Source: Alphaproteobacteria bacterium | GTDB taxonomy: Bacteria > Pseudomonadota > Alphaproteobacteria > Micropepsales > Micropepsaceae | DNA length: 64,000 bases | Direction: 5' to 3' | Assembly: GCA_003158585.1 (NCBI GenBank) | Contig: PMKE01000071.1 | Span: 10,003 to 74,002, forward strand | Shown here: one piece after another, positions 1 to 64,000 of the stretch | Layout: every line of letters starts with the position of its first letter | How positions within the stretch are numbered: the first letter of the stretch is position 1 | Notes under the pieces: model-generated | Told to the model about the DNA's origin: nothing | What the model saw: only the letters and a program-made list of their open reading frames with translations | Database searches by the model: none | Translations under genes and position numbers: made by a program

Positions 1-200
1 GGAAGGCTCGGGGAGTACCGGATTCCTCTAAGATGGAATATAGGCGGACTCAAGGGTTTGTGTCTCTTGCCTGATGGAGTGTGTCTTGTCGAAAAGGTGG
101 ATGGTTTGGTGACTCGACGCCTGGAAACCGGACGATTTGAACAGGCTCGAGGTTATGCGCATAGTTGGGGCATGCCGGTGGATGAACCAGGAGTGAAATT

Positions 201-1019
201 GTGAGTGGACCTTTTCATGTCCATCTCATCTCGGACGCGACGGGCGAAACACTGCATTCCGTCGCCAAGGCGGCTCTGGCGCAGTTCGAAGGCGTCACCG
301 TCCAGGAGCATTCCTACACCCTGGTGCGCAGCGACCGGCAGCTCCAGCGTGCACTGGACTATATCCGGCAACACCTGGGCCTCGTGCTGTTCACGGTTGT
401 CGACCAGAAGCTCCGCAACGATCTTGTGGCGCAGTGCGGCCTGATCGGAGTGCCGTATTTCGACGTCATGGAAGGCCCCGTCGGCCTGATGCAGCAATGC
501 TTCAATACGGAAAAAACACAAAGGCCGGGCGGGCAGCACGACATCGACCAGAAGTACCTCCACCGCATGGAGGCTCTCAATTACACGATCGAGCACGACG
601 ACGGCGCCAATCTCGATCTCGGCGCGGCGGAAGTGATCCTGGTGGGTGCCAGCCGCACTTCCAAGACGCCGACCTGTGTATATCTGGCGATCCGAGGCAT
701 CCGGGCGGCTAATGTTCCTCTTGTGCTCGGACTGCCGCCGCCTTCACAATTGCTGACTTACACGACGCCGCTCATCGTCGGTTTATGGGTTGTGCCCGAG
801 CGTCTGGTGCAGATTCGCCGCAACCGGCTGACGGCAATGGGCGAAGAGAGAGACACGGACTACGTCGATCTGGAAAAGGTGCGCAACGAGGTCATGGCGA
901 CACGCCGTTTGTACGAGCAGCAGGGCTGGCCTTCCATCGACGTAACCAGGCGTTCGATCGAGGAGACGGCCGCCGCGATTATGACTTTGTTGGCCGAACG
1001 TCGGGGCGAACCGGCATGA
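201..1019 (+). CDS. Pyruvate,phosphate dikinase / PEP synthase regulatory protein family (DUF299 kinase/pyrophosphorylase)
   Basis: N-terminus HVHLISDATGETL and P-loop-like VILVGASRTSKTPTCVYLA are typical of the family. The stop overlaps the maf start (ATGA). Confidence 0.85.
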   Translation: MSGPFHVHLISDATGETLHSVAKAALAQFEGVTVQEHSYTLVRSDRQLQRALDYIRQHLGLVLFTVVDQKLRNDLVAQCGLIGVPYFDVMEGPVGLMQQCFNTEKTQRPGGQHDIDQKYLHRMEALNYTIEHDDGANLDLGAAEVILVGASRTSKTPTCVYLAIRGIRAANVPLVLGLPPPSQLLTYTTPLIVGLWVVPERLVQIRRNRLTAMGEERDTDYVDLEKVRNEVMATRRLYEQQGWPSIDVTRRSIEETAAAIMTLLAERRGEPA

Positions 1020-1612
1020 GCATGTTGATCCTGGCCTCAGCCAGTGCCACCCGCGCCCGTCTTCTGCGCGAAGCGGGTGTGACCTTCGGCGTCCGTCCGG
1101 CGGACATAGATGAAGGGGAATTCAAGGCCGCTCTTCGCCGGAAAGACACCCCGGTCGAAGCCGTGGCCGAGAGCCTCGCCGAACTGAAGGCGGTGCGCGT
1201 CTCGGCGGCCTCGCCAGAGGCGCTGGTGCTCGGCTGCGACCAGACGCTCGTCTGCGAAGAGCGGCTGATCGCCAAATCGCGCGACAATGCCGAAGCCCGC
1301 GCACTGCTGATGGATTTGCGCGGCAAGATGCACACCCTCATCTCGGCGGCGGTGCTGGCGCGCGACGGCAAACCGGTCTGGCGCCACCGGGAAAGCGTCA
1401 GATTGTGGATGCGCGATTTCAGCGAGCGTTTCCTCGACGATTATCTCAAGAGCGAAGGCAGCACCGTGCTCGGCAGCGTCGGCTGCTATCAGCTCGAAGG
1501 GCGCGGAGCGCAGCTGTTCGAACGCATCGAGGGCGACTATTTCGCGGTTCTCGGGCTGCCGCTCATTCCCCTGCTCGCGGTGCTGCGCGAGTACAGGATC
1601 GTACCGCAATGA
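1016..1612 (+). CDS. maf: Maf-like nucleoside triphosphate pyrophosphatase
   Basis: MSMLILASASATRARLL start and CYQLEGRGAQLFERIEGDYFAVLGLPL C-terminus. The start was chosen at the internal ATG 1016 that overlaps the upstream stop. Confidence 0.85.
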   Translation: MSMLILASASATRARLLREAGVTFGVRPADIDEGEFKAALRRKDTPVEAVAESLAELKAVRVSAASPEALVLGCDQTLVCEERLIAKSRDNAEARALLMDLRGKMHTLISAAVLARDGKPVWRHRESVRLWMRDFSERFLDDYLKSEGSTVLGSVGCYQLEGRGAQLFERIEGDYFAVLGLPLIPLLAVLREYRIVPQ

Positions 1613-2451
1613 GCGGTTTGGCGGGGGTGGTGGGCTGGCCGATTGCGCAGTCTGTTTCGCCTCTGCTGCACAGCCATTGGATTGCCGAGCACGGCATCGA
1701 CGGCAGTTATGTGCCTTTGCCGGTCAGGCCGGAGGATTTTGCCGCCGCCATGAAGGAGCTGCAGGGCAAGGGATTTTGCGGCGTCAACGTCACGGTGCCG
1801 CACAAGCAAGCCGCCTTTGCCTTGGCCGGGCGCCATGATCGGGCAGCCGGCATCACCGGCGCGGTCAATCTCTTGCTGTTCGGGGATGACGGCATCGAAG
1901 GGCGCAACACCGACGGCATCGGCCTTGCCGCCGCTCTCCGGGACGGCCTCGGACAGGATTGCGTCAAGGGCCGCGCTGTCGTGATCTGGGGCGCCGGCGG
2001 CACGGCACGGGCGGCCGTTTATGCCCTTTCCCGAATGGGCGCCACGGAGATTCGCATCCTGAACCGCACCGTGGCGCGAGCCGAAGCGCTTGTTGCCTTG
2101 GGGCGCCAAGTGTCGGTGAAGATCACGGCCGGAGGCTACGAACTTTGGCCAGAGGCGGGAAAAGACGCGGCCCTCTTGGTACACACCACCAGTGCCGGGA
2201 TGAAGCAAACCCCTTCGCTCGATCTGCCGCTCGACGTGCTGCCTTCCGGCGCCGCGGTGTTCGATGCCGTGTACAATCCCTTGGAAACGGCTCTCTTGAA
2301 ACGCGCCAGGGAGCAAGGCCTTCGCACGGTAGACGGATTGGGAATGCTGATGCATCAGGCGGTTCCCTCTTTCGCGGCCTTCTTCGGTATCGAGCCCGCC
2401 GTCACTCCTGCCCTGCGCAGCAAGCTGGAAAAGGCGCTGACCGGTGGCTGA
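1609..2451 (+). CDS. aroE: Shikimate dehydrogenase
   Basis: SVSPLLHSHW, GVNVTVPHK and VIWGAGGTARA motifs. ATG 1609 overlaps the maf stop. Confidence 0.9.
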   Translation: MSGLAGVVGWPIAQSVSPLLHSHWIAEHGIDGSYVPLPVRPEDFAAAMKELQGKGFCGVNVTVPHKQAAFALAGRHDRAAGITGAVNLLLFGDDGIEGRNTDGIGLAAALRDGLGQDCVKGRAVVIWGAGGTARAAVYALSRMGATEIRILNRTVARAEALVALGRQVSVKITAGGYELWPEAGKDAALLVHTTSAGMKQTPSLDLPLDVLPSGAAVFDAVYNPLETALLKRAREQGLRTVDGLGMLMHQAVPSFAAFFGIEPAVTPALRSKLEKALTGG

Positions 2452-3064
2452 GCGTCCCACACTCGTCGGCCTCACCGGTTCGATCGGTATGGGCAAGACC
2501 GAGACGGCGAAAATGTTTGCCGCACTCGGCATTCCCGTGTTCGACGCTGACGCGGCTGTGCACGCGCTTTACGAACCGGGCGGGGCGGCCGTCGCCGTCG
2601 TCGGCGAGGCCTTTCCGGGCACGGTAAAGGACGGGCGCGTCGACCGGCAGGCGATGGTAGCGCGCGTGATGAACGATCCGGCGGCCTTTGCCAGACTCGA
2701 AGCGATTGTCCACCCCCTGGTGGCGATGGAGGAAAAAAACTTTATCGACGAAGCTTGGGCCAAAGACGCGCCACTCGTGATTCTCGATATTCCGATGCTC
2801 TACGAGACCGGCGGCGAGGCGCGCATGGACGCGGTGGTGGTGGTTTCGGCGCCCGCGGAAGTGCAGCGCGCCAGGGTGCTGGCGCGTCCCGGCATGACGG
2901 CGCAAAGGCTCGACCACATTCTCTCGCGCCAGATGTCCGATGCGGAAAAGCGCCGGCGGGCCCATTTTGTTGTGGACACCGGCCGGGGCTTCGATCACGC
3001 CTTCGAACAAGCGAAGCGGATCGTGCAAGAATTGCTGCTGAAGCGGGATGCGAAACATGCGTGA
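2444..3064 (+). CDS. coaE: Dephospho-CoA kinase
   Basis: P-loop GLTGSIGMGKT and the expected size. The GTG start overlaps the aroE stop. Confidence 0.9.
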   Translation: MAERPTLVGLTGSIGMGKTETAKMFAALGIPVFDADAAVHALYEPGGAAVAVVGEAFPGTVKDGRVDRQAMVARVMNDPAAFARLEAIVHPLVAMEEKNFIDEAWAKDAPLVILDIPMLYETGGEARMDAVVVVSAPAEVQRARVLARPGMTAQRLDHILSRQMSDAEKRRRAHFVVDTGRGFDHAFEQAKRIVQELLLKRDAKHA

Positions 3065-3743
3065 AGTCGTCCTCGACACGGAAACCACAGGCCTCGATCC
3101 GGCCGACGGCCACCGCATCATCGAGATCGGCTGCGTCGAGTTGATGGATCATTTTCCAACCGGCCGCAGCTTCCAGCGCTATCTCAATCCCGAGCGCGAC
3201 ATGCCGGCGGAAGCCGAGCGCGTCCACGGCATCACCGGGGCCTTCCTCGCCGACAAGCCGCACTTTTCCGAAGTGGTTGCGGAGCTGATGGAATTTCTGG
3301 GCGATGCGCCGCTGGTCATCCACAACGCCGGTTTCGATCTCAAGTTTCTCAATACCGAACTGGCGAAGATCGGCGGGGCGCCGATCCCCGCCGCGCGCGC
3401 CATCGACACCATCGAGATCGCCAAGGTGAAACTTCCAGGCGCCCGCTATTCCCTCGACGAGTTGTGCAAGCGCTTCGGGATCGACCTCACCGTGCGCGAA
3501 AAGCACGGCGCACTGCTCGATGCCGAGCTGTTGGCGCAGGTCTATCTGGAACTGATCGGCGGGCGGCAGAAACGCTTCGTGCTGGCACCGTCCGATGCCG
3601 GTGGTGAGGCGGTCGAAGAATCCCGCAGCGCGCGCACGCGGCCCGAGCCGCTGCCCTCGCTCCTTACCATCGCCGAACGCGAAGCGCACGCGGCCTTCGT
3701 TGCCGGCGAGCTCGGCGAAGTGGCGATATGGAATAAGAACTAG
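3048..3743 (+). CDS. dnaQ: DNA polymerase III epsilon subunit (3'-5' exonuclease)
   Basis: Exo motifs VLDTETTGLDP, HNAGFDLKFL and HGALLDAELLAQVY. ATG 3057 is an alternative start. Confidence 0.9.
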   Translation: MRNMREVVLDTETTGLDPADGHRIIEIGCVELMDHFPTGRSFQRYLNPERDMPAEAERVHGITGAFLADKPHFSEVVAELMEFLGDAPLVIHNAGFDLKFLNTELAKIGGAPIPAARAIDTIEIAKVKLPGARYSLDELCKRFGIDLTVREKHGALLDAELLAQVYLELIGGRQKRFVLAPSDAGGEAVEESRSARTRPEPLPSLLTIAEREAHAAFVAGELGEVAIWNKN

Positions 3744-4231
3744 GCTTGCGGTTCGCCGCCCGGCTGCGCCTGCTGCATCTGTGCCGCCTTGGCGCGATAG
3801 AGCGCGACAAAATCGATCGGCTCGATCATCAAAGGCGGCATGCCGCCGTCGCGTACCACGTCGGCAACGATACGCCGCGCGAAGGGGAACAAGATGTGCG
3901 GCGCCTCGATCAGCAGCACCTGCTGGCGGACTTCGTCGGGGATGTTGTGAAGCTGGAAGAGCCCCGAATAGACAAGCTCGAGCAAAAAGAGCGGCTTTTC
4001 CTCGCTCTTGGCGGAGACGCGCAGTTTCAGCTCGACCTCATAATGCTCGCGCTCGATCTGGCGCGCCTGGAGATCGACGTTCAACTCGATCTGTGGACGG
4101 ACGGAAAGGGCGTTCGGGGCCCCCGGATTCTCGAATGACAGGTCTTTAATGTATTGACCGACGACTTGGACATGCGGTGCGTCGACATCCTTGCCGTTCT
4201 GGTTGCCGTCTGGGGGAAGCTCGTCAGCCAT
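3740..4231 (-). CDS. secB: Protein-export chaperone SecB
   Basis: VVGQYIKDLSFENP...LLIEAPHILFPFARRIVADVVRDGG is typical SecB. The start is the internal ATG (MADELPP) of the longer ORF. Confidence 0.9.
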   Translation of the reverse strand: MADELPPDGNQNGKDVDAPHVQVVGQYIKDLSFENPGAPNALSVRPQIELNVDLQARQIEREHYEVELKLRVSAKSEEKPLFLLELVYSGLFQLHNIPDEVRQQVLLIEAPHILFPFARRIVADVVRDGGMPPLMIEPIDFVALYRAKAAQMQQAQPGGEPQA

Positions 4232-4415
4232 CGTAAACCCTTGGAAAATCGTGTCGGGGCGGGCGCTAGCACGGAATGGAAGGCCCTGACAAGCGAAACG
4301 GCTGCGGCAACCATATTTGCACTTTCGCCGCTTTTGCCGGGCAATGTGCTGGACCGTACCGATCCGTGGCGTTAGGGTAAGGCTTCCCGCGCGCCATGAT
4401 GCCGCGGAGAACAAA

Positions 4416-5078
4416 ATGGCAAGCTCGCAATTGCTCAACATTATCCTGATCGCCACGCTGGCAGGGTTTGTGCTGTTCCGCCTTTACACGGTGTTGGGGC
4501 GGCGCACCGGCCATGAGCGGCCGCCGCAGGACAATTACCGTCTCAAGCCGGCCGAGGACGCAGTCGGGGCGCACGACAACGGGAAACTGACGCACGCCGC
4601 GCCGGCCGAACGGCCCTCCGATCCGGTGGCAAGCGGCCTGTTCGACATCGGGCTGGCCGACCGGTCCTTCGACAAGGACCAGTTCCTCAAGGGCGCCCGT
4701 GCGGCCTATGAGATGATCCTCACCGCTTATGCAGCGGGCGACCGCATGACGCTCAAGCCGCTGCTCAGCGACGAAGTCTTCGCCGCCTTCGAGTCCGTCA
4801 TGCGCCGGCGCGAAGAGGCCGTTCAGAAGGCGTCCTTGACGCTGGTCGGCTTCAACGACGTGAAGGTCATCGCCGCGGTCCTTAAAGGCAGCATCGCGGA
4901 GATCACGCTCGCTTTCGGCACCCAGCTCATTTCCGCGACCACAAACGCCGCGGGCGCCGTGGTCGAAGGCGACACGAAATCAGTTCGCGACGTGACCGAC
5001 GTCTGGACCTTCACGCACGACGTACGCGCGCGCGATCCCAACTGGACGCTGGTCTCCACGTCGAGCGAACCGCTCTGA
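4416..5078 (+). CDS. Tim44-like domain membrane protein
   Basis: N-terminal TM helix (LLNIILIATLAGFVLFRLY) followed by a Tim44-like C-terminal domain. Divergent placement next to secB is the usual alphaproteobacterial arrangement. Confidence 0.7.
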   Translation: MASSQLLNIILIATLAGFVLFRLYTVLGRRTGHERPPQDNYRLKPAEDAVGAHDNGKLTHAAPAERPSDPVASGLFDIGLADRSFDKDQFLKGARAAYEMILTAYAAGDRMTLKPLLSDEVFAAFESVMRRREEAVQKASLTLVGFNDVKVIAAVLKGSIAEITLAFGTQLISATTNAAGAVVEGDTKSVRDVTDVWTFTHDVRARDPNWTLVSTSSEPL

Positions 5079-5083
5079 CCTCG

Positions 5084-6271
5084 GTGAGCCGGCGACTAAT
5101 CATCCTTCTTGCGCTGCTTGTCCTTTTCCTCGCCGGGGCAGGGCTGTGGTGGTGGCTTCATCCCGAGCCCGGACCGCTGCGCCTGACCAAGGTCACTTTC
5201 GCCGATCTACCCGGCTGGGCCGCCAGCGATCCCGCTGCGGCGCTCGGCGCCTTCGAGCGCTCCTGCGCGGCGTTGCAAGGCAAGCCCGACGCGGAGCCGT
5301 TGGGCGCCGCCGGATATGCGGGAACCGTCGCGGCTTGGCGCGCGCCTTGCCGGGCTGCGCAGGCCGCCGATCCGGTGGAGGCGCGCGACTTCTTCGAGCA
5401 CTGGTTCACGCCGCTCGCCGTCAGCGCAGGAAGAATCAAAGACGGCCGTTTCACGGGCTATTACGAGCCCGAGCTGTTCGTCAGCCGCCGGCGCCACGGC
5501 GCATTTCAAACACCGATCTACGGCCGTCCCGACGATCTCGTCACTGTCGATCTCGGCCAGTTCCGCCCGGCTCTGCGCGGCGAGCGTATCGCGGGAAAGA
5601 TCGAGGGGGGCAAGCTGGTGCCTTACGCCTCGCGGGCCGAAATCGACGCACACGGCCTGCGCCATGCGCATGTTCTGTTTTACGGCAACGATCCCATCGC
5701 GGTGTTCTTCCTGCACATCCAGGGTTCCGGGCGCGTGACGTTCGAAGACGGCAGCCAGGCGCGCGTCAGCTATGCGGCGCAGAACGGCCAGCTCTACACC
5801 GCGATCGGCAAGACGCTGATCGACCGCGGTCTGCCGCGCGACGGCCTGTCGATGCAGGCGATCCGCGATTGGCTGAAGGCGCATCCGGACGAGATGCACG
5901 AAGTCATCGAAACCGACGCCTCTTACGTTTTCTTCCAGGAGGAGCCGGTCGGCGATGCCTCGCTCGGCGCCAAGGGCGCGCAAGGCGTGCCGCTGACGCC
6001 GCTGGCCAGCCTCGCGGTCGATCCGCGGCTGCATGCCTTGGGTACGCCGGTCTTCGTGGCGGGCGGCGGCGCGCTCGACAGGCTGTTCATCGCCCAGGAC
6101 ATCGGCGGCGCGATCCGAGGGGCCGTGCGCGGCGACGTGTTCTTCGGTTTCGGCAGCAAGGCGGAAGCGCGCGCCGGAACCATGAACCAGATGGGCCGGA
6201 TGTTTGTCCTGGTGCCGAAGACTGTGGCACAAAAGCTGAAGCCGCGAACGGATTTTCCGGATTCCCCATGA
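5084..6271 (+). CDS. mltA: Membrane-bound lytic murein transglycosylase A
   Basis: Signal/TM N-terminus and MltA-like body (GYYEP...; C-terminal 3D-like DIGGAIRGAVRGDVFFG). Confidence 0.8.
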   Translation: MSRRLIILLALLVLFLAGAGLWWWLHPEPGPLRLTKVTFADLPGWAASDPAAALGAFERSCAALQGKPDAEPLGAAGYAGTVAAWRAPCRAAQAADPVEARDFFEHWFTPLAVSAGRIKDGRFTGYYEPELFVSRRRHGAFQTPIYGRPDDLVTVDLGQFRPALRGERIAGKIEGGKLVPYASRAEIDAHGLRHAHVLFYGNDPIAVFFLHIQGSGRVTFEDGSQARVSYAAQNGQLYTAIGKTLIDRGLPRDGLSMQAIRDWLKAHPDEMHEVIETDASYVFFQEEPVGDASLGAKGAQGVPLTPLASLAVDPRLHALGTPVFVAGGGALDRLFIAQDIGGAIRGAVRGDVFFGFGSKAEARAGTMNQMGRMFVLVPKTVAQKLKPRTDFPDSP

Positions 6272-6747
6272 GGCGCACCACCAAGGAAGAACACGAGCTG
6301 TTTCATGCCGCCTTGTCGGGTCAGACGCCGGTGAAGGTGAAGAAATCTCGGCCGCTAGCCCTAGTGCGTCCTCCGGCGAAGAATACGCAGGCCTCGAAAA
6401 CTCCAACCGGTCTCGACGGCAACACCAGTAGGCGTCTCAAACGCGGCGAGATTGCGCCAGATGCCAAGATCGATCTGCATGGGCTGACGGAAGCCGCCGC
6501 GCATCGCGCACTGACGGCCTTCATGCTTTCGGCGCATCGGCGCGGCGACAAGCTAGTGTTGATCGTGACGGGGAAGGGCGGCGCCGGTTCCGATCCGGAA
6601 CGCGTGCGCGGCGTGCTCAAGACGATGGTGCCGCGCTGGCTGGAAGAATCCCCGCTCGCCAAACTGATCGCCGACAAGCGCGGCGCGCATGTACGCCACG
6701 GCGGCCCCGGCGCGCTGTATGTGTATTTGCGGAAAGTGAAAGCTTAG
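6268..6747 (+). CDS. Smr/MutS2-type small nuclease domain protein
   Basis: IDLHGLTEAAAHRALTAFM...LVLIVTGKG...GPGALYVYL is an Smr domain. ATG 6268 overlaps the mltA stop. Confidence 0.8.
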   Translation: MRRTTKEEHELFHAALSGQTPVKVKKSRPLALVRPPAKNTQASKTPTGLDGNTSRRLKRGEIAPDAKIDLHGLTEAAAHRALTAFMLSAHRRGDKLVLIVTGKGGAGSDPERVRGVLKTMVPRWLEESPLAKLIADKRGAHVRHGGPGALYVYLRKVKA

Positions 6748-7736
6748 AGCAGTCCCGCCTTGGCGGCGAGTGCTTCCAGGGAGGTCTCCGGCCGTGCGCC
6801 GTAATGGGAGATGACCTCGGCCGCCGCCAGAGCGCCCAGCCGGCCGCTCTTCGACAGGGGCTTGCCGCGCACAAGTCCGAACAAGAAACCCGCTGCGAAC
6901 TGATCGCCCGCCCCCGTGGTATCGACCACGCGCGCCACAGGTGCCGCGTCGATGACATGCACTTCGCCGCCGCCCACCACGACGCAGCCTTTCGCCGAGC
7001 GCGTCAGGGCGGCGATCCTGCCCCATTGCCCGAAACGTTGCAGCACTGCGTCGAACTCCTCGACTTCGAACAGCGCCTTGGCTTCGTCTTCGTTGGCGAA
7101 CAGGATGTCGAGATCGTTTTCCACCAGCGCCAGGAAGTCCTCGCGGTAGCGCCCGACGCAGAACGGATCGGACAGCGTGAAGGCGACCTTCGTTCCGGCT
7201 TGCCTGGCGATGGCGATGGCTTTCTGCGAGGCGGCCTTGGAGACTTCCGAATCCCACAGATAGCCTTCGATGTAGAGGATTTCCGCCGAACCGATATCGG
7301 CCTCGTCGATATCCTCGGGCGAAAGCTCGCGGCTGGCGCCGAGATGGGTGTTCATGCTGCGCTGCCCGTCGGGCGCCACCGCGATCAGCGAGCAGGCCGT
7401 CGGCGGACCGTCGTCGGCGGGCCGGGTGGCATAGTGGATACCGCCTGCCAACAGGCTGGCGGCGAAGGCTTCGCCCAGCCGGTCGGCCTTGACCTTGCCG
7501 ATAAACATGCCGCGCGCGCCCAGCGAGACCAGTCCCGCCATCGTGTTAGCGGCCGAGCCACCTGCGGCTTCGACGCGTTCGCCGAAGGCGTGATAGAGCT
7601 GATTGGCGCGGTATTCGTCGATCAGGGTCATCACCCCCTTGGCGATCTTGTGGGTCAGAAGAAAGCCGTCGTCGACCGGGGCGAACACATCGACGATGGC
7701 GTTTCCCATCGCGACAACATCGAAATTTCGCGCCAT
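6744..7736 (-). CDS. Adenosine kinase / PfkB-family carbohydrate kinase
   Basis: FDVVAMGNAIVD start, GGSAANT, and C-terminal DTTGAGDQFAAGFL PfkB signature. Confidence 0.8.
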   Translation of the reverse strand: MARNFDVVAMGNAIVDVFAPVDDGFLLTHKIAKGVMTLIDEYRANQLYHAFGERVEAAGGSAANTMAGLVSLGARGMFIGKVKADRLGEAFAASLLAGGIHYATRPADDGPPTACSLIAVAPDGQRSMNTHLGASRELSPEDIDEADIGSAEILYIEGYLWDSEVSKAASQKAIAIARQAGTKVAFTLSDPFCVGRYREDFLALVENDLDILFANEDEAKALFEVEEFDAVLQRFGQWGRIAALTRSAKGCVVVGGGEVHVIDAAPVARVVDTTGAGDQFAAGFLFGLVRGKPLSKSGRLGALAAAEVISHYGARPETSLEALAAKAGLL

Positions 7737-7789
7737 TGATCCCCCGAAGAGGTATGCTTGCGGCGTCAAAGCCGTAAAGGACTGAGGAC

Positions 7790-8464
7790 ATGTTCGCAAG
7801 TCTCGGCAAGGCCGCAAAATCGCTGTTCGACCGCAAATTGTCCCGCGTCGTGATCATCTCCGTCGTGCTGACGGTCTTGCTCTATGTCGCGCTGCTTGTA
7901 GGGGCGCTTTACGGCCTCGAGCATCTGCCGGCACTGGGCTCGCCCTGGGTCAACACCCTTCTCGAGATTCTCGCGCCGGTCCTGGTTTTTCTGCTGGTGA
8001 TTTATCTCGGCGCGGCGGCGGCGGCGCTGTTCGCCCCGCTGTTCCTCGAAATGGCAGCGAAACGGATCGAGGCGCGCTTCTACACTGCCGATTCCAAACC
8101 CTCCGGCGCCCCCTTCGGCCAGACGCTCGTCACCGGGCTCCAGCTCACACTGGTGGTGATCGCAGTCGATCTCGCCTTGCTGCCGGCCGATGCCTTCCTG
8201 CCGGGGATCGGGGAATTCGTCACTGTCCTGATCAACGGCTGGTTCCTGGGACGGGGCTATTTCGAGATGGTGGCCTTCCGGCATATGTCGAAGAATGCGG
8301 CCAAGGCCCTGCGCGGGCGCCACACCTTCGGAGTGTTCGCCGCGGGGCTGGTGATTTCGCTGCTCAGCACCGTGCCGTTCGTCGATTTCATTGCCCCCTT
8401 GTTCGGAGCGGCCCTGATGGTCCATCTCTTCCAGCGCTATACGCACAAGGAGCTCCCCGCATGA
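7790..8464 (+). CDS. EI24/CysZ-like integral membrane protein
   Basis: About four to five hydrophobic helices; size and pattern resemble the EI24/CysZ family. Assigned by resemblance only. Confidence 0.5.
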   Translation: MFASLGKAAKSLFDRKLSRVVIISVVLTVLLYVALLVGALYGLEHLPALGSPWVNTLLEILAPVLVFLLVIYLGAAAAALFAPLFLEMAAKRIEARFYTADSKPSGAPFGQTLVTGLQLTLVVIAVDLALLPADAFLPGIGEFVTVLINGWFLGRGYFEMVAFRHMSKNAAKALRGRHTFGVFAAGLVISLLSTVPFVDFIAPLFGAALMVHLFQRYTHKELPA

Positions 8465-8919
8465 GAAGGCAAAAGCGCAATCCGGAAAAGTGCGAAGCGG
8501 TTTTCCGGCGGATTGCGCGACAAAACAAAAACCTAGGGCAGAAGTGCATTTCGGTAATCTCGGTTTTTTCTCTAACGGCCGGTCTGTGTCTGTTTCTCGC
8601 CGCCTGCGCCACGCATGCGCCGCCGCCTCCGGCCATGCCTGCCGTGCCGCTGCCGCCGCCGCCGCCAACAGGGGAGCCCGCCGACCTCATCAATCTGTCG
8701 GCTGCCCAGTTGCGTGCGCTGTTCGGCACCCCGGCCTTCATCCGTGCGGAAAACGGCCCGGAGATATGGCGCTACGATAACAAGCAATGCCGCGCCTTCT
8801 TCTTCCTCTATCCGGACGCCACCTCGAAAGCGGTCCGCCATGTCGAGACGGTGCCGCGCGGCAAGGAGATGGCCGCCGACGCTAGCTGCCTCGCCGTTTT
8901 GCGACGGCCGGTTTCGTGA
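8461..8919 (+). CDS. Hypothetical lipoprotein with poly-proline linker
   Basis: Lipobox LFLAAC followed by PPPPAMPAVPLPPPPPTGEP. The first ~25 codons coincide with a REP-like repeat, so the real start is uncertain. Confidence 0.5.
   Translation: MRRQKRNPEKCEAVFRRIARQNKNLGQKCISVISVFSLTAGLCLFLAACATHAPPPPAMPAVPLPPPPPTGEPADLINLSAAQLRALFGTPAFIRAENGPEIWRYDNKQCRAFFFLYPDATSKAVRHVETVPRGKEMAADASCLAVLRRPVS
8475..8535. repeat. REP-like ~60 bp repeat, copy A (hairpin GCGCAATC...GATTGCGC)
   Basis: gcgcaatccggaaaagtgcgaagcggttttccggcggattgcgcgacaaaacaaaaacc aligns with few mismatches to 52124-52182. Confidence 0.7.
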
Positions 8920-9550
8920 CGGGGGTCTTGTCGGGATAGCGGCAGAGATCGCACACCACGCAATCGGAACATTTTGGCTGCCGCGCCGTGCAGACATAGC
9001 GCCCGTGCAGGATCAGCCAGTGATGGGCGTGCAGCAGATATTCCTCCGGCACGAGTTTGACGAGTCCGTCTTCGACTTCGCGTGGCGTCTTGCCGGGTGC
9101 GAGCCCCGTGCGATTGGCGACGCGGAAGATATGGGTGTCCACCGCGATGGTTTTCTCGCCGAAGGCGACGTTGAGGACGACGTTGGCCGTCTTGCGGCCG
9201 ACGCCGGGCAGGGCTTCCAGCGCCTCGCGCTCGCGCGGTACCTCGCCGCTGTGCCGCTCCAGTAATAACTTCGACAGCGCAACGATGTTCTTCGCCTTGC
9301 CGCGATAGAGCCCGATGGTCTTGATGGTATTCGATAGACCCGCCTCGCCGAGCGCCGCCATCTTGGCGGGTGTGTCCGCGATCTTGAACAGCGCTTCCGT
9401 CGCCTTGTTGACGCCCTTGTCGGTCGCCTGCGCCGACAGCACCACGGCGACCAGCAGCGTAAAGGGATTGGTATAGCGAAGCTCGGTTTCCGGCTTCGGA
9501 TTGGATTTCTTCAGGCGCGCGAAGAAGGCTTCCACTTGCGGTAAGGGCAT
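8882..9550 (-). CDS. nth: Endonuclease III
   Basis: LVAVVLSAQATDKGVNKAT, the HhH-GPD region LPGVGRKTANVVL, and the C-terminal Fe-S cluster CxxxxxxCxxCxxxxxC. Confidence 0.9.
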   Translation of the reverse strand: MPLPQVEAFFARLKKSNPKPETELRYTNPFTLLVAVVLSAQATDKGVNKATEALFKIADTPAKMAALGEAGLSNTIKTIGLYRGKAKNIVALSKLLLERHSGEVPREREALEALPGVGRKTANVVLNVAFGEKTIAVDTHIFRVANRTGLAPGKTPREVEDGLVKLVPEEYLLHAHHWLILHGRYVCTARQPKCSDCVVCDLCRYPDKTPVTKPAVAKRRGS

Positions 9551-9642
9551 GGCGGCGGGCCGGGTTTGGACGGAAGCAGTTAACTCTCTTCCCGCGCATT
9601 TGCGCAAGAATCGGGTCGCAAGCGGGCCCCGCTTGCCTCAGC

Positions 9643-10542
9643 TTGGCGCCCATGAGCAAAATCGTCCCGATGAAACCCCGCGAAGATTCGCCCGATTGGC
9701 GGCGCATGGCCCGCGCCATCCGCTATCTGACCGAGCATTATCAGGATCAGCCCAGCCTGGAGGATGCCGCGAGCGCGGCCGGTCTCTCGCCCTTTCATTT
9801 CCAGCGTGTCTTCAGCCGTTATGTCGGCGTCAGCCCCAAGGCCTTCGTGGCGCATCTCACCCTCGGCCATGCCAAGCGCGAGCTGGCGCACGGCGCCAGC
9901 GTGCTCGATGCCGCCCTCGATGCGGGGCTGTCGGGACCGTCGCGGCTGCACGATCTCTGCCTCAAGATCGAAGCCATGACGCCGGGCGACTACGCCAAGG
10001 GCGGGGCGGGCGTCATCATCGATTACGGGTTTGCGGGTTGCCCCTTCGGACTGGCGCTGGTGCTGGCGACGCAGAAGGGCGTCTGCGGCCTCGGCTTCGG
10101 CGAGGAGGGCGAAGAAGAAGCAATGCTGGCGGACATGACATCGCGCTGGCCGCGAGCCGAATTCCACCGCAACGAAGCGCGCGCCGCCAAACTGGTACAG
10201 CGCATCTTCGATCCCGCCAGCAAGGAAATCCTGCCGCTCTATCTGATGGGAACGCCGTTTCAGGTGAAGGTATGGGAAGCGCTGCTGGCCATCCCCAGCG
10301 GCAAATTCTCCACCTATCGCGCCGTCGCCGAGAAAGTGTGCGACGCCAAAGCCGCCCGCGCCGTGGGGGCCGCCGTGGGTCGCAACCCAATCTCCTGGCT
10401 GGTGCCCTGCCATCGCGTACTGGGCTCGAACGGCGCGCTCACCGGCTATCACTGGGGCATCGAGCGCAAGCGCGCCATGCTGGCGGTGGAAGCCGCCCGC
10501 TCGGATCAGTTCGCCAATCCGAGCACATCGGCGATGGCGTAA
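9643..10542 (+). CDS. AraC-type HTH fused to methylated-DNA-[protein]-cysteine S-methyltransferase (Ada/Ogt-like)
   Basis: AraC HTH ([23 protein letters not shown]) and the MGMT active site [17 protein letters not shown]. Confidence 0.85.
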
Positions 10543-11315
10543 AGCCCGGGCTTCTTGCCCTGTCCCCACAACGCGGCGGCGATGGCGCCGCGGGCGAAGA
10601 TCGAACGGTCTTCCGCCGTATGGGACAGCACCACGCGCTCGCCGGGACCGGCGAAAATCACCTGATGCTCGCCCACCACCGTGCCGCCTCTGAGGCTGGC
10701 GAAGCCGATGGCGCCCGCCGGCCGCGGCCCCGTCCGGCCGTCACGGCCTCTGACGCTATGTTCGCCGAGCGAAATCTCTCGCCCCGCCGCCGCGGCTTCC
10801 CCGAGCAACAGCGCCGTGCCGGACGGCGCATCGACCTTCCTGTTGTGATGCATCTCGACGATTTCGATGTCGAAGCCGGGCAAGGCCTTGGCCGCCTGTT
10901 TCACCAGCGCGGAGAGAACCGCAACACCCAGACTCATATTGCCGGATTTGAAGATCACGGCGCCTCCCGCCGCGGCGCGGATTTTCGCTTCGTCGTCGTC
11001 GGAGAATCCCGTGGTGCCGATCACGTCCACGATCCCCGCCTTGGCGGCCAGTTCCGCCAGCGCCACGGACACTTTCGGCGTGGTGAAATCGAGGATCGCC
11101 TGCGCCCCGGCGATCAGCGGCGCCGGATCGTCCTCAATCGTGATGCCGAGCGGCTTGAGACCCGCCAACACGCCGGCATCCTGTCCGAGATCGGGATGCC
11201 TCTTGGATTCCAGCGCCCCGGCGAGGGCGCAGCCGGGGGTTTCCGAGATGGCGCGCACCAGGGCGCGGCCCATGCGTCCGGCCGCTCCGGCGACCACGAA
11301 TTGAACGTCGCTCAT
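10506..11315 (-). CDS. dapB: 4-hydroxy-tetrahydrodipicolinate reductase
   Basis: [13 protein letters not shown] and [16 protein letters not shown] motifs. Confidence 0.9.
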
Positions 11316-11347
11316 GAGACCATCCTAAAATGATTCAGAAAGAAGCT

Positions 11348-11890
11348 CTACGCTTTCTCGTCCGTTCCGCCGGCTTCCTTCTTCGCCACGGTGACCATGG
11401 CGGGGCGCAACAGGCGCCCGCCGATGGTGAAGCCGGTCTGGATCACGTCCACGATGGTGCCCGGCGGCACGCCGTCTCCCGGAACCTCGGCGATGGCCTG
11501 GTGCAGGTTGGGATCGAATTTGACGCCCGCGGTCGCGATCGGCTTGACGCCGTAGTTCTCCAGTGTGGCGAGCAGCTGGCGCTCGGTGACTTCGACACCG
11601 TCGATCACCGCCTTCACCTGGGGATCGGCCGCCTCTCGCAAATCCGCAGGACAGGCGGAGAGCGCCCGGCCGAAATTGTCGGCGATAGCGAGCATGTCGC
11701 GGGCGAAGCGCGTCACGGCATATTGCGAGGCGTCGAGCCGGTCGCGCTCGGCCCGGCGGCGCGTGTTCTCCGTCTCCGCCAGGGCGCGCAGCAGCTTGTC
11801 CTTCAGCTCGGCCGCTTCGGCGCGCAGCGCTTCGAGGCTTTCCGCTTCGTTTTCTACGGGCTCGTTCTCGATTTCGTTTTCGTCCGACAT
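11348..11890 (-). CDS. grpE: Nucleotide exchange factor GrpE
   Basis: [18 protein letters not shown] and C-terminal [21 protein letters not shown]. Confidence 0.9.
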
Positions 11891-11897
11891 CTATGTC

Positions 11898-12944
11898 CTA
11901 TCCGATCAGGCGCCCGATCACCCTAGCCGTGTGGTCGACCATCGGGATGATGCGCGCGTAATTCAACCGTGTCGGCCCAAGCACGCCGATCACGCCCACC
12001 ACCTTGCCCTTGGTGTTGGCGTAGGGCGCGGCGATGATCGACGAGCCGGAGAGGCTGAACAGTCGGTTCTCCGAGCCGATGAAGATGCGCACGCCGTCGC
12101 CCTCCTTGGCAAGTTCGAGCAGACGGATCAGATCGTTCTTGCGCTCGATGTCGTCGAACAGCGTGCGGATGCGGTCGAGGTCCGATTGCGCCTCCAGCGA
12201 TTCGAGAAGGTGCGAGGCACCGCGCACGATCAGCACCCTCTCTTCGCTTTCGGCGGGACCGGCCAGCGTGGCAAGGCCCTCCGCCACGATCTTGGCGGTG
12301 AGCGCATCGAGTTCGGCACGTTCTCCTTCGAGCTCGGCAAGGATGCCGCTGCGCGCGGCGTCCAGGGTGCGTCCCGCCAGCCGAGCGTTGAGATAATTGG
12401 AGGCTTCCACCAGGGCCGAGGCGGGCAGGCCCACCGGCGTGTCGATCAGGCGGTTCTCCACCTGTCCGTCTTCGGTGACCATGACGACCAGCGCCTTGCC
12501 CGGTCCGATGCCGACAAATTCGACATGCTTGAGTACGCTGTCCTGCTTGGCGGAGACCACCAGCCCGGCGCAGCGCGACAGGCCAGACAGCATCGTCGTC
12601 GCCTGGGTGAGCAGCTCTTCCACGCCGTGGCCGGTCTCGGTAAGGCGCGCCTCGATGGCGGAAAGCTCGGGCGGCGCCGGCTCGCCCACCTGCAACAGGC
12701 CGTCGACGAAGAGCCGCAAGCCTCGTTCGGTCGGCACCCGTCCGGCGCTGGTGTGGGGGGCATAGAGCAGTCCCATCGCTTCCAGGTCGGCCATCACATT
12801 GCGGATCGAGGCGGGCGACAGCGCGATGGGCAGGATCTGCGACAAGGTGCGCGAGCCCACCGGCTCACCCGAGGCCAGGAACGCCTCCACCAGGCGGCGG
12901 AAGACCTCGCGCTGCCGGTCTGCCAGGTAGGTTTCGCCGGTCAT
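11898..12944 (-). CDS. hrcA: Heat-inducible transcription repressor HrcA
   Basis: [25 protein letters not shown]-terminal winged helix. Lies 7 bp upstream of grpE. The start is among ATGs 12944/12956/12992. Confidence 0.88.
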
Positions 12945-13067
12945 CCCGGGACCCATATTCAAGTCCTTGATCCTGCTACAGGAATTATGCAACTCGCAGG
13001 CCGGTTTGCATGCCGCCCGCCGGAGCCGCTAGGTAACGGCCCGCGTCTCAAACTTCAAGGTGTCTCC

Positions 13068-13775
13068 ATGCGCAGCCGCGCCCCCGATCAGCTTCGCAGT
13101 GTCAGCCTCACGGCGGGTTTTGCCAAGCATGCGGAAGGCTCCTGCCTCGTCAAATTCGGCGACACCCATGTGCTGGTGACCGCCAGCCTGGAGGAGACGG
13201 CGCCCAGCTTCCTGCGCGGCTCGGGCAAAGGCTGGGTGACGGCGGAATACGGCATGCTGCCGCGCGCCACGCTGGAGCGCACGCGCCGCGAGGCCGCCGT
13301 GGGCAAGCAGTCCGGCCGTACCCAGGAAATCCAGCGCCTGATCGGACGCTCGCTGCGCGCCGTGATGGACCTGACCGCCATCGGCGAGCGGCAAATCGTG
13401 ATCGATTGCGACGTGCTCCAGGCCGACGGCGGCACGCGCACGGCCTCCGTCACGGGGGGCTTCGTGGCGCTCGCCCAGTGCATCGCCTTTATGAAGAAGA
13501 CCGGCATGGTGACGAAGCCCGCCATCAAGGATCACGTGGCGGCGGTTTCCTGCGGCATCGTCGGCGGGGCGCCGGTGCTCGATCTCGACTACGCCGAGGA
13601 TTCCACCGCGCAGACGGATGCGAATTTTGTTCTCACGGGAGCCGGCGGATTGGTTGAAATACAAGGCACGGCGGAAGGCGCCCCCTTCAGCGACGAAGAG
13701 CTTGCCAAAATGCTGTCGCTGGCGCGCAAAGGCATCGGCGAACTCGTGATCCTGCAGAAAGCGGCACTTGCATGA
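13068..13775 (+). CDS. rph: Ribonuclease PH
   Basis: [48 protein letters not shown] and [12 protein letters not shown]. Confidence 0.92.
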
Positions 13776-14374
13776 AGCTGGAGCGCGGCTCAACTCTCGT
13801 CGTCGCCAGCCACAATCAAGGCAAGGTGCGCGAGATCGCGGCGCTGCTCGAACCGCATGGGCTCGAAGTGCGCGGCGCGGCCGAGCTTGGCCTCGAAGAA
13901 CCCGAAGAGACCGGAACCACATTTGCCGAGAATGCAATCCTCAAGGCGCGCGCCGCGGCGGCGGCAGGCGGGCTTGCGGCATTGGCGGACGATTCCGGCC
14001 TCAGCGTCGAAGCGCTCGGCGGGGCGCCGGGCATTTTTTCCGCCCGCTGGGCGGGCCCGAAGAAGAACTTTGCTCTGGCGATGGCGCGCGTCGAACGCGA
14101 GTTGAAGGCGCTGGGTGCGGCCGACCGGAAAGCGAAGTTCGTCTGTGCCCTGGCGCTGGCGCTGCCCACCGGTGAAACGGAGCTTTTTGAAGGCGAGGTG
14201 CACGGCCATCTGACCTTCCCGCCGCGCGGCAGGAACGGCTTCGGCTACGATCCCATCTTCGTCGCCGAGGGCATGGAGCAAACCTTCGGCGAGATCGATC
14301 CGGCACTGAAGCACACCATCAGCCATCGGGCCCGCGCTTTCGAGAAATTCGCCGCGAGCGCGCTCTCGCCATGA
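13772..14374 (+). CDS. rdgB: Non-canonical purine NTP pyrophosphatase (RdgB/HAM1)
   Basis: [19 protein letters not shown] and GFGYDPIF...SHRARA. Confidence 0.9.
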
Positions 14375-15507
14375 GCGGGCTTTACGTGCATTGGCCTTTT
14401 TGCGCAGCCAAGTGCCCTTATTGCGATTTCAACTCCCATGTCCGCAGCGAAGTCGACGAGAAGGGCTGGTTGGAAGCGATCCTGCGGGAGCTTTCGCATG
14501 TCGCCGTGCTGCAAGGCGCGCAGCGTCCGGTGCTCGAAACCGTCTTCTTCGGAGGTGGCACACCGTCCTTGATGAGCGGAACGTCGGTCGGTCGCATCCT
14601 AAATGCGGCAACCAAGCTGTGGCCTTGTGCCGACAATCTCGAAATCACATTGGAGGCCAATCCGGCGAGCGCGGATGCTGCGCGCTTTGCCGATTATGCC
14701 GCCGCGGGCGTCAACCGCCTGTCGCTCGGCGTGCAGGCGCTCAACGATGCCGACCTGAAATTCCTCGGCCGCCTGCACAATCTCGCCGAAGCCAAGGCGG
14801 CGCTGGGGATGGCGATGAAGAATTTCGGGCGCGTCTCGCTCGATCTCATCTATGCGCGCCCGGGGCAGAGCGTCGAAGCATGGCGGAGCGAACTCACGGA
14901 AGCACTTACATTCGGCACGGAGCATCTCTCGCTTTATCAGCTCACCATCGAGCCGCAGACGCCTTTCGCCGCGCTGCACCGCCAGGGCGCGATCCGCGTG
15001 CCCGACGACGACCTCGCCGCAGCACTATTCGAGGCGACGCAGGAAGTGACGGAGGCCGCCGGTCTTCCCGCCTACGAAGTCTCCAACCACGCGCGGCCGG
15101 GCTGCGAAGCGCGGCATAATCTCGTCTATTGGCGCTATGGCGATTATGCGGGCGTCGGGCCCGGTGCGCATGGCAGGCTTCGGATCGGCGGGCGGCGCAT
15201 GGCGACGGTCTGCGAAAAACTCCCCGAGCGCTGGCGCGAGAAAGTGCTTCGCGACGGCCACGGTTTTTCCGAGATGAACGAAATCGCTCCCGCCGATGCC
15301 GCGCGCGAGCATCTGCTGATGAATATGCGCCTTCGCGAAGGCCTCGATCTTAACGCTTATCGCGCGCGCTGGGGTAGAGCGCCCGATCCAACGCGCATCG
15401 CGGAGCTTGTCGCGCAGGGTCTTCTCAAAAACGAATCCGGACGTCTTTGCGCCACGCCACGCGGCATGCTGGTGCTCAACAGTGTGATTGCCGAATTGGC
15501 GGACTGA
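14371..15507 (+). CDS. hemW: Radical SAM heme chaperone HemW (HemN-like)
   Basis: [19 protein letters not shown] radical SAM CxxxCxxC motif and FFGGGTPS. Confidence 0.85.
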
Positions 15508-15509
15508 AC

Positions 15510-16739
15510 CTACGACCCGCTCGCCTGGAAGGTGGTCGGTGCGGGGCTGGCCACTACGAAGCCGTTCGGATCGACCGACAGCACCGCCAGTCCGCGCTCG
15601 ATCGAGCCGTCGGGGCGGAAGCGGAAGATGCCGTCCACGCCGGAAAATCCGTTGGCATCGGTCAGCGCGCGCAAGGTGTAACGGCGATAGGGCGCCCCGT
15701 TCGCCAAGAGCGCCACCAGCGCCACGGCGTCGTAGGAAAGCGCGGCCAGTTGCGGCGGCTCGGCACCGAAGGTCTGGCGGTATTTGGCGATGAAGGCATT
15801 GTTGGCGGAGGGCTGCGGCGCCGCGAACCAGGCACCGGCCAGCAATACCTCCCTGGCGTTCGACGGCTCGTTCCACAGTCCGGTGCCGAGCAGCTTCACC
15901 TTGGTGGTGTCGATTTTGCTGTAGGTGAAGGTCTGCATCACGCCGCGCAGCAGCGAGCCGCCCTGGGGCAACAGGATGGCGTCGCAGCCGGCCTTGCCGA
16001 TGGCTGCGGCCGGATCGGTCAAGGCCCCGGCGCTCGGATTGAAATGTTCCACGTCGCACACGGCGGCCTTGTTCTGTGCCACGGCGTCGCGGAAGGCCTG
16101 TTCCACCACCTCGCCATAGGGCGTCTGGGGAATCATGGCACCGAACTTCATGTGACCTTGGCTCGCGGCATAGGCGACGACGCGCGAGACTTCGCTCTGG
16201 GGCTGGAAGCTGAGGAGATAAATTCCATTGCCCCCCACGCTGCGGTCGGTGGAGAAGGCGAGCACCGGCACGCCGCGGTCCCTGGCAAGCGGCGACACCG
16301 CGGCCACGGAGGCGGAGAAGAGCGGCCCGATAATGACCTCGGCACCCTGGTCGAGCAGCTTCTGGGCGGCAGCGGCCGCATCGCCTGCGGCGCCGGTATC
16401 CTCGGCTGTCATCAGGACGATGTTTGTGTTGCCGGAATCGTAGAGCGCCAGCTCGGCCGCATTCATCATCGCCTTGGCCAAGGCGCGGACATTGGCGGCG
16501 CCGTTGCCGAAAGGCAGGATAACGCCGACCCGCACCGACACCTTCTCGGGGGCGGCGTTGGGAAGCCTGAAGTACTGCGGCTGCTCGGAAAAGACCTGGT
16601 GCGGCGCCGGGGGCACCTCGGGCGCGGGCGGCGGCGGAGGCGGCGGTGGCGTCGTGCAGGCGGCAAGGGTGCCTATCGAAAGGCACGCGGCGATGGCACA
16701 AAGGCGGCGGAAGGATTCGGGCAATGACGCGACACGCAT
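15510..16739 (-). CDS. LpoA/LppC-like periplasmic-binding-fold lipoprotein (penicillin-binding protein activator-like)
   Basis: Lipobox TLAAC plus a poly-Pro tract, then a type I periplasmic binding protein fold. Divergent from rsmI and followed by yraN, as in the E. coli lpoA-yraN / rsmI locus. Confidence 0.6.
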   Translation of the reverse strand: MRVASLPESFRRLCAIAACLSIGTLAACTTPPPPPPPPAPEVPPAPHQVFSEQPQYFRLPNAAPEKVSVRVGVILPFGNGAANVRALAKAMMNAAELALYDSGNTNIVLMTAEDTGAAGDAAAAAQKLLDQGAEVIIGPLFSASVAAVSPLARDRGVPVLAFSTDRSVGGNGIYLLSFQPQSEVSRVVAYAASQGHMKFGAMIPQTPYGEVVEQAFRDAVAQNKAAVCDVEHFNPSAGALTDPAAAIGKAGCDAILLPQGGSLLRGVMQTFTYSKIDTTKVKLLGTGLWNEPSNAREVLLAGAWFAAPQPSANNAFIAKYRQTFGAEPPQLAALSYDAVALVALLANGAPYRRYTLRALTDANGFSGVDGIFRFRPDGSIERGLAVLSVDPNGFVVASPAPTTFQASGS

Positions 16740-17638
16740 GGCAGGCTCCTCTGCACGGTGAGCCTAAGCATTATGAGGCCCGGCGACAATCGGAAGAACT
16801 GGCGCCCGGTCTTTATGTCGTGGCGACCCCCATCGGCAATGCCCGCGATGTCACTTTGCGGGCGCTCGACGTGCTGGAAAGCGCCGATCTGATTGCCGCC
16901 GAGGACACCCGGGTCACGGCCAAGCTGCTGGCCATTTTCTCGATTTCCAAGCCGCTTACGGCCTACAACGACCACAACGCACCGCGCGAAAGGCCGCGCC
17001 TCTTGAGAAAGCTGAAAGAAGGCGGGCGCGTGGCGCTGGTCAGCGACGCAGGCACGCCTCTCGTCTCCGACCCGGGCTACAAGCTGGTGCGCGAAGCACT
17101 CGCAGATGGCGTTGCGGTGCACGCGGTGCCGGGAGCCTCCGCCCCGCTCGCAGCGCTCGCGTCGGCCGGGCTGCCGACCGACCGCTTCCTGTTTGCGGGC
17201 TTTCTGCCGTCCAGAAAAGCGGAGCGGCTGACGGCGCTGGATGGTCTCAAGACCTTGCGCGCCACGCTGGTCTTCTTCGAGGCGCCGCAACGCCTCGCCG
17301 ACAGTCTTGCCGATTTGGCGCAGGTGCTCGGCCCGCGTCCCGCCGCGGTGACGCGCGAACTCACCAAGCTGCACGAAGAGGTGCGCCGCGGCGATCTCGC
17401 GGAACTTGCGGCGCATTATGCTACGGCCGGTCAGCCCAAGGGCGAGATCACGCTGCTGGTCGGTCCGCCCGAAGAGATCGCGGCGGATTTTACGCGCGTC
17501 GATGCCGCGCTCGAAAAGGCGCTGGCTTACATGCCGGTACGCGCCGCCGTCGATCTCGTCTCGGAGATGTGCGAGGCGCCGCGCCGCGAGGTCTACACGC
17601 GCGCCCTCAAGAGAAAAGGCGATGACCAAGACCCGTAA
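16724..17638 (+). CDS. rsmI: 16S rRNA (cytidine1402-2'-O)-methyltransferase
   Basis: GLYVVATPIGNARDVTLRALDVL, AEDTR and DAGTPLVSDPG. The start is uncertain: ATG 16724 overlaps the divergent lpoA-like start. Confidence 0.85.
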   Translation: MTRHAWQAPLHGEPKHYEARRQSEELAPGLYVVATPIGNARDVTLRALDVLESADLIAAEDTRVTAKLLAIFSISKPLTAYNDHNAPRERPRLLRKLKEGGRVALVSDAGTPLVSDPGYKLVREALADGVAVHAVPGASAPLAALASAGLPTDRFLFAGFLPSRKAERLTALDGLKTLRATLVFFEAPQRLADSLADLAQVLGPRPAAVTRELTKLHEEVRRGDLAELAAHYATAGQPKGEITLLVGPPEEIAADFTRVDAALEKALAYMPVRAAVDLVSEMCEAPRREVYTRALKRKGDDQDP

Positions 17639-17981
17639 GGAAGCCGAGAAGCGCGGCCGGCGCGGCGAAGCGCTGGCTGAGCTTCTCCTGCGCTGCAAGG
17701 GCTATCGCATCCTCGGCCGGCGCGTGAAAACGCGCCTCGGCGAGATCGATTTGATCGCCAAGAGCCTCGCGGGCGTCGTCTGCTTCGTGGAGGTGAAGAC
17801 CCGGCCCGATACGGGTGCCGCCGCCGAGGCCATCGGCCCGCGCCAGCGGCTGCGCATCGCCCGCGCCGCCGAACTGTATCTCAAGGGCAGGCCCAGTCCG
17901 GCGCGTTTCGACGTGGTTACCGTCGTTCCCGGCCGATTCCCGCGCCATTGGCGCGACGCCTGGCGCCCGGACGATATCTAG
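17622..17981 (+). CDS. yraN: YraN-family (UPF0102) endonuclease-like protein
   Basis: [35 protein letters not shown]...VCFVEVKTR. Confidence 0.8.
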
Positions 17982-18031
17982 GGGTTGTGAAAGGGACGGG
18001 GAATGACGATCTATTGCGCCAGGAGACTTTC

Positions 18032-18976
18032 ATGACCCTGACCGTCGCCATCCAGATGGACCCCATCGACCGTGTCGCCATCGATGCGGATTCGACCTTC
18101 GCCTTGGCGCTCGAAGCCCAGCGGCGCGGGTTTTCGCTGCTTTATTACGGCCCGCGGGACCTCACCTTCCGCGATGGCAAGGTCACGGCCCGGGCGCGTC
18201 CGCTTTCGGTACGCGCGGTCAAAGGCGATCATTTCACTCTGGGCGAAGCCTCCGTGGTCGATTTGGCGAAGACCGACGTGGTGCTGATGCGCCAGGACCC
18301 GCCCTTCGACATGGGCTACATCACGACGACGCATCTCTTGGAGCGTCTCCAGCCGGGCACTCTCGTAGTCAACAATCCTGCGGAAGTGCGCAACGCTCCC
18401 GAGAAACTGTTCGTCACCCAATTCAAGGAACTGATGCCGCCGACCCTCATCAGCTCCGACGTGACGGAAATCCGCTCCTTCCGCGCCGAGCATGGCGACA
18501 TCATCTTGAAGCCGCTCTACAGCAACGGCGGGGCGGGCGTCGTGCGCCTAAGGCCGGACGACGAGAATCTCGGCGCCTTGCTCGAGATGTTCGCGACGTT
18601 CTATCGCGAGCCGGTCATGGTGCAGCGCTATCTCCCCGAAGTGCGCCAGGGCGACAAGCGCATCATTCTTATCGACGGCGAATATGCAGGCATGATCAAT
18701 CGCATTCCCGCCGCGGGCGAGGCGCGTTCCAACATGCATGTCGGCGGCAAGCCGGTGCCGGCAACGCCGTCCGCGCGCGATCTGGAGATTTGCAGGACTA
18801 TCGGGCCGGAGCTGAAAAGGCGCGGCCTCATCTTCACGGGCATCGACGTGATCGGGGACTGGCTCACCGAGATCAACGTCACCTCGCCGACCGGCATCCA
18901 GGAAGTGAAGCGCTTCGGCGGCCCCGACGGCGCCGCCCTGATCTGGGACGCTATCGAGCGGCGCCTGAAGGCGTAA
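18032..18976 (+). CDS. gshB: Glutathione synthetase
   Basis: [29 protein letters not shown], the ATP-grasp region, and [10 protein letters not shown]. Confidence 0.9.
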
Positions 18977-19003
18977 TCCGCCGCATCTTGTCGCAGGGAA
19001 GGC

Positions 19004-19846
19004 TTAGGACCGCATCTCGAAGCGGCTGCGGTAGCGCGCGTCGATCAATGACACCGGAAAATAAATGAACACGTCGGTCGTGCCGAATTGCCGGTCGATC
19101 ACCGCGCCGTCGCCGATGCCCGCGCCCGCCCGGACGTATCCCTTGAGCAGCGGCGGCAGGGTGCGCAGCGCTTCCTTCGGGTCGATCGCCTCTTTCGGCA
19201 TCAGATTCATATCGACGTATAGCGAGGGGACCGCGCGCACGCGGATTTCCGGCGGCGCGCGATGGAAGTGGTAGAGATAGGAAAGCGGCAACGCCAGCGC
19301 CTTGGGATCGGTGCCGGAGAACGAGGCGCAACCGAACATCACATCGATCGAGAAGCGCGTGATGTAGACCATCACGCCGCGCCACAAGAGCTGCATGGTG
19401 GCGGGCCGCGAGCGGTATTCCTTCAGCACGCAGGAACGGCCGAGTTCCAGAAGACGCGTGCCGGCGGGCATTCCCGTCAGCATCGGCGTGATGTCGTATT
19501 CGCTGGCGGTGTAGAAGCCGCCGGCGCGCGCCGCATCCGCGTCGCGCATCAGCCGGTAGGTGCCCACCACGACCGGCTGTCCGTCGTCGTCGAGACGCTC
19601 GCGGTCGATTACCAGCAGATGGTCGCAAACTTCGTCGAATTGATCGAAGTCGCGCCCCGCCTCGCGCATGGCGGGCGAGGGAATGGCCGACATCTCTTCG
19701 TAGAAGACGCGATAGCGCAGGCGCTGCGCCAGCTCGATTTCCGCATCGGTCTCGGCCAGTCGCACTTCGAGCGCGCCGGAGGCCGCCAGAACGGGCCAAT
19801 GCGCGATGCGGCCCTCGAGAGGGCCAGGTTCGTAGATGTTGACCAT
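19004..19846 (-). CDS. GNAT-fold N-acyltransferase, ornithine-lipid OlsB-like
   Basis: LRYRVFYEEM...DFDQFDEVCDHLLVID...GTYRLM pattern, as in the OlsB/hemolysin-like acyltransferase family. Confidence 0.65.
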   Translation of the reverse strand: MVNIYEPGPLEGRIAHWPVLAASGALEVRLAETDAEIELAQRLRYRVFYEEMSAIPSPAMREAGRDFDQFDEVCDHLLVIDRERLDDDGQPVVVGTYRLMRDADAARAGGFYTASEYDITPMLTGMPAGTRLLELGRSCVLKEYRSRPATMQLLWRGVMVYITRFSIDVMFGCASFSGTDPKALALPLSYLYHFHRAPPEIRVRAVPSLYVDMNLMPKEAIDPKEALRTLPPLLKGYVRAGAGIGDGAVIDRQFGTTDVFIYFPVSLIDARYRSRFEMRS

Positions 19847-19924
19847 ATTACGCTTCCGCTTCTCTTTGGCTCTGGCAGATTGCGAAAAATGGACTCTAGC
19901 CCAGCGCAGGGTTCAAAACAAACG

Positions 19925-21331
19925 TCAAGCGGCCGTGGGGGCGGCGGTTTTGGCGCGATCCCGGCGCATCAGGATAAGTACTAATACGGTTGCCGGTATC
20001 GACATCGCCGCGGTTGATATGAAAAACGGGATGTAGCCTGCGGCTTTTCCCCCGGCTGCGGCGGCGTCTTGCCCCACCAGGGTTGCGGCCACGTCGGGAT
20101 GACGCGTGTACCAGTCGACCATTAACCCCGATGTTCCGCCGAGCAGCTTCCCAAGCAGGGCATAGAACGACGAGAACAAGGCGTATTGGGTTGCCGTGAA
20201 GGCTTGGCTTGTCAGGCTCGACATGTAGGCGATCAGCGCAGTTCCGGCGAAACCGCTGGAGAAGTTCTCGGCCCCCAGCGCGATCACCAGCGAAGCTATG
20301 CTGCCGTGCTGGGTGGCGAGCCATGCATAAGCGAGATTTGCGACAATCGTGAGAAGAATACCGATCAGCAGACAACGATTGGTGCCGAACTTGATCAGCG
20401 CGACGCCGCCGCCCATGACGCCCAGGATGGTCATCCAGAAGCCGGCGAATTTCACCACCGCCGCGATGATTTCGAGCGAATAGCCGAGGTCGATGTAGAA
20501 GGCGTTGGCCGCCATCACCCCCATGACGAACTCGGAGAGGCGATAGGTCCCGATCAGTGCCATGATGAAGAGCGCGTTCCATTTGTACTTGACCGCGAAA
20601 TCCAAGAAAGGCGCGACGACGGCGCGGTAGAGCCACTCGACAATCCGCGCGGAACCGCTGCTCATATGCAGCCTTTGGGCGAGGTTCTCGATCGTCTGTT
20701 CGCCCACCACTTTCGCGGCCGCGTCTTCCGTCCGCGGGGCAATGAGCGTCACGACCATCCCGCCGACCATCAGCACGGCCATGGTCAGATAGGCGGCGCG
20801 CCACGACGCCTCGTTGGCAATGATGAGCGCCCCTGCGCCCGCGACAATCAGCGCCAGGCGATAGCCGAGCTGATAGGCGGTCGCCATGGTGCGCTGGTCT
20901 ATTGCCGCTTCGATGCGCCAGGCATCGACGCAGATGTCCTGGGTGGCGCTGGCGAAGGCAAGGATGACGGCGAAGATCGCCAACTCGAATAGGGCGGTCT
21001 TGGGATCGCCGAAGGCGATACCGATGAGACAGACGATGATGAGAGACTGCGCGACCAGAATCCATGCGCGGCGTTTGCCGAGGAGGCGGCCCAGGACAGG
21101 TGGCTTGAACTGATCCACCAGCGGTGCCCAAAGGAACTTGATGGCGTAGGCCAGACCCACATAGCTGAACACCCCGATGGCCGTGCGCGAAACGCCTGCG
21201 ATCCGGAGCCAAGCCGACAGCGTGCCGAACACCAAGAGCAGCGGCAGCCCCGACGAAAAACCGAACGCCAGCATCACGAGATTGCGGGGCTCGAGAAACG
21301 CGCGGAGTGAACCGCGGGAAGGCGTGCTCAT
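19925..21331 (-). CDS. ampG: AmpG-family muropeptide MFS transporter
   Basis: MLAFGFSSGLPLLLVFGTLSAWLRIAGVS...IKFLWAPLVD and 12-14 TM helices. Confidence 0.8.
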   Translation of the reverse strand: MSTPSRGSLRAFLEPRNLVMLAFGFSSGLPLLLVFGTLSAWLRIAGVSRTAIGVFSYVGLAYAIKFLWAPLVDQFKPPVLGRLLGKRRAWILVAQSLIIVCLIGIAFGDPKTALFELAIFAVILAFASATQDICVDAWRIEAAIDQRTMATAYQLGYRLALIVAGAGALIIANEASWRAAYLTMAVLMVGGMVVTLIAPRTEDAAAKVVGEQTIENLAQRLHMSSGSARIVEWLYRAVVAPFLDFAVKYKWNALFIMALIGTYRLSEFVMGVMAANAFYIDLGYSLEIIAAVVKFAGFWMTILGVMGGGVALIKFGTNRCLLIGILLTIVANLAYAWLATQHGSIASLVIALGAENFSSGFAGTALIAYMSSLTSQAFTATQYALFSSFYALLGKLLGGTSGLMVDWYTRHPDVAATLVGQDAAAAGGKAAGYIPFFISTAAMSIPATVLVLILMRRDRAKTAAPTAA

Positions 21332-23493
21332 GCGGCGGCCGGGGCGGCGACTCGATCGGGGAAGAAGGCGGCGAACATGTCGTCCAACTGGGTTGGTTCG
21401 ATTGGCTTGGTGAGAAAACCATCCATACCCGCCTCACGGCAAGCCCTGCGTCCGGTTTCCAGCACGTCGGCGGTCAGTGCGACAATCGGCGTGCGGGACC
21501 GGCCGGCCCGCGCCTCGTTCCGGCGGATCGCCTTGGCGGCTTCGATGCCGTCCATGCCCGGCATGTGGATGTCGGTGAGGACGAGATCGAATATGCCCTC
21601 TTCCATCGCCTTTACGGCGGCCTCGCCGCTGGTCACCTCGGTGACTTTGTGGCCGCGACGGCGCAGCAGTTCCCGGATCAGCAGCGTGTTGACGGGGTTG
21701 TCCTCGGCCAGCAGCACGTGGAAGCTCGCGGTCGCTTTCGCCGGGACCGCGCGCGGGGCGGCCTGCGGCGCGGCGGGCTTGAGACTGAGCCGCTCGATCA
21801 GCGTCGACAACCGCACCGGCTTCACCAGATAGCCCGCAAAGCCCAACTCCTTGAGATCGGCGAGTTTGGTGCGGGTGCCCGGCGGCAGCAGGACGAAGGC
21901 AAGGCTGCCGGGTACGGGTCCGGTCAGCGGTGCCGGTTCCGGATCGGTGCCGGCATCGATCAGCATGATGTCGGCGCTGCGCAGTCCGGCTTCCCCGAGC
22001 GGGGTCACGGTGCCGCCCGCAGATTCGATCTGGGCGGAAATTCCGTCGCGCAGCACCGGATTGCGCGTCAGGACGGCGACGCGTTTTCCGTCGAGGGCCA
22101 TGTCCTGGGGCGGCGCGGCAACGGCGACGATCGCCGGTATGGTGAACCAGAAGAGGCTGCCGTTCTCCACGGGCTCCAGGCCGATCTCCCCGCCCATCGC
22201 AGCGACCAGGCGCCGGGAGATCGCCAGCCCCAATCCCGTGCCTTCGAACTTGCGCGCCGGGCTGGAATCGGCCTGGACGAATTCGTCGAAGATGTCCTTG
22301 CGCTTCTGTTCCGGCACGCCGACGCCGGTGTCGCGCACCTCGAAGCGCAGGAAGCTGCGTTCGCCGCCGGTTACCGGCGACACCTCGATCTTCACGCCGC
22401 CGTTCTCCGTGAACTTGATGGCGTTGCCGACGAGGTTGATGAGCACCTGCCTCAAGCGCATGCGATCTGTGCGGATCACGGCGGGAACCCCCGGTGCCGC
22501 GACGGCGGTAAGCTCGATACCTTTGGCATGGGCGCGCGTGCCCAGCAGCTCGCCGACGCCTTCGATCAGGGCACGCACGTCGGTTTCCTCGTCCTCCAGC
22601 GTCAGCGCCCCGGATTCGATCTTGGAGAAGTCGAGAATATCGCCGATCAGGCCGAGCAGGGTCTCGCCGGACTGGGTGATGGCCTCGGCATAGCTCTTCT
22701 GCTCGGGGCGAAGCTCGGTCTCGAGCAGCAGCCGCGCCATTCCCAGGACGCCGTTCATCGGCGTGCGGATTTCGTGGCTCATGGTGGCGAGGAAGCCGGA
22801 CTTGGCGCGGCTCGCCGCCTCGGCCTTATCGCGCGCCTCCGTGATGGCGTCTTCCAGCGCCTTGCGCTCGGTGATGTCGCGCCCGACGCTCTGCACTTCC
22901 ACCAGCCGGCCGAGGGAATCGCGCACCGCAAAATCTTCCCAGGCGAGCCAGCGCCAGCCGTAAGCCGTGCGCACATGCTGGTCGTAGCGCACGCGGGTGT
23001 GCCCGCTCTCAAGTCCCGCGAAAATGCCGAACAGCGGCGTGCGGCTGTCGGGATGGACTTCCGGCGCAAATGCTCTGCCCAGCGCGTTCTGCGGATTGAG
23101 GCCGAACAGCCGGAAGAAGGCGTCGTTGCCGTAGGTCAGGCGGCTGTCGGCGGAGCGGCGCAGGATGGCGTCGCCCTGGGCGTCCACCAGTCCCTTGTAG
23201 CGCGCCTCACTCTGGTTGAGGCGGGCATTCACGGCGGAGGCCGCGGCGAGCGAGGTTTCCAAACGTGCCGCCACCGAACGGAACCGATCGGTTTCCCGGT
23301 CGGCAGCCTTGCCTCTTTCGTACGTCGTTCTGAGGCTGTGGAGCACGAAAAGGATCACGACGGCCGTAAGCGCCAGGAAAGTGCGGGGCGGCACCAGTTC
23401 GAGCCGGCCGTTGAGGGCGACGTCCCCCAGCACAGCCGTCAGCAATGCGAGCGCCGCCAACCCGAAACCGATACGGAAAATGCGCAACATCAT
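21328..23493 (-). CDS. Hybrid sensor histidine kinase/response regulator (TM-PAS-HisKA-HATPase-REC)
   Basis: H-box [19 protein letters not shown]-box [14 protein letters not shown]-terminal receiver [10 protein letters not shown]...[13 protein letters not shown]. The start lies among ATGs 23493/23490/23535/23625. Confidence 0.85.
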
Positions 23494-23653
23494 TGGTTTG
23501 AATCCCCGTCGACTTTGGGCCTTTTTCGCTTGCATAAGCTTTAACGGGCCCCCTTTCCGGACGGGCGCAAAAGCCGCTCCAGATCGCCGCACCCGCCTGA
23601 TTTTGTTGTGCCATTTCAAGAGCAAAGGCTTGCCGTGGGACCCCCGGAACGGC

Positions 23654-23682
23654 CTGTCACAAAAGCTTTGCAGAACTGTGAT
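23654..23682 (+). promoter_or_regulatory. Candidate Pho box (7-bp direct repeats at 11-bp phasing)
   Basis: CTGTCAC-aaaa-GCTTTGC-agaa-CTGTGAT in the divergent region between the histidine kinase and pstC. The outer repeats resemble CTGTCAT; the middle one is weak. Confidence 0.3.
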
Positions 23683-23892
23683 GGACGTTGCACGGAAGCC
23701 GGTCCACGTAGCGTCTTAAAGACCGAGGCGCGGGCGGCGGCCTTGGCGGGATCGCCCGCCGGGAAGGGGTGCGGATGTGCAGGGGGGTGCCTGGATGCTG
23801 GCGGGAACGGTCGCCGGGGCGGGCCGTTCTGCGAGTTCCACCGCTTCTCTCATGGCCGCAATCCGATCCGGAAATTCCGTCCCTGTGATGCT

Positions 23893-24885
23893 ATGGCCAA
23901 CCTTGCCTTGAGTCCGACCGCTGTCCCCGAATCCAAGATTGCCGCCATCAAGCGCGGCAGCGCCGGGGACGCGCGCTTCCGCGGGATGACGTTCGTCGCC
24001 GCCTTCCTGGTGGTCGTCATTTTTGCGGGCATCATGATCGCGCTCGCCATCGGCGCCTGGCCGGCGATTATGGAGTTCGGCTGGAGCTTCCTCTTTTCCC
24101 AGAAATGGAATCCGGTCACCGAGAAGTTCGGAGCGCTCGCTTCCATCTACGGCACGCTGGTGACCTCGTTTCTGGCCATGCTGCTGGCCGTTCCGGTGGG
24201 CATCGGGATCGCCATTTTCCTCACCGAGATCTGCCCGCGCTTCCTGCGCCGCCCGATCGGCATCGCCATCGAGCTGTTGGCCGGCATCCCCAGTATCGTC
24301 TACGGCATCTGGGGCCTGTTCGTGTTTGCACCCTTCTTCCAGTCGACGGTCCAGCCCTGGCTGATCGAGGTGTTCGCGGATATTCCCTGGCTGCAGGACC
24401 TTTTTGCCGGACCGCCTTACGGCATCGGCATCTTCACCTCCTCCTTCATCCTGTCGATCATGATTCTGCCGTTCATCTCGGCGGTGACGCGCGACGTGTT
24501 CAATACCGTGCCGCCCACCCTCAAGGAATCCGCCTACGCGATGGGCTGCACCACCTGGGAGGTGGTGTGGCGCGTGGTGCTGCCGTTCTCGCGGGCGGGC
24601 GTGGTCGGCGGAGCGATGCTGGCGCTGGGCCGGGCGCTGGGCGAGACGATGGCCGTCACCTTCGTGATCGGCAATTCGCACCGCATCCACGAATCCCTGT
24701 TTGCACCCGGCACCACCATCTCGGCCACCATCGCCAACGAATTCACCGAGGCGGTGGGCGACCTCTACCATTCCTCACTGATCGAGGCGGGCCTCATCCT
24801 GTTCTTCATCAGCTTCGTCGTGCTGGCGAGCGCGCAGATCATGCTGCGGGCCCTCGAGCGCCGGGCGGGAGGCATGTCGGGATGA
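23893..24885 (+). CDS. pstC: Phosphate ABC transporter permease PstC
   Basis: Typical PstC TM pattern and the EAA-like loop [20 protein letters not shown]. Confidence 0.9.
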
Positions 24886-25730
24886 AGCTCAACCGCATGA
24901 TCTACAAAGGCCGCAAAGGCCGGAACGCCGTTTTCCTGACGCTGTCGACGCTGGCGGCGGCATTCGGCATCGTCTGGCTGGCGCTCATCCTCTATTCGCT
25001 GTTCTACAACGGCATCAACGGGATTTCGCTCAAGGTCTTCACCGAGATGACGCCGCCGCCGGGAGAGGACGGCGGTCTGGCCAACGCCATATTCGGCAGC
25101 GTCGCCATGAGTTTCCTGGGGGTCGCCGCCGGCACGCCCATCGGCTTGCTTGCGGGCACCTATCTGGCGGAATACGGGCGCTATTCGTGGGTGTCCGGTG
25201 TCGTTCGCTTCATCAACGACATCCTGCTCAGTGCGCCGTCGATCCTGATCGGTCTTTTCATCTATGTGATTATCGTGGCGACGACGCACAGATTTTCCGG
25301 TTGGGCGGGAGCGGCGGCGCTGACCGTGCTCGTCATCCCGGTGGTGGTGCGCACCACGGAGAACATGCTGCTGCTTGTGCCCAACGGCTTGCGCGAGGCC
25401 GCGGCGGCGCTTGGCGCACCGCGCAGCGCCATCATCAAAGCGGTGACGTGGCGGGCGGCCAGGGCCGGCATTCTCACGGGAGTGCTGCTCGCGGTGGCGC
25501 GCATCTCGGGAGAGACGGCCCCGCTGCTGCTGACAGTGCTCTCGAACCAGTTCTGGAGCACGGATATGGGAGGCCCGATCGCGAGCCTTCCGGTTATGAT
25601 CTACAATTTCGCCATGAGCCCGTATGAGGACTGGCACAAGCTCGCCTGGGCCGGTGCGCTGTTGATCACCGCGGCGGTGCTCGCGTTGAGCATCACGGCC
25701 CGGATACTCGAATCGTCGAAGCGGAGTTGA
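24882..25730 (+). CDS. pstA: Phosphate ABC transporter permease PstA
   Basis: ATG overlaps the pstC stop. [30 protein letters not shown] loop. Confidence 0.9.
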
Positions 25731-25733
25731 GAA

Positions 25734-26507
25734 ATGGATACGGCCGTCCGCGACAAGGTGAAGGTCGAGATCGAGGATCTGTCCTTCTACTACGGCGACA
25801 ACAAGGCGCTGAAGAACGTCACGGTTCCGCTTCACGACCGCAAGGTCACCGCCTTCATCGGCCCGTCGGGCTGCGGAAAATCGACGCTGCTGCGCGTGCT
25901 CAACCGCATCTACGAGCTTTATCCGGGCCAGCGCGCCGAAGGCCGGGTGCTGATCGACGGCGAGGACATCCTGCATACGAGACAAGACCTCAACCTCTTG
26001 CGCGCCCGCGTCGGCATGGTGTTCCAGAAGCCGACACCGTTCCCCATGACGATCTGGGACAACATCGCCTTCGGCATCCGGCTCTACGAGAAGCTGCCGC
26101 GCTCGGTTCTCGACGGCCGCGTCGAGGACGCGCTGCAGCGCGCCGCGCTGTGGGGCGAGGTCAAGGACAAGCTTAAGGAATCGGGCCTCAGCCTGTCGGG
26201 CGGCCAGCAGCAGCGCCTTTGCATCGCGCGAACCGTTGCGACGCAGCCCGAGATCATCCTGCTCGACGAGCCTTGTTCTGCCCTCGATCCGATCTCGACC
26301 GCCAAGATCGAGGAACTGATCGACGAGTTGGTGAAGGACTACACCATCGTCATCGTCACCCATAACATGCAGCAGGCCTCGCGCACTTCGGACTACACGG
26401 CCTTCATGTATCTGGGCGAGATGATCGAGTTCGACGTCACCGAAAAGATCTTCACCGCGCCGTCCAATAAACGCACCGAATCCTACATCACCGGCAGATT
26501 CGGGTGA
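25734..26507 (+). CDS. pstB: Phosphate ABC transporter ATP-binding protein PstB
   Basis: Walker [10 protein letters not shown], signature [13 protein letters not shown], Walker [12 protein letters not shown]. Confidence 0.95.
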
Positions 26508-26585
26508 GTTTTCCCCCCATTTTCGGGTAAGGTAAATCACAAGCGAAGCAAGCGATGCGGAGAGGACTCCGTAATCGTAGTCTAT

Positions 26586-27059
26586 TCAATGCAGATGCGT
26601 CAGCCGCCGGAACGACAGCGCCTCGGCGATGTGCGGACGCCTGACGTCGTCCGAACCTGCCAGATCGGCAATCGTACGCGCCACCCGCAGCATGCGATGA
26701 TAACCGCGCGCCGTCAGGCGCATCCGCTCGGCGGCTTCGGAAAGCAGCTTGGCACCCGCCGCGTCCGGTGTCGCGACGCGGCCGAGCAGTTCGCCGTCGG
26801 CTTCGGCATTGGTGCGCACGCCGTACCCCTCGAAGCGCCGGCGCTGGATATCGCGGGCCCGCTCCACGCGCCCCGCCACGTCGGCACTCGACTCGGCGGG
26901 CGGCGGCAGGCTGAGATCGGCTGCGGAGACGCCCGGCACTTCCACATGGATGTCGATGCGGTCGAACAAGGGTCCCGAGATTTTCGACTGGTACTCCTGG
27001 GCGCATTTGGGCGCGCGCCCGCAGGCCTGCGCCGGATCGCCGAGATAGCCGCAGCGGCA
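26586..27059 (-). pseudogene. comM: comM/yifB 3' fragment (C-terminal ~157 codons), separated from its 5' part by the island
   Basis: CRCGYLGDPAQACGRAPKCAQEYQSKISGPLFDRIDIHVEVP...ARGYHRMLRVARTIADLAG is the canonical ComM/YifB C-terminus. It is read in frame after the recombinase ORF. Confidence 0.85.
27054..27059. other. Left island junction (candidate att core)
   Basis: The minus-strand codons TGC-CGC here and TGT-CGT at 47413-47418 are the only sequence shared by the two comM junctions. Confidence 0.5.
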
Positions 27060-28553
27060 TGCATTTGTTGCCTTGCCATCGCGCTTTAGCGAAGCGGGAA
27101 AGTACAAGAGGTTGACGGCAACCTCTTCCTTTCCAACGATAATTTTGTCCGTGATGGTTTCGACCAGCTGGCGCTTCTCCGCTTGGCTGAATTCAGTCCA
27201 ACGAAGGGCCAAGTCTCCAGCATCGGAGACGGACGCCTGCTTCCCGGACACGGAAATTCGCATCACGTCGAGCTTCGCCTGGAGGCGTGGCAGTTCGTCC
27301 TCCAGCTGGTCCCGGCGTTCGGAAAGCGGCTTGTGACGGCGGCCGAAGTCGTCCTGCGACAGCTGGCCTCCGAGGTATAGCTGGTACAGCTGGTCGTCCT
27401 CTTGAGAGATTTTCTCAAGTTCGGCCTTGGCGGCTGCAACCAGCGCTTCATTCTCCCGGATGGCTTCATTCGCGGCTTCAAGATGGGCGGAGACCTGTTC
27501 GGGCGAAAGGAGGAACCGGGAAAGCTCGTCGTGATAAACGGCCTCAAGGTCGGGTATCGGTATCTTGTTCCGGCATTTGGGGCAGATGTACTTGGGAGAG
27601 TTGGCGCCCACGTACATCTTCGCGCCGCACTCACAATAGGCATAGCCGGTGAAGAGGTGGACGTTCTCGCGGGAAGGTTTTTTGTGCGAGACCCGCCGCT
27701 CGTCGAGAATGCGATTGCACTCTTCCCATAATTCCTCGCTCACGATTGCCTCGACGGGCGTTAGTACCCATTCACTCTCGGGCTTCAACTCCCACGACCT
27801 CGTGCGGTCGTTCGTGGTCGTATAGTTCTGGCGATACGTGCCCTTCGCGGACGGGTCGCGGAGAAGGCGGTCAACGGTCGTATCGGAGAACTTGGAGCCG
27901 TTCCGGGTGCGGTATCCGCGCTCGTTCAGGATGCGCGCGACCGCCTTCTTGCGACGGTGTTCGGCGAATAGCTCGTACATGAGAGCGCGGACAGCGCGTT
28001 CCTTGGGATGCGGCTGAAGCTTCTTGTCCTTCCACTGGTATCCGAAGGGAGCGGCCCCGCCTATCGGCCGCCCCATCTTCGCTCGGATCGGGACGGACGC
28101 GGCGACGCGCTCAGCAATCTCTTCGCGCTCCCACTGCGCCATTGCGGCAACGATGGTGAAGAAGAGGCGTCCAGCCGGGGAGCCGGTGTCGATTGCTTCT
28201 TGAAGGGAAATCATGTCCGCGTTCGCGTCCCGGAAGGCGTCCGCGAATTCGAGAAGCTCTCGCGTGTTCCGTGCCAAGCGGGCGATCTTCGAAAACACGA
28301 GCGCGGTTATGTGTCCCGAGCGTATGTCCACGAGCATACGTTTTGCCTCGGGATGCTCCATAACGGTTTTCCCGGAGACGGCCTCAAGGTGGTACACCTC
28401 GCGCACTTTCCACTCCCTAGCCTCCGCGTACATGCGAGCGCGTTTCTCGTGGACCTCGGGGCTTTCGCCCCGTGCCTGGTCTTCCGTGCTGACGCGTATC
28501 CAAATGCCAACGGCTTTCTGCCGGTTGGCGTTCTTTGATGGTGCGGATTTCAT
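27060..28553 (-). CDS. Large serine recombinase (island integrase); ORF runs on in frame into the comM 3' fragment
   Basis: Resolvase catalytic region VGIWIRVSTEDQ, recombinase domain, zinc ribbon YCECGAKMYVGANSPKYICPKCRNK, coiled coil. There is no stop before 26586. Confidence 0.9.
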
Positions 28554-28695
28554 TTTGATGACCCCGACGAAACGCCAACGAGTCTAGCGTCCATTCGAGG
28601 ACAGTCTCAACGGCGAAGACCGCCCCGGAAAGGGGGCGTTGTCGGCCGGATTGTCAGGTTCGGACGCCTTTCAGTCGCGCGCACGTGCCGGGACA

Positions 28696-29382
28696 ATGGC
28701 GCGGCCCGGATTCCGGCGCTTCATGGGGCGGCTCCCGAAAATTCCAGGCGCGAAGGAGATTGTGCGCACCGGCGGGGCGCTTCTCATTCACGGCGATTGC
28801 ATGGAAATGCTGCCGCACCTTGTGGACCGATACGATGCCATCATTTCCGACCCACCGTATGGCATCGGATACAACCCGTCGTCTCCCTCAGGAAGCAAGT
28901 GGAAGAACGTGAAGCGGATCGTGGGCGACGCGGAGCCGTTCGATCCGACGCCGCTTCTCGGGCACGTGAAGACCGTCGTTCTCTTCGGGGCAAACAACTA
29001 TGCGAACCGTCTGCCGAATTCGCGACGCTGGTTCGTATGGGACAAGCGGCCGAGCATGAAGAGCATGAGCTTCTCGGATTGCGAGCTGGCGTGGTGCTCG
29101 ACAGACGGCCCCGCGCGCATGATCCGCGTCGTGTGGAGCGGGGCGAACCGGGGCGACGAGCGCGGGCAGCACTGGCATCCGACGCAGAAGCCGATTGAGG
29201 TTATGCGGCAGATTATCGAGGCGACCACCAAGCCCGGCGATACAATCCTCGACCCCTACATGGGATCGGGCACGACCGGCATCGCAGCGCTGCGTACAGG
29301 GCGAAAATTCGTCGGCATTGAAATTGAAAGACGGTGGTTCAACGCGGCAGTAGTACGAGTGAGGAGAGGCACCACCACTTAA
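28696..29382 (+). CDS. Beta-class N6-adenine/N4-cytosine DNA methyltransferase (no partner nuclease seen)
   Basis: Motif IV ISDPPYGIGY precedes motif I DPYMGSGTTGIAA (beta-class order). The ORF opens at 28639; likely ATG starts are 28696 or 28723. Confidence 0.8.
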   Translation: MARPGFRRFMGRLPKIPGAKEIVRTGGALLIHGDCMEMLPHLVDRYDAIISDPPYGIGYNPSSPSGSKWKNVKRIVGDAEPFDPTPLLGHVKTVVLFGANNYANRLPNSRRWFVWDKRPSMKSMSFSDCELAWCSTDGPARMIRVVWSGANRGDERGQHWHPTQKPIEVMRQIIEATTKPGDTILDPYMGSGTTGIAALRTGRKFVGIEIERRWFNAAVVRVRRGTTT

Positions 29383-29421
29383 GGAGCAAACAGAACTAGC
29401 CACGTATGGAGGATTTCTGAA

Positions 29422-30840
29422 TCAATGCCCTTTCTGTGCTTGATCGACATTGCGCTGGGTGCCAGACACGGAATCTGACTGGAGGGAAAAATTCTCTATC
29501 TTGCGCCACTGACTGAACAGGCTCTCATCCGCCTTGGCGATGAAACTCACGACGTCTAGCGCCGCCAACAGTACGAATATAACGAATAAGGCCAAAAGCG
29601 GCACCTTTTCAGTATTCGTGCGCTTGTGCCATTCCCGATCCACCTTGTACGCCTGAAAGGCGATGAATATCGCTGACACGAGAAGGGCGGAGACCGATAT
29701 CAGAAATGCGGGCTTGTTAGTGCTCAATCTCATGAGCAAATACGAAACTACGAAGATGCCGCCAAATAGGCCGTAGTACGCGAAGGGAGTAACGGCAGCG
29801 AAGAACCATCCGCGTGGCCGCCCAACTTGAACTAACTTCTTCTCGGTTGCGGTTTCTATCGCATCGATATCACTAATCGACGCACGCGTCCGCGCTTCTC
29901 TGAGACCGTCATTCTCTTTCAACAAGTTCCCGATGTACTGGGCGTCCTCAGGTTCGATTCCAGCGTGAACGAATCCTCTCAGCAAATGGGCCAGTCGGAA
30001 GTTCTGGGGAATGGAAATGACGTTTTCGTACACAGCTTCGATCATCTCGTAGAAGAAGCGTCGTGCCTTTTCATCCAGTGATGGTCGAAGCATCGCAAAC
30101 GACTTAATTACGAATGCGGGCGTGTACACTTTGTAGCTGTCTGGCCGGTCATTCTTGACCTGAGCAAGCGTGTAGTTTCCGTTTTCTTGAGCGATCAGTT
30201 CAACGCATCGACGCATTCCATTCGTCACCGCTATCGGGTGACCTATGCTCAGCCGACGGGGCGTAAGTGCGTCAAGATAGATCGCAGCCTCGTATGGGTC
30301 GTAGTTATCGCGGCCTGCTTCGTCGTCAAGATGCCTTCGCGCCATTTCGGACGACTGACGAAGAACGGAGAACTCGTTTCCCCCTGCCTCAAGAATGTCC
30401 TTGCATCCATTCACATACAGCCAACGCTCAACGAGAGACGCCGTGCCTGGGGCGAACTTGTCAGAAATGCCCTGGATGCAGCAGTTCTTGAACTTCTCAT
30501 TGACTGTGAAGACAGTCCCGGGTGGAGTTATGAACCGCAAGTGAAAGAGGTAGGCAGAAAGTGCGCGAATGTAGTTTGCCAAATCAAGCGTGCTGGTATC
30601 GCGCGCTAGGACGTCAGCCATAATGAATTCAATCGGGCCTTTTAGCCTTTTCGGAAAATCGGCAGGTACTACAATTGCGGAGGACATAGCCGCGTCAATG
30701 AGCGCGAGAACGACCTCAGCGGTTACGGTGACCGACGGGCGGGTACCTGCCGAATCAAGCGTCCATCCCGCTGCGTCGGGACTGCAAATGCAGGTATCGA
30801 GCAGCTGATCGAAAATCTTTTGGGAAACGGTAGTGGGCAT
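29422..30840 (-). CDS. Hypothetical protein: ~340-aa helical soluble domain plus C-terminal 3-4 TM helices
   Basis: Clean 472-codon ORF in the low-G+C segment. C-terminal hydrophobic helices: FFAAVTPFAYYGLFGGIFVVSYLLM, AFLISVSALLVSAIFIAF, LLALFVIFVLLAALDVVSF. No family recognised. Confidence 0.6.
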   Translation of the reverse strand: MPTTVSQKIFDQLLDTCICSPDAAGWTLDSAGTRPSVTVTAEVVLALIDAAMSSAIVVPADFPKRLKGPIEFIMADVLARDTSTLDLANYIRALSAYLFHLRFITPPGTVFTVNEKFKNCCIQGISDKFAPGTASLVERWLYVNGCKDILEAGGNEFSVLRQSSEMARRHLDDEAGRDNYDPYEAAIYLDALTPRRLSIGHPIAVTNGMRRCVELIAQENGNYTLAQVKNDRPDSYKVYTPAFVIKSFAMLRPSLDEKARRFFYEMIEAVYENVISIPQNFRLAHLLRGFVHAGIEPEDAQYIGNLLKENDGLREARTRASISDIDAIETATEKKLVQVGRPRGWFFAAVTPFAYYGLFGGIFVVSYLLMRLSTNKPAFLISVSALLVSAIFIAFQAYKVDREWHKRTNTEKVPLLALFVIFVLLAALDVVSFIAKADESLFSQWRKIENFSLQSDSVSGTQRNVDQAQKGH

Positions 30841-30979
30841 GGAGATGTCGAGAATGAAGCACCGACTCGGCCGAATACGCAGCCCTCAACGATAAGGCAC
30901 CAAGCTCAAATTGGTGTCAACATCTGCTACAACAACCGCCAGGGATGGCGCGTGCCATTTGGACGCGCTTAGCTGCTGT

Positions 30980-31585
30980 TCAGTTGATGAGGAATCCAAC
31001 ACCGAAACCGCGATTGAATGCATCTGCAGAGTCGCGTGAAAGCTTTGATTGGAGTAAGAAAACCCATTCCGTGGTGTCGTCCGATGAGACAATGTCCGAC
31101 CCAAAATCCACGAGATATCCAATCGATTCGTTCAGGCGAATATCTGCCCAAAGTTCGGTAGGGCGGAGCTTTAAGTGCGCAAGCTCCCGAGCAATCTTCC
31201 CCATTTGCAGCGCAACATCCGCTTGCATCAAATCGGGCGACGGCATTTCGTCCGGTATGAATTGTTCAATAGAGACTGCCGGGTACGTGGCGTACAGGTG
31301 GGGCACAGGCACGCCTCGCGCGCCGATCATCTTTCGCCTTTGTTCGCTCCGAACCTGTTGCTGTTCAGGAGAAAGGCCCCACCCGACGAATGCCTTCGCA
31401 ATAACGTGTTCGCTTGTATTTTCGGAAAGAGCCAAGACGCCTTCCGCAACATAGGTCTCAGAGCCGCCCCTTCGCCAAGACCCAACGTCGGAGATCGCTA
31501 TAACAGCGCCCGCCGATCTTCGGACCCACTTCCGATTGATCGCCTCTAAGAGCTGCGACTCATTGAGCTTGTATTCGGAGAGCAT
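30980..31585 (-). CDS. Small protein-kinase-like fold protein (RIO/Kdo/APH-like minimal kinase)
   Basis: Candidate VAIK-like lysine VIAKAF, and a catalytic-loop plus DFG arrangement ADIRLNESIGYLVDFGSD. Only 201 aa. Confidence 0.5.
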   Translation of the reverse strand: MLSEYKLNESQLLEAINRKWVRRSAGAVIAISDVGSWRRGGSETYVAEGVLALSENTSEHVIAKAFVGWGLSPEQQQVRSEQRRKMIGARGVPVPHLYATYPAVSIEQFIPDEMPSPDLMQADVALQMGKIARELAHLKLRPTELWADIRLNESIGYLVDFGSDIVSSDDTTEWVFLLQSKLSRDSADAFNRGFGVGFLIN

Positions 31586-31613
31586 GCCTCCGAAGAGTCC
31601 ATCCGAAATTAGG

Positions 31614-32237
31614 TTAGCTATTTTTCGCTCCTAGCAGCCGAATGACCTCAACGGGCGTTTCGCCGTGGACGTATACGCCGTTCCACTTTTTGTTCAGCAT
31701 GGCGACGTATTCGTTCCACTCTTCGGGTAAAAATGCCTTTATTCCACGTTTCTTCAAGAATTCGCGCAACGTCTCTTCTGCTTTTTTATCGTCGTGCAGC
31801 TTGCCGACGTATTCGACCTCGACAAAGCAATCCGCCGCTTGTGTCGGGTTCTTAAAATCTAGCACTTCTTGGACTGCAATCTCGACTTCTCCAACCGTGC
31901 CCCTATGTATTCTACGCCCACCAGCAACACCTTTCTCGTATCCCAGCAACGCCATAACGGAGAGTGCTCCGCTCAAGTCCTCTGGCAAAATGCGAGCGAT
32001 TGCCTCCTCTCGCTTTGCCCCTCCGAACTGGCCACGCTTCACGACGAACTCAGGGCTTCCGTTCGTCACTCTCACACGAACGTCCAAACGGCGTTCTCCG
32101 ATGCCTTCAATGAAGGTGGAATAGTCGATAAAGCACCTTGATTGGACGACGGCATCCGCGGCTTTGCCAAGCTCGTCCTTTAGTGTCTTCGCTTGCGCTT
32201 CGGTGACGTGTGCCCTGAGTTCGATTTCTGTGGCCAT
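31614..32237 (-). CDS. CYTH-like (triphosphate tunnel metalloenzyme; CyaB/ThTPase family) protein
   Basis: N-terminal ExExK-like EIELR. Alternating charged beta-strands RLDVRVRV, EFVVKR, EVEIAVQEV and FVEVEYV are typical of the tunnel fold. Start lies 2 nt after the NDK-like stop. Confidence 0.6.
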   Translation of the reverse strand: MATEIELRAHVTEAQAKTLKDELGKAADAVVQSRCFIDYSTFIEGIGERRLDVRVRVTNGSPEFVVKRGQFGGAKREEAIARILPEDLSGALSVMALLGYEKGVAGGRRIHRGTVGEVEIAVQEVLDFKNPTQAADCFVEVEYVGKLHDDKKAEETLREFLKKRGIKAFLPEEWNEYVAMLNKKWNGVYVHGETPVEVIRLLGAKNS

Positions 32238-32239
32238 GT

Positions 32240-32776
32240 TTAGTTTTCCAATCCTTGATTTGGGAACCAGAGCGAGATTTCGTAATTCGCTTCCAGGTAC
32301 GGCTCAGAGCCGGACGCCTTGTCCGACGCGTGAACTAAGTTGGCTGTGCCTCGCTTTTCCGAATTTGCTTTAGCAATGCTATCGGTTCCAAAATCTCCAC
32401 GAATAGTACCTGGAAGTGCATTTTGTGGATCGGTAGCCCCAACGAGCGCACGCACTCGCTTGATGGCGTTCTCTCCGCCCAATACCATTGGAAGAACATT
32501 CCCCGACATCATGTAATCACGATTCCAGCCGAGGACCATTCTACCATAAGCAGTGACGTCATTCCCGACGTCCGTTCCAGCAGCGCGGCTCTTTTCACCA
32601 ATGATCGGTGCCAGCTTTTCGACTTGGTAATGCCTGTTGAACGCCTCAGCACTAGGTTTGTCGAGGCGGGCAGCCAGGATCGTAAGTCCGGCTCGCTCAA
32701 ATCGATGGATAATATCGCCTGCCAAACCACGCTTGATCGTGTCGGGCTTCAGAATAACAAGCGTCTTCTCATACAT
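32240..32776 (-). CDS. Nucleoside diphosphate kinase-like protein (divergent, extended)
   Basis: TLVILKPDTIKRGLAGDIIHRFERAGL and the catalytic-His motif NLVHASD. Longer than canonical NDK, with an internal insertion and a C-terminal tail. Confidence 0.75.
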   Translation of the reverse strand: MYEKTLVILKPDTIKRGLAGDIIHRFERAGLTILAARLDKPSAEAFNRHYQVEKLAPIIGEKSRAAGTDVGNDVTAYGRMVLGWNRDYMMSGNVLPMVLGGENAIKRVRALVGATDPQNALPGTIRGDFGTDSIAKANSEKRGTANLVHASDKASGSEPYLEANYEISLWFPNQGLEN

Positions 32777-32900
32777 TGAGGATTCCTCATGCTCTTTGAA
32801 AAAATGGGTTTTGTCGGGAAGCGGATACCGCGAACGAGCAAAAATCGCAACAGAGGCAGACCGTTAGGTCACATGGCTTGCCTCTCGCGCCAATGGCTGC

Positions 32901-33812
32901 TCAGAAATGCCGCATTAACCGGGCAACGTGAATTTTCAGGTACTCAAAGACTACGTACGTCCACATTTCTTCATTTAGATAGAATGAGTTACGCTCGTCT
33001 AGAGCGTTCGGCGCACCACGCCGAATGACAAGGGGTGACCAATCAGCAACAGCTTTGAACGTCAATGCGGCTCTTCGCAGGTGGAAAGGAGCTGTCACAA
33101 TTATCACGCGCCGTGGCAGAGAGCTGCCACTAGCACGAAGCACAGCAACCGAATTGACGACATTCTCGGGTGTGTTTCTTGCCTCCCTTTCAAGAACTAA
33201 GTCCGCCTCCGGCACGCCTGCTTGACGGGCGATTTCGGCGTAATAGTCGGCTTCGGCTCCGTCGAAGTGCCGCAGATAGCTTGCCTGCTTCCCGCTAAAC
33301 AGGATTTTGCCACAGAAGCCATTCTTGTAGAGCTTTATTGCCTCGTATACCCGCTGTTCGCCAGGCCCGCCGAATACAAAAACCAAATCTGCCGGGCTGA
33401 GGGGGTCCTCGCCAGATAGATAGTCCCAAACCTCTTCGAGTGCGCGTTTCTGTTCGTCACTTAGGCTAGCGCGAATCAGAAGGAAAGCCCTGTGGACTAT
33501 TGCGGTAACCGCGCGTGAATCGATTCCCTGAGGTGATGCGAAGCGGTAGGGATCGTCTGCAATACCTAAAGCTTCCAGCGCTCGGGTTAAGTGGAATAAT
33601 TCGAGCGTCTCAAGAGGACGCTTTTCGGAAATCTCGGCAGCGATCCGTTCAAGATAATCACGTTCGGTCGCCAAATGGGGATGGTATTTACCGGTCATCA
33701 TTTGCCTCCGGTATAGCCCGAAGTGGGAGACGTGGTCCAAGAAGCCACCTAAACACTCAAGAACACGTTCACGAGAGAGGTTGCAGTGCTTCGGCCGAAA
33801 ACTAGCCGACAA
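32901..33812 (-). CDS. DUF218/YdcF-family protein with N-terminal extension
   Basis: DLVFVFGGPGEQRV, ILFSGK, ARNTPENV and VIIVTAPFHLRRA match the YdcF/SanA-type DUF218 pattern. The start may instead be the MMTGKY ATG near 33701. Confidence 0.6.
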   Translation of the reverse strand: MSASFRPKHCNLSRERVLECLGGFLDHVSHFGLYRRQMMTGKYHPHLATERDYLERIAAEISEKRPLETLELFHLTRALEALGIADDPYRFASPQGIDSRAVTAIVHRAFLLIRASLSDEQKRALEEVWDYLSGEDPLSPADLVFVFGGPGEQRVYEAIKLYKNGFCGKILFSGKQASYLRHFDGAEADYYAEIARQAGVPEADLVLEREARNTPENVVNSVAVLRASGSSLPRRVIIVTAPFHLRRAALTFKAVADWSPLVIRRGAPNALDERNSFYLNEEMWTYVVFEYLKIHVARLMRHF

Positions 33813-33856
33813 GCAAAATACATTGTACCTTCTATTGTGGTCAGTGCATCCGAATT

Positions 33857-34576
33857 TTGCAGAGAGGTCCCATGTTTCCCTTCATCAAAATCTGTGGCGT
33901 CCAGTCACAAGCCGAAGCAAAACTCTGCGTTTCAGCGGGCGTCACGGCGGTCGGCTGTCTCGTTGGGCTGACGCACAAGGCGGAAGACAAGGTTACACCT
34001 GACGTAGCCGCGGGTATCTTCGCATCTCTTCCGAAGGAGGTGCTCAGCGTGCTCGTGACCCATCTCACAGAGGTGGACGATCTGGTTGAGTATGCAAATC
34101 TGACCAAGCCGCGTGCCATTCAGGTACACGGTGACGCGAGCCTTCAAACTGTCGAGCGCCTCGCGTCTCGCTTGCCGAACGTTGTGTTGATTAAGGCTGT
34201 GCATGTGCTCGATCAGGGCGCGGTTGAAGTGGCCCGAGAGTGGGACAACGCGCCAATATCCGCAATTTTATTAGACAGTCGCACAGCCGACCGCCTGGGC
34301 GGGACAGGGCAAACACACGATTGGGGAATCAGTGCGGCGATTGTCCGCGCATCCAAGCATCCGGTAATTCTCGCCGGTGGACTGAGTCCAGCGAATGTCG
34401 GAGACGCGATCCGGGCGGTTTGTCCCAAAGGAGTTGACACCAACAGCGGTGTCGAAGTTGTAGGTGGTGCAAAAGACCCTCTCAAAGTGAGAGCATTTGT
34501 TCAAACGGCACGCGACGAATTCGCGCGCTGTGATTCCGTGGGCGACGTATGTCAGCCGCCAAACACTGCGAAATAA
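33857..34576 (+). CDS. Phosphoribosylanthranilate isomerase (TrpF)-family protein, island-borne
   Basis: IKICGV, LLDSRTADRLGGTGQTHDW, ILAGGLSPANV and GVDTNSGVE. ATG 33872 is an alternative start. Confidence 0.75.
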   Translation: MQRGPMFPFIKICGVQSQAEAKLCVSAGVTAVGCLVGLTHKAEDKVTPDVAAGIFASLPKEVLSVLVTHLTEVDDLVEYANLTKPRAIQVHGDASLQTVERLASRLPNVVLIKAVHVLDQGAVEVAREWDNAPISAILLDSRTADRLGGTGQTHDWGISAAIVRASKHPVILAGGLSPANVGDAIRAVCPKGVDTNSGVEVVGGAKDPLKVRAFVQTARDEFARCDSVGDVCQPPNTAK

Positions 34577-35715
34577 AACCGCTGGAGAAGCGGACCTACC
34601 TGTTTAGGGAACAACTCATTTAGTCCGGTCACGGCGGCGAGAATGGCCGCCGCAATTTGCCATAGGCGATTCGTCACCCGACTGATGCGCTGAAAGACCA
34701 GTGCGCGAAGTGACATATATTCTTGCTCAATGCCGAAATTATCCAACGAGGCTTCGTCCTCGATATTGCCGATGGTTGTGCGATCCGATTTGACAACGCG
34801 GCAGATAATCGGCCACGAAATCTCCCTGAACTCTTCTATAAATTCACGCTGATGCGAGACGTTTTCTCCGACTATCGCTAAGCCGCATGCCAAAGCATCT
34901 CTTGTGCCGGTGCTTGTCGCACGATCATGAATGGTTTCCTCAAATCTCCGAACGGTACCATCTGAGAAGATGAGCTTTATCCCAATGTCGTGAGCGGTCC
35001 CGTCAGCGTTTTGCTCGAATTTATCGAACACTCCGATGACTGAGACGCATAGCTCCCCGAGCATGGAATGGAAATCGGTTACACTTCTTTCTGCAAACGA
35101 ATTCTCCAGAGCTTTGAAAATGCGCGCGTCTGTTGCCAGCGCCCGTACTGGGACGTGAGACGCGCGTTGGGCCTCCGCGAACCGGAGCACCTTTGTTTCA
35201 GATACACTTGCTATCGTGATTGGTTTGCCTACGCGGTTGCATAGCTCTAACGTCTGAGACAACTGGTCTGCGGAGAGATTGCAGTCGATGATTACGGATG
35301 ATGACCGCCTTATAAGCCGACGAATTCGCCTTAGTGGTAGGTCAATTCTATCGACGCCAGTTGAAGTAACGGCAGATACATAATTGCCTTCATGTTTGTT
35401 AGCGACAAAGGCACCCGCGTATGACCGGCGATCACGAGAGATGGACTCTGTCGAGACACCCTCGCGGCGCAAGCGGGAGACGATCCACTTCTCTACCACA
35501 CTCCCGGCTCGGACAGCCGTCCAGATCCCAACCTTGTATCCGAGGCGGGCAAGATTGACGCTGACGTTATAGGCGCTTCCACCAAGTCGAACCTCAATGT
35601 GCCCGACCTTATCGAGATGTTTTGGATCGTCATGTGATATTCCTAAAATATCGACATGGGCCGATCCGATAATCGCAAAACGCGCCCTTTTTCTTTTTGT
35701 CCCCGTTGCGCGCAT
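34552..35715 (-). CDS. PfkB/ribokinase-like kinase with hydrophobic C-terminal extension
   Basis: FAIIGSAHVDILG, RLGGSAYNVSVNLARLG (GG motif), and a degenerate anion-hole motif STGTRDALACGLA. C-terminal LWQIAAAILAAVTGL. The ORF opens at 35787. Confidence 0.65.
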   Translation of the reverse strand: MRATGTKRKRARFAIIGSAHVDILGISHDDPKHLDKVGHIEVRLGGSAYNVSVNLARLGYKVGIWTAVRAGSVVEKWIVSRLRREGVSTESISRDRRSYAGAFVANKHEGNYVSAVTSTGVDRIDLPLRRIRRLIRRSSSVIIDCNLSADQLSQTLELCNRVGKPITIASVSETKVLRFAEAQRASHVPVRALATDARIFKALENSFAERSVTDFHSMLGELCVSVIGVFDKFEQNADGTAHDIGIKLIFSDGTVRRFEETIHDRATSTGTRDALACGLAIVGENVSHQREFIEEFREISWPIICRVVKSDRTTIGNIEDEASLDNFGIEQEYMSLRALVFQRISRVTNRLWQIAAAILAAVTGLNELFPKQVGPLLQRFYFAVFGG

Positions 35716-35946
35716 TGGTCCCCCCGACACCAATACTGAACAGCCTGAACGTTGCGCTTCTTCCTCGCCGCTGTTTGTAAGGCGCACGCACCGCTAGGCG
35801 GCTCCCCATGGCGATATTGTCCGGCTAGTTGCCGAGACGCAAGTATGTGATCGCGACCTTACCTCATCTGCAATGTCGCTGCGGTGCGCTTCGAACGAAA
35901 ATTCAGTGGGCTACCAGTCACTTATCTCTGATACTCCTGTTGAGAG

Positions 35947-36480
35947 TCAGATTAACTCGTTCCGGTTTGCGTAGTGCACGATAAGTAGCGCCGCCGCGTT
36001 GAAGAGCGCCATTTTGATGTCTTCAGTCTCCCACGGTCGGCGCTTGTTGGGAAGCCTATGCCGAATCTCCTTGAGGTACGACGCGACAGTGGACGCGATG
36101 GCATAGCGTGTCTTGGGCTTCGTGCTTTCGAAGCAGAATTTGATTTGCTCGCGCGAGATAATGCGAAGCGGCGTTTTGTTCATCACAGAGAGTGACGCGA
36201 TGGACCGGCACAGCTGCTGTATCCGCTTGCTCCGCCGCGTAGCCCCTCCTTCGAAGGCTTCAAGGACGATTGATGCGGGATGATATTCCGCGACGATGGA
36301 CTCGACGCGCTTCATGCACCGGGCGTTCTTCTCTTGCGGCGTGCCGGGCATCTTGGCCGCGGCGCAGATATCCCACGCCACTGGAGATAGCGGACCGTCG
36401 AAGACGATCCACCCGAATCCGTCCTTGGACGGGAAGATCGCGAGCGCAGTGTTAAAGCCGAGACGGTTGCTGTTCGTCAT
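35947..36480 (-). CDS. Hypothetical protein (weak RNase H/RuvC-like N-terminal pattern, key Asp not conserved)
   Basis: 177-codon ORF overlapping the upstream XRE gene by 4 nt. LAIFPSKDGFGWIVF resembles but does not match the RuvC motif. Confidence 0.45.
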   Translation of the reverse strand: MTNSNRLGFNTALAIFPSKDGFGWIVFDGPLSPVAWDICAAAKMPGTPQEKNARCMKRVESIVAEYHPASIVLEAFEGGATRRSKRIQQLCRSIASLSVMNKTPLRIISREQIKFCFESTKPKTRYAIASTVASYLKEIRHRLPNKRRPWETEDIKMALFNAAALLIVHYANRNELI

Positions 36481-36827
36481 ACGTTTGGTTGTTCGCCCGC
36501 AACCCGCGAGGCGATCTCGTCGAGTAGTTGGCGCTTGATAATCGACTCCGCGTCGGTGAGGCCGCAGAGCGTCTCGGCCAACAGGGCGGCGCGCTTGGCG
36601 ACCTTCAACTCGACAGCGGCATAGAGGGAGGGAAAGATACGGCGCGCGTGCACGCCGAAGATGAATTCAGCGGCAATTAGCGATTCTTTTGAGGGACCAC
36701 GGTTCAGCTTTTCGTATCGAATGATCGCTTCGTCTGATATCCCAAGGAGTGCACCCAACTCACGTTGCGTGAGCGCCCACCGCTTGCGGTACATTTTCAA
36801 ATATGAGGGATATGGATAGTCGTGCAT
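36477..36827 (-). CDS. XRE-family HTH transcriptional regulator
   Basis: KRWALTQRELGALLGISDEAIIRYEK helix-turn-helix. Confidence 0.75.
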   Translation of the reverse strand: MHDYPYPSYLKMYRKRWALTQRELGALLGISDEAIIRYEKLNRGPSKESLIAAEFIFGVHARRIFPSLYAAVELKVAKRAALLAETLCGLTDAESIIKRQLLDEIASRVAGEQPNV

Positions 36828-37090
36828 TCAGCGCGCAAGCGCTGCGTCCCGCATCAGCAGGAGGCGCAGCGGTTGTGTGCGGGCATCGTCTCAGGACGGT
36901 CGCAATCTGTGGAGGACGACTAACCTGACAACTCGGCCGGTTCTCAAGGACATAATCTCATCGCTCCTTCATGTTGAACACGAAACCCATGTGTACTTCA
37001 TGAAGACGGTATTGTCGGTCACACAAGAATGGCTAGAACGTCAGAAAACTCGCCCTATTTCGGCAGCATGCTCTCGCGCACGATAGGCAC

Positions 37091-37300
37091 ATGAAAGACA
37101 ATCAACTTTCCCCCGGCGACCTCTTCATTGATCGGTACATGCCCGGAGCGAGCGCCGAAGAGCGCGAGGAAGCGGAGAAGAATCTAGAACGCTTCGTCGC
37201 CGCCCTTGTTCGCATCGACAAGCGGCTCGAATGGGAGAAGCGGAATGCGATTCGCACGAATCCCGATTCGGAGGTAGATTCCATTAGCACCCGCATATGA
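37091..37300 (+). CDS. Small acidic hypothetical protein upstream of recombinase 2
   Basis: 69 codons. The stop overlaps the recombinase ATG (ATGA), which suggests translational coupling. Confidence 0.4.
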   Translation: MKDNQLSPGDLFIDRYMPGASAEEREEAEKNLERFVAALVRIDKRLEWEKRNAIRTNPDSEVDSISTRI

Positions 37301-38847
37301 AGCAATACTTCGCGTACATCCGCGTCTCGACTGCCAAGCAGGGAGAACACGGATCGTCATTGCAGGAACAGCGAAGCGCCATTGAGGCGTATGCGTCTCG
37401 GAATAGCCTCTCGATAGCTGAATGGTTTGAGGAGCGCGAAACTGCAGCGAAGCAGGGCCGTGCGGTGTTTTCCCGGATGCTTGCCAAGCTGGAGAAAGGC
37501 GACGCGCAGGGCGTCGTTATACACAAAATCGACCGGAGCGCGCGAAACTTGAAAGATTGGGCGAACCTGGGCGACCTTATCGACCGCGGTATCGACGTGC
37601 AGTTTGTCCACGACAGTTTCGACATGCGCTCCCGTGGCGGACGCCTCTCCGCCGATATCCAGGCCGTCGTTGCCGCCGACTATATCCGCAACCTTCGCGA
37701 TGAAGTGAAGAAGGGCTTCTATGGCCGCCTAAAACAGGGCCTTTATCCCTTGCCAGCGCCCATTGGCTATCTCGACCAGGGCAAGGGAAAGCTAAAGATT
37801 CCCGATCCAGTACGCGCGCCTTTGGTGAAAGAGGCATTCGAGCTGTACGCGACCGGCACCGCATCGTTGCGGGTACTTCAGAAGGAAATGAAGCGGCGCG
37901 GATTGAGGACTAAGGCTGGCAAGCCGCTCTCGCTGAATTCCCTCGACCAGATGCTCCACTGCCCGTTCTATGTCGGCCTTATCCGCATCATGAAAACGGG
38001 CGAGACGTTCGAAGGAAAGCACGAACCCATCGTCTTCAAGTCAACTTTCGACCGCGTGCAGGCCATCATGCGGGGCAAGACGGTATCGCGGCAGGTGAAG
38101 CATGATTTCACCTTCCGTAGAATCGTCCGGTGCGGGACGTGCGGCCGTCACCTCGTCGGAGAGCGTCAGAAGGGCCGGTACGTGTACTATCGCTGCCAAG
38201 TGCCGGACTGCCGGGGAACCATCGTCCGGGAGAAGGACCTCGACCACGCGGTACAAACCGCGCTCTCCCTTCTCCGAAGCGATCCGGCGGAGCAGCGATG
38301 GATTGAAGCCAAAGTGACAAATCTCACCAAGCAGGACGCCGAAGGGCTGGAACGGCTCAAGGCCTCCATTCAGCTACGCCTTGCGAAATCCGACGTGCGG
38401 CTGTCCCGGCTCACGGACGCATACCTTGACCGCGATATCGACAGAGAGATTTTCGAGCACCGGAAAAGTGTCGTTTTGGAGGAGCGGGCCAACCTCCGGG
38501 ACGAATTTTCTCGACTGTCCGCGAACGACCTGTCCGTGCACAGGGCACTCAGAAACCTCGAACTCGGAAATACGGCTCTGTCCGGCTACAAATCGGGAAT
38601 TCCCGCCGAACAGCGGGAAATCATCGAAAGCGTGACCTCGAACTTCACGCTACACGGAAAAAACATAGTGATTGCGCTACGTTCTCCGTTTAGAGGGTTA
38701 GCAAACTGGCGTGAATCGCAAATCGGTGCGCCGCATCGGGACACGGCTCAAGAACGCGCCGCGCAAATCCTCGATATCGCGCTGAGGGACGCCAAGGTGT
38801 CAGGTTCCGCCCCCGTTTCGCAGGACGGGCACAAACTCGCGACATGA
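37297..38847 (+). CDS. Second large serine recombinase
   Basis: FAYIRVSTAKQ catalytic serine region, recombinase domain, zinc ribbon RCGTCGRHLVGERQKGRYVYYRCQVPDCRG, coiled-coil tail. Confidence 0.9.
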   Translation: MKQYFAYIRVSTAKQGEHGSSLQEQRSAIEAYASRNSLSIAEWFEERETAAKQGRAVFSRMLAKLEKGDAQGVVIHKIDRSARNLKDWANLGDLIDRGIDVQFVHDSFDMRSRGGRLSADIQAVVAADYIRNLRDEVKKGFYGRLKQGLYPLPAPIGYLDQGKGKLKIPDPVRAPLVKEAFELYATGTASLRVLQKEMKRRGLRTKAGKPLSLNSLDQMLHCPFYVGLIRIMKTGETFEGKHEPIVFKSTFDRVQAIMRGKTVSRQVKHDFTFRRIVRCGTCGRHLVGERQKGRYVYYRCQVPDCRGTIVREKDLDHAVQTALSLLRSDPAEQRWIEAKVTNLTKQDAEGLERLKASIQLRLAKSDVRLSRLTDAYLDRDIDREIFEHRKSVVLEERANLRDEFSRLSANDLSVHRALRNLELGNTALSGYKSGIPAEQREIIESVTSNFTLHGKNIVIALRSPFRGLANWRESQIGAPHRDTAQERAAQILDIALRDAKVSGSAPVSQDGHKLAT

Positions 38848-39045
38848 AGCAGCTTCATGAACGTCTCTCGCTTGCCGCGCTTGGCTCGGCCTTATGGTGG
38901 ATCACTGAGCGTCTCCTGGACACCGGCGTTGCTCGTGTGATGGAGACAATCATGCGGGCCTTGTCTCACTTAAAGGTCTAGCCAAGGCGTAGTGGACCTA
39001 TCGAATCGGAATTTGCGAGAAAAGCGGCCATCCGTATAATTGTGA

Positions 39046-39279
39046 ATGATGGAACATATTGACCACGAGCCTCAGAACAAAGATGCCTGGATTTGCCTCT
39101 GCGGAAACGTACCCTCTGACGACGGCTTCTTTCCGTGCGATGGCAAAGGCAATGAGGTAGAGCCGACAGAAAAGGATTGGAAGACAAATTGGTACGTGTG
39201 CTTGCGTTGCGGACGAATGATTGACCAAAACACGCTTGTCGTTGTGGGACGGAATGAGCATCCGAAGCTATTGGATTAG
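39046..39279 (+). CDS. Small Cys-rich (zinc-ribbon-like) hypothetical protein
   Basis: CLCG...C...CLRCG spacing. 77 codons with no recognised family. Confidence 0.35.
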   Translation: MMEHIDHEPQNKDAWICLCGNVPSDDGFFPCDGKGNEVEPTEKDWKTNWYVCLRCGRMIDQNTLVVVGRNEHPKLLD

Positions 39280-39306
39280 TCCGAGGCCGCTGCTGCGTTG
39301 CGTAGC

Positions 39307-39774
39307 CTACTTCTTTGAACCAGCCCCCATCTTCTTGATAAGCAAGTCAGCAATGTACGGCACACCCTTAGTGAGGGGAACGTAACCGACCGTTGGAGGC
39401 ATGCCTTTCAAGTCCGTGTCGTCCACCCGCACGGGCAGGATGTACTCTTTGCCCTGCTCTTCTAGCGCCCTAGCCTGTGCGCTTTGGCGCTCGTGATTTG
39501 TCCACATCCTCTCCGCATATTCCCTTGAAACGAACATGACGCAGAAGCGAGCGCGCTTGCGGTAAATTTCGTCGAATGTATCAACGAGGTTTTTACCCCA
39601 AAGAAATTCGGGATAGAAATCGTCATAGAACACAGCAATTCCGGCATTCCGCAGAAGCTTGGCCAGCTCTTCCGCTTGCATCCGCTCCGTGCCAGCGAAG
39701 GAAATTGCTATGTCGAAAGTCTGTGGATCAGCGGCTGGCTTCTTGACGGTCGCGCCTCCGATCCGTCTCCGCAC
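39307..39774 (-). CDS. TIR-domain protein (ThsB-like, stand-alone)
   Basis: FDIAISFAGTERMQAEELAKLLRNAGIAVFYDDF, FCVMFVSREYAERMWTNHERQSA (conserved W...E) and ILPVRVDD. Confidence 0.8.
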   Translation of the reverse strand: MRRRIGGATVKKPAADPQTFDIAISFAGTERMQAEELAKLLRNAGIAVFYDDFYPEFLWGKNLVDTFDEIYRKRARFCVMFVSREYAERMWTNHERQSAQARALEEQGKEYILPVRVDDTDLKGMPPTVGYVPLTKGVPYIADLLIKKMGAGSKK

Positions 39775-39780
39775 ATCGGT

Positions 39781-40647
39781 TTACAGCCGCTCTGATGGGC
39801 GGGCGAAAGGCAGAAAAGTCAGACCGGACTTCTCAATTTCTGCGTTGGCGGTGAGGAGTTTCTCAATGCCGGCCGAAAAACTCTTCGCATGCGAGTCGAA
39901 CCAGCCGTGTGCAGTATTTGCGTTGCTGTCAAAGAAACCATCGCCGCGCGAGTCGAACTTGATGGACCGCCAGTAGCAATCTTCGAAATCGAACTCGGGA
40001 CAATCGCCAAATGTCTTGAGACCGAGAAACTTGAAGACGCTCTCCAGTTCGGCCGACAGCGGCGGGTGTTTGGGTCGGTAATGGATGACCCACCCCTTCT
40101 CCCGTCCGGTATCCAGCCAGGTTAAGCGGTACAGGAAATTATCGTCCTCGCTCTGCTTCATGCTCTCGTGTTTTGCGGCCGTATGGCCGTCGCCGCCGAA
40201 GCTGAAATCGAGCTGCCGTCCGCGAGACTGCTTCCCGAAGAAGTATCCCCATCCCTCCGGCTGGACGAAAAAGAAGCCGCAGCTTTCAAGCTCGCGCGCA
40301 GCCGCTCCCAAATTGCCGTACGCCGCGCCGAAAAGGCTTGCGAACTGCTCCACGTTGAAGCCCTCGTCCACCCAGCGCACGTAGCATTGACGGCCTGCGG
40401 CGAACCCGCAGCCGCTCCGCTCGAATCCTAGATAGCTGAGAAAATCGGGAATCTGTATGCCGGACGTGGACCATGTGCTCGGCTCGACATGCAGGCTGTA
40501 CCCGATATCGTCCTTGCTCCATTGCAGGCGCGCTAACAGGAAGTTAGCGCCGCCGCCCTGCGCTCTCGCTACAACCTCGGACTTCAAAGCTTGGTGTGGA
40601 TCGCGTGCCATAATCGCAAACTCAATGCCGACTCCTTGAGCGAGCAT
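39781..40647 (-). CDS. Hypothetical protein with internal two-fold repeat, co-transcribed with the TIR gene
   Basis: 288-codon ORF ending 7 nt before the TIR start. Two similar modules: FLSYLGFERSGCGFAAGRQCYVRW... and FKFLGLKTFGDCPEFDFEDCYWRS... Confidence 0.55.
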   Translation of the reverse strand: MLAQGVGIEFAIMARDPHQALKSEVVARAQGGGANFLLARLQWSKDDIGYSLHVEPSTWSTSGIQIPDFLSYLGFERSGCGFAAGRQCYVRWVDEGFNVEQFASLFGAAYGNLGAAARELESCGFFFVQPEGWGYFFGKQSRGRQLDFSFGGDGHTAAKHESMKQSEDDNFLYRLTWLDTGREKGWVIHYRPKHPPLSAELESVFKFLGLKTFGDCPEFDFEDCYWRSIKFDSRGDGFFDSNANTAHGWFDSHAKSFSAGIEKLLTANAEIEKSGLTFLPFARPSERL

Positions 40648-40678
40648 GATACTATGATTCCGAGGAATCGCTGACTCT

Positions 40679-42463
40679 ATGCGCGGAATGACGAAACTGG
40701 CCCCGAAATCTCAACTGACGGCGACAAGATCACAGAGCGTTGCGACAAACGGTCTTCGGCTCGTTCGACAGCTGACGCTTGCAGGACTTGATCCGCTGGA
40801 ATCGGCAGTGGAAATCGCGTCCGCCGCCGGAATCGAGGCGCGGGGTGCGGTATTCACAAAGCGCGAGGTCGTCGAGTTCATTCTCGATCTGGTCGGATAC
40901 ACGACTGATCGCGACCTTACGCACCTTCGGCTCCTTGAGCCTGCCTTCGGAAACGGGGATTTTCTTCTCGTCGCTGCGGAGCGGCTTCTTGCCTCATATC
41001 GCACCCATCCCGGCAGTAAAACGAGTCAGGGCGGAGCAACTGCGCTTCGGAACAGTATTCGGGCCGTTGAACTACATCGCGGTACTTTCGATGCGACACG
41101 TGAGAAGCTCAAGGCGCTTCTCACTGCGAACAACGTGGGAGACGAGACATCGGAAGAACTCCTGGCCGCTTGGCTTCAGTGTGGAGACTTCCTTCTAGCC
41201 GATATTGACCACACCTTTCATGTGGTCGTCGGCAATCCGCCCTATGTCCGTCAAGAACTCATTGCAGACGCGCTCATCAACGAATATCGCAGGCGTTACC
41301 AGACCATATTCGACCGGGCGGACATATACGTTCCATTTATCGAGCGCTCTCTATCTTTGCTTGAGCCGAAAGGAACGCTCGGTTTCATTTGCGCCGACCG
41401 TTGGATGAAGAATCGATATGGTGGGCCACTCCGGCGATTCGTCGCTGACAGATATCGACTCAAATATCATGTCGATATGACGGACACTCCGGCATTCCAC
41501 AGCGACGTTATCGCGTACCCTGCAATTTCGATCATTTGCCACGAGAAATCCGGTCCCACTCGTGTCGCATACCGGCCGGAAATCGAGGCGGCGTCGCTCA
41601 ATACCCTTGCGCGAGAATTAAAGGGTAAGAAGTTGTCAGCGCGGGTCACCGAATATCCGACAATCACTTCGGGCGACGCTCCTTGGATACTTGAGGGTAA
41701 CGGACGTGGGAAGATCGTGCGGGCGCTTGAAGCGCGACTGCCGACGCTTGAGGAAGCCGGATGCATGGTCGGTATCGGTGTTGCCACGGGAGCCGACCAA
41801 GTTTTCATTCAGCCCCTCGACGAATTTAACCTTGAACATGATCGCACGCTCCCGCTTGTCATGACGCGAGACATTGAAACGGGGACGATCAAGTGGCGCG
41901 GATACGGCGTGCTCAATCCGTTTGGAGAGGATGGAAAGCTCGTTTCGCTTCGCGATTATCCGAAGCTCGCTGCATACCTCGAAACACATGGAGCGGCGAT
42001 CAAGGCGCGGCACGTGTCTAAGAAGAACCCGAACTCGTGGTATCGGACGATTGACCGGATTTATCCCGAACTCACACACCGGCCGAAACTACTCATTCCC
42101 GATATCAAGGGAACAGCGCATATCGTCTATGATAGTGGTCGGTTCTATCCGCATCACAATCTCTACTACATCACTTCCGAGACGTGGGACCTTCACGCGC
42201 TGCGGGCGATACTGCGCTCGGGCGTCGCGTGGCTCTTCGTTTCGACATATGCCACGAAGATGCGCGGCGGATACCTACGATTTCAAGCGCAATATCTTCG
42301 TCGCATCCGCGTGCCGCATTGGAAAGACGTTCCGGCAAAAGTGCGCGAGGAATTGGTGCAAGCGGGCAAATCAAATGATGCCAATCGCTGCAACGACGCA
42401 GTTGCGCACCTATATGGCTTGGGCGAGTCGGAACGGTACGCTTTAATGGGGGGTGAAAGCTGA
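40679..42463 (+). CDS. Gamma-class N6-adenine DNA methyltransferase (Eco57I/TaqI-like; M.XhoI/M.PaeR7I-type)
   Basis: [16 protein letters not shown], motif [13 protein letters not shown], motif [11 protein letters not shown], plus a C-terminal target-recognition domain. ATG 40688 is an alternative start. Confidence 0.85.
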
Positions 42464-42466
42464 TCT

Positions 42467-43210
42467 ATGGCGCTCAATCTTGCAAACTACGACGAAAAGT
42501 CCCGCGAGGCCGTGAGGGCGTTTTGGGGAAACCGCGAAGCGGCGAGGAAAAAACAAATCGAGCTTGGCAAAAGCGACCAGGGCGAGCGGGCAGGCGTCAC
42601 GGGTGGCAAGAACATGGACGGGTTCGCCGCTCTCGTTCTCGACCTCGTCGCGGCGAACGGACTCGCTGACGCGCAAATCATGCGGGAAAGGCGTGCACTG
42701 ACACTTCCCGGTTATTTCCGTCCTACGAAGCTCTGGGATTTGCTCGTAATCCACGGGGGACAGCTGCTTGCTGCGCTCGAATTCAAGTCGCAAGTCGGGC
42801 CGTCGTTCGGAAATAATTTCAATAATCGCGCGGAGGAATCCCTCGGAACGGCCGTCGATTTCTGGACAGCCTACCGGGAGGGGGCGTTCGGGGAAATTCC
42901 AAAGCCGTTCGTCGGCTGGATGATACTCGTCGAGGACGAACCGGCGTCGCGGGCAAAAGTGAAAGAAACTTCGCCGAATTTTCCGGTATTTGAGGAGTTC
43001 AAAAACGTCTCGTATGCAGAGCGGTACAATATCCTCTGCAAAAAGCTCGTTAAGGAACAGCACTACACCGCCGCATCGGTGCTCCTCTCGCCGCGCGATG
43101 CGATCAACTCGGGGATGTACAGTGAGATGTCAGAGCTTACGGACCTCAAGACATTCGTGACCGGCTTCGCAGGGCACATCGCGGCGGCAGCAGCGCGGAA
43201 GAGCGCCTAG
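42467..43210 (+). CDS. XhoI/PaeR7I-family type II restriction endonuclease
   Basis: [26 protein letters not shown] and [23 protein letters not shown] match my recollection of the RE_XhoI family. Starts 3 nt after the methyltransferase stop. Confidence 0.75.
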
Positions 43211-43255
43211 CAAACTCACGAAACAACTTGAAGCAACTTCTCCGTCACGTGGTCA

Positions 43256-43522
43256 TCACTTAACGTCGGCATACCCGAACCAGATTTCGTTGATCCACAC
43301 CGCCGTCGCCTTCGTCTCCCCGGACAGCACTGCCTTCTTGCCGCGATTGTTCGCTCGGATGATCCGCGAGAGTACGTGCCTCGCTTCTATGCTCATGTAC
43401 TGGGGGTCTCGTCTCCCGAAGAACTCGCGGATGATCTTGTCCGTGGTCCTGATAACGACGGCCTTCTTTTCGGGCGATTTTGTCCGGCTCTCGCCCCAGA
43501 CCGTGAATCCCTCATGTCCCAT
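43256..43522 (-). CDS. Hypothetical 88-aa protein
   Basis: ORF only. No clear Shine-Dalgarno sequence and no recognised family. Confidence 0.3.
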   Translation of the reverse strand: MGHEGFTVWGESRTKSPEKKAVVIRTTDKIIREFFGRRDPQYMSIEARHVLSRIIRANNRGKKAVLSGETKATAVWINEIWFGYADVK

Positions 43523-43779
43523 ACTGTGCGCGATGAATTGCTAATGCCCGCAGTGTCGCAGTGGAGCGGAGGGCAAAAAAGGACGACGAACCTGACAATC
43601 CGCCGGATCGCTTGGAACAGCGAGCAAGAGTCCTCCGTGCTGTCAGGTTTGTCTCCCGTGCGTGGATAATCTGTCGCGCATACGATGATTCCATGTGGAA
43701 TCGTGGCGAATTGCCGCAAAGCAGCTTCTCCGCGGCGGCCATAGAATCCCGTGTTCGTGATCCTTTGCGGAGGAAACCC

Positions 43780-44160
43780 ATGAAACTCTTGCTTCGTCGC
43801 AGTGAACGCTCGTCCGTTTTGGGCAAGCCGGTATACGTTCTCGAAATGCGCGCCGGACTTTCGGAAGAAGAAAGGGGCTGGATTCAGAAATACAAATTCG
43901 GCCCGTCGTTTCTGTACACGAAGAAGGGCAAGCCGACCGGAGACACGACCACGTGGACCGGTATCGGCCAGAATCTTCTCCACTATGCAATGGACCTCAC
44001 CGTGTCCGTGAACGACCTTGTGAACGGCAAGAAGATAGAGTGTAAGGACATTATGGAAATGTTGGCCGTCGAGGGGCAAATCCGCGAGGCGGCGCAGAAC
44101 TTCGCGAATGTTCTCCGCGCGGCGTCGCAGTTCGGTGGTGAAGAAGTGATCGAACTCTAA
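43780..44160 (+). CDS. Hypothetical 126-aa protein upstream of the ATPase
   Basis: ATG 43780 is preceded by GGAGGA at 43769-43774. The stop is 1 nt before the ATPase GTG start. Confidence 0.5.
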   Translation: MKLLLRRSERSSVLGKPVYVLEMRAGLSEEERGWIQKYKFGPSFLYTKKGKPTGDTTTWTGIGQNLLHYAMDLTVSVNDLVNGKKIECKDIMEMLAVEGQIREAAQNFANVLRAASQFGGEEVIEL

Positions 44161-44161
44161 C

Positions 44162-46792
44162 GTGGCGATCAACCTCTTTAGCTGGCTTCTTCCGGGAACC
44201 AAGGAAAAGGAACTCCGGGACACGCGCTCGTCGTGGGAACGAACGGAGCGGGCGTGGAAGGCGTCGCCTCTCGCTTTCTTCGACCCCGCGGACCTCGCGG
44301 ACGAAGTCGTGCGCGAGACGATGCAAGACGCGGAGCGCATGCCCGCCGTGCCCGTTGTCGCGGCTCTGTGCGAAGCGACGGAAGAACTCGTCCGCGCCGA
44401 ATCCGTAGGCGATATAGAACCGTTGTGGAGCGTCATAGAAGAGAATGTCGAAGCCGCAGTCGGCTTCCGTGAAATGGTCGGCCGCCGCTCGGTTTGGGCG
44501 ACGAACTTCAAGACCATGCGCGGTGTATGGGCCAAGCTTTTGTCCGGCCCATATCGCGAATTCGTGAAAGCGCTTCCCGAATCTTGCTTTGGGCAATGGG
44601 ATGAGAAGGGAGAGTTTGAGGTCCCGCTCGTCGACCTTCTCGACAATCCGGCAGAACTAATCGAGAAGCTTATTTCGTTCCCGTTCACGGACGAGGCGCT
44701 TAATCTCAAGCTCTTCGAGGAATATCGCGGGCGTCTCCGTAGTCGCATCGCGGACGCATCCGGCATGTCGTTAGCCGACATGGCGAAGGGTGAGCGCGGC
44801 ATCGTTCCGCCCACCGCGCAGAAGAACAAGAGCGCGCGAGAACTCTTGGACCTGTATTTAGGCGGAACTCCGTTTGCGGAACTCTTCGCACTCCCGGTCC
44901 CATTCTCCGTGCCCGAGCACGTCCGTTTTGAACATTGCCACGTCATCGGCGGCACGGGGCACGGCAAGACGCAGCTGCTTCAGAAGATGATTTATGCCGA
45001 CTTGGTGCAGTCGCAATACGACCGCCGAAGCGTGGTCGTTATCGATAGCCAGGGCGACATGATCCAAAAGCTCTCCCGTCTGGAGCTTTTCTCTCCATAC
45101 GTGCCCGGAGGGTTGGGAGACCGGCTCGTCCTCATTGATCCGTCGGACGTGTTGCATCCGTTTGCCTTGAACCTCTTTGACGCGCACATGGACAGGGTGA
45201 AGGACTATGACGCGGCAGACAAAGAACGCGTGCTGAACGGTGTCGTGGAGCTATACGAGACCTTCTTCGACGCCCTCTTGGGAGCCGAACTCACGGCCCG
45301 TCAGGACGTGGTGTTCCGATACATCGCCCGCCTCATGCTCACCATTCCTGGCGCGACGATCCACACTCTCATGCAGATCATGGAGAACGGAAAGGCGTTC
45401 AAGCCGCACATGGACCGGCTGGAAGGGTCGGGACGGCGTTTCTTCGAGACCGAGTTCTTCTCTCCTTCGTTTGCCCCCACGAAGAGTCAAATCCTGAAAC
45501 GGCTCTGGGGCGTCCTCTCCACTCCGGCCTTCGACCGCATGTTCTCGCAGCAAGAGAACAAGCTCGACCTCTTCGATGCGTTGAACAGCGGGAAGATCAT
45601 CCTCGTGAACACGGCCAAGGACGTGCTCAAGGAGGAAGGGAGCCGTGTGTTCGGCCGCTTCTTCATCGCCATGCTGGCACAAGCGGCTCTGGAGCGCTCC
45701 ACGATACGCGATAAGGACCGCACGCCCGCGTTTGTGTACGTGGACGAAGCGCACGAGTATTTCGACGACCGGATAGAGGCAATTCTGAACCAAGCACGGA
45801 AATTCAAAGTTGGCATAACACTCGCGCATCAGACGCTGGACCAGCTATCGACCCGCCTTCGCTCGGTCATACTCGCAGACACCAGCATCAAATGCGCTGG
45901 GGGCGTGTCCGCCAAAGATGCACGCGCCATCGCGGACGAACTCCATACGACGCCCGAGTTCATCGACGGAATGCGGCGGAAAGGCCCCAAGACGGAGTTC
46001 GCTGTATGGGTCAAAAACGTCACGCCTCACGCCGTCCGGCTCTCCGTTCCTCTCGGCTTCCTTGAGCGGCAGTACACGCTCGACGAGGAGGGATACGATC
46101 TTCTCATCGAGAGAAACCGGGAACGATACAGCGGGACGGTTGCGAGCGCGCCCGTTGTCGGAGAGCCGATCCCGGAAGAGACGCCGAAGCCGACCCCAAC
46201 GCCCCGCGTCGAACCGCCACCCAAAACGGATAGCGTTCCGCTCCCGCGTCCTCCGCGCGATATCTCCGCGCCGCGCGAGCCGGGCAAGGGAGGGCCGAAG
46301 CACACATACCTCCAATCACTCGTGAAGGAATTGGCGGAGCAACAGGGATTGAAGGCGACGATTGAAGCGCCGGTTCCCGGAGGCGGACAGGTTGACGTGC
46401 TTATCGAGCGGGACGGGGTGCTGGCGGCAATCGAAGTATCGGTCACGACGCCCGTTGAATACGAACGGCAGAATTTGGAGAAATGCCTCCGCGCCGGATA
46501 CCCGAAGGTCGCGGTCGTTCTCGCCAAGTCGAAAACGCAGCAAAGCGCGTACCGCGCGGCGCTGTATGAATCTGTCCCCGATACTGACCGCGAGCGCGTC
46601 TCGTACCTCACGCCCGAAGAGATACCCGACTATATCGCCACTCTCGCGCCGCCACCGCCGCGCTCAGAGCGGATTGTCCGGGGATACCGCGTGAAGGGTG
46701 CGGTCTCTCCCGTGACGGCGGAGGATGCGAAGGCGAGGCGCGACGCGGTCGCACGCCTTATCGCAAAGTCGCTGTCTGGACAGACGGATTAG
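44162..46792 (+). CDS. TraD/VirD4/HerA-like P-loop ATPase with Pro-rich linker and C-terminal PD-(D/E)xK-like domain
   Basis: Walker A VIGGTGHGKTQ, Walker B FVYVDEAHEYF, ITLAHQTLDQL. Linker PEETPKPTPTPRVEPPPK. C-terminal GGGQVDVLIERDGVLAAIEVSVT. Confidence 0.7.
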   Translation: MAINLFSWLLPGTKEKELRDTRSSWERTERAWKASPLAFFDPADLADEVVRETMQDAERMPAVPVVAALCEATEELVRAESVGDIEPLWSVIEENVEAAVGFREMVGRRSVWATNFKTMRGVWAKLLSGPYREFVKALPESCFGQWDEKGEFEVPLVDLLDNPAELIEKLISFPFTDEALNLKLFEEYRGRLRSRIADASGMSLADMAKGERGIVPPTAQKNKSARELLDLYLGGTPFAELFALPVPFSVPEHVRFEHCHVIGGTGHGKTQLLQKMIYADLVQSQYDRRSVVVIDSQGDMIQKLSRLELFSPYVPGGLGDRLVLIDPSDVLHPFALNLFDAHMDRVKDYDAADKERVLNGVVELYETFFDALLGAELTARQDVVFRYIARLMLTIPGATIHTLMQIMENGKAFKPHMDRLEGSGRRFFETEFFSPSFAPTKSQILKRLWGVLSTPAFDRMFSQQENKLDLFDALNSGKIILVNTAKDVLKEEGSRVFGRFFIAMLAQAALERSTIRDKDRTPAFVYVDEAHEYFDDRIEAILNQARKFKVGITLAHQTLDQLSTRLRSVILADTSIKCAGGVSAKDARAIADELHTTPEFIDGMRRKGPKTEFAVWVKNVTPHAVRLSVPLGFLERQYTLDEEGYDLLIERNRERYSGTVASAPVVGEPIPEETPKPTPTPRVEPPPKTDSVPLPRPPRDISAPREPGKGGPKHTYLQSLVKELAEQQGLKATIEAPVPGGGQVDVLIERDGVLAAIEVSVTTPVEYERQNLEKCLRAGYPKVAVVLAKSKTQQSAYRAALYESVPDTDRERVSYLTPEEIPDYIATLAPPPPRSERIVRGYRVKGAVSPVTAEDAKARRDAVARLIAKSLSGQTD

Positions 46793-46961
46793 GCGGAGGC
46801 ATTCCCCTTATCGGCTTGCAGTATCCGCAGCGGGGCCACCCGTCGCACACAAGCCAGTACCGCCGCATGAAGAGGGTCCGCAGGGATCGGCCGATCCGCA
46901 CTTGAAGCGGCTTGCCGCACTCGGGGCAGACCTTGTTCTCGTTCGCAGCCTCAAGCGGCAT
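46758..46961 (-). CDS. Small topoisomerase-type C4 zinc-ribbon protein
   Basis: CPECGKPLQVRIGR...WLVCDGWPRCGYCK. ATG 46961 overlaps the end of the tandem-HTH ORF by 11 nt. Confidence 0.55.
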   Translation of the reverse strand: MPLEAANENKVCPECGKPLQVRIGRSLRTLFMRRYWLVCDGWPRCGYCKPIRGMPPPNPSVQTATLR

Positions 46962-47412
46962 CGCGGCCCCCTTCCGGCTCGCTTTCCATCGCGAGGAACC
47001 GGGACACCTTGTCCCCTGACAGGCGCGGCTTCCAGTCTCCACGTTCCCAATGGGAAAGCGTGCCCTCGTCAACGCCGAGGAGCTTCGCGGTTGTCTTGAT
47101 GGACAGACCGAGCCGCAACCGCTGCCGGGAGATGCGCTCTGCCAGGGTGGCAGGGGCCGGGAGGGGGTCATAGCCGAGGAAGCGAAAGATCGCCGGGAAC
47201 TGCTTAGCCGTGGGCTTCACACGGTCCTTTTCCCAGAGGAGGACCGTCTCGGGCGCTGTGAGGAGTTGTAACGCCGCCTGGGGTTGGGTCAGACCCAGCT
47301 GAAGGCGACGCCTAAGCAGATGTTCGCCCAAGGTTTTGGGCGTCTCGGCATAGGGCTTCGGACGACGCCATCGCAGGGAGACCGGGACGTGGGGGTGCAG
47401 GAAGGCAACGCG
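46951..47412 (-). CDS. Tandem XRE-type HTH protein, currently fused in frame to the comM 5' fragment
   Basis: Two HTH units, LRRRLQLGLTQPQAALQLLTAPETVLLWEK and ISRQRLRLGLSIKTTAKLLGVDEGTLSHWER. No internal ATG; an in-frame TTG at 47331 is a possible own start. Confidence 0.6.
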   Translation of the reverse strand, partial: RVAFLHPHVPVSLRWRRPKPYAETPKTLGEHLLRRRLQLGLTQPQAALQLLTAPETVLLWEKDRVKPTAKQFPAIFRFLGYDPLPAPATLAERISRQRLRLGLSIKTTAKLLGVDEGTLSHWERGDWKPRLSGDKVSRFLAMESEPEGGRDAA

Positions 47413-47418
47413 ACGACA
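47413..47418. other. Right island junction (candidate att core)
   Basis: Minus-strand TGT-CGT directly after ...GCG ATG AAT CCC (AMNP). Counterpart of 27054-27059. Confidence 0.5.
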
Positions 47419-48459
47419 GGGATTCATCGCCGCCACCAGCTGGAAGCGCGCCGGATAGCGCACATGGGCGTTGGCGCGCGCCACGATGGCCTCGCCCGTC
47501 TCGATCGGCTGGCGCAGGGAATCGAGCACCGCACGCTGGAACTCGGGCAGCTCGTCGAGGAACAGCACACCCAGATGAGCCAACGACACTTCGCCCGGCT
47601 TGACCTTCAGCCCGCCGCCGACCAGCGCCGCCATCGAGGCCGAATGATGCGGCGAGCGGAACGGGCGCCGCCGCGAAATCGTGCCGTCCGGCAATTCGCC
47701 CGCCAGCGACTGCACCATCGAGATTTCCAGCGCCTCGCGCGCGTCGAGCGGCGGCAACAGGCCGGGCAGGCGCTGCGCCAGCATCGACTTGCCCGCGCCC
47801 GGCGGCCCGATCATCAGCATGTTGTGGCCTCCCGCCGCGGCGATCTCCAGCGCCCGCTTGGCGGTCTCCTGGCCCTTGACGTCCTTGAGGTCGGGAATGG
47901 AGGTGCGGTCGTCGGCCAGCTTCGCCGCCGGGCGATTCAGCACCTGCACGCCGCGCATGTGATTGACGAGAGCGATCAGCGAGGGTGCGGCGATGATCTC
48001 CACGTCGCCCGCCCAGGCCGCTTCCGAGCCGCAGGCCGCCGGGCAGATGAGGCCGCGATGTTGCTCCGAGGCGGCGAGTGCGGCAGGCAGCACGCCCGCC
48101 ACTGCGATCACCTGCGCGTCGAGCGAGAGTTCGCCCAGCGCCACGTAGTGCTCCATCTCGCTAGCGGGCAAGACGCCCATCGCCGCCAACAGGCCGAGCG
48201 CGATGGGGAGGTCATAGTGGCTTCCCTCTTTCGGCAGGTCGGCCGGGGCGAGGTTCACCGTGACGCGCTGCCAGGGCATGGACAGGCCGATGGCGGTAAG
48301 CGCCACGCGCACCCGCTCTTTCGACTCCGCCACCGCCTTGTCCGCCAGGCCGACCAGGGTGAACTGGCCGCTGCCGCCGTCGGCGATGTGAACCTGCACA
48401 TCGACTTCGCGTGCTTCGATGCCCTGGAAGGCGACGGTATAGATGCGTGCGACGGTCAT
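47413..48459 (-). pseudogene. comM: comM/yifB 5' fragment (N-terminal ~348 codons)
   Basis: MTVARIYTVAFQGIEAREVDVQVH, Walker A MIGPPGAGKSMLA, Walker B GVLFLDELPEF. Ends at RFQLVAAMNPC, then switches to island sequence. Confidence 0.85.
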
Positions 48460-48652
48460 GCGAGCGGCAGGGTCGGAATCGTCGGCCCCGTCTATCCCCC
48501 CTTCTAACGGTCAAACTATCGCGGAACCGGCAGCTTTACGCCAGCGGGACCGCGGCGAAAGGCGGGACGGACGCACAACTTTCCACACCGCTTTGCTCCG
48601 GGGCGGGCAGGATGTACATCTCCAGGGGCAGCTTGCGGCGGAACGACAGAGC

Positions 48653-49216
48653 ATGAAACGCATCATCTTTTTCTTGGCGGCCTTGCTCGCGCCCGCCCAG
48701 GCGCAAGACATCAGCGATGCGTTCACCGACGCGCCCGACAACGCCAAACAGCACATTGCCTCGGGCTTCGTCTGCCCCTTGCAGCTCGCGGAATTCGAAC
48801 GCGATGCGGTGGGCCAGAAGGATCCCGGCATCGGCGCGGACTACTGCGCCTATTCCGCCCTCGACAGCGTCTACGGCACGATCACGCTGACGCCTCTGCC
48901 GAAGACCTACGATCCCAAGGCGATGCTGGCGCCCGATTTCGCCGTGCAGGAAGGCAGCGGCGGCAGGATGCTGGGCGAGGCCATCGAAGTGCTCGGTCCC
49001 AAGACGGCGCCGCTCTCCGTTTATGTCCGCACCTACGAAACCTCGCGGCTCGCGACCGTGCATTACGAGACGCAGTTCGCCAGCGCCGCGGTTGGCGCCT
49101 GGGTGGTGGAGGTGGAGATCGAATATGCCGCCCCGCGCGACAAGGAACTCCGCGCGAACTTCATGAACGCGGTCTTCGCGCTGGCGCTGGAAAAGATCGC
49201 GGCCCTGCCGCATTAA
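48653..49216 (+). CDS. Secreted hypothetical protein
   Basis: Signal peptide MKRIIFFLAALLAPAQAQD. No recognised family. Confidence 0.6.
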   Translation: MKRIIFFLAALLAPAQAQDISDAFTDAPDNAKQHIASGFVCPLQLAEFERDAVGQKDPGIGADYCAYSALDSVYGTITLTPLPKTYDPKAMLAPDFAVQEGSGGRMLGEAIEVLGPKTAPLSVYVRTYETSRLATVHYETQFASAAVGAWVVEVEIEYAAPRDKELRANFMNAVFALALEKIAALPH

Positions 49217-49305
49217 GCCTCGAACGATTCCACTCCTGAGACGCGCAAGCGAAGTGCGATGCCAAGCGTCTGAAACACAAAGTTCAGATACGTTCTTCCG
49301 GAAGG

Positions 49306-49692
49306 TCACACAGGCTTGACGTTCCGGCGAATCCACTCAGCGAGTTCGTCTTCGCGTATTGAGCCGGAGGCGAGAGAGAGGATTATCAGCACGCATTGCA
49401 CATCGTCGGCCACGAGTTCGAAGCCGTTGAGGTCGAGAAAAGATTCCAACGCCACCAGCGCAATCCGTTTGTTGCCGTCCACGAAGGGATGGTTCTTCGC
49501 CAGCCCGAAAGCATAAGCCGCAGCGAGAGCGGCGGCGTCGGGCTTGCCATAGGCGGCGAGATTCTGCGGGCGTGCGAGCGCCGATTCGTACAGACCTCCG
49601 TCACGGATGCCGGAGGCGCCGCCGTGCTCGGCAAGCTGCTCGTCGTGCGCAGCAAGCAGCACTTTGGGGTCCAGCCAGACCCAATCGCTCAT
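49306..49692 (-). CDS. doc: Doc (death-on-curing) Fic-family toxin
   Basis: Fic/Doc motif NHPFVDGNKRIAL. Confidence 0.9.
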   Translation of the reverse strand: MSDWVWLDPKVLLAAHDEQLAEHGGASGIRDGGLYESALARPQNLAAYGKPDAAALAAAYAFGLAKNHPFVDGNKRIALVALESFLDLNGFELVADDVQCVLIILSLASGSIREDELAEWIRRNVKPV

Positions 49693-49916
49693 TTTGCAAG
49701 CTCGCGAAGCGCATTGCGCCGCTTCTTCATGACGGCTCGCACGGCTTCGAGCTGACGCTCCGTCTCCGGGTCGTAAGGCGTGAGCCGGAATCCGTCCGGG
49801 GCAGAGGTCAGGATCAGCGCGTCGCCTTTTTCCACTTTCAGCGCCGCCAATGCCTCTTTGGGCAGAGTGACGCCGAGGGAATTGCCGATCTGGATGATTT
49901 TCAGTGTTGCGTTCAC
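49689..49916 (-). CDS. AbrB/MazE/SpoVT-fold antitoxin (Phd functional analogue)
   Basis: IIQIGNSLGVTLPKEAL swapped-hairpin motif. Overlaps doc by 4 nt. Confidence 0.85.
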   Translation of the reverse strand: MNATLKIIQIGNSLGVTLPKEALAALKVEKGDALILTSAPDGFRLTPYDPETERQLEAVRAVMKKRRNALRELAK

Positions 49917-49977
49917 GACGGCGTTCTCACATATGTTATAACAAGAAGTTATAACATACGTTCAAACAAGGCAAGCG

Positions 49978-51317
<1,340 letters not shown>

Positions 51318-51453
51318 TTACACCCTGTAATACGCGGAAAACTTCCACTGATATATGTAAAAACAACCTCGCCAACAACCCTTGCGACTTGTGCGCCGAT
51401 TTTCGAGGTTAGGCCGTGGCGCGCCCGCTTCGGGCGGCAGGGCTAAACCGGCT

Positions 51454-51777
51454 ATGACGGCATCGCAAATCCGGCAGGCGGCTCAATGCGCTAGCCTCGA
51501 CGAGTTGCGCACGGAGATCGACCGGCTCGACCGGCTGTTGGTGAAGCTCCTTTCCGAGCGCCAGCGCTATATCGAACGGGCGGCGGAAATCAAATCCCAT
51601 CGCAGGAGCGTGCGCGACGAAGCGCGCATCGCCGACGTGCTGGAGAAGGTTCTGGCGGAGGCCCGCTCGGCCGGGCTCGACCCGGAGATTGCCGGGCCGG
51701 TTTTCCGGACCCTGGTCGAATGTTCGATCGCGCTCGAACTTAGGGCGTTTGATTCTCGGCGCCGAGATAGCTCTTGA
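51454..51777 (+). CDS. Chorismate mutase (AroQ class)
   Basis: LDELRTEIDRLDRLLVKLLSERQRYIERAAEIK. Confidence 0.75.
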   Translation: MTASQIRQAAQCASLDELRTEIDRLDRLLVKLLSERQRYIERAAEIKSHRRSVRDEARIADVLEKVLAEARSAGLDPEIAGPVFRTLVECSIALELRAFDSRRRDSS

Positions 51778-52105
51778 TGAAGGCCTGCACCGCTTCGGCG
51801 TTGCTCTTCATATCCTCGATGGCGATGGAAGCGTTGCCGCGATCCCGCACCGGATCGATGGGTTCGGCTGCCGCCGCCGCATCGGCGAGGCCGAAGGCCC
51901 CGATGCCGCGGGCCGCACCCTTGATGGTGTGGGTGGCTTCCTTCCAGGATTTCGCATCGCTGGAGTCCATGATCGACCGCAAGCGGTCGACCAACTCGGA
52001 GGTCTGCGAATCGAACAGCCTGAGAACTTCGGCGTTAAGCGCTCTGTCGCCGCCGGTGTAGCGGGACAGATGATCGATATCGACTACGGTTTGCCTGCCG
52101 GCCAT
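51740..52105 (-). CDS. Stand-alone Hpt phosphotransfer protein
   Basis: Hpt signature WKEATHTIKGAARGIGA. Confidence 0.75.
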   Translation of the reverse strand: MAGRQTVVDIDHLSRYTGGDRALNAEVLRLFDSQTSELVDRLRSIMDSSDAKSWKEATHTIKGAARGIGAFGLADAAAAAEPIDPVRDRGNASIAIEDMKSNAEAVQAFIKSYLGAENQTP

Positions 52106-52123
52106 GTGCGTGTTCCGTCCAGA

Positions 52124-52182
52124 GCGCAATCCGGCAAAGTGGGAACCGGTTTGCCGTCAGATTGCGCGAAAACAATAACTCT
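52124..52182. repeat. REP-like ~60 bp repeat, copy B
   Basis: gcgcaatccggcaaagtgggaaccggtttgccgtcagattgcgcgaaaacaataact; see copy A at 8475-8535. Confidence 0.7.
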
Positions 52183-52235
52183 CACGCGGCAACAATGACG
52201 CGGCATGGTCAACAGCTCGTTAACGGGGGACGCCT

Positions 52236-52931
52236 TCAGGACGGCAGCCAGTTGTTAGGGAATGGCGACATACTGAATAGGTAATTATGGAAATAGAGCA
52301 GCGCCGCGAACAGCACGGCTGCGACGGAAAAGCGCCAATCGAAATACTCGCTGGCAACGAAGCGGTTGCGCCCGGCGGCGATGGCGGCAAAGGGCAGGTT
52401 CGAGGTCTGGGCGGCTATCGCCCGCCAATGGGCAGGGCGCTTGCGGCGTACTTTGGCGTCGATGACCCTGGTGCCGATTGCGGCAAGGACGAAGAAGGTC
52501 CCGAAGAAGATGACGGAGGCGCCCGTCCCCGACCCCGCCAGATGGAAACCCGACCATAGTGTCGCGCCCCACAGGAAAGGGTGGCGGGTGATGCGCAGCA
52601 CGCCTCGGATGCCCGCGTTCTCCTGGCCCGCCGAGGTGGGATTGCCCATCAGCACGCCCGGTACCGCCAGGGCGAAGGCCAGCGCGAGGACGGGGATCGC
52701 CACGTTCCGCAGCAGCTGACCCGGGTCGAAGAGCACCGGGTTATCCGGGCTCGAAGTGGCGCGATTGTAGGCCATACAGAGCCACACGACGGCCCCCAGC
52801 GACGACACCGCAAACAAGCCGAGATAGGGCTTTTCGCCGATAATCCCCGTGATCGCGTCCCGCAGCCTTGTGCCCGATACCAAGAGGTGGATGCCGAGAA
52901 ACAAACCCGCCGCCGCGATCAGTCCGGTCAT
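52236..52931 (-). CDS. NnrU-family membrane protein
   Basis: Multi-TM protein with GIHLLVSGTRLR and ITRHPFLWG motifs. Confidence 0.7.
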   Translation of the reverse strand: MTGLIAAAGLFLGIHLLVSGTRLRDAITGIIGEKPYLGLFAVSSLGAVVWLCMAYNRATSSPDNPVLFDPGQLLRNVAIPVLALAFALAVPGVLMGNPTSAGQENAGIRGVLRITRHPFLWGATLWSGFHLAGSGTGASVIFFGTFFVLAAIGTRVIDAKVRRKRPAHWRAIAAQTSNLPFAAIAAGRNRFVASEYFDWRFSVAAVLFAALLYFHNYLFSMSPFPNNWLPS

Positions 52932-53070
52932 GACAAATCCCCCAATGTTCGCCGCCGAAGGCAATGGCGCGTCATGGCCCCGCAAGCTGGTGCAAAACCC
53001 TCGGGGGCGCTATCGCACCGAGGCTATCGTATGGTTAAACTCCCGGCCAAGACAGAACTTCGAGGAAGTC

Positions 53071-55098
53071 ATGGTGACGGCCCCCGACCGCAATCAGCCG
53101 ATTCTTGTGCAGCCCGCCGATCCTGCCGGTGAAGAGCAGGAACTCCGCCGGCACCGCGCCGAAGGCGCCACCAAGTTCGGTATCGCCACGATGGTGTTCG
53201 CCGTCACGTTGGCGGCGTTCTGGGCCGGAGCAGCGGGGGCTTATCTGTTGGGCTTGTTCGGTCCGGCGGGGCTGGCCGCTCTCGACGTGCAGCAGATCGC
53301 CCTCTTCTTGGCGGCGACCTTCGTGCCGCCGCTGTTGTTCGTGGCGGCCGCCTGGGCACTGGCCCGCGGGCAGGCGATGTCGAACGCGGCCGAGGCCATG
53401 GTCGAAGCGACCGACCGGCTGTTCTCCGCCGACGAGACCGCCTCGCGCACCACGGCAAGGCTCGGGCGCGCGGTGCGTCGCGAGCTCGACGCGCTGAACG
53501 CCGGACTCGACGGCGCCTTCACGCGGCTGAGGGCTTTGGAGAGCGTGCTCGAAAGTCAGATTACCGCGCTCGACGAAGCGGGCGCGCGCATCGACGTGCG
53601 CGGCGAAGCGCTGACGGCGCGCATGACGCAGGAACGCGAGCGCATGGAGAACATGGCGGGTTCCCTCTCGGATACCGCCGCGCGGGCCGGCGAGATCGTG
53701 GCGGGGCGGGTGGCGCAGCTCAAATCCACCATCGAAGCGGCCGAGTCCTCGCTGCGCACGGCGGGCCAGTCGCTGGACAGCCAGGCGACGAATTTCCGTC
53801 AGGCGGCGGGAGCCGCAGCCGATGCTCCGCATGCCGCCGCCGTCGAACTCGACAACCAGGCCAAACGCATCGAAGCCGTCGCCGACTCGGCGATGGCGCG
53901 CGCCGAATTCGTACTCGGGCGCCAGGAGCGCCACCGCGCGGCCATGAACGAGTTGATGCAGCGGCTCAAGGACGACAGCGCGTCCTTCGAGAACGCGCTT
54001 GCCGCCGAACGCGTCACGATGGAGCAGGCGATCGCGGCCTTCGGCAGCGAAACGCAGAAGCTCGAAGCGATGACGGGCGACACCGAACGCCATCTCGAAG
54101 CGATCATGACCAACGCCTCGGCGCGCACCGCCCAGCTGGTGCAGACCTTCGCGCGCGAAGGCGAGCGGCTGCGCGAGATCAGCCAGGCGGCCGACAATAC
54201 CATCGGCCATCTCATCGCGGCGCTCCAGGAAGCCGGAGCAGGCGCGCAGACGCTGATCGGAGAAACGGCGAACCAGGCCAAGTCGGACGCCAAGGCGCTG
54301 GTCGGCGAGGCGATGGTCGAATGCGAGCGCCTCTTGCGCACGGCGAACGAGCTTTCCGCCGAAGCGGCGGAGATTCGCACCACGCTGGCCAAGGCGGTGG
54401 ACGACGTGCAGCACCATCTCTTGACCCTGCCCGGCATCGCGCAGCAGGAAGCGCAGCGCGTGCGCCAGATGGTCCGTACCGAGACGGAAGAAATTCTCGA
54501 TCTCTCGGCGCGTACGCTGTCGACCATCCATGCGCGCACGGCGGCACACCCGACGCCCCGCGACAAAGGGGCCGAGCCGGTGGAAGCCGAGAGCGAAGGG
54601 CTGCGCGGCCTGGCGCGCCGGTTCACTCAGCGCTCCAAACGCGGGACCGACGAAAACAAGCCCAAAAGCTGGCAGATGAGCACTTTGCTCGCGGCAGCTG
54701 AGACCGGCGAGAACCGCAAGGATCTGAAACCGGCCGCGGCGGCGGCCTTGGGCGCGCTGCAGGCCGCGCTCAACGACATGGCTATCGACCTCGACGCCAT
54801 CTCGACGGAATCCGCGCCGCACGAAGACGAATGGCGGCGGTATCTCGCGGGCGACCGCGCGGTATTCGCGCGCAAGCTCGCCGGCGCTCTCGATCAGGAC
54901 GCCGTCCACCGCATCGCCACGCTCTATCGCGAGAACGAACGCTTCCGGGACGCGGCGAACGCCTATATGGAAGATTTCGAGTCGCTGCTTACCCATGCCC
55001 GCGAGGGCGACGGCAACGGGCTGCTCGCCTCCACCATCCTGTCGGCGGACACCGGCAAGATCTATCTCACCATCGCCTACGCGCTGGGACGGCTGTAG
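53071..55098 (+). CDS. Membrane-anchored long coiled-coil protein (hypothetical)
   Basis: Two N-terminal TM helices followed by ~550 aa of Ala/Glu/Arg/Gln-rich heptad-like sequence. Confidence 0.6.
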   Translation: MVTAPDRNQPILVQPADPAGEEQELRRHRAEGATKFGIATMVFAVTLAAFWAGAAGAYLLGLFGPAGLAALDVQQIALFLAATFVPPLLFVAAAWALARGQAMSNAAEAMVEATDRLFSADETASRTTARLGRAVRRELDALNAGLDGAFTRLRALESVLESQITALDEAGARIDVRGEALTARMTQERERMENMAGSLSDTAARAGEIVAGRVAQLKSTIEAAESSLRTAGQSLDSQATNFRQAAGAAADAPHAAAVELDNQAKRIEAVADSAMARAEFVLGRQERHRAAMNELMQRLKDDSASFENALAAERVTMEQAIAAFGSETQKLEAMTGDTERHLEAIMTNASARTAQLVQTFAREGERLREISQAADNTIGHLIAALQEAGAGAQTLIGETANQAKSDAKALVGEAMVECERLLRTANELSAEAAEIRTTLAKAVDDVQHHLLTLPGIAQQEAQRVRQMVRTETEEILDLSARTLSTIHARTAAHPTPRDKGAEPVEAESEGLRGLARRFTQRSKRGTDENKPKSWQMSTLLAAAETGENRKDLKPAAAAALGALQAALNDMAIDLDAISTESAPHEDEWRRYLAGDRAVFARKLAGALDQDAVHRIATLYRENERFRDAANAYMEDFESLLTHAREGDGNGLLASTILSADTGKIYLTIAYALGRL

Positions 55099-55125
55099 AG
55101 CTGGGGCTCTTCGCACCCCCACTAT

Positions 55126-55251
55126 TGTCATGGCCCGCGAATGCGGGCCATCCAGTTGGCACATACTCGGGCCCATCTAATTGAAGCGGAGCTTTTTATC
55201 TGTAAGTGAGCCTGCTTTACCTGGATGGCCCGCACTAGGCGGGCCATGACA
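55126..55251. repeat. Inverted pair of GC-rich hairpin units (REP/MITE-like) between convergent genes
   Basis: tgtcatggcccgc-gaat-gcgggccatccag (55126-55155) and ctggatggcccgc-actag-gcgggccatgaca (55221-55251) are reverse complements. Each also forms a 7-bp (GGCCCGC/GCGGGCC) stem. Confidence 0.75.
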
Positions 55252-55305
55252 GTGAGGGTTTGTGCGTCATCCTGAAAGCAAGCAGCTCTAGGATTGAAAA
55301 GGTGA

Positions 55306-56580
55306 TTATCGAACCCGCTTCAGCCGTGCAGCGTAGAATCCATCCATGCCGCCGCGCGCCGCGAGGTGGCACGGCAGCGTTCTGAGATCGCCGCCTGCGA
55401 TCAGTTCTTCGAGGCCGAAGATTTCCTGCGGCTCGACCGGCAGGCGCACGAATTCCGTGTGACGTCGAAGAAAGTCCTCGACCTGTTCGGGGCCCTCTTC
55501 GCGTTCGAGCGAGCAGACGGCGAAGACCAGCAGCCCATCCTTGGCCACCATGTCCGCCGCTGCGTCCAGCAGTTCGCCCGCCGCCTGGGCGCACAGCATG
55601 ACGTCGCTGGCATTCTTGATCCACGGCAGTTCGGGATGGCGGCGAATGGTTCCGCTGGCGCTGCACGGCGCATCGAGCAGCACGAAAGGCGCAGGTTCTT
55701 TCGGCCGCCAGTCGCGCGCATCTTCGACGACAAGCTCTGCCTTCAGCCGCAGGCGATTCAAATTCTCTTCGAGTTGCGCCATGCGTGACACCTCGCGCTC
55801 GACGGCGACGACGTTGGCACCCATAGAGGTGAGCTGTGCCGTCTTACCGCCCGGCGCGGCGCAAAGGTCGATGACGGTCCGGCCGCGCACCTCGCCGAAC
55901 AGCAGTGCGGGCAGGGTCGCCGCCGCGTCCTGCACCCACCAGTTTCCTTCGGCATATCCGGGCATGGCATCCACGCGCGCGGATTCCTGCATGCGATAGA
56001 CCGGACCGAATAGAGGTTCGGCTCCGGCGATCTCACTCGCCTCTTTCGTCACGATGTCGAGCGGGGGCACGCTTTGATGGGCGGCGGCGATGGCGCGCGT
56101 CGTTTCCTCGCCATAGCTCTCGCACCAGCGCTGCCACAGCCAGTCGGGCGTGTTGAGCCGCGCCGCGTCTTGTGCGGCGACGATTGCTTTGCCTTCGCGC
56201 GAAGCGCGCCGCAGCACCGCATTGATGAGAGGCTTGAAATGCACCGCCTTGCCGTCGGCCTGCGCCAGGCGGTTGGCGCCGTCCACCGCGGCGTGCGCGG
56301 GCACGCCGAGGAAGACAAGCTCACACGCACCGGCCAGCAATATTTCGGGAACCGGGCCCGCCCGGTTGCGCGCCGGCGGCTTGGGCACGAAGGCGCGGAT
56401 CAAGGCCTCGAGCTGGCCGAAGCGGCGCAGGGTTTCGCCGGCGATGGCGCGGGCGAATCCGGCATCGCGCGGCTCCAATCCCGCCGTCGCGGCGAGCGCC
56501 GCATCGAACGGGCGGCGCTTGCGCAGCACCTCGCTGAGAATGGCCTGAGCTGCAAGCCGCGCGGGTTGGCCCGCGCTCAA
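55306..56580 (-). CDS. rsmB: 16S rRNA (cytosine967-C5)-methyltransferase RsmB/Sun family
   Basis: NusB-like N-terminus, [13 protein letters not shown] motif, [17 protein letters not shown] and [11 protein letters not shown]. Confidence 0.85.
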
Positions 56581-57437
56581 CCCCAGGGACCCGTCGGTTT
56601 GGCGGGCAGGTTCGCCATGGCGCGCAGCCTTGCGATGCGTTCCTCGGTCGGGGGATGGCTGGAGAAGAGGCCCGACAGTCCGCCGCCGGACAAGGGATTG
56701 ACGATGAACATATGCGCCGTGGCGGGATTGGAGTCGGCTTCGGGATTCTGTGTTACCTCGGCCGCGCTATCGATATGGGAAAGGGCGGAGGCGAGCCACA
56801 GCGGGTGCCTGGTGATTTCCGCGCCCGCCTTGTCGGCTTCGAATTCGCGCGTGCGGCTGATGGTGGCCTGCACCAACAGAGCGGCAATCGGTGCCATGAT
56901 GGAGATCAAGATCACGCCCAGGATGCCGAGCGGATTGCGCCGTCCGCCGAAGAACAGCGCGAAATTCGCCAGCATGGAGACGGCACCTGCGATAGTCGCG
57001 GTGATGGTCATGGTCAGCGTGTCGCGGTTTTTCACATGCCCCAACTCGTGCGCCAAGACGCCCGCCAGTTCCTCGTCGCTGACGCGATTGAGAAGCCCGG
57101 TGGTGACGCATACCGCGGCGTGCTCGGGATTGCGCCCCGTGGCGAAGGCATTCGGCTGTTCGTTCTCGACGATGCAGACTCGCGGCATCGGCAGTCCGGC
57201 GGCTTCGCTGAGGCGCCGCACGATGGAAACCAGCTTCGGCGCCGTCTGTTCGTCAACCGGGCGCGCGCCGTACATCGACAGCACGATCCTGTCGGAATTC
57301 CAGTAGGCAAAGGCGTTGGTGCCCGCGGCGAACACGAAGGCGATCAGCATTCCTGCCATACCGCCGAGGAGGAATCCCACCGCGACGAAGAGCCCCGTCA
57401 GGCCTGCCATCAGGATGCCGGTACGCAAGCTGTTCAC
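56577..57437 (-). CDS. htpX: Zinc metalloprotease HtpX
   Basis: [10 protein letters not shown] zinc motif and four TM helices. Confidence 0.9.
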
Positions 57438-57508
57438 GAACTGCCTTGGGGCTGGAGCTTCGGCTTAGATGTATGCTGTAACCCTGACGCGTCAAGGAGT
57501 TGCGCAGC

Positions 57509-57730
57509 TTGGGCAAGCCCCGAAAAGCCAAAGACAAAGCCGCAGCAAATGAGAAGCTCGTCAAGGCGCGCATCGCCGAAGCGGCAAAGCGTGCCCTCAA
57601 GGAGGCCGAGGAGCGCCGCAGCTCGGCGGCCGCAGTGCCGGAGCTGCCCAAGGAACGCGGTGGCCAGAAGGGTCCGGAGCCAACCCGTTATGGCGACTGG
57701 GAAAAAAAGGGCATCATCTCGGATTTCTGA
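57509..57730 (+). CDS. DUF1674 (SdhAF4-like) small protein
   Basis: C-terminal PEPTRYGDWEKKGIISDF. TTG 57509 lies 9 nt after AAGGAG, and the ORF also opens at TTG 57500. Confidence 0.6.
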   Translation: MGKPRKAKDKAAANEKLVKARIAEAAKRALKEAEERRSSAAAVPELPKERGGQKGPEPTRYGDWEKKGIISDF

Positions 57731-57799
57731 CTGCCTTGATCCGGCCTTGCCCCGGGTCCATGTAAGAGACGAATTGGAACCGCTCTAGAAAGTGTACAG

Positions 57800-58360
57800 A
57801 TGTTCATTCAGACCGAGTCGACGCCGAACCCGGCGACCTTGAAATTCCTGCCGGGCCGCGAAGTCATGGGCGAAGGACGGGTGGCGGATTTTGCTTCGCG
57901 CGAAGCGGCCGAGCGTTCGCCATTGGCCCGCGCTCTGTTCGAGACGCCGGAAGTAAGCCGCGTCTTCTTCGGCGCCGATTTCATCGCCGTTACCCAGACG
58001 GGCGGCGACTGGAAGACTCTGAAGCCCGCCATCCTCGGCGCCATCATGGAGCATTTCACGCGCGGCCTGCCGCTAATCGGGGCCGAGGCGGAGGAGACGG
58101 ACTCGCAGGCGGCGGACAGCGGCGATTCCGAGATCGTGGCGCAGATCAAGGACCTGATCGAAACGCGGGTGCGACCGGCCGTGGCGCAGGACGGCGGCGA
58201 CATCATCTTCCGGGGCTTCGACGAGGCATCGGGCATCGTCTTCCTGCACATGCGCGGGGCCTGCGCCGGCTGTCCGTCCTCCACCATGACGCTGAAAAAC
58301 GGTATCGAGAACATGCTGCGTCATTACGTGCCCGAAGTGAGCGCCGTCGAAGCAGTTTGA
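57800..58360 (+). CDS. NifU/Nfu-type Fe-S cluster scaffold protein
   Basis: MFIQTESTPNPATLKFLPG (Nfu N-terminal domain) and the CAGCPSSTMTLKNGIENML CxxC motif. Confidence 0.85.
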   Translation: MFIQTESTPNPATLKFLPGREVMGEGRVADFASREAAERSPLARALFETPEVSRVFFGADFIAVTQTGGDWKTLKPAILGAIMEHFTRGLPLIGAEAEETDSQAADSGDSEIVAQIKDLIETRVRPAVAQDGGDIIFRGFDEASGIVFLHMRGACAGCPSSTMTLKNGIENMLRHYVPEVSAVEAV

Positions 58361-58415
58361 ACAGCGCTTCATTGTCTGCGATTTTTGCCTGCCGCCGATT
58401 CGCAGAGGATGTGCC

Positions 58416-59000
58416 GTGGCCATCAACGACGAAGCGCTTGACGTCATCTTCCGCGCCGCGCGCACCCACAACCGCTGGCAGGACAAGCCCGTCAGTCCGG
58501 CGCTGCTGATGGCGATCTACGATCTAATGCGCTGGGGACCGACCACGGCCAATTCCACTCCCTTGCGCATCGTCTATGTCGTCTCGCAAGCGGCCAAGGA
58601 GAAGCTGAAGCCGCATCTCGATGCGAGCAATGTGAAGAAGACAATGGCGGCGCCCGCCACCGCCATCCTCGGCTACGATCTCGACTTCGCCCGCCATCTG
58701 GGACGGCTCTATCCCCGCGACCCGGAGGCGCCAAACTGGTTTACCGATCCCGAGAAGGCGAAGACCGCGGCGTTTCGCAACGCCGGCATTCAAGGGGGAT
58801 ATTTCATCGTCGCGGCGCGCGCTTTGGGTCTCGATTGCGGGCCGATGTCCGGCTTCGACAATGCGGGCGTCGATCGGGCTTTCTTTGCCGGCACGGCCGT
58901 CAAATCGAATTTCCTCTGCAATCTGGGCTACGGCGATCCTTCCGGCGTGCGTCCGCGCGGCCCGAGATTGTCGTTTGACGAGGCGTGCAGGATTGTCTGA
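58416..59000 (+). CDS. Nitroreductase-family protein (RutE/malonic semialdehyde reductase-like)
   Basis: IFRAARTHNRWQDKPV, WGPTTANSTPLRIV and the expected size. Confidence 0.75.
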   Translation: MAINDEALDVIFRAARTHNRWQDKPVSPALLMAIYDLMRWGPTTANSTPLRIVYVVSQAAKEKLKPHLDASNVKKTMAAPATAILGYDLDFARHLGRLYPRDPEAPNWFTDPEKAKTAAFRNAGIQGGYFIVAARALGLDCGPMSGFDNAGVDRAFFAGTAVKSNFLCNLGYGDPSGVRPRGPRLSFDEACRIV

Positions 59001-59652
59001 ACCACGCATCCTCGCCGTCGATACCGCGCTCGGCGCCTGTTCCGCCGCGCTGGTGGAAGGCGATCGCGTTCTTTCCCGTCGCCATGTGGCAATTGAGCGT
59101 GGCCACGCCGAAATCTTGGCGCCTATGGTGGAAGAAGTGATGCGCGAAGCATCGTGTCCGTTTTCGCGCCTCGACCGGCTCGCAGTGACCACGGGTCCCG
59201 GAACCTTCACGGGCCAGCGCGTCGGCCTCTCCTTCATGCGCGGGTTGCGCGTCGCGCTGGACAAGCCGCTCTTGGGCGTGACGAGTCTGGCGGCGATGGC
59301 CGAACAGGCGCGCTGCGAAGCGAAGGCGGAATGCGCCGCTGCCGTGCACGATGCGCGCCGCGGCGAAATCTATTTGGAAGCGGTGGGACACACGATTCCC
59401 GTGCAGCTTGTCGCGTTCGAGACGGCACTGTCTCTGCTTGAGGGAATTGCGAACCTCGTCGTCGCGGGCACGGCGGCGCCGCGCCTCGTCGAGGCGTTGA
59501 AGCACCGTGGCCATGCGGTACGCCTGTCGCCGGTCACGGCGCCGGATGCGGTGTGGGTGGCGCGCCTGTCGCAGTGTCTCGAAGCGAATGAGACTGTGCC
59601 GCGTCCGCTCTATCTGCGGGCACCCGATGCAAAGCTTCCGTTACAACGATGA
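58993..59652 (+). CDS. tsaB: tRNA t6A biosynthesis protein TsaB
   Basis: ILAVDTALGACSAAL and VTTGPGTFTGQRVGLSF. TTG 58993 was chosen as start. Confidence 0.8.
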   Translation: MSEPRILAVDTALGACSAALVEGDRVLSRRHVAIERGHAEILAPMVEEVMREASCPFSRLDRLAVTTGPGTFTGQRVGLSFMRGLRVALDKPLLGVTSLAAMAEQARCEAKAECAAAVHDARRGEIYLEAVGHTIPVQLVAFETALSLLEGIANLVVAGTAAPRLVEALKHRGHAVRLSPVTAPDAVWVARLSQCLEANETVPRPLYLRAPDAKLPLQR

Positions 59653-60113
59653 GAATGCGTCTACTTGAAGATATTTCGCAGGGTGAAATTCTCGCCGCGC
59701 TGCATGCCAAGTGCTTCGCCGAAACCTGGAGTGCGGCGTGGATCGCAAGCCTGTTGGCGCAGCCCGGTACCTTTGCCTGCCTTGCCGAGGACGGATCGGG
59801 ATTCATCCTCATTCGCGTTGCCGGGGACGAGTCGGAGGTTCTCACCCTGGCCGTGGAACCTGCGTCTCGACGCCGCGGGATAGGTACCGCCCTGGTTGCA
59901 GCCGGTGCCGGCGAGGCAGCCGGACGGGGTGCCAAACGCCTTTTTCTGGAGGTCGCAAGCACGAATTTCGCAGCCGGAGCGCTGTATAGGCGGCTTGGAT
60001 TTGCAGAGGTTGGGCGCCGAAAAGATTATTACACCACCGCAGATGGAGGTCGGGAGGAAGCCCTGGTTTTACTTGTGGAAATTCCACTCCTCCGGGTGGA
60101 AAACTGCGGCTAG
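59649..60113 (+). CDS. rimI: Ribosomal-protein-alanine N-acetyltransferase
   Basis: GNAT motif A VEPASRRRGIGTALV. Follows tsaB with a 4-nt overlap. Confidence 0.8.
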   Translation: MRMRLLEDISQGEILAALHAKCFAETWSAAWIASLLAQPGTFACLAEDGSGFILIRVAGDESEVLTLAVEPASRRRGIGTALVAAGAGEAAGRGAKRLFLEVASTNFAAGALYRRLGFAEVGRRKDYYTTADGGREEALVLLVEIPLLRVENCG

Positions 60114-60170
60114 TTGGATTAGAGTCTCATTACTAATCGCAAAGGGGCAGAACATTCCCGAGGGTGAACT

Positions 60171-60581
60171 ATGACGCGGATCGAAAAACTCTGCGTTGAT
60201 AAAGGGCTGCGTATGACGGAGCAGCGGCGGGTGATTGCGCGGGTGTTGTCGGATGCAGCCGACCATCCTGACGCAGAGGAACTTTACCGGCGCGCTTCTG
60301 CACTTGATCCGCATATTTCAATTGCCACGGTCTATCGCACGGTCAAGTTGTTCGAGGATGCGGGCATCCTGGAGCGCCACGATTTTCGCGACGGCCGGTC
60401 CAGATACGAGGAATTGCCGGAATCGCATCACGATCATTTGATCGACGTGCAGTCGGGCAGCGTGATCGAATTCCGCAACGAAGATATCGAACGGCTGCAG
60501 CGCCGCATCGCCGAGGAGCTGGGCTTCGAGCTGGTCGATCACCGGATGGAGCTCTACGGCGTGCCGAAGAAGTCGCGTTGA
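60171..60581 (+). CDS. fur: Fur-family transcriptional regulator
   Basis: LRMTEQRRVIARVL, ISIATVYRTVKLFEDAGIL and HHDHLIDVQSG. Confidence 0.85.
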   Translation: MTRIEKLCVDKGLRMTEQRRVIARVLSDAADHPDAEELYRRASALDPHISIATVYRTVKLFEDAGILERHDFRDGRSRYEELPESHHDHLIDVQSGSVIEFRNEDIERLQRRIAEELGFELVDHRMELYGVPKKSR

Positions 60582-61414
60582 ACATGCCAGCATTGCGTGC
60601 GTTTGCCGTGGGCGCGGCGTTTTTCATTCTCACGCTCATGAGCGCCCCCATCCAGTACTTGTCCATCCGCTTCAAGTGGAAGCTGCAGAAGACCTATCCC
60701 CACGGTTATCACCGCTTCTTGTGCCGGATGTTCGGCATCCGCATCACCGTCATCGGCAAGCCGGTCCTGGACCGCGGCGTTCTGATGGTCGCCAATCATG
60801 GGGGCTATTTCGACATCCTCATCATGTCGGCGGCGGCGCCTGTCTCATTCGTCGCCAGAGACGATGTTAAAAGTTGGCCGCTGTTCGGACTGATGGCACG
60901 CCTGCAAAGATCCGTGTTCGTCGAACGCACGCGGCGCAGACAGACCGGCGACGCGCGTGCCGAGCTGCGCCGGCGCCTGCAGGAAGGAGATGCCCTGGTG
61001 CTGTTCGCGGAGGGTACTTCCACCGACGGCAACCGCGTGATCGCCTTCAAGAGCGCCCTGATGGGTTCGGCCGAAACCGAGATCGGAAAAGACTCCTTGG
61101 GCAATCCCGTCTATGTGCCAGTGCAGCCCGTCTCGATCTCCTATGTCGGCCTGCAAGGCATGCCGATGGGGCGCGAGAACCGTCCGCTGATCGCATGGTA
61201 CGGCGAGATGGATTTGATGTCGCATCTCTGGGAGGCGCTGAAAGCAGGACCGTTCGAAGTTGTGGTCGAGTTTCATCCGCCGCTCGCCGCCGATGCCACG
61301 CACGGGCGCAAGGAGATCGCCGCCCAAGCGGAAGCTTTGGTGCGCCGCGGCCACATGAGAGCCCTGAACGGGCTGGCGGAAACCGGCCGCGAGCCCGCTG
61401 AAAAGGCTGCTTGA
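60578..61414 (+). CDS. 1-acyl-sn-glycerol-3-phosphate acyltransferase family protein
   Basis: Acyltransferase motifs NHGGYFD and FAEGTSTDG. Confidence 0.8.
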   Translation: MNMPALRAFAVGAAFFILTLMSAPIQYLSIRFKWKLQKTYPHGYHRFLCRMFGIRITVIGKPVLDRGVLMVANHGGYFDILIMSAAAPVSFVARDDVKSWPLFGLMARLQRSVFVERTRRRQTGDARAELRRRLQEGDALVLFAEGTSTDGNRVIAFKSALMGSAETEIGKDSLGNPVYVPVQPVSISYVGLQGMPMGRENRPLIAWYGEMDLMSHLWEALKAGPFEVVVEFHPPLAADATHGRKEIAAQAEALVRRGHMRALNGLAETGREPAEKAA

Positions 61415-61461
61415 ACCGCTTTGCTTGTTTTCGCCATGCCTATCGCGGATAACCGGCGGCC

Positions 61462-62823
61462 ATGAAGAAGCTCTTCATAAAGACCTATGGCTGCCAGATG
61501 AACGTCTACGATTCCGTCCGCATGGCGGAATTGCTGGCGCCGCTGGGTTATGCTCCGGCGGACGGCGCTGCCGACGCCGACATGGTGATCCTCAATACCT
61601 GTCACATCCGCGAGAAGGCGGCCGAGAAGGTCTATTCCGAGCTGGGACGTCTCAAGCGCCTGAAAGAGGCGCGTGCCGCCAAGGGCGGAAGGATGATCGT
61701 CGCCGTGGCGGGCTGCGTCGCCCAGGCCGAGGGCAAGGAGATGCTGGCGCGGCAGGGCGCCGTCGACATCGTGGTCGGCCCGCAATCCTATCATCGCCTG
61801 CCCGAGATGATCGCCCGGATCGCGCGCGGCGCGGGGCACGTGCTGGAAACCGATTTCCCAGCCGAGGACAAATTCGACTCTCTGCCGGAGCAGCGTGCGC
61901 ATGTCGGACCGGCAGCGTTTCTCACGGTGCAGGAAGGCTGCGACCGGTTCTGCACTTTCTGCGTCGTGCCTTACACGCGCGGCAACGAGTACTCGCGCCC
62001 CGTGGCGCAGGTGACGGCAGAGGCCGAAAGACTCGCCGCGAACGGCGCGCGCGAAATCACGCTGCTCGGTCAGAACGTCAACGCCTATCGCGGCATTGGT
62101 CCGGACGGCGAGCGCTGGTCTCTGGCGCTCCTCCTCGCCGCCCTGGCGAAGGTGAAAGGTCTCGACCGGTTGCGCTATATGACCAGTCACCCTTCCGACA
62201 TGTCCGACGATCTGATCGCGGCGCACGGAGATATCGCAGCGCTGATGCCGTTCCTGCACCTGCCGGTCCAGTCCGGTTCGGACAGCGTCCTGCACGCCAT
62301 GAACCGCCAGCACACGGCGGATGAGTATTTGAGGATCGTCGAGCGCGTCCGCGCGGCACGTCCCGATCTCGCCTTGTCGTCCGATTTCATCGTCGGCTTC
62401 CCGGGTGAGAGCGAGGCGGATTTCGAAGCGACGCTGGCGCTGATCCGCCGGGTCGGTTACGCGCAGACCTACTCCTTCAAATACAGCGCGCGTCCGGGCA
62501 CGCCCGCCGCCGCGGCCCACAATCAAATCCCGGACGAGGTAAAGGATGCGCGGCTCCAGGTATTGCAGGCGCTGCTGACCGAGCAGCTGCACGCCTTCAA
62601 CGTCACCTGCGCAGGGCGCATCATGCCTGTGTTGTTCGAATCGCGCGGCCGCAAGGACGGGCAGGCGCTTGGCCGCTCGCCCTGGCTTCAGCCGGTGCAT
62701 GTGGAAGGGGCTGCTCCGCTGATCGGCGAGATCGCCGAGGTGCGGATTGAGGAGGTGCAGCCGAACAGCCTGAAAGGCGCCCTGGTGCGTCCGGCGGTTC
62801 GCGAGAGGGTGCTGGTCCAGTGA
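61462..62823 (+). CDS. miaB: tRNA-2-methylthio-N6-dimethylallyladenosine synthase
   Basis: [14 protein letters not shown], radical [11 protein letters not shown] and a TRAM C-terminus. Confidence 0.95.
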
Positions 62824-63824
62824 GCGCAACCAAGAAACGCACGCGGGAATCCGTGACCATCGAATTTCCCGACAACGCGGTCCTCTCGGGGTTGTCCGGG
62901 CCGCATCAGAAGCATTTCGTGCGCCTGGAGCAGAAGCTCGGGGTGCGCGTGGCGATGCGCGGCAACCTCGTCTCGATCGAGGGACCTTCGCGGGCCCGCG
63001 CCGCGAACGTGCTGCGTGCCCTCTATGCCAGGATCGAAGCGGGCGAAGCGGTGGGGGCCGCCGAACTCGAAGCCGAACTGCGCATAGCCGGCGAAGCGGA
63101 TTCCGGCGTGGCGGCGGCGCTGGGCACGCCCGCCATCAAGACCTGGGCGGCGCGTACCACGCGGGCGCGCTCTCAGGCGCAGGGCGCCTATCTCGATCTG
63201 ATGCGCACCCATCCTCTGGTGTTCGGCGTAGGACCGGCCGGCACGGGCAAGACCTATCTCGCCGCCGCCTTCGGCGCTCATCTTCTCTACGAGCGGCGCG
63301 TCGAGCGTCTCATCCTGTCGCGACCCGCGCTGGAAGCGGGCGAACGGCTCGGCTTTCTGCCGGGCGACCTCAAGGAGAAGATCGACCCCTATCTGCGCCC
63401 GCTCTACGACGCCCTGTTCGAGGTGATCGGCGATTCCGCCTTGAAGCTGATGGAGCAGGGAGTGATCGAGGTCGCGCCGCTCGCCTTCATGCGCGGGCGC
63501 ACGCTCTCCCACGCCTTCGTCATTCTCGACGAGGCGCAGAACTGCACGGCGCCGCAGATGAAGATGTTTCTGACGCGTCTCGGCGAGGATTCGCGCATGG
63601 TCGTCACCGGCGATCCTTCGCAGAGCGACCTGCCGGGCGGCCATCCCGAAGGGCTCGATCAGGCCTTGCGGATTCTCGGCGACATCGAAGGGGCCGCCGT
63701 GGCGCGTTTCAGCGAGAAAGACGTCGTGCGCCATGCCCTCGTCACGCGGATTGTCGCCGCCTATAATGCGTCGGATAACGCGCGTGTCGCGAAGGCACGC
63801 GCGGCGCGGAAGGACGAGAGTTGA
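62820..63824 (+). CDS. phoH: PhoH-like ATPase (YbeZ)
   Basis: Walker [12 protein letters not shown] and ILDEAQN. Confidence 0.9.
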
Positions 63825-64000
63825 GCATCACGCTCCTCATTCGGGATGCGCGCTGGCGCAAGGTGCGCGGCCTCGCCGCGCGGATGAAGCACGCGGTTTC
63901 CGAGGCCTTCGTCCGGGGCGGCGCCGGGGCCGACGCCGAGGTGACCATCCTTCTCACTACCGACCGCCATGTGCAGGCGTTGAACCGCAACTTTCGCGGC
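63821..64000 (+). CDS. ybeY: rRNA maturation RNase YbeY (5' part; runs off the window)
   Basis: TTG overlaps the phoH stop. EVTILLTTDRHVQALNRNFRG is the typical YbeY N-terminal region, and it sits in the expected miaB-phoH-ybeY order. Confidence 0.6.
   Translation, partial: MSITLLIRDARWRKVRGLAARMKHAVSEAFVRGGAGADAEVTILLTTDRHVQALNRNFRG

Follow-up and report, generated by a model that had tools for sequence, protein, structure and literature searches.

What becomes of a site-specific recombinase when the DNA site on which it acts lies inside its own gene? The question is raised by the DNA analysed here, a 64,000-nucleotide stretch of an alphaproteobacterial contig (the window), in which an island interrupts comM and both of its ends fall within open reading frames (ORFs). 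The following features define the island, its target, and the two parts of the recombinase gene:

27058-47416, minus strand: integrated island, 20,359 bp, with limits placed at two TG crossover dinucleotides (GC content, collinearity)
47416-48459, minus strand: comM 5' fragment, codons 1-348, encoding the ChlI N-domain and most of the AAA+ module (Pfam)
26586-27056, minus strand: comM 3' fragment, codons 349-504 and stop (Pfam Mg_chelatase, Mg_chelatase_C), here the C-terminal tail of the recombinase ORF
27057-28553, minus strand: large serine recombinase (LSR) core, residues 1-499, with catalytic domain, recombinase domain, four-Cys zinc ribbon, and coiled coil
46951-47415, minus strand: detached C-terminal recombinase module, ~28 linker residues and two Cro/C1-type helix-turn-helix (HTH) domains, 154 codons and stop

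The GC content of the island is 56.6%, compared with 64.3-64.7% in its flanks, and, when circularised, the island runs collinear with the related locus L006 and with L002, a contig of 18.4 kb. Removing the island in silico restores a ComM of 504 residues, with the ChlI N-domain, the Mg_chelatase AAA+ module, and the Mg_chelatase_C domain of a ComM/YifB-type protein in a single ORF. The insertion point is the TG of a cysteine codon in the comM motif AAMNPC|RCG. Metagenome contigs from related populations in the same type of sample carry comM without the island; they match the window up to position 27059 and then continue into comM 5' sequence. The predicted junction of the rejoined gene (attB) is AATCCCTG(C/T)CG(C/T)TGCGGC. 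The remaining features used for comparison with related elements are:

28581-28610, minus strand: putative sigma-70-like promoter TTGAGA-N18-TAGACT upstream of the recombinase gene, conserved in the window, L002, L006, and L012
28639-29382, plus strand: DNA methyltransferase N6_N4 (Pfam), divergent from the recombinase gene and in the same place in L002 and L006-L008
37297-38847, plus strand: second large serine recombinase, 516 aa, within the island (Pfam Resolvase, Recombinase, Zn_ribbon_recom)
44162-46792, plus strand: HerA/TrwB-like ATPase, 876 aa (Pfam; PADLOC mad8/HerA), convergent on the HTH tail

Homologues of the second recombinase occupy an equivalent relative position in L002, L006, and L012. 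The ATPase is a conserved core gene of this family of elements. Pfam searches of the island ORFs revealed no phage structural genes, and alignment of the recombinase promoter showed only the conserved -35/-10-like pair, with no operator-like palindrome.

At one end of the island, the recombinase ORF (26586-28553, minus strand, 655 aa) consists of LSR residues 1-499 followed by 156 in-frame ComM-derived codons, in agreement with the original prediction that it has no stop at the junction and reads on into comM. Pfam places Resolvase (PF00239, E=4.8e-30) at residues 17-162 and Recombinase (PF07508) at 184-286, followed by Mg_chelatase at 484-545 and Mg_chelatase_C at 554-649. The catalytic domain contains the serine motif RVSTEDQ, and IRVSTEDQ is invariant across 40 homologues. 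Four cysteines are conserved (positions 308, 310, 325, and 328 of P0002, the nearest uninterrupted relative), and the AF2 model of P0002 has a long helical hairpin at residues 352-455. In Foldseek comparisons the catalytic domain matched TP901-1 with TM 0.83-0.86, and the full-length protein matched the integrase-att complexes of SPbeta, phiC31, and Bxb1 (E=1e-16 to 1e-12) as well as LI integrase. The protein thus has the plan of an LSR, with a resolvase-type catalytic domain bearing the serine, a recombinase domain, and then a zinc ribbon with an embedded coiled coil.

At the other end, the ORF at 46951-48459 (minus strand, 502 aa) joins comM codons 1-348 in frame to a 154-residue tandem XRE-type HTH segment, again as predicted from the DNA. 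The Pfam domains agree with this reading: ChlI and Mg_chelatase extend to residue 362, and HTH_3, HTH_31, and HTH_19 lie within 378-485. For the segment itself, the HTH matches are PF01381 (E=1.3e-11) and PF13560 (E=1.9e-9). AF2 models both HTH domains with pLDDT ~90, giving two four-helix units per tail, and the linker with pLDDT below 50, consistent with disorder. The models match P22 c2, 434 Cro, and ImmR with TM 0.75-0.80 in Foldseek, with HipB also matched, and on this basis the tail has the predicted fold of an XRE/Cro-C1 HTH protein and is a putative DNA-binding module.

The junctions relate these two ORFs to each other:

27034-27083, minus strand: attR-type junction, with P half-site AAGGCAAC (27067-27074), 7 nt, the TG (27058-27059), and the comM B' arm CCGCTGCGGCTATC
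47393-47442, minus strand: attL-type junction, with the comM B arm GGCGATGAATCCC, the TG (47417-47418), 7 nt, and P' half-site GTTGCCTT (47402-47409)

The half-sites AAGGCAAC and GTTGCCTT together make up a perfect inverted repeat, and in each case exactly 7 nt separate the half-site from its TG. The recombinase side reads AAT GCA TGC CGC TGC GGC, with the cysteine codon at 27057-27059, and the comM side reads AAT CCC TGT CGT CGC GTT, with the cysteine codon at 47416-47418, so that the junction cores TGC-CGC and TGT-CGT have the same phase, as had been proposed. Joining the island ends in silico yields a perfect LSR-type attP, GGCAAC-N7-TG-N7-GTTGCC, inside a continuous ORF of 653 codons. The fusion expected of an excised circle, in which the recombinase frame would run through attP into the HTH sequence, is therefore recovered in silico, with 499 residues of recombinase and the 154-residue tail in an LSR-linker-HTH order. 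The palindrome spans about 30-44 bp, with further palindromic flanks beyond GGCAAC-N7-NN-N7-GTTGCC, and lies in DNA that encodes the linker. As judged in silico, these are the att sites of an LSR: short, with arms that form an inverted repeat, and with a 2-bp crossover that alone sets orientation. Among source-type metagenomes, the contigs show integrated junctions and the empty attB in relatives; no contig matched the exact in-silico attP pattern, and no circular or attP form of the window element was found in the assemblies. RNA-derived contigs cross the junction between the recombinase and the comM 3' fragment with 100% identity.

Related elements provide the uninterrupted gene. Proteins with both LSR and HTH Pfam domains account for 43 of the 120 best protein clusters, at 635-707 aa and with 94-98% coverage of the in-silico fusion. 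Two other kinds of protein were recovered alongside them, LSR+Mg_chelatase_C forms of ~650 aa and LSRs without a tail at ~500-512 aa. The nearest uninterrupted fusion, P0002, has 646 residues and is 73% identical over 98% of the length. At the DNA level we compared 80 species-level loci, and the intact fusion gene is present in 14 of them; these relatives were gathered with a full-length fusion alignment, and most of the integrated ones were examined at the recombinase end. The predicted fusion is thus a real gene elsewhere. In L002, L003-L005, and L006-L008, the genes on either side of the intact fusion are those found at the two ends of the island in the window, with the HerA/TrwB-like ATPase directly 3' of the fusion. 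The tail detached in the window is homologous to the C termini of intact fusions. Several intact fusions are found deep within contigs of 101-594 kb, and therefore the full-length gene also persists in some lineages as a stable resident. It is not solely a transient product of excision, and the resident copies are probably in elements held by another recombinase.

The same loci bear on whether the tail might simply be a separate HTH regulator that abuts attP and has its own start, with the open frame an accident of high GC content. Homologues of the tail, 120-200 aa long, are often annotated by gene callers as free-standing XRE family proteins, which may be translated, and some relatives have a GTG or ATG at the conserved V-P position early in the tail. 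A census of tails at 50% clustering returns chiefly short orphans and multi-HTH proteins and yields no usable proportion of fused versus split genes. The original prediction held that the HTH segment has no internal ATG and only an in-frame TTG at 47331. The TTG is present, but one in-frame ATG does exist, at tail codon 143 (46989), near the end of the tail. Among start-like codons that lie before the first HTH or at its beginning, none has a Shine-Dalgarno-like sequence in front of it; GTG codon 66 is in frame and has one, but lies inside the first HTH domain. Across relatives the tail has no conserved start codon and no conserved Shine-Dalgarno sequence, and the starts of the annotated orphan ORFs are inconsistent and often derived from the host, as in P0131 and P0210, which start in antisense comM. 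The LSR-HTH frame, on the other hand, is open in at least 14 species-level loci and in the 43 clusters above, in three phases. We consider an independent regulator highly improbable.

That the frame is open in more than one phase is apparent from the palindrome itself. Its centre occupies codon phase 0 at 34 loci and phase 2 at another 34, with phase 1 at the remaining 3, and uninterrupted fusions are found in all three phases. Of 19 intact loci examined, 14 match the half-sites at 12 of 12 bases, as does the in-silico attP of the window, and nearly all split relatives (n=57) have GGCAAC or a near variant 7 nt upstream of the central CA or TG. This pattern places the constraint on the palindrome as DNA, while the ORF stays open. 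A stop before attP in homologous recombinases would have argued against the proposed fusion, but among the 71 relatives whose half-site could be recognised, 70 have an ORF that is open to the crossover centre. A stop ahead of the centre is seen at no classifiable locus, and therefore integration always detaches the HTH tail.

The orientation of insertion follows the central dinucleotide. Splits at the same comM codon occur in the opposite orientation to the window in 50 of the 80 loci, all with a central CA, and in the window orientation in 7, all with a central TG, so that TG corresponds to sense and CA to antisense insertion in 57/57 loci. In antisense insertions, including L091 and L092 where both junctions are on one contig, the recombinase gains only 7-13 antisense comM codons and no fusion of ComM with the HTH tail arises. 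In L088, a relative with the same orientation as the window, comM is read out of frame. These comparisons divide the proposal that integration swaps protein C termini: loss of the HTH tail is general, but the ComM tails are not conserved (50/57 splits are antisense). Across the loci, ComM-derived tails are a by-product of orientation and codon phase rather than a conserved feature, and the universal feature is loss of the HTH tail upon integration. Two further explanations were considered and rejected. Chance read-through from high GC content does not account for the palindrome geometry and the 57/57 orientation rule, and a selected LSR-ComM fusion does not fit with most relatives being antisense and one sense relative reading comM out of frame. 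The design is present at more than 500 loci (>514) among species-representative genomes of many phyla, where short-contig taxonomic labels may be wrong because many of the loci come from metagenome-assembled genomes.

We think it probable that the attP-bearing form of the element makes a single LSR-linker-HTH protein, and that integration detaches a selected, working tail and so alters the action or control of the enzyme. The sequences show the structural side of this mechanism. The attP-bearing element, free or otherwise unsplit, encodes a ~650-residue protein with an LSR core, a disordered linker, and a tandem XRE-type HTH. Strand exchange between attP and attB at the TG of the comM cysteine codon relocates the 3'-terminal ~465 nt of the recombinase gene to the opposite end of the island, and the integrated element can then encode only a core that lacks the tail and runs out into host sequence. 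With TG orientation and the phase of comM, the core ends in 156 ComM codons and the reciprocal product is a ComM(1-348)::HTH chimera; with the commoner CA orientation, the core ends in 7-13 antisense codons and leaves an orphan tail. The full gene is rebuilt by excision only. The frame is open across attP in all three phases, which would be needless for a separate gene, and from this we infer that selection has kept the HTH tail as a functional component of the free-form enzyme; if so, its detachment would change the capability or control of the recombinase.

The closest precedent for this mechanism is the Mx8 IntP/IntX system, in which attP is contained in the region that codes for the integrase, the integrated gene acquires a different 3' end, and the prophage form has altered properties (PMC6070905). 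In both systems the attP core is within the integrase ORF and the C terminus differs between the prophage and free states. Mx8 integrase, however, is a tyrosine recombinase in which a short C-terminal stretch is exchanged, whereas here the enzyme is a large serine recombinase that loses a complete, folded two-domain module of ~125 residues together with a linker, and insertion can occur in either orientation as set by the 2-bp centre. The window enzyme therefore shares with the Mx8-type class an attP within the gene but not the tyrosine chemistry, and from its sequence it would work like that class without being a member. By analogy with Mx8 IntP/IntX, the most likely role of the tail would be DNA binding in the integration phase or self-regulation, with a prophage-state enzyme that differs.

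Loss of the tail could instead lock the island in place. If the tail were needed for activity or stability, integration would inactivate the recombinase and fix the island, as has been proposed for SSV1-type systems. Integrated forms do dominate among relatives, and there is an archaeal precedent in the suicidal integrases of Sulfolobales viruses and plasmids, which are tyrosine recombinases and are described as exclusively archaeal (PMC8371274). In SSV1-type elements the integrase gene itself is broken in two and no complete recombinase is left, whereas here all LSR core domains lie within residues 1-499, the catalytic and att-binding core is whole after integration, and the part that comes off is an accessory module at the C terminus. 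Furthermore, the detached tails of integrated elements have kept their reading frame without interruption and are conserved (83% identity between the tails of the window and P0121), so that repeated excision cycles fit better than decay. One-way lock-in is, in our view, distinctly unlikely.

Detachment of a working tail leads to the suggestion, made in the original prediction, of a built-in switch for directionality or regulation. In its strict form, the detachable HTH tail would be a directionality or commitment device: the full-length enzyme of the attP state would carry out only attP x attB integration, and the tail-less core of the attL/attR state would be competent for excision without a recombination directionality factor (RDF) or would respond to an RDF differently. 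Each of the two protein forms goes strictly with one DNA state, and no obvious RDF was recognised among the island ORFs with Pfam or PADLOC, although one may have been missed, as RDFs are small and diverse and have no common signature. In engineered integrase-RDF fusions, an added C-terminal domain changes which att pairs recombine and can reverse the direction of an LSR (PMC5737554). Those fusions are artificial and add a known RDF, whereas the domain here is a tandem Cro/C1-type HTH, and its fusion to the enzyme is made and broken by recombination itself. Canonical LSR cores already integrate one-way and depend on a separate RDF for excision. A prophage form that was constitutively competent for excision and had a conserved, strong-looking promoter would also be unstable, and yet 57 loci are split and 14 intact. 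We therefore regard the strict directionality device as possible but unlikely, and retain as the preferred reading a working tail whose detachment alters the enzyme in a less specified way.

With phiC31, Bxb1, SPbeta SprA, A118/LI, and TP901-1, the enzyme shares domain order, fold, a short palindromic attP, and 2-bp polarity, but those integrases are not known to have a C-terminal XRE HTH module, and sequence identity is 17-38% and limited to the core. To our knowledge, attP lies outside the int ORF in canonical large serine integrases. Among curated phages and plasmids the best relatives have 24-31% identity and none covers the tail. In the literature, we found attP within the integrase gene reported for tyrosine enzymes (Mx8, SSV1) and found no such report for serine integrases. 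The sr1WO group of Wolbachia prophage WO uses a serine recombinase to enter a Mg-chelatase (comM/chlI-like) gene, and there too the recombinase and the XRE-type HTH genes lie at opposite ends of the prophage (PMC9203015, PMC5062602). However, WO is a tailed phage of 40-65 kb, in contrast to the 20.36-kb window island without phage structural genes, and an ORF across attP is absent from the accounts of sr1WO (PMC9203015, PMC5062602).

Several consequences follow for this family of elements. What annotation would present as a 655-aa 'recombinase', a 502-aa 'ATP-binding protein', and, where islands end, many small 'XRE regulators' are products of the junctions and not native genes. The palindrome has a dual use, being conserved as DNA and translated in any of three frames, and in natural elements the central dinucleotide by itself flips the orientation of insertion. 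comM is a competence gene, and insertion into it may also stop the host from curing itself of such elements by transformation. Large serine integrases are valued because, in the usual view, nothing but the att sites, the coiled coil, and a separate RDF decides their direction, and here is a large natural LSR family in which recombination itself adds and removes a folded, putative DNA-binding module. This raises the question of whether an extra C-terminal DNA-binding domain could be needed by an LSR, or restrain it, in one direction only. Were the directionality reading true, the rearrangement would reprogram its own catalyst without a dedicated regulator, as a natural, self-resetting one-gene switch in a family of serine integrases directed at the same comM codon across many phyla.

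At both ends of the island inserted in comM, the junction lies within an open reading frame. The two frames are present with the coordinates and lengths originally described, and their Pfam domains agree with that assignment:

26586-28553, minus strand: LSR::comM3′ ORF, 655 aa, with Pfam Resolvase and Recombinase domains of the large serine recombinase (LSR) followed by the last third of Mg-chelatase/ComM
46951-48459, minus strand: comM5′::HTH ORF, 502 aa, with Pfam ChlI and Mg_chelatase domains followed by HTH_3, HTH_31, and HTH_19

The segment from junction to junction is 20,359 bp long, with a GC content of 56.6% compared with ~64.5% outside. On the minus strand, the recombinase-to-comM 3′ junction reads ...GGC AAG GCA ACA AAT GCA TGC CGC TGC GGC TAT... 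and the comM 5′-to-HTH junction reads ...GCG ATG AAT CCC TGT CGT CGC GTT GCC TTC.... Splicing in silico at the common Cys codon yields a 504-aa ComM and a 653-aa recombinase-HTH protein. The HTH segment contains the originally noted in-frame TTG at 47331, as well as an in-frame GTG at codon 66 of the tail that is preceded by an RBS-like sequence but lies inside the first HTH domain. No RBS was found in the window sequence before start-like codons upstream of or at the start of this domain.

A perfect inverted repeat is divided between the island ends, with one half (AAGGCAAC) at 27067-27074 and the other (GTTGCCTT) at 47402-47409; in both cases the distance to the TG of the Cys codon is exactly 7 nt. 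Joined, they give GGCAAC-AAATGCA-TG-TCGTCGC-GTTGCC, which corresponds to the attP layout of an LSR with a putative 2-bp crossover at its center; the K-A-T and V-A-F residues flanking the junction are simply the half-sites translated. Contigs from related populations in peat metagenomes follow comM 3′ sequence as far as window position 27059, where they switch to comM 5′ sequence. These contigs are empty attB sites that break at the predicted dinucleotide. No attP form of the window's own element was seen among the assembled metagenome contigs searched. At 27012-27059, the match to the Mg_chelatase model of Pfam reaches 15 residues past the junction into the recombinase (LSR residues 484-499), and the profile positions involved overlap with those covered by the comM 5′ fragment. 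The overlap reflects the likeness of attP and attB around the center (AAT-nCn-TGy-CGy, N-x-C-R in both).

The ~650-aa fusion predicted for the excised circle exists as a natural, uninterrupted gene. In a search with the in silico fusion as the query, the best 120 protein clusters include close homologues of three kinds: window-like proteins of ~650 aa in which the recombinase is followed by Mg_chelatase_C, recombinases followed by HTH_3/HTH_31 (43 clusters; 635-707 aa, 94-98% of the query), and recombinases of ~500-512 aa without a tail. The nearest recombinase-HTH homologue listed, P0002, has 73% identity at 98% coverage. The fusions share a conserved linker, ...GKAT(N/R/K)P(C/H/Q) / RRVAF..., followed by two HTH domains. 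The full-length gene is a conserved natural gene. In an AlphaFold model of P0002 based on a 40-sequence alignment, the LSR core is confident and matches the SPbeta, phiC31, Bxb1, and LI integrase structures, with a pLDDT of <50 for linker residues 486-511, the att-encoded stretch, and ~90 for the two predicted HTH domains. The tail alone is modeled as two Cro/C1-type HTH units resembling P22 c2, 434 Cro, ImmR, and HipB. Long Pro/Ser/Thr/Gly-rich insertions occur just upstream of the att-encoded stretch in many relatives, especially ones labeled Patescibacteria (loci L018, L019, L022, L031, L040, L054, L077, and L090), which fits a putative flexible tether of changing length. Some tail homologues (P0246, P0174, P0230, and P0173) have other upstream partners, such as a PD40/TolB-like repeat protein, or at least three HTH pairs, and the tail family probably also occurs with other target genes and in longer forms.

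Contigs with the intact fusion carry a divergent N6_N4 methyltransferase gene on one side and a convergent gene for a HerA/TrwB-like ATPase (876-917 aa) on the other, the same genes that are found at either end of the window island. When circularized, the island aligns collinearly with contigs L002 (18.4 kb) and L006. Some intact fusions sit within long contigs of 101-594 kb, and therefore the full-length protein is not only a transient product of excision. In these lineages the element is resident by another route, perhaps by means of the second recombinase, which is also present in the window island, L002, L006, and L012.

With each species represented by one genome, a scan identified at least 514 related loci, many of them from MAGs, in Alpha-, Beta- and Gammaproteobacteria, Acidobacteriota, Bacteroidota, Planctomycetota, Chloroflexota, Patescibacteria, Gemmatimonadota, and others. 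The best 80 were classified.

Classes among the best 80 related loci, with central dinucleotide
Recombinase followed by antisense comM 5′: 50 loci, CA in all
Recombinase followed by sense comM 3′: 7 loci, TG in all
Intact fusion: 14 loci, mostly CA
Outside the strict classification rule: 9 loci, several being truncated contigs of the antisense or intact kind

In nearly all split loci, the central dinucleotide is preceded at a distance of 7 nt by GGCAAC or a close variant. The full palindrome is present in intact genes: all 12 of the 12 half-site bases match in the window's in silico attP and in 14 of the 19 natural loci that were examined, usually with additional palindromic flanks. Because CA is found in 50/50 antisense and TG in 7/7 sense loci, the orientation of insertion is set by the central dinucleotide, as expected of large serine recombinases.

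The tail-less homologues are the same comM insertion in reverse: their C termini, ...KATxPH GFIAAT(S/N)WKRAG*, are a reverse-complement reading of comM codons 335-347, and in L009 and L092 the antisense comM 5′ half directly follows the recombinase. Contig SRR33452767_267866 holds both junctions of one antisense insertion, ~31 kb apart, reading ...GAAGCCGCAGCGG-CA-TGATCGC-GTTGCCTT... into the HTH tail and AAGGCAAC-GAAACCT-CA-TGGATTGGCC... out of the recombinase. In L009/L010 (11940-13649) and L014, a recombinase at least 45% identical to the island's second LSR abuts a second comM breakpoint near codon 212, such that two LSR families occupy a single comM in tandem. L085 (2400-3911 and 5463-6515) has a complete comM just upstream of the recombinase, with the antisense comM 5′ half read into downstream, and could represent either a duplication or an element that supplies a replacement comM.

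The codon phase in which the central dinucleotide lies varies among loci (phase 0, 34 loci; phase 2, 34; phase 1, 3), and one DNA site is accordingly read by lineage as K-A-T-x-P-H / R-R-V-A-F or as R-Q-R-N-x / x-A-L-P-F. Of 71 loci, 70 keep the recombinase frame open as far as the center, and all three phases are represented among intact fusions. This combination indicates that the palindrome is conserved for its DNA sequence and that selection independently keeps the recombinase and HTH in a single frame. An in-frame ComM tail on the LSR and a ComM::HTH chimera need both a TG center and an attP phase equal to that of the comM Cys codon, a combination found in the window, six of the seven sense loci, P0121, and P0178. 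In L088, a sense locus in a different phase, the recombinase ORF runs into comM in the wrong frame. ComM fusion is absent from all 50 antisense loci, where chance antisense comM sequence precedes the orphan tails; in some cases it has a stop three codons ahead of the tail, and in others it supplies an ATG (P0131) or forms a long open frame (P0210). Since the ComM fusions depend on phase and orientation, the conserved outcome of integration is that the recombinase loses its HTH module. Thus, of the proposed exchange of C termini, loss of the HTH from the recombinase is general and the swap with ComM is not conserved.

A promoter-like element conserved in the window and relatives precedes the recombinase:

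28581-28610: putative promoter, -35/-10-like pair TTGAGA-N18-TAGACT

Its conservation suggests that the truncated gene is probably still transcribed once integrated. RNA-derived contigs identical to the window, which are unstranded and may contain DNA carry-over, cross the recombinase-comM 3′ junction at 26949-27176 (depth 17, one metatranscriptome) and 27000-27300 (another); none covers the comM 5′-HTH junction. Other 100%-identical metatranscriptome contigs lie at 30478-30628 and 33081-33285, with the remainder of the recombinase gene uncovered.

The island also encodes a second recombinase and further cargo:

37297-38847, plus strand: second LSR, 516 aa, with counterparts in L002 (1-1428), L006 (2084-3589), and L012
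39307-39774 (minus), 40679-43210 (plus), 28639-29382 (plus), and 32240-35787: cargo

The cargo looks defense-related: it encodes the N6_N4 methyltransferase, a TIR-domain protein (PDC-S66/ThsB-like according to PADLOC), and an Eco57I-type methyltransferase together with an endonuclease of the XhoI family. Other cargo genes are NDK-like, DUF218, PRAI, and PfkB-like. The C-terminal tails of the second LSR in the window and L006 diverge right after ...NWR(E/K)SQxGAPxR, and both ends of L002 resemble the 3′ end of its gene. An att site may likewise lie within the 3′ end of the second LSR gene, in which case the element would have two alternative integrases.

The central prediction, that the recombinase's HTH tail depends on integration state, is supported and extends to relatives in 50 antisense and 7 sense split loci and 14 intact ones. 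The attP lies inside an ORF, crossover occurs at TG or CA, and the state of the DNA decides which proteins can be encoded. The tail would act as part of the free-form enzyme, and its loss would alter the enzyme's behavior or control. It may help to capture attB or attP, act in self-repression, or control direction. The hypothesis of a functional "switch" is now directly testable.

No close relatives were found in curated phage and plasmid collections, and a full-text literature search turned up no account of a serine integrase whose own ORF contains attP or that has a detachable HTH module. Phage WO of the sr1WO group likewise enters the Mg-chelatase gene by means of a serine recombinase, and XRE HTH genes lie at its far end (PMC9203015, PMC5062602). 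SSV1-type integrases, exclusively archaeal according to a review, have attP within the integrase gene (PMC8371274). So does the Mx8 tyrosine integrase (PMC6070905), and in both cases the C terminus is altered after integration. The island works in the same way as Mx8 IntP/IntX, but with an enzyme of another superfamily, exchange of a whole domain, and either orientation possible.

Follow-up and report, generated by a model that had tools for sequence, protein, structure and literature searches.

The cassette locus and its host element

The window, by which we mean the whole 64,000-nucleotide stretch analysed, contains an integrative element, inserted within comM, with a run of minus-strand genes encoding a membrane protein, a small protein with a kinase-like fold, a CYTH protein, an NDK and a DUF218 protein (Table 1). 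The first-pass annotation, which had grouped these five ORFs into one candidate nucleotide-based system, placed them correctly, and the motifs that it quoted (NLVHASD, which includes His149, MATEIELR and ADIRLNESIGYLVDFGSD) and the 2 nt spacing between the NDK and CYTH genes were all found. It had also noted a drop in G+C across the operon. The drop is real (0.528 for the cassette versus 0.646 for the host flanks), but the G+C profile shows that the low tract spans about 27 to 47 kb, which indicates a whole integrated element, wider than the operon alone. This element also encodes a TrwB-like protein.

Table 1. Genes and other features of the cassette and the surrounding element in the window.
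Feature	Position (nt)	Strand	Length (aa)	Remark
Membrane protein ORF	29422-30840	-	472	core member
Mini protein-kinase-fold ORF	30980-31585, probably to 31621	-	201 (to 31585)	core member
CYTH / triphosphate-tunnel-metalloenzyme (TTM) ORF, predicted triphosphatase type	31614-32237	-	207	core member
NDK ORF, two insertions	32240-32776	-	178	core member
DUF218/YdcF-family ORF	32901-33812	-	303	lineage-specific neighbour
TrpF-like phosphoribosylanthranilate isomerase (PRAI)	33857-34576	+		recurrent accessory gene
PfkB-like kinase, hydrophobic C-terminal tail	34552-35787	-		recurrent accessory gene
Low-G+C integrative element, ~20 kb, splits comM	27060-47415			cassette inside
comM, 5' part	46951-48459	-
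Large serine recombinase	26586-28553	-		in-frame fusion with comM 3' part
N6/N4 methylase	28639-29382			in the same ~20 kb element
Second serine recombinase	37297-38847			in the same ~20 kb element
XhoI-type restriction-modification (Eco57I-like methylase and XhoI endonuclease)	40679-43210			in the ~20 kb element

Conservation and mobility of the four-gene cassette

Comparison with related loci showed that the conserved unit is not the original set of five genes but a quartet, consisting of an insert-bearing NDK, a CYTH protein, a mini-kinase of about 210 aa and a TM protein. NDK, CYTH and kinase genes occur together in 10 of the 12 CYTH-clade loci with enough flanking DNA (the window, L001, L002, L003, L005, L006, L013, L098, L099 and L103), while related CYTH genes in L101 and L102 have different partners. 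The membrane protein was found in eight loci (the window, L001, L002, L005, L006, L013, L099 and L103), with the L013 homologue assigned by hhalign (78%); the L098 contig ends too soon for this gene to be scored, and L003 encodes a counterpart of the same architecture that matches Pfam SQHop_cyclase and has C-terminal TM helices. Gene order differs by locus (TM-NDK-CYTH-K, NDK-CYTH-K-TM, NDK-K-CYTH and K-TM-NDK-CYTH). The CYTH clade is very rare, with 32 clusters in 5.8 billion proteins, yet it lies beside the same NDK and kinase types in 10 of 12 loci, so the grouping is not due to chance. NDK, CYTH and kinase co-vary in pairwise identity across loci (Spearman 0.78, 0.51 and 0.53), and their genes overlap or lie 2 nt apart, which suggests coupled translation. 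The first-pass annotation had made co-conservation of the NDK-CYTH-kinase-TM genes the test of its proposal, and the quartet is indeed kept together elsewhere; its failure to recognise a named defence system also held, as no cassette member matched the PADLOC v2.0 defence models and no published description of the cassette was found in the literature.

The cassette is a rare, horizontally mobile unit of which the window holds one copy. The family is patchy (7 loci in 185,579 species genomes), its hosts belong to other phyla in at least two loci, including a Chloroflexia and a Ferruginibacter MAG, and cassette G+C is below that of the surroundings in all nine loci tested. NDK, the most conserved core member, is 57-80% identical across loci of different phyla with G+C contents of 0.44-0.70, which fits lateral transfer. 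As the first-pass annotation had suggested checking, the loci mostly lie near defence genes: eight of ten have known or candidate defence genes next to them, lie in mobile-element DNA, or both, and integrases or conjugation genes are nearby in L003, L006, L013, L098 and L103. The neighbours include the XhoI restriction-modification system in the window, a short pAgo with SIR2-APAZ (L098), TIR proteins (L002 and L003), an AbiJ-like protein with MNT/HepT (L006), a CBASS-type patatin effector (L103) and PDC-S31 (L099). No mobile or defence genes were found near the L001 cassette, which is flanked by ordinary metabolic genes and still forms a sharp G+C trough. No cassette was found on sequenced plasmids and no CYTH gene on viral contigs, where a lone kinase relative was the sole find.

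Predicted activities of the encoded proteins

Pfam upheld the NDK assignment (E 2e-33), and the best solved relative is 1xqi, a Pyrobaculum NDK with inserts (1e-28). The protein scores below the NCBIfam equivalog cut-off (118.9 versus 155), with the catalytic His149 and the NDK motifs intact. The CYTH assignment was likewise sustained: the single sequence falls below the Pfam cut-off (14.4 versus 23.2 bits), but a 44-sequence profile matches the solved CYTH/TTM proteins 2een (3e-9), 7ns8 (SaTTM, 1e-7) and 1yem (1.5e-4), while class IV cyclases are marginal (0.08-0.09). Residues E4, E6, R8, R54, R56, E140 and E142 are conserved, so that ExExR, RxR and ExE are retained. Triphosphatases are distinguished from class IV adenylyl cyclases by the HF motif, the presence of both RxR arginines and ExE versus ExA (PMC8233210). 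By these criteria the cassette CYTH, which lacks the HF motif, keeps both arginines and has ExE rather than ExA, carries three of three triphosphatase marks and no class IV adenylyl cyclase mark. This signature disfavours a cyclic-nucleotide signal, and NDK and CYTH appear antagonistic on the gamma-phosphate. The closest characterised relative (PMC8233210) acts on inorganic triphosphate with a roughly 19-fold preference relative to NTPs, so hydrolysis of NTPs by the cassette CYTH is an assumption. In the wider family, a sister clade of CYTH-NDK pairs sits among housekeeping genes (L018), and such pairs and lone CYTH genes are found among housekeeping genes on CPR-type contigs.

The kinase fold that had been read from motifs in the 201-aa protein was supported by structure prediction and not by sequence families, as no family model matched, including Pfam RIO and Pkinase. 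The AlphaFold (AF2) model (pLDDT 81.9) matched RIO1, RIOK1/2 and Bud32 in the PDB (Foldseek E ~2e-6, probability 1.0, TM 0.5-0.59) as well as other kinases (probability 1.0), and all its matches in a viral library were kinases, which points to a RIO/Bud32-like mini-kinase. Conserved residues are K64, D148, R150, D160, G162 and D164; the conserved catalytic-loop Asn is absent. Also present are a further invariant Asp (DFGxD) and a W-RGG-ETY loop. RIO and Bud32 work largely as ATPases and, with the Asn missing, the mini-kinase may serve as a switch instead of phosphorylating small molecules. Translation probably starts at a non-canonical ATA at 31621 (213 aa) rather than at the ATG at 31585; a conserved GLFGG motif lies in frame 5' of this ATG, and the GGAG-N6-ATA overlaps the CYTH stop. 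NDK-kinase and kinase-NDK fusions are known in the wider mini-kinase family (P0125, P0137, P0185 and P0153).

The 472-aa protein has the helical domain and C-terminal TM helices previously described, with a TM count of three where three or four had been suggested. An all-helical N-terminal domain of about 340 aa is followed by segments at 347-365, 375-400 and 408-439 (hydropathy), and three segments are present in every member of this family of ~470-550 aa proteins. No match was found in Pfam, NCBIfam, PADLOC or PDB sequences. The AF2 model has low confidence (pLDDT 59.9) and its weak Foldseek matches are toroids only (GH76 and C3d/C4d, E 3e-3 to 0.1), so the N-terminal domain is probably an alpha/alpha toroid. 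With no signal peptide, and by the positive-inside rule applied to the hydropathy profile, this domain is predicted to face the cytoplasm; E42, R80, D86, N89, Y236 and H285 are invariant polar residues of the protein.

Two recurrent genes lie outside the cluster limits of the first-pass annotation. The TrpF-like isomerase (Pfam PRAI, E 3e-29) aligns over its full length with Thermotoga maritima TrpF (1lbm), keeps Cys13 (KICG) and Asp140 (LLD), and falls below all TrpF equivalog cut-offs; it accompanies the cassette in three loci, the window, L006 (54% identity, same operon) and L003 (45%). The PfkB-like kinase, also in three loci (the window, L006 with 43% identity, and L098), scores 25.7 bits against a Pfam cut-off of 25.8 over its N-terminal part only. 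Its nearest solved relatives are 2nwh and the pseudouridine kinase 7vkp (~1e-9), its tail is of a membrane type, and all three proteins share invariant GG..AYN, DCNL and TG.RD(297). Class I methyltransferases are encoded beside the core in L003 and L098. We regard these three types as optional tailoring genes, together with DUF218 in the window. Pfam upheld the DUF218 family (E 3e-23) for this ORF, which is 265 aa in the automatic gene call on an identical contig and weakly matches ElyC (3e-5). It is missing from all other cassette loci, occurring only in identical or near-identical contigs, and its membership of the system is therefore doubtful.

Proposed function and comparison with known systems

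What we observed is the gene content, its co-conservation and mobility, the folds and the intact state of the catalytic residues; our interpretation beyond this is tentative. The most likely reading, with slightly less than an even chance, is that the cassette is an undescribed conflict module, directed against phages or mobile elements, that acts on the terminal (gamma) phosphates of a nucleoside-type compound; the argument for defence is purely one of gene neighbourhood. On the proposed substrates and direction of flux, the mini-kinase and then NDK would build a triphosphate in series, as suggested by the NDK fusions, and CYTH would take the gamma-phosphate off again, as suggested by its motifs. 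The membrane protein could be the sensor or effector of the triphosphate, or the anchor of a complex. Two outcomes of activation are envisaged: rapid futile cycling by NDK and TTM that would drain ATP and, through the broad specificity of NDK, all (d)NTPs, or accumulation of a non-canonical triphosphate that would arrest the cell or the invader. A plain NTP drain leaves the kinase, the toroid membrane protein and the isomerase, kinase and methylase accessories unexplained. Of the overall interpretation in the first-pass annotation, co-conservation and the defence or mobile setting stand, its gene set has to be revised, and a cyclic signal is disfavoured.

The cassette might instead encode a short pathway that makes a modified nucleoside or nucleotide to act as an antimetabolite or exported antibiotic, which we consider unlikely. 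The PfkB-like, TrpF-like and methyltransferase enzymes would tailor a ribosyl compound, which the mini-kinase and NDK would convert into a triphosphate; CYTH would trim or proof-read it, and the membrane protein would serve export or self-resistance. Tailoring-type enzymes do recur (PfkB in three loci, PRAI in three, methyltransferases in two), the L006 PRAI gene lies within the cassette operon, the PfkB-like kinase is nearest a nucleoside kinase, and the NDK-kinase fusions suit stepwise phosphorylation. However, at least five loci (L001, L002, L005, L099 and L103) have the core without these accessories, and how it would work there is left unexplained; neither a transporter fold nor a resistance gene could be recognised in the cassette, four genes are very few for a nucleoside-antibiotic cluster, and triphosphates are not usually exported. 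Carriage on integrative and conjugative elements would also suit a pool-repair or anti-defence module that shields element replication from nucleotide-depletion immunity, a reading that we find less likely still. The PfkB-like kinase, mini-kinase and NDK would rebuild (d)NTPs from nucleosides and NMPs, the kinase-NDK series being suited to a salvage route, and CYTH would remove the inorganic triphosphate that host dNTP triphosphohydrolases release, in keeping with the preference of its closest characterised relative. However, hosts normally carry their own NDK, the conserved membrane toroid protein and TrpF-like isomerase would have no role, and the cassette was not found on sequenced plasmids, nor CYTH on viral contigs.

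The signalling version of the first-pass annotation, in which CYTH is a class IV-type cyclase that turns NTP supplied by NDK into a cyclic nucleotide, and this signal activates the TM protein as effector in the manner of Pycsar or CBASS, is improbable. Two family members were named 'adenylate cyclase class IV' by JGI annotators, and the layout of enzymes plus TM protein in a defence-island setting resembles signalling systems, but HFxxxxExExK is absent, the other two published discriminators also indicate a phosphatase, the CYTH profile favours archaeal TTMs over class IV cyclases, and Pfam and PADLOC models identified no known cyclic-nucleotide sensor domain in the TM protein. Just as improbable is envelope or lipid-carrier modification, in which a membrane-anchored toroid enzyme, acting in the window with the ElyC/SanA-like DUF218 protein, would use a kinase-made donor, phosphorylated or nucleotide-activated, to modify a surface or polyprenyl-linked molecule and might, for example, block phage adsorption. 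The SQHop_cyclase match of the L003 counterpart, the weak ElyC match and the membrane-type tail of the PfkB-like protein are consistent with this, but DUF218 is lineage-specific, the predicted location of the toroid domain is the cytoplasm, and the cassette contains no glycosyl- or prenyl-transferase genes. There is very little likelihood that these are ordinary nucleotide or polyphosphate housekeeping genes, clustered incidentally and devoid of any conflict role. The sister CYTH-NDK pairs, the lone CYTH genes and the metabolic flanks of L001 fit such a reading, whereas the extreme rarity and patchiness of the family, its consistently low G+C, the recurrent mobile or defence settings and the similarity of NDK across loci of disparate G+C argue against it.

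Like systems of the Pycsar, CBASS and Thoeris-like logic, this candidate conflict module pairs NTP-handling enzymes with a membrane protein and sits in defence islands, but it lacks a CD-NTase, a class III cyclase and a TIR, has no PADLOC match, and its CYTH bears phosphatase marks. Nucleotide-depletion defences include anti-phage dGTPase, dCTP deaminase and Detocs. The predicted NDK/TTM futile cycle would reach the same end, collapse of the NTP/dNTP pool, although the cassette has unrelated enzymes, several genes and a membrane component, and depletion is here a prediction. Prokaryotic viperins are accompanied by nucleotide kinases and, like them, the cassette would set dedicated nucleotide kinases beside a defence enzyme, although it has no radical-SAM viperin. 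In Kongming, a dITP signal is reported to be made via a kinase cascade that includes NDK, with a deaminase, an NTP pyrophosphatase and SIR2 as components (PMC12967843, PMC13454610). Kongming is a precedent for immunity through stepwise phosphorylation of a non-canonical nucleotide to a triphosphate, and Pfam scans found no gene similar to any of these three components in the cassette. The Kongming NDK is reportedly a host housekeeping enzyme rather than a dedicated cassette gene.

At the level of single proteins, the mini-kinase resembles RIO1/RIO2 and Bud32 in its predicted small two-lobed fold, beta3 Lys and DFG-type Asp, but its partners are NDK and CYTH rather than ribosome or KEOPS components. 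The best solved relatives of the cassette CYTH are archaeal TTMs (SaTTM Saci_0718, PH1819 and Pfu-838710; CYTH cluster 3, PMC8233210), with which it shares the ExEx(K/R) start, RxR, ExE and a length of about 200 aa. It differs in that Arg replaces the motif Lys and the C-terminus bears a conserved extension (W174, N182, N186 and G187), and whereas the archaeal TTMs stand alone, the cassette CYTH belongs to a mobile four-gene unit.

A low-G+C island splitting comM

In the window, which derives from a wood metagenome scaffold, an ORF scan recovered the five minus-strand ORFs that the first-pass annotation had read as a candidate nucleotide-based system, with the coordinates and motifs it had quoted: the nucleoside diphosphate kinase-like protein (NDK) carries NLVHASD, which includes His149, the CYTH protein begins MATEIELR, the 201-aa kinase-like protein contains ADIRLNESIGYLVDFGSD, and 2 nt separate the NDK stop from the CYTH start. 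The low G+C noted by eye was also borne out (0.528 in the cassette vs 0.646 in the host flanks). The low-G+C tract far exceeds the noted cluster: it is an integrative element of about 20 kb, with ends near 27.06 and 47.4 kb, that splits comM. In addition to the recombinase joined to comM, the island encodes a second serine recombinase and a TrwB-like protein, and the Eco57I-like methylase with its adjoining XhoI-family endonuclease indicates that it carries a restriction-modification system. An Rfam scan of the whole island gave no match and hence no riboswitch clue, while a promoter and terminator scan returned 0 promoter-like sites and terminator-like sites that were all weak.

Features of the comM island and its cassette (window positions)
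Feature	Position	Strand	Remarks
Large serine recombinase	26586-28553	-	In-frame fusion with the comM 3' part
Insertion point within comM	~27060 and ~47415		Between ...AAMNPC and RCGY...
N6/N4 DNA methylase	28639-29382	+	Separate gene adjoining the cassette
TM protein (472 aa)	29422-30840	-	Cassette core
Mini-kinase (201 aa as annotated)	30980-31585	-	Cassette core
In-frame (I)SDGLFGG region	31585-31633	-	Upstream of the annotated kinase ATG
ATA codon, probable kinase start	31621-31619	-	GGAG upstream, 6-nt spacer; 8-nt overlap with CYTH stop
CYTH protein	31614-32237	-	Cassette core
NDK	32240-32776	-	Cassette core
DUF218/YdcF-like protein	32901-33812	-
TrpF-like isomerase	33857-34576	+	Pfam PRAI, 102.5 bits vs cut-off 22.7
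PfkB-like kinase, hydrophobic tail	34552-35787	-	Pfam PfkB, 25.7 bits vs cut-off 25.8, N-terminal part only
XRE-type HTH protein (116 aa) and 177-aa protein without family match	35947-36827	-	Overlapping at the start of the 177-aa gene
Eco57I-like methylase with TaqI_C domain, then XhoI-family endonuclease	40679-43210	+	Restriction-modification system; the two genes directly adjoin
524-aa ORF	43393-44967	-	No match
876-aa ORF	44162-46792	+	Weak TrwB/coupling-protein match
comM 5' part	46951-48459	-	Reads into an HTH segment encoded by the island

The XRE-type HTH gene and its partner lie just upstream of the PfkB-like gene, and the two may together regulate the cassette or the island. The 524-aa and 876-aa ORFs overlap on opposite strands, and no more than one is likely to be a true gene.

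Proteins of the cassette core

Pfam analysis clearly supported the NDK assignment (2e-33; 115 bits vs a gathering cut-off of 27). The enzyme is divergent and bears two insertions; the catalytic motif NxxH(G/A)SD is present around His149, and the best solved relative, aligned over the full length, is the insert-bearing Pyrobaculum enzyme 1xqi. The protein failed the housekeeping Ndk equivalog test, where the best NCBIfam model (NF001908) scored 118.9 bits vs a cut-off of 155.

As a single sequence the CYTH protein fell under the Pfam cut-off (14.4 vs 23.2 bits), and its assignment was established with a profile of 44 sequences, which matched 2een (3e-9), 7ns8 (SaTTM, 1e-7) and 1yem (1.5e-4). 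Both 2een and 7ns8 are archaeal tunnel enzymes of the triphosphate tunnel metalloenzyme (TTM) type, whereas class IV cyclases reached 0.08-0.09 at best in the same search. An ExExK-type N-terminal motif is present at the place of strand 1; E4 and E6 are near-invariant, and the third position, in the window as in most family members, is Arg rather than Lys. According to Vogt et al., class IV cyclases are distinguished by the extended signature HFxxxxExExK, by the exchange of the first RxR arginine for a small residue, and by ExA instead of ExE on strand 8 (PMC8233210). The family shows none of these: the HF motif is absent, with just three residues ahead of E4; RxR is intact as R54-V-R56, with R54 invariant and R56 kept in at least 90% of sequences; and strand 8 retains E140-V-E142, both Glu residues being invariant. 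An identity as class IV (CyaB-type) adenylyl cyclase is therefore very unlikely. The nearest characterised relative is SaTTM, which removes the terminal phosphate of PPPi, hydrolyses NTPs about 19-fold less well and forms no cyclic nucleotide (PMC8233210). We infer from this relationship that the cassette CYTH protein is probably a gamma-phosphate hydrolase.

The suggestion of a miniature kinase fold proved right, since an AlphaFold (AF2) model of the 201-aa protein (pLDDT 81.9) matched kinases in Foldseek, including RIO1, RIOK1/2 and Bud32 (probability 1.0, TM 0.5-0.59). Key kinase residues are kept (K64 and D148 in at least 90% of sequences, D160 invariant), and R150 and D164 are also conserved family-wide, but there is no conserved Asn beyond D148, so that the catalytic-loop Asn of HRDxxxxN is missing. 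No Pfam or NCBIfam model matches the protein, RIO and Pkinase included. The gene is probably longer than annotated: the conserved N-terminal family motif, (I)SDGLFGG, can be read in frame just ahead of the ATG, and an ATA codon at 31621, preceded by a GGAG sequence, would serve as a non-canonical start giving a product of 213 aa. The CYTH and kinase genes of homologues overlap by 4 nt.

A HMMER search of 1.84 billion representative proteins with the kinase profile yielded 519 matches at E <= 1e-3, 250 at <= 1e-10 and 12 at <= 1e-30, most of them around 220 aa. None of 52 sampled relatives matched a Pfam kinase model, and the only Pfam matches they gave came from fused NDK, carrier or PspAA parts. 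Four of these are NDK fusions, three in the order NDK-kinase (P0125, P0137 and P0185) and one in the order kinase-NDK (P0153); these fusions independently support joint action of the kinase and NDK. Another relative (P0079) is a fusion with a mitochondrial-carrier domain, hinting at an origin in, or in association with, eukaryotes.

The 472-aa protein has three C-terminal TM helices, as does every homologue. It has no Pfam match, and its family profile found nothing among PDB sequences. Foldseek analysis of a poor model (pLDDT 59.9) placed mostly alpha/alpha toroids among the higher-ranked matches, with weak E-values. At locus L003 its place is taken by a protein annotated as SQHop_cyclase with equal C-terminal TM helices; of the GGW...T..AL-type repeats expected in a terpene-cyclase- or prenyltransferase-like toroid, one GW...TVTSEVxLAL repeat of the TM family aligns with that protein (hhalign E 0.0096, probability just 4%), in a short alignment confined to the N-terminal repeat. 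On this evidence the N-terminal domain is a probable alpha/alpha toroid. A lanthipeptide-type reading, pairing the kinase with a LanC-like toroid, was dropped because the toroid family has no conserved Cys/His zinc ligands; the failure to see a precursor peptide also counts against it.

Conservation, accessory genes and neighbourhood

The CYTH clade is very rare: 5.8 billion proteins yielded 32 clusters, and 185,579 species genomes contained 7 loci. Twelve independent loci with usable flanks and a CYTH protein of at least 39% identity were compared, and the anticipated co-conservation was found: in 10 of the 12, the same types of NDK and kinase lie within one or two genes of the CYTH gene (the window, L001, L002, L003, L005, L006, L013, L098, L099 and L103). 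The TM protein is recognisable in eight of these ten, L003 having its SQHop_cyclase-type analogue and the L098 contig ending too early to judge. Gene order varies, the L005 TM gene is on the opposite strand, and among the hosts are a Chloroflexia and a Ferruginibacter MAG. The identities of NDK, CYTH and kinase, compared pairwise between loci, rise and fall together (Spearman 0.78, 0.51 and 0.53), as would be expected of a jointly inherited unit. Overall, the cassette amounts to about a dozen 50%-identity clusters.

Outside these ten loci, the CYTH protein keeps different company. At L102 (5335-7774), the gene for a 50%-identical CYTH overlaps that of a 606-aa PPDK_N (ATP-grasp, dikinase-type) protein, a phosphotransfer partner of another kind, with no adjoining NDK or kinase and a Schlafen AlbA_2 ATPase nearby, and at L101 the CYTH stands alone. 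A sister clade at about 42% identity consists of CYTH-NDK pairs; on its one long contig (L018), the pair sits among housekeeping genes and is adjoined by ComEC, SMC and a radical-SAM protein. Distant relatives (L011, L017, L018, L021 and L019-L096) are lone CYTH genes or reverse-order CYTH-NDK pairs, and the loci with organism names (L011, L012, L014, L015 and L008) are candidate-phyla-radiation MAGs. The mobile cassette may derive from such a housekeeping CYTH-NDK pair. When the CYTH profile was run against metagenomes, 80 loci came back; nearly all were distant lone CYTH genes at ~30% identity, a few were CYTH-NDK pairs, and none was a further cassette.

The DUF218 assignment was sound (Pfam, 3e-23), but this gene is absent from all other loci and was rejected as a core member. 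Two genes outside the original list do recur. One encodes a TrpF-like isomerase whose Cys13 and Asp140 align with their counterparts in T. maritima TrpF, which we take to be the catalytic residues; it failed the tryptophan-pathway orthologue test (best equivalog 146 bits vs cut-off 215), and its neighbours are cassette genes, none of them trp. The other encodes a PfkB-like kinase with solved relatives at ~1e-9 over residues 33-208, nearest to pseudouridine kinase, in which the catalytic motif reads TG-T-R-D vs GxGD and the Asp is retained in 3/3 homologues. At L003 (7470-8377, minus strand), fragments resembling the TrpF-like gene separate the toroid-type gene from that for the methyltransferase and look like pseudogene remnants; an intact copy is present at 4781-5461.

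Accessory genes and neighbours of cassette loci
Locus	Accessory genes	Neighbours
Window	TrpF-like; PfkB-like; DUF218 (this lineage only)	XhoI restriction-modification system, within comM island
L002		TIR proteins, HicB, transposases
L003	TrpF-like; class I methyltransferase, divergent from NDK	TIR-FGE protein, integrase
L006	TrpF-like (same operon); PfkB-like	AbiJ-like protein, MNT/HepT; conjugative element
L013		Integrases, IS91 transposase
L098	PfkB-like; class I methyltransferase, divergent from NDK	Short pAgo with SIR2-APAZ, SNF2 helicase, integrase
L099		PDC-S31
L103		CBASS-type patatin effector, integrase

The cassette is lower in G+C than its surroundings in 9/9 loci tested, including L001 (0.48 vs 0.64) and L005 (0.54 vs 0.70), which have ordinary chromosomal genes on one or both flanks. 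On the metagenomic contig L098 (3357-6523), the cassette directly adjoins pAgo/SIR2-APAZ (PADLOC E 1e-183 and 4e-179). The earlier impression that the genes belong to no named defence system was upheld at E <= 0.1 for the TM protein, kinase, CYTH, NDK, DUF218, PRAI (TrpF-like) and PfkB proteins in PADLOC-DB v2.0.0, which dates from 2023, with later systems outside its coverage. A PHROGs scan of all cassette proteins likewise gave nothing relevant. Full-text literature searches combining CYTH/TTM, NDK, PRAI and defence or phage found no description of the gene combination.

Possible modes of action and relation to known defences

We tentatively favour, at a little under even confidence, a conflict module acting on nucleotide gamma-phosphates. 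NDK would add a gamma-phosphate to diphosphates, and the CYTH protein is expected to strip one off. The fusion proteins link the kinase to NDK, and its simplest role would be to act one step before NDK or to regulate it. Such a module could work in two ways. In a futile cycle, an activated NDK/TTM pair would burn ATP and, since NDK equilibrates all (d)NTPs, would empty every pool, with the membrane protein anchoring or gating the cycle. NDK is very fast and broad in specificity, which would make this an economical means of emptying all nucleotide pools, but the accessory enzymes are left without explanation. Alternatively, the kinases could build a special, non-canonical triphosphate whose level the CYTH protein would keep low or reset, and which the cytoplasmic toroid, held on three TM helices, would sense in order to act at the membrane. 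At some loci the compound might originate as a ribosyl molecule processed by the accessory enzymes (PfkB-like kinase, TrpF-like isomerase or methyltransferase), whose genes may be a sign of a nucleotide analogue; this version leaves the core function in accessory-free loci without explanation.

Other readings are less probable. A small biosynthetic pathway, in which the same accessory enzymes might find a place, is improbable. We give still less weight to mobile-element pool repair or anti-defence: integrases and a conjugative element occur beside several cassettes, while viral contigs contained no CYTH relative and one lone kinase relative (on an apparent conjugative element, with neither NDK nor CYTH), and PLSDB plasmids matched neither CYTH nor kinase. 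Cyclic-nucleotide signalling, one version of what the first-pass annotation had proposed from nucleotide enzymes beside a TM protein, is very unlikely with a CYTH family that lacks the cyclase discriminators, and envelope modification, which would also engage the membrane protein, is equally so. Plain housekeeping is the least probable of all. The cassette proteins can be placed, by membership or by fold, in known superfamilies (NDK, CYTH/TTM, protein-kinase-like, TrpF and PfkB), and each is a divergent branch under the curated orthologue thresholds, and NCBIfam gave matches for NDK, TrpF and PfkB only, all of them sub-threshold.

The gamma-phosphate conflict module could, in its most ambitious form, be a new class of immune system, which we regard as possible but rather unlikely. 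Here a dedicated NDK and a RIO/Bud32-like mini-kinase would build a triphosphate, perhaps non-canonical and tailored by TrpF-like, PfkB-like or methyltransferase enzymes, that the tunnel triphosphatase would destroy, its level or an ATP-burning cycle controlling a membrane toroid effector. If so, it would be the first defence system to have an NDK and a TTM enzyme at its core, and would give a first function to ~250 mini-kinase clusters that are repeatedly NDK-fused. A role in defence would bring new enzymology to prokaryotic immunity, namely phospho-histidine NDK chemistry, a tunnel triphosphatase and an atypical kinase without a family model. It would also offer testable roles for the NDK-fused mini-kinase family, for membrane-anchored toroid proteins and for bacterial TTM/CYTH proteins, whose physiological role is largely open (PMC8233210). 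As the cassette is rare, its interest is mechanistic rather than ecological.

Among the nucleotide-based defences checked, the defining enzyme of each is absent from the cassette. The likeness is one of general logic only, in that nucleotide enzymes accompany a membrane protein and nucleotide depletion is possible. Kongming uses a kinase cascade to reach a non-canonical NTP, and the cassette may do likewise. With a shared general logic and different defining enzymes, the cassette is provisionally classed outside the known kinds, PADLOC coverage extending to 2023.

Follow-up and report, generated by a model that had tools for sequence, protein, structure and literature searches.

What does a gene with the pattern of phosphoribosylanthranilate (PRA) isomerase, TrpF, do on a genomic island, tail to tail with a gene for a ribokinase-fold (PfkB-like) protein? 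We addressed this question in a window of 64,000 nt of an alphaproteobacterial contig (PMKE01000071.1), the part of its metagenome-assembled genome that the analysis covered, and in related loci, designated by L numbers.

The TrpF-like and PfkB-like genes overlap within an island in comM

The TrpF-like gene (33872..34576, forward strand) starts with the ATG at 33872 and encodes 234 aa, while the PfkB/ribokinase-fold gene (34552..35715, reverse strand) starts with the ATG at 35715 and encodes 387 aa. Both starts follow the public gene annotation of the identical contig as well as homologue alignments. The first-pass annotation had delimited the maximal open reading frames instead, which begin at a TTG at 33857 and a GTG at 35787; both frames and all motifs quoted for the two proteins were recovered, as was the 25-nt convergent overlap of their 3' ends at 34552..34576. 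On the TrpF-like side, the overlap encodes the C-terminal tail of the protein, which is not conserved. In relatives it measures 23 nt (L004), 4 nt (L006) or 29 nt (L116) and is absent from L002. A scan around the overlap yielded no promoter-like sites and 11 terminator-like sites against 4.4 expected, a count that is uninformative.

The pair lies within a low-G+C island that interrupts comM. At its left end (26586..28553, reverse strand), a large serine recombinase forms an in-frame fusion with the C-terminal part of ComM/YifB; at its right end (46951..48459, reverse strand), the N-terminal part of ComM/YifB with its ChlI and Mg_chelatase domains is fused in frame to an island-encoded HTH. The low-G+C block described earlier was evident, with a G+C content of 0.52-0.56 at 29-36 kb compared to 0.63-0.69 in the flanks. 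Also in line with the first description, the window contains no trp gene other than the TrpF-like gene.

The TrpF-like protein has an isomerase fold with an altered pocket

The TrpF-like protein contains the motifs FIKICGV, GGTGQTHDW, LAGGLSPANV and GVDTNSGVE and matches Pfam PRAI (PF00697) at 3e-29 (102.5 bits; cut-off 22.7) and PDB entry 1lbm at 7e-25. With TrpF (EC 5.3.1.24; T. maritima 1LBM/1NSJ) it shares the (beta/alpha)8 fold family, the catalytic Cys and Asp and the C-terminal phosphate-binding motifs: Cys8 (33893-33895) and Asp135 (34274-34276) are invariant, and the 5-phosphate-binding motifs GGTG, LAGGL and SGVE are intact. Despite this likeness, it scored under the cut-off of all 13 NCBIfam TrpF equivalog models (best 146 bits versus 215).

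Differences from TrpF were found in the pocket. Asp39 (33986-33988) aligns with T. maritima Arg36, which we take to be the contact for the anthranilate carboxylate in 1LBM; the loop that carries this position has a 2-residue insertion, and His35, His64 and His111 are extra conserved residues of the class. Among 78 species-representative loci, whose sequences are not independent, the His35/Asp39/His64 signature occurred in none of the 17 trp-operon-linked genes and in 49 of the 61 others (Fisher 8e-10), whereas a basic residue at position 38/39 was present in 16/17 trp-operon-linked genes and 2/61 others (1.5e-13). Every PfkB-linked TrpF-like copy has Asp39, His64 and His111, with Tyr in place of His35 in L065. 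The class, which includes members in Nocardia and Mycobacterium, is widespread as a single chromosomal gene. In contrast to TrpF, it never adjoins trp genes in the loci surveyed; its partners are PfkB-family or large toroid-TM proteins.

Phylogenetic placement relative to genuine TrpF, which had been proposed for this protein, succeeded in part. The module-linked TrpF-like proteins (see below) are mutually closest relatives (54-64% identity) and formed one clade in 139-149 of 200 neighbour-joining (NJ) bootstraps, but the split that sets trp-operon-linked genes apart from the other TrpF genes appeared in 3 of 200. Because the deep TrpF phylogeny is poorly supported and the sequences are not independent, the paralogue class is defined here by signature and context and not by a robust tree. 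Judged by its sequence in this way, the TrpF-like protein is a non-tryptophan paralogue of phosphoribosylanthranilate isomerase with a rebuilt aglycone pocket. The initial impression that the gene does not look like a housekeeping one agrees with its island location, its equivalog scores, the missing Arg36 equivalent and the trp-free surroundings of its class.

The PfkB-like protein combines a remodelled kinase fold with a C-terminal tail

The PfkB-like protein scored 25.7 bits against Pfam PfkB, just under the cut-off of 25.8, with only its N-terminus aligned. Its AlphaFold model (pLDDT 74) matches whole ribokinase-fold kinases. The best Foldseek matches were 2nwh and the E. coli pseudouridine kinase (E ~4e-12), with target-normalised TM-scores of 0.63-0.70 for 2nwh and PsuK. 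The likeness to PsuK/YeiC and other nucleoside and sugar kinases of the ribokinase family extends over ~320 residues of the predicted fold; conserved with them are the GSAxxD at the N-terminus, the GG, DCNxS and VSxxK motifs, and also the catalytic Asp. Both the GG motif (LGGSAYN) and the catalytic Asp273 are invariant, and the ribose-binding N-terminal half is well conserved.

The phosphate-donor side departs from these kinases at three sites. TDARIF (T-D-x-R-I-F) takes the place of the NxxE motif. The GAGD anion hole reads GTRD, within the degenerate STGTRDAL that had been recognised together with the GG motif in the first-pass annotation; Arg272-Asp273 is encoded at 34897-34902, and the Arg of this G-x-R-D is invariant. 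Finally, the ATP-side hairpin of the clade has a 10-aa insertion. Among the 117 closest representatives, GxRD is confined to the module-linked clade, while NxxE, which no other clade has lost, and GAGD are canonical in the wider family. GxGD is retained in 52/59 TM-tailed PfkB-family members, so these may be plain kinases.

Unlike PsuK/YeiC-type kinases, the PfkB-like protein continues past the kinase fold into a C-terminal extension with a conserved NFGIE motif and a long terminal helix. The extension had been put at ~100 aa; it measures ~77 aa, and the hydrophobic helix at its end was found as described, although with borderline hydrophobicity. Its most hydrophobic 19-mer (aa 351-369, LWQIAAAILAAVTGLNELF; 34609..34665, reverse strand) has a Kyte-Doolittle mean of 1.46, which makes the helix a borderline candidate for a membrane anchor. 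Clear TM helices (Kyte-Doolittle 2.0-2.5) occupy the same tail position in relatives. Across the wider family, what follows the PfkB domain in the fusion proteins varies: membrane helices, GGDEF, TIR, phosphorylase and nitrilase all occur at the C-terminus. With NxxE lost, the anion hole altered and the output domains of the family interchangeable, the PfkB-like protein may be a ligand binder and not a phosphorylating enzyme.

The PfkB-like protein has five known relatives. A four-sequence alignment searched against species-representative genomes and JGI metagenome contigs returned no matches, and we regard the clade as genuinely very rare.

The two genes recur as a pair

A convergent PRAI gene adjoins the PfkB-like gene in all four database relatives. 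Beyond this clade, at least six other lineages have a TrpF-like gene beside a PfkB-family gene. The adjacency was found in 8 of 61 metagenomic PfkB-family loci, in Microcystis (L065) and on a Paraburkholderia plasmid (L010). It is seen with PfkB proteins ending in GGDEF as well as with those ending in TM helices. From this conservation of gene neighbourhood across sequences, the TrpF-like and PfkB-like genes are, in our assessment, a conserved functional pair. Independently, TrpF-like genes adjoin large toroid-TM proteins in L013 and nine actinomycete loci. TrpF matches in PLSDB plasmids were at canonical level only (30-38% identity), and no CYTH-like protein of the kind described below was found there.

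The pair belongs to a rare six-gene module

Next to the pair, the reverse strand encodes a divergent DUF218 gene (32901..33812; called start 33698), an arrangement that had been noted correctly, and a row of four further genes. The whole had been proposed to form a seven-gene module. DUF218 is absent from every other module instance, which reduces the module to six conserved genes; the DUF218 gene is an accessory or passenger.

The NDK-like gene (32240..32776, reverse strand; 178 aa; Pfam 2e-33) encodes the most conserved module protein (59-77% identity across loci), with the catalytic-His motif NLVHASD and an internal insertion of ~40 aa. It lies 2 nt from the gene for a CYTH-like protein (triphosphate tunnel metalloenzyme, TTM; 31614..32237, reverse strand; 207 aa) in the window, and the two overlap by ~4-17 nt in related loci. 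The CYTH-like protein has an N-terminal ExExR motif, and its profile matched PH1819 at 8e-4 and the TTM Saci_0718 at 0.03 in the PDB; 32 relatives were found in a database of 5.8 billion clusters. The next gene (30980..31585, reverse strand) encodes a small kinase-like protein of 201 aa with WRRGGxET, an invariant Lys, D-x-R and DFGxD. Its Bud32/Rio1 matches were weak (E ~0.6) and its single-sequence structure prediction reached a pLDDT of 37; we assign it a kinase-like fold tentatively, from these motifs and matches. The product of the last gene (29422..30840, reverse strand), a candidate membrane effector of 472 aa, has a soluble helical domain at its N-terminus (motif GW..D...PSxTVTxEVxLAL) and TM helices at its C-terminus. 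Comparison with squalene-cyclase-like toroid-TM proteins (L013, Nocardia) by hhalign gave a probability of 26% and an E-value of 7e-4, and a PDB search for this toroid link was without match; the comparison weakly suggests a relationship between the two groups.

In their folds, the neighbouring CYTH-like and NDK-like proteins resemble class IV adenylate cyclase/TTM (CYTH) and NDK enzymes. They differ from the known enzymes in several ways: the CYTH-like protein has diverged beyond the reach of Pfam, the NDK carries its insertion, and their genes are tightly coupled to each other, with those for the small kinase-like and large membrane proteins alongside. In the literature searched, we found no description of this combination of four genes.

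The complete six-gene set is present in the window and in L002, with partial sets on the short contigs L006 and L157. The pair accordingly co-occurs with the NDK/CYTH genes outside the window (L002/L003, L006 and L157), so the possibility that these genes never meet elsewhere can be set aside. The GxRD PfkB-like clade is accompanied by NDK/CYTH in every sufficiently long contig (window, L002 and L006). In L002 and L157, the small kinase-like gene is followed after 26-63 bp by a co-oriented TrpF-like gene.

Module instances occur on mobile and defence-related DNA

The comM island is rich in defence genes: besides the module, it contains an XhoI-like R-M system together with genes for a TIR protein and a mad8-like protein. 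The L002 instance resides in an integrative conjugative element (ICE) that also encodes Abi_C and HepT/MNT, and the L011 and L013 instances lie amid TIR genes, transposases and an integrase. PADLOC-DB v2 had no model matching the six module proteins or DUF218, and the literature searched for gene combinations contained no description of the module. Catalogued effector domains occur only in distant PfkB-family members. No CD-NTase, PycC cyclase or ThsB TIR was found in the module as a signal synthase; the CYTH-like protein could act as a cyclase. A phage origin of the module is unsupported, since IMG/VR viral contigs contained no CYTH-like or PfkB-family relatives.

By analogy, we infer a likeness of the PfkB family to the sensor-effectors of CBASS, Pycsar, Thoeris and the ancillary effectors of type III CRISPR. 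In both cases a conserved domain of ligand-binding type carries exchangeable TM, TIR, phosphorylase or nitrilase parts, a small enzyme gene is adjacent, and the context is a defence island or mobile DNA. The likeness has its bounds: the CD-NTase, cyclase, TIR synthase and Cas10 partners of those systems are not conserved here, the PfkB family is partnered by a TrpF-fold isomerase or by a SAM methyltransferase, and the putative sensor has a kinase fold in which the catalytic motifs are mostly retained. GGDEF outputs, for their part, are typical of ordinary signalling too and not of defence alone.

Proposed function and alternative explanations

With moderate confidence, we favor a reading of these sequences in which the pair would be the accessory arm of a rare mobile six-gene conflict or signalling module that acts on a ribosylamine-type compound other than PRA. 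The function of the module is probably defence or signalling and not amino-acid metabolism. The two proteins would have an N-ribosyl compound as common substrate or ligand, which the PfkB domain would bind at the membrane and which canonical PfkB-family members would probably phosphorylate at the 5'-OH. The TrpF-like enzyme would convert a 5-phosphoribosyl-amine to the ring-opened 1-amino-1-deoxyribulose 5-phosphate by its Amadori machinery, with Cys as general base and Asp as general acid. For the module-linked clade, because of its remodelled phosphate-donor site, a role as ligand receptor or as user of a non-canonical donor is more likely; the receptor reading draws on motif loss and domain architecture, and the tail would couple the protein to the membrane. 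In the same circuit, the NDK, CYTH-like and small kinase-like enzymes would synthesise a nucleoside polyphosphate or turn it over, and the whole would serve conflict (anti-phage or anti-mobile-element) or signalling. A bolder version, which we consider doubtful, would have the TrpF-fold enzyme make or destroy a ribulosamine-5-phosphate second messenger, with the PfkB-fold receptor driving membrane, GGDEF, TIR or phosphorylase outputs and the pair wired to the NDK/CYTH/kinase-like circuit and its membrane effector.

The union of the six genes could also be the juxtaposition of two units, given that each part occurs alone: the four-gene core stands without the pair in L011 and L012, in the latter amid housekeeping genes, and the pair without the core in L065, L010, L102/103/110, L115/116, L119/120 and L125. 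In a mosaic island, a self-contained TrpF-like/PfkB-like pair (an enzyme and a PfkB-domain output protein) would then neighbor an NDK-CYTH-kinase-like-membrane-protein system to which it has no biochemical link. Within the window, the pair and the NDK operon are not co-oriented. We regard this as unlikely, although it is the foremost of the alternatives, as the GxRD clade and its TrpF-like partners accompany NDK/CYTH wherever contigs are long enough, in L002 and L157 the TrpF-like gene lies close behind the small kinase-like gene in the same orientation, the module-linked TrpF-like proteins form their own clade, and TrpF-like genes have an independent association with large toroid-TM proteins. 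Somewhat less likely again is a salvage or catabolic cassette, in which an active membrane-associated PfkB kinase would phosphorylate a ribosylamine or nucleoside-like compound taken up by the cell, its product would be isomerised by the TrpF-like protein, and NDK/CYTH would belong to ordinary nucleotide metabolism. The island would then carry metabolic cargo, which comes close to the initial proposal that the pair may supply or modify a phosphoribosyl intermediate for the adjacent nucleotide enzymes. The nearest solved relative being a pseudouridine kinase, the conserved ribose-binding half, the retained Asp273 and the wide occurrence of the TrpF-like class as a single chromosomal gene are all in keeping with it, and FrlD is a PfkB kinase that acts on Amadori compounds. 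Yet neither a transporter nor a catabolic enzyme for a later step is conserved in the module, the PfkB-like protein has lost NxxE and has an Arg in its anion hole, the family fusions are TIR, phosphorylase-effector, nitrilase and GGDEF parts rather than metabolic enzymes, and the module is extremely rare and sits on mobile or defence-island DNA.

That the gene is an ordinary trpF of the host or the island, beside its neighbor by chance, is very improbable. The PRAI match and the intact catalytic and phosphate-binding residues would fit a tryptophan-pathway isomerase, and some sources label relatives as phosphoribosylanthranilate isomerase; the sub-threshold equivalog scores, the Asp at the Arg36 position, the absence of other trp genes from the window and of trp linkage from the class in the loci surveyed, the conserved PfkB partner and the presence of TrpF-like genes in a low-G+C island, in an ICE and on a plasmid all argue against it.

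If the favored reading holds, the ribokinase fold would count among the ligand-binding modules behind TM, TIR, GGDEF and phosphorylase outputs, and the second-messenger version would add previously unknown chemistry and a receptor fold to bacterial immune or stress signalling. The very rare mobile combination of NDK and triphosphate-tunnel enzymes with a mini-kinase-like protein and a membrane protein would imply chemistry that described defence and signalling systems do not account for, and the six-gene module of ~6.4 kb would be a compact, testable candidate. Many genomes would, moreover, carry members of a large, unrecognised class of TrpF paralogues under the wrong label of a tryptophan enzyme. 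Species-representative genomes contained at least 600 pattern matches, a count that includes genuine trp-operon-linked trpF (17 of the 78 loci analysed), and these extend to Nocardia, Mycobacterium, Victivallales, cyanobacteria and archaea.

Two convergent, overlapping genes

The first-pass annotation had described a gene for a phosphoribosylanthranilate-isomerase (TrpF)-like protein that converges on, and overlaps, a gene for a PfkB-like protein. Both were recovered with all quoted motifs, the maximal open reading frames in the window spanning 33857-34576 (forward strand) and 34552-35787 (reverse strand). In a public metagenome scaffold with identical DNA, the genes are called as 234 and 387 aa (33872-34576 and 34552-35715 in the window), and homologue alignments support both called starts. 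The 25-nt overlap of the 3' ends is set by the stop codons, and the location in a low-G+C block was likewise borne out (G+C 0.52-0.56 over 29-36 kb versus 0.63-0.69 outside the island).

The TrpF-like protein matched Pfam PRAI at 3e-29 and fell under the cut-off of all thirteen NCBIfam TrpF equivalogs (top score 146 bits versus 215). Its PfkB-like partner scored 25.7 bits against Pfam PfkB (cut-off 25.8), with the N-terminus only, and ~320 residues of its AlphaFold model (pLDDT 74) aligned with ribokinase-fold kinases, best with 2nwh and E. coli pseudouridine kinase. The C-terminal extension reported to end in a hydrophobic helix is present and carries a long terminal helix, but it runs only ~77 aa past the kinase fold, and its hydrophobicity is borderline for a membrane helix (top 19-mer Kyte-Doolittle 1.46).

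The TrpF-like protein belongs to a distinct paralogue class

In an alignment to T. maritima TrpF, the catalytic Cys, the catalytic Asp and the phosphate-binding loops all match. At the position of Arg36, which we take to be the residue contacting the anthranilate carboxylate in 1LBM, the TrpF-like protein has an Asp adjoining a two-residue insertion. The likeness to TrpF holds at the level of the fold, whereas the function-defining Arg36 is replaced.

Of the thousands of homologues recovered, the top five (54-64% identity) are precisely the ones linked to the gene module described below. They are followed by a broad cloud from many phyla (45-56% identity) with the common motifs G-[LIT]-T-H-x-[AS]-E-D, V-T-H, K-A-V-H-V and T-H-D-W. 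Neighbour-joining placed the module-linked proteins in one clade (139-149/200 bootstraps, deep nodes unresolved), with stand-alone or plasmid copies as its sister group.

We retrieved 80 loci of species-representative genomes and grouped the ORFs around them by clustering; 78 were usable for a signature count, namely 17 genes adjoining trpA/B/C/D/E/G and a comparison group of 61 without trp neighbours. The signature His35/Asp39/His64 occurred in none of the 17 trp-linked proteins versus 49 of the 61 others (Fisher 8e-10), while Arg or Lys at positions 38/39 occurred in 16/17 versus 2/61 (Fisher 1.5e-13); because the sequences are non-independent these values overstate the evidence, yet the pattern is clean. 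The signature class is also present in Nocardia and Mycobacterium; in many actinomycetes, PriA performs the TrpF step. We conclude that the TrpF-like protein represents a paralogue class with apparently intact Amadori chemistry and a putatively rebuilt aglycone pocket, more polar and His-lined, and that it is probably not a tryptophan-pathway enzyme.

The PfkB-like protein is remodelled at the phosphate-donor site

The N-terminal 180 residues of the PfkB-like protein contain the lid together with the ribose-binding half. Their sequence is well conserved in a broader family (at least 290 representatives, E below 1e-10), in which NxxE and GAGD are usually canonical and the parts following the kinase domain vary. 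Across the 117 closest representatives, ~59 carry one or more hydrophobic C-terminal helices, 21 a GGDEF domain and four a TIR-type effector domain, with single cases of a phosphorylase domain (PADLOC PDC-M60C, 3e-60), a nitrilase and a nucleoside deoxyribosyltransferase-like domain; GxGD is absent from 21. By analogy, a conserved small-molecule-binding domain with interchangeable outputs would resemble sensor-output proteins. Most members with transmembrane (TM) tails keep the catalytic motifs and so may be real kinases.

In its motif changes, the clade of the window protein stands apart from all 117. NxxE is replaced by T-D-x-R-I-F with loss of the Glu, GAGD by G-x-R-D with an invariant Arg, the ATP-side hairpin has a 10-residue insertion, and F-D, C-R and N-F-G-I-E appear as new conserved motifs. 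New conserved motifs together with an altered donor site indicate a protein under selection whose phosphate-donor site has been remodelled. It resembles PsuK and ribokinase in fold but lacks their function-defining NxxE and GAGD.

The pair is part of a rare six-gene module

The PfkB-like protein has extremely few known relatives. Word-seeded searching of 5.8 billion clusters gave four proteins, the query included. Exhaustive HMMER searching of 1.84 billion representatives contributed one further full-length relative and one fragment, and 185,579 species-representative genomes and JGI metagenome contigs yielded none. A convergent PRAI gene adjoins every relative that has context.

The expected co-occurrence of the TrpF-like gene with the NDK/CYTH genes was found in the comparison loci L002/L003, L006 and L157, and extends to the PfkB-like gene in L002/L003 and L006. 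L002/L003 is an ICE-like element that also carries MobA, TraG, Abi_C and HepT/MNT genes. One of its strands encodes a membrane protein of 490 aa, NDK, a CYTH-like protein, a 209-aa protein and the TrpF-like protein, and the PfkB-like gene is convergent. In L006 the pair adjoins NDK and the CYTH-like gene, and L157 has NDK, CYTH-like, 209-aa and TrpF-like genes on one strand; the gap between the last two is 26 bp in L002 and 63 bp in L157. The DUF218 gene, counted earlier as part of a seven-gene module, was not found in any of these loci, and the conserved unit is therefore six genes.

NDK is the most conserved module protein across loci (59-77% identity) and has the catalytic His motif; the window copy (32240-32776) has ~40 inserted residues compared with the Pfam NDK model, whose match is split into two stretches. 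The CYTH-like protein has an ExExR motif, and its profile matches PH1819 and Saci_0718. In the window, fold assignments for the 201-aa small kinase-like protein and the 472-aa membrane protein are tentative. No module protein matched PADLOC, the module was not found in viral contigs or PLSDB plasmids, and full-text literature searches returned no description of the combination.

Genomic context was examined for three of 32 relatives of the CYTH-like protein. In L011 and L012 the genes for the large membrane protein, NDK, the CYTH-like protein and the ~210-aa protein form a four-gene core without TrpF-like or PfkB-like genes. L013 adds to this core a TrpF-like gene and genes for a squalene-cyclase-like membrane protein and a TIR-FGE-sulfatase protein, with an integrase adjoining. 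L013 also has a second, partial TrpF-like frame (7579-8055), flanked by the squalene-cyclase-like gene and a methyltransferase gene; it shares 41% identity over 160 aa and is probably a pseudogene remnant.

TrpF-like and PfkB genes are also linked outside the module

A TrpF-like gene directly adjoins the PfkB-family gene in 8 of the 61 metagenomic loci that encode such proteins, representing four lineages (L102/103/110, L115/116, L119/120 and L125); in L115/116 the two are convergent with a 29-nt overlap. On a Microcystis chromosome (L065) the TrpF-like gene follows a PfkB-TM gene after 24 bp, and on a Paraburkholderia plasmid (L010) it lies 1 kb from a PfkB-GGDEF gene. All TrpF-like proteins of these loci carry the class signature. 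Since the PfkB partners end in GGDEF (L116, L119, L125, L010) or TM helices (L102, L065), the association is with the PfkB domain as such, irrespective of the C-terminal part, and a shared ligand explains it best.

The TrpF-like protein at L119:5085-5780, linked to PfkB-GGDEF, has Ala at the catalytic Cys position; either the copy is inactive or the alignment or start site is in error. In ten metagenomic loci (L128:5309-5998 and nine others), a 230-aa class I SAM-methyltransferase gene recurs upstream of PfkB-family genes as an alternative partner to TrpF-like; the L128 partner, the only one whose domains were checked, is PfkB-GGDEF. A similar methyltransferase occurs in L013.

In nine actinomycete loci (Nocardia, Frankia and others; L027, L029, L040, L060, L066, L068, L069, L073 and L092, at about 6000-8900 in each), the TrpF-like gene adjoins one for a 440-480-aa membrane protein that has a squalene-cyclase-like domain at the N-terminus and TM helices at the C-terminus and is homologous to the L013 protein (E 1e-17). 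In the four loci where it was called, an EamA-like transporter gene separates the two.

Proposed mechanism and alternative readings

The pair is conserved, linked to the NDK/CYTH-like/small-kinase-like/membrane-protein core, and found in mobile or defence-rich settings. The TrpF-like protein retains the isomerase residues with a pocket that appears altered; the PfkB-like protein, of ribokinase fold, has a hydrophobic tail and is altered at the donor site. Both proteins would recognise an N-ribosyl compound other than phosphoribosylanthranilate. The TrpF-like enzyme would convert a 5-phosphoribosyl-amine to a ribulosamine 5-phosphate, and the PfkB domain would bind the N-ribosyl compound at the membrane and, in canonical relatives, would phosphorylate its 5'-OH. 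The anion-hole Arg and the loss of NxxE suggest that the module clade may bind an already phosphorylated ligand or use an unusual donor. NDK, the CYTH-like protein and the small kinase-like protein may make or consume a nucleoside polyphosphate, with the 472-aa membrane protein and the PfkB tail acting at the membrane.

We give about an even chance to this reading as a whole, with the pair as a non-tryptophan isomerase and a PfkB binding/output protein within a six-gene module. That pair and core merely lie side by side, each occurring alone in some loci and together in L002/L003 and L006, is rather unlikely. Plain metabolism, with an altered donor site in the window clade, we regard as unlikely, and a housekeeping trpF, given the replaced Arg36, as highly improbable. 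The combination of an enzyme and a modular binding-output protein carried by mobile DNA is a known pattern; an Amadori-type messenger sensed by a kinase fold, to which we give a modest chance, would be categorically new chemistry.

The comM island

The low-G+C block corresponds to a ~20-kb integrative element inserted in comM/yifB. Both junctions yield in-frame ComM fusions: a large serine recombinase joined to the ComM C-terminus on the left (26586-28553) and the ComM N-terminal domains joined to an island HTH domain on the right (46951-48459). Its cargo includes a complete XhoI-like Type II restriction-modification pair (40679-43210; 594-aa Eco57I/TaqI_C-type methyltransferase and 247-aa XhoI-family endonuclease), whose restriction enzyme and methyltransferase match PADLOC at 1.6e-111 and 1.3e-236, an orphan methyltransferase, and an 876-aa mad8-like protein (44162-46792; PADLOC 2.9e-16) with a TrwB-type coupling-protein P-loop region. 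Directly upstream of a 155-aa TIR-domain gene (PADLOC PDC-S66-like) is a 288-aa gene that matches no family (39307-40647 together), and the two possibly form a separate defence unit. With this restriction-modification, TIR, mad8-like and recombinase cargo, the pair therefore resides in a mobile element rich in defence genes.

The island may have a composite or nested structure. It contains a second large serine recombinase (37297-38847), next to which an HTH gene and a 177-aa gene lie upstream of the PfkB-like gene (35947-36827); none of these is conserved next to the pair elsewhere. In L011 and L013, too, TIR genes occur near the NDK/CYTH core.

Follow-up and report, generated by a model that had tools for sequence, protein, structure and literature searches.

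The 288-aa and 155-aa ORFs on the reverse strand of the window, i.e. the whole stretch of 64,000 nucleotides of DNA that was analysed, are the two parts of a single gene interrupted by a nonsense codon and not a conserved Thoeris-like pair. This conclusion was drawn because the ORFs share one reading frame with a single TAA between them and because their counterparts in 114 of 122 related loci are one continuous ORF. Considered as a whole, the locus is best explained as one split gene belonging to a candidate family of single-chain TIR anti-phage proteins, an explanation that we hold to be reasonably probable. The uncharacterised, horizontally spread proteins of this family comprise ~435 aa in a single chain, in which a novel N-terminal domain of ~275 aa (hereafter N-domain) is followed by a short and conserved linker helix and, at the C terminus, by a TIR domain resembling that of AbTIR. 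The features of the locus are compiled in Table 1.

Table 1. Features of the interrupted gene and of the island that carries it (positions are those of the window)
Feature	Position	Strand	Remarks
N-domain half of the interrupted gene	39781..40611	-	276 aa from the ATG at 40611; frame open from 40647 (288-aa ORF)
In-frame TAA splitting the gene	39781..39783	-	inside the conserved linker helix
TIR half	39307..39774	-	155 codons from the earliest possible start (GTG)
TIR_2 domain	39370..39711	-	residues 22-135 of the 155-aa ORF; PF13676, E 1.1e-16
W-T-N-H-E motif	39490..39504	-	Glu95 codon GAG at 39490-39492, putative catalytic glutamate
XhoI-type type II R-M system	40679..43210	+	divergent neighbour; context, not part of the system
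594-aa Eco57I/TaqI_C-type methyltransferase	40679-42463	+	MTase_II 1e-236
247-aa XhoI-family endonuclease	42467-43210	+	XhoI E 7.9e-93; REase_II 2e-111
Large serine recombinase	37297..38847	+	convergent with the TIR gene; 53% identity to the recombinase of L002
Genomic island of ~20 kb in comM	27066..47415	.	borders approximate

Both ORFs (39781..40647 and 39307..39774) were present with the sizes that an earlier sequence-only reading had given, and the spacing of 7 nt that it reported was borne out by the ORF coordinates and the position of the GTG. This start codon of the 155-aa ORF begins at the 7th nucleotide past the stop of the 288-aa ORF, with 6 nt in between; apart from the TAA, two codons lie between the ORFs in their common frame. 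Where the TAA stands, the fused homologue P0003 has N278, and the consensus of the linker helix around it is R-L-x-x-D-I-E-x-x-x-x-R-P. The 288-aa ORF probably starts in truth at M13, as the resulting N terminus "MARDPHQ" agrees with the "MNGRDPHQ" of the family and the public gene call P0001 matched the ORF from M13 at 100%. The public call for the TIR half begins at M32 instead of the GTG, a start that would drop the first TIR strand (FDIAISFAG, 39691-39717). The sequence-only reading had taken the two ORFs for an operon of two genes and had itself named a lack of conservation of the pair as a finding that would speak against this. Separate TIR and partner genes were not conserved; what is conserved is their fusion, and the operon reading is thereby refuted.

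The 122 related loci were those not cut by a contig end, 43 stemming from genomes, 78 from metagenomes, and 1 being viral. A single intact ORF encoding N-domain plus TIR was found in 36 of the 43 genome loci, in 77 of the 78 metagenome loci, and in the viral locus. Among the best 120 protein matches to the 288-aa "partner", 107 contained the TIR domain PF13676 and had lengths of 400-480 aa. The N-domain was recovered in 312 representative clusters, and the family is patchily distributed over at least eight phyla at 45-80% identity. Disrupted genes were encountered in 8 of the 122 loci and, in addition, in L002-L005. The family hence combines a non-TIR domain and a TIR domain with a catalytic motif in one chain without an obligatory partner gene, and it is this single chain that is interrupted in the window allele. 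The model of the full-length protein reached a pTM of 0.83. Therefore, a fixed arrangement of N-domain and TIR is implied by the model, which would be compatible with autoinhibition.

The assignment of the 155-aa ORF as a TIR protein was confirmed by a score of 61.9 bits against Pfam TIR_2, above the gathering cut-off of 28. The W...E pattern that had been ascribed to the region of the catalytic glutamate was recovered as well: WTNHE occupies the same alignment columns as WTNYE in the solved NADase AbTIR (8g83/7uwg), and 7uxr aligned with it likewise. The W, T, and E of the motif are conserved in at least 90% of 66 members, and the glutamate is nearly invariant in the family. Bacterial TIR NADases (7uxr, 7uwg, and 8g83) proved to be the nearest solved relatives (profile E 1.7e-10 to 1.9e-9), and the ThsB1 model was matched weakly (E 6e-4). 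As judged from its sequence, the TIR half is thus putatively competent for catalysis. The AbTIR/BtTIR-type NADases have the W-T-N-x-E motif in common with the family; they differ from it by an N-terminal coiled-coil or the lack of any N-terminal domain and by another biological role, and the comparison extends over ~130 residues. The best PADLOC match of the TIR half was PDC-S66, a TIR-containing defence candidate with a 282-aa model (E 2.8e-15 for the window, 8e-17 for P0003). The alignment is confined to the TIR part, covering model positions 140-240 for the window and 125-240 for P0003. PDC-S66 represents a different architecture because the N-domain is not covered by its model. Elsewhere, members of the same TIR clade occur in fusions with at least five unrelated partner domains.

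The N-domain is a real, undescribed domain. Scans of the 288-aa ORF against Pfam, PADLOC, and NCBIfam gave no match at E ≤ 0.1, in agreement with the earlier statement that the partner lacks SIR2, SLOG, Macro, and TM features. The PADLOC run that had been proposed as a check was performed on both ORFs and led, as described, to the TIR part of PDC-S66 and to nothing for the N-domain. Structure prediction, proposed as a further check, yielded a confident AF2 model (pLDDT 91.8, pTM 0.88), for which Foldseek found no match in the PDB or BFVD at E ≤ 1e-3. In this model, the fold appears as an internally duplicated beta3-alpha-beta2-alpha unit; the internal repeat was also detected by HHalign (92%, E 5.8e-7). 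A sequence profile searched against the PDB matched TIRs and nothing for the N-domain, and no match was obtained with PHROGs. PUR-alpha and Whirly were considered as folds and not accepted because TM-scores amounted to 0.11-0.28 at an rmsd of ~17 Å. Twenty-two residues of the N-domain are invariant, among them five cysteines and two histidines (H53, C80, C88, C123, H189, C216, and C224 in the numbering of the 288-aa ORF). We infer that the N-domain is a sensor; its conserved cysteines and histidines would also fit a role of the domain itself as an enzyme or as an effector that binds metal. The proposal of a new sensor or effector partner thus holds for an undescribed module of a candidate TIR defence protein and fails for a separate conserved gene.

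In the window, this gene has most likely been inactivated recently. No decay was seen beyond the stop in either half: of the conserved sites, 1 of 70 is changed in the N-domain half and 3 of 52, all conservatively, in the TIR half, values that fall inside the spread seen among intact members. For this reason, the allele is taken to be either a recent pseudogene or a split that still works. In the second case, termination at the TAA and reinitiation at the in-frame GTG two codons further on would yield an N-domain protein and a TIR protein acting in trans. Such a functional fission is possible, and it was ranked below inactivation. It would be in line with the retention of essentially all family-conserved residues in both halves and with natural operons in which a stand-alone N-domain gene and a distinct gene for the effector share an overlap of 4 nt. 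Furthermore, L002 contains an independent in-frame TAG one codon away from the stop of the window and shows 0 violations in its TIR, which hints that stops in the linker are tolerated. However, no canonical start codon lies close to the stop of L002, so that reinitiation cannot supply a full TIR there. Among ~127 loci, i.e. after 82 further loci had been added, stops in the linker were seen solely in the window and in L002, and the idea of a programmed or recurrent feature was dropped; a third in-frame stop, that of L108, is located at residue 66. Also speaking against fission, the stop cuts what is modelled as the conserved linker helix, the residues following it ("RIGGA") deviate from the consensus ("xxxRP"), and none of the two-gene versions found has a TIR partner. 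The absence of a Shine-Dalgarno sequence before the TIR half carries no information, as such a sequence is missing from the majority of genes in the window, and a scan for promoters and terminators did not rise above shuffled expectation. Since the window allele is probably dead or crippled, the value of the finding lies in the family and not in the window locus.

Fusion to a TIR is the usual, and not the sole, arrangement of the N-domain. It is fused to a CHAT protease in P0130 and P0316 and to a SEFIR-type TIR in P0182, and P0129 combines it with another TIR in reversed order. Stand-alone N-domain genes encode 253-292 aa, and their products had no precomputed Pfam matches. Those in L062-L066 overlap by 4 nt with a conserved unknown gene of 273-288 aa, and those in L067 and L068 overlap by 4 nt with a downstream gene for an AbiEii nucleotidyltransferase toxin (Pfam 2e-20, PADLOC 1e-45). 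AbiE (AbiEi/AbiEii) is a type IV toxin-antitoxin system in which AbiEi normally precedes AbiEii, and the N-domain gene of L067/L068 stands at the usual place of AbiEi. An assignment of this upstream gene to the AbiEi-family antitoxins was rejected, as its product P0171 had no PADLOC match and Pfam matches were lacking. In CapRel(SJ46)-type fused toxin-antitoxin sensors, a regulatory domain restrains a toxic domain. The N-domain resembles both systems in being a putative sensor or regulator placed in cis or upstream; it differs in lacking sequence similarity to the antitoxin domains of AbiEi and CapRel, as Pfam gave no match. By analogy, the N-domain may neutralise its effector. An upstream DUF2188/LexA module was rejected as a part of the system because only L002, L062/63, and L067/68 contain it, whereas the window and most loci lack it. 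Burroughs and Aravind reportedly linked DUF2188 to defence in 2020.

As far as function can be read from domain architectures, these combinations point to a sensor or regulator whose toxic effector can be exchanged. Taken further, the N-domain might be a new and widespread infection-sensing or toxin-restraining module that operates independently of the type of effector (TIR, CHAT, AbiEii, or the 273-288-aa protein), in cis as well as in trans. The linker stops of the window and L002 would then be functional fissions, i.e. snapshots of a passage from cis to trans. We put this extended idea forward tentatively and consider it rather unlikely.

Architecture and neighbourhood indicate that the candidate family probably consists of mobile anti-phage proteins. 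Each would act as a stand-alone protein of the abortive-infection type residing on mobile islands, with the N-domain serving as both sensor and autoinhibitory module. An infection cue sensed by the N-domain would lead to release or clustering of the TIR domain and, in turn, to hydrolysis or cyclisation of NAD+ by the latter. SpbK from ICEBs1 of Bacillus subtilis is an abortive-infection protein and a single-chain TIR NADase triggered by a phage protein, the portal protein YonE (PMC12847820). In Escherichia coli, 12 of 32 TIR systems defend, several of them being single proteins (PMC11350192). The family resembles SpbK in uniting a non-TIR N-terminal part and a C-terminal TIR NADase (here predicted) in one chain, in being carried on a mobile element, and in needing no partner gene. 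SpbK therefore served as the mechanistic template, in which the N-terminal part senses, the TIR domains cluster, and NAD+ is consumed. It differs in that no homology was found between the N-terminal parts, neither a sequence nor a fold search of the PDB having yielded a match for the N-domain of the window. The single-chain sensor-TIR abortive-infection class is an architectural class and not a homology family. Should a role in phage defence hold for the family, TIR immunity in bacteria would gain a new sensor fold. The family would then represent a compact single-gene system in at least eight phyla, with one sensor domain wired to four or five different death effectors, and would lend itself as a natural experiment to the question of how a single sensor governs effectors that are unrelated to each other, in cis as well as in trans.

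Alternatively, the family could be non-immune, its TIR having an NAD-processing or protein-interaction role of a housekeeping, regulatory, or inter-bacterial kind and its presence on an island being incidental. We regard this as improbable. The heterogeneity of the neighbourhoods counts against a role in defence: a bulk PADLOC and Pfam scan of 145 nearest-neighbour proteins revealed no family in more than 4 of them, ordinary metabolic genes were included, and PADLOC contains no model for the N-domain. A non-immune function, in turn, is difficult to reconcile with the patchy distribution, the frequent disruption that is typical of toxic genes, and the swapping of the N-domain onto the death effectors CHAT and AbiEii. 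Moreover, the family gene recurs together with recombinases, integrases, and R-M, Abi, STAND, and AriA/PtuA-like genes; its neighbours encode integrases, methylases, AriA/PtuA/GajA-type ATPases, patatin, IrrE, AbiE, AbiTii, and STAND NTPases.

In the sequence-only reading, the pair had been credited with Thoeris-like logic. Spelled out, a ThsB-like stand-alone TIR would sense phage and make a cADPR-type signal, by which the 288-aa protein would be activated as a new ThsA-type effector. Thoeris comprises the TIR sensor/synthase ThsB and a ThsA-type effector and occurs as types I-IV and newer types (bioRxiv 10.64898/2025.12.03.692087). The window TIR resembles ThsB as a bacterial TIR with a catalytic glutamate and by the weak similarity noted above, it is nearest to the AbTIR group, which produces cADPR isomers, and its partner is uncharacterised and carries conserved cysteines and histidines. 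Nevertheless, a Thoeris-like pair is ruled out by the shared frame and the prevailing fusion, and the signalling model as such appears very improbable. Thoeris relies on conserved separate genes and a signal-binding effector, whereas here the TIR is normally part of a fusion, no adjacent effector gene of the SIR2-SLOG or Macro-TM kind is conserved in ~45 loci, and the partner is devoid of the corresponding features. The N-domain is also coupled to CHAT, AbiEii, and the 273-288-aa protein, and there is no signal synthase among these partners. Its behaviour is thus that of a constant component that senses and not that of a signal-activated effector. With respect to annotation, pairs of a TIR plus an unknown neighbour can be broken fusions, and reading frames and homologue architectures should be checked before Thoeris-type calls are made.

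The least probable reading, to which we give hardly any credence, is that the organism makes the full-length fusion, the TAA being either an error of sequencing or assembly or a site of programmed read-through. The intactness of all but one codon and the second linker stop in L002 could be quoted for it. Against it, the truncated product was identical on 4 contigs (ENA and NCBI records), and a substitution error is not to be expected when an assembly is built from short reads. Moreover, no stop codon is less leaky than UAA, the stops of the window (TAA) and of L002 (TAG) are neither the same codon nor at the same position, no conserved downstream signal was seen near either of them, and the 114 loci with a single ORF need no read-through.

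The location of the gene next to an R-M system within an island, as described previously, proved correct. The XhoI-type gene pair is divergently oriented and lies with it in a region of low GC content (0.52-0.59 within the island versus 0.63-0.68 outside). The insertion separates the N-part of ComM (46951-48459) from the C-part, which is fused to a recombinase ORF (26586-28553), and the comM junction falls at the MNPC/PCGY motif. Besides the split gene and the R-M system, the cargo includes two large serine recombinases and other genes. A small Zn-ribbon ORF (39046-39279) was considered as a conserved partner and rejected, as it is not kept in other loci. An all-against-all BLAST of the genes within 5 kb in ~45 loci revealed no conserved neighbour beyond the large serine recombinase (5 loci); together with the bulk scans, it thus provided no candidate for a conserved accessory gene. 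The same recombinase family was found at most 5 kb from the family gene in L002, L009, L031, and L035, and the large serine recombinase is therefore likely to be the mobiliser of the cargo.

Both minus-strand open reading frames (ORFs) described in the sequence-only reading were present, 6 nt apart, one encoding 288 aa and the other a 155-aa TIR protein. The true start of the 288-aa ORF is probably M13 (ATG at 40611, yielding 276 aa), because this start agrees with the public gene call of the ORF (P0001) and with the homologue N-termini (M-x-x-R-D-P-H-Q). Translation from 40647 to 39307 in one frame met a single stop only (...FLPFARPSERL*TDVRRRIGG...FDIAISFAG...; asterisk, stop). This TAA falls at N278 of the fused homologue P0003, within the conserved linker motif R-L-x-x-D-I-E-x-x-x-x-R-P. 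A single protein of ~435 aa, consisting of the domain found in the 288-aa ORF (N-domain), a linker helix, and a C-terminal TIR domain, was encoded at 114 of 122 loci (contig-cut loci left out). On sequence grounds, the window locus is therefore a single gene interrupted by a nonsense codon, a member, split by this stop, of an undescribed family of N-domain-TIR fusions. The two-gene, Thoeris-like operon that had been proposed gave way to this structure: at the loci checked, what is conserved is the fusion instead of a separate gene pair.

Features of the window and of related loci (L-numbers)
Feature	Position	Strand	Remarks
N-domain ORF, 288 aa	39781..40647	-	
TIR ORF, 155 aa	39307..39774	-	GTG start
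Putative catalytic Glu codon	39490-39492	-	W-T-N-H-E motif
77-aa ORF	39046-39279	+	CxC...CxxC zinc-ribbon pattern; convergent with TIR gene
XhoI-type type II R-M system, complete	40679-43210		divergent from TIR gene
ComM N-part	46951-48459		reads into island HTH domains
Recombinase ORF with ComM C-part as in-frame tail	26586-28553		Mg_chelatase 145-205 + Mg_chelatase_C
Second large serine recombinase	37297-38847		inside island
876-aa protein, TrwB/HerA-like P-loop segment	44162-46792		Pfam TrwB_AAD_bind 4e-05; phrog_5156 1e-26
Metabolic-looking island cargo	30980-35787		NDK 32240-32776; DUF218; PRAI/TrpF 33857-34576; PfkB-type kinase 34552-35787
472-aa membrane protein	29422-30840		listed with metabolic-looking cargo
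273-288-aa family genes	L062:5780-6601; L064:5834-6691; L066:5876-6742		4-nt overlap with upstream N-domain gene in every case
DUF2188 region	L062:4108-4989; L067:3986-4996; L002:5788-5985		immediately upstream of N-domain genes

A set of 5.8 billion proteins yielded 256 homologues of the 288-aa protein, and 107 of the best 120 carried a TIR domain within the same protein of 400-480 aa. The genome loci with both domains numbered 44; 36 had one intact ORF, 7 carried frameshifts (several of these in long-read MAGs), and the last was cut by the contig end. The best 80 of 422 metagenome relatives, a choice by score that is biased toward intact copies, comprised 77 intact loci, 2 contig-cut loci, and 1 (L108) with a stop at residue 66. 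The gene was also intact on one viral contig (L149).

The assignment of the 155-aa protein as a TIR domain with a catalytic-glutamate motif held: it matched Pfam TIR_2 (E 1.1e-16, 61.9 bits; gathering cut-off 28), and its closest solved relatives were bacterial TIR NADases (7uxr, 7uwg, and 8g83 (AbTIR)). Because W-T-N-H-E aligns column for column with W-T-N-Y-E of AbTIR, the glutamate was called correctly. At least five unrelated domains were fused to the same TIR clade, on either side. In Acidobacteriota (L053, L054, L056, L059, L060), this clade is N-terminal in proteins of 376-414 aa that share a conserved C-terminal domain of ~250 aa (...FAEMR.RRLLLNE...); they are another uncharacterised TIR fusion family. 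The C-terminal domain at L052 is different, and L055 has a membrane-rich N terminus of 400 aa.

The 288-aa ORF, reported as lacking a recognisable family, indeed had no match in Pfam, PADLOC, or NCBIfam at E<=0.1 or in PHROGs at E<=0.01. An AlphaFold2 model from a 67-sequence alignment gave a confident fold (pLDDT 91.8, pTM 0.88), predicted to be a tandemly duplicated beta3-alpha-beta2-alpha unit. HHalign aligned the two halves to each other (92% probability, E 5.8e-7), and each repeat carries the signature H..P...LGF...C-x7-C. The 22 residues invariant in the 67 sequences include C80, C88, C123, C216, C224, H53, and H189, and a Cys/His metal site may be present. Foldseek found no match at E<=1e-3 in PDB or BFVD; weak matches to PUR-alpha and Whirly folds (TM-scores 0.11-0.28) were not accepted. 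When 1.84 billion representative proteins were searched exhaustively with a profile, 312 clusters were recovered at E<=1e-3, from Patescibacteria, Proteobacteria, Acidobacteriota, Chloroflexota, Planctomycetota, Armatimonadota, Elusimicrobia, Actinomycetes, and others, including three cultured isolates. Without exception, members are named "hypothetical protein" or "TIR domain-containing protein".

The most informative feature of the family is the modularity of the N-domain. It was fused to a CHAT protease (P0130 and P0316, the latter a complete ORF of 594 aa next to genes for a STAND-like NTPase and an IrrE/HTH pair) as well as to a SEFIR-type TIR (P0182); P0129 has the reversed order, with a different TIR at the N terminus. 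Stand-alone N-domain proteins of 253-292 aa formed a coherent set ending exactly at the domain boundary, and their genes overlap by 4 nt with a downstream gene of one of two kinds. One encodes an AbiEii nucleotidyltransferase (473 aa; Pfam 2e-20, PADLOC 1e-45). The other encodes an undescribed family of 273-288 aa (~40% identity between loci) that has a hydrophobic, glycine-rich segment and resembles Abi_alpha only weakly (E 0.04); because of the constant overlap, it is a candidate for a new effector. When one module stays the same while the toxic modules attached to it vary, the invariant part is usually a sensor or regulator whose effectors can be exchanged, and the architecture suggests this role for the N-domain. 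The family is plausibly a new single-gene defence family whose sensor domain swaps effectors.

The copy in the window is itself probably crippled, and we lean toward a recent pseudogene. Linker stops were rare (2 in ~127 loci, the window and L002; the L108 stop lies elsewhere), the TAA interrupts the predicted linker helix (residues 273-284 of P0003), and the linker after it reads RIGGA versus the consensus xxxRP. In addition, the public call begins the TIR ORF at M32, which would remove the first beta-strand. That the allele works as two pieces is possible but less likely. A GTG lies two codons past the TAA, and the N-domain occurs naturally in two-gene versions. The window N-domain deviates at 1 of 70 family positions conserved at >=90% and the TIR at 3 of 52 (V to I, K to Q, L to M), both counts inside the range of intact members. 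On the other hand, L002 lacks a canonical start close to its stop. The absence of a Shine-Dalgarno motif before the TIR half carries no information, since most genes of the window lack one. An artefact or read-through is very improbable as an explanation of the stop, and an assembly error is unlikely because the identical truncated product is on record for four contigs. The N-domain of L002 is ~61% identical to that of the window, its TIR has no deviation at conserved sites, and its in-frame TAG (TRLN*DIQ; L002:6841-6843) lies one codon downstream of the window TAA (39781-39783), so that two independent events hit neighbouring codons of one linker helix. The pair may be coincidence, or linker stops may be tolerated.

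Gene structure, domain identities, conservation, modular architectures, and genomic contexts were observed directly here; we infer a defence role, sensor-effector polarity, NADase activity, and autoinhibition. The family protein would act as a single-chain, abortive-infection-type defence protein whose N-domain senses a sign of infection, which may be a phage protein or nucleic acid. Sensing would relieve inhibition of the TIR domain or drive its clustering, and the TIR would then consume NAD+ via the conserved glutamate. The full-length P0003 model (pLDDT 87.3, pTM 0.83) points to a defined N-TIR arrangement that would be compatible with autoinhibition. In its logic, the nearest characterised analogue is SpbK, the single-chain TIR NADase of ICEBs1; the phage portal protein activates it by bringing its TIR domains together in clusters (PMC12847820). 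Among E. coli TIR defences that have been validated, single-protein systems are common (PMC11350192). Thoeris, in contrast, has a separate ThsB gene conserved beside a signal-responsive effector gene; the locus has neither a separate TIR gene nor a conserved adjoining effector gene, and a Thoeris identity was rejected. The main text of a recent Thoeris survey does not describe the N-domain (bioRxiv 10.64898/2025.12.03.692087). The PADLOC model PDC-S66 matched the family protein, like the window TIR half, in the TIR part alone. The family offers a promising starting point for experiments, and the findings overturn nothing in current understanding.

Clustering of ORFs within 5 kb at ~45 loci revealed no conserved partner gene; large serine recombinases alone recurred, at five loci. 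Two of these adjoin the stop-bearing copies in the window and L002 and are 53% identical. The 145 nearest neighbours in bulk scans included integrases (4), AAA_15/AAA_21 AriA/PtuA/GajA-like ATPases (3), DNA methylases (3), patatin (2), IrrE (2), and many singletons; AbiTii, nSTAND NTPase, AbiEi/AbiEii, and DEAD-box helicases appeared at individual loci. This circumstantially places the gene in mobile elements or defence islands. A DUF2188 gene (PADLOC PDC-S16, E 4e-29), absent from the window, lies upstream of some members (L002, L062/63, L067/68), accompanied in L062 and L067 by a LexA-like S24 repressor, which hints at SOS or DNA-damage-linked control there. According to a passage in a CBASS DNA-damage preprint, Burroughs & Aravind 2020 tied DUF2188 to defence (bioRxiv 10.1101/2022.04.27.489752); the Thoeris survey, in its main text, names it solely as an untested putative effector.

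The TIR gene lies in a ~20-kb island (about 27066-47415; GC 0.52-0.59 versus 0.63-0.68 outside) within comM, a Mg-chelatase-like competence gene broken at its conserved MNPC|PCGY motif. The cargo comprises two large serine recombinases, the second suggesting two tandem or nested elements, besides an XhoI-type R-M pair, a TrwB/HerA-like P-loop protein, and a nucleotide/sugar-metabolism-like gene block. The R-M system, correctly reported as back-to-back with the TIR gene, consists of a 594-aa Eco57I/TaqI_C-type methyltransferase (PADLOC MTase_II 1e-236) and a 247-aa XhoI-family endonuclease (Pfam 8e-93), and its start is just 31-67 nt from that of the TIR gene. The 876-aa P-loop protein, with homologues near family members (L010:15-1067, L011:12424-13395), might serve an island or conjugation function or be another defence gene. 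The metabolic-looking block, accompanied by unannotated proteins of 201 and 207 aa, may form a cassette for modifying nucleotides or sugars. The 77-aa zinc-ribbon ORF was not found in other family loci; ahead of it, 39013-39040 holds the region's best sigma-70-like match (10 of 12). Just outside the island, at ~49306-49916 (L001:696-1306), a gene for a MazE-like antitoxin is paired with a Fic-domain gene, as judged solely by Pfam hits precomputed for the matching public contig.
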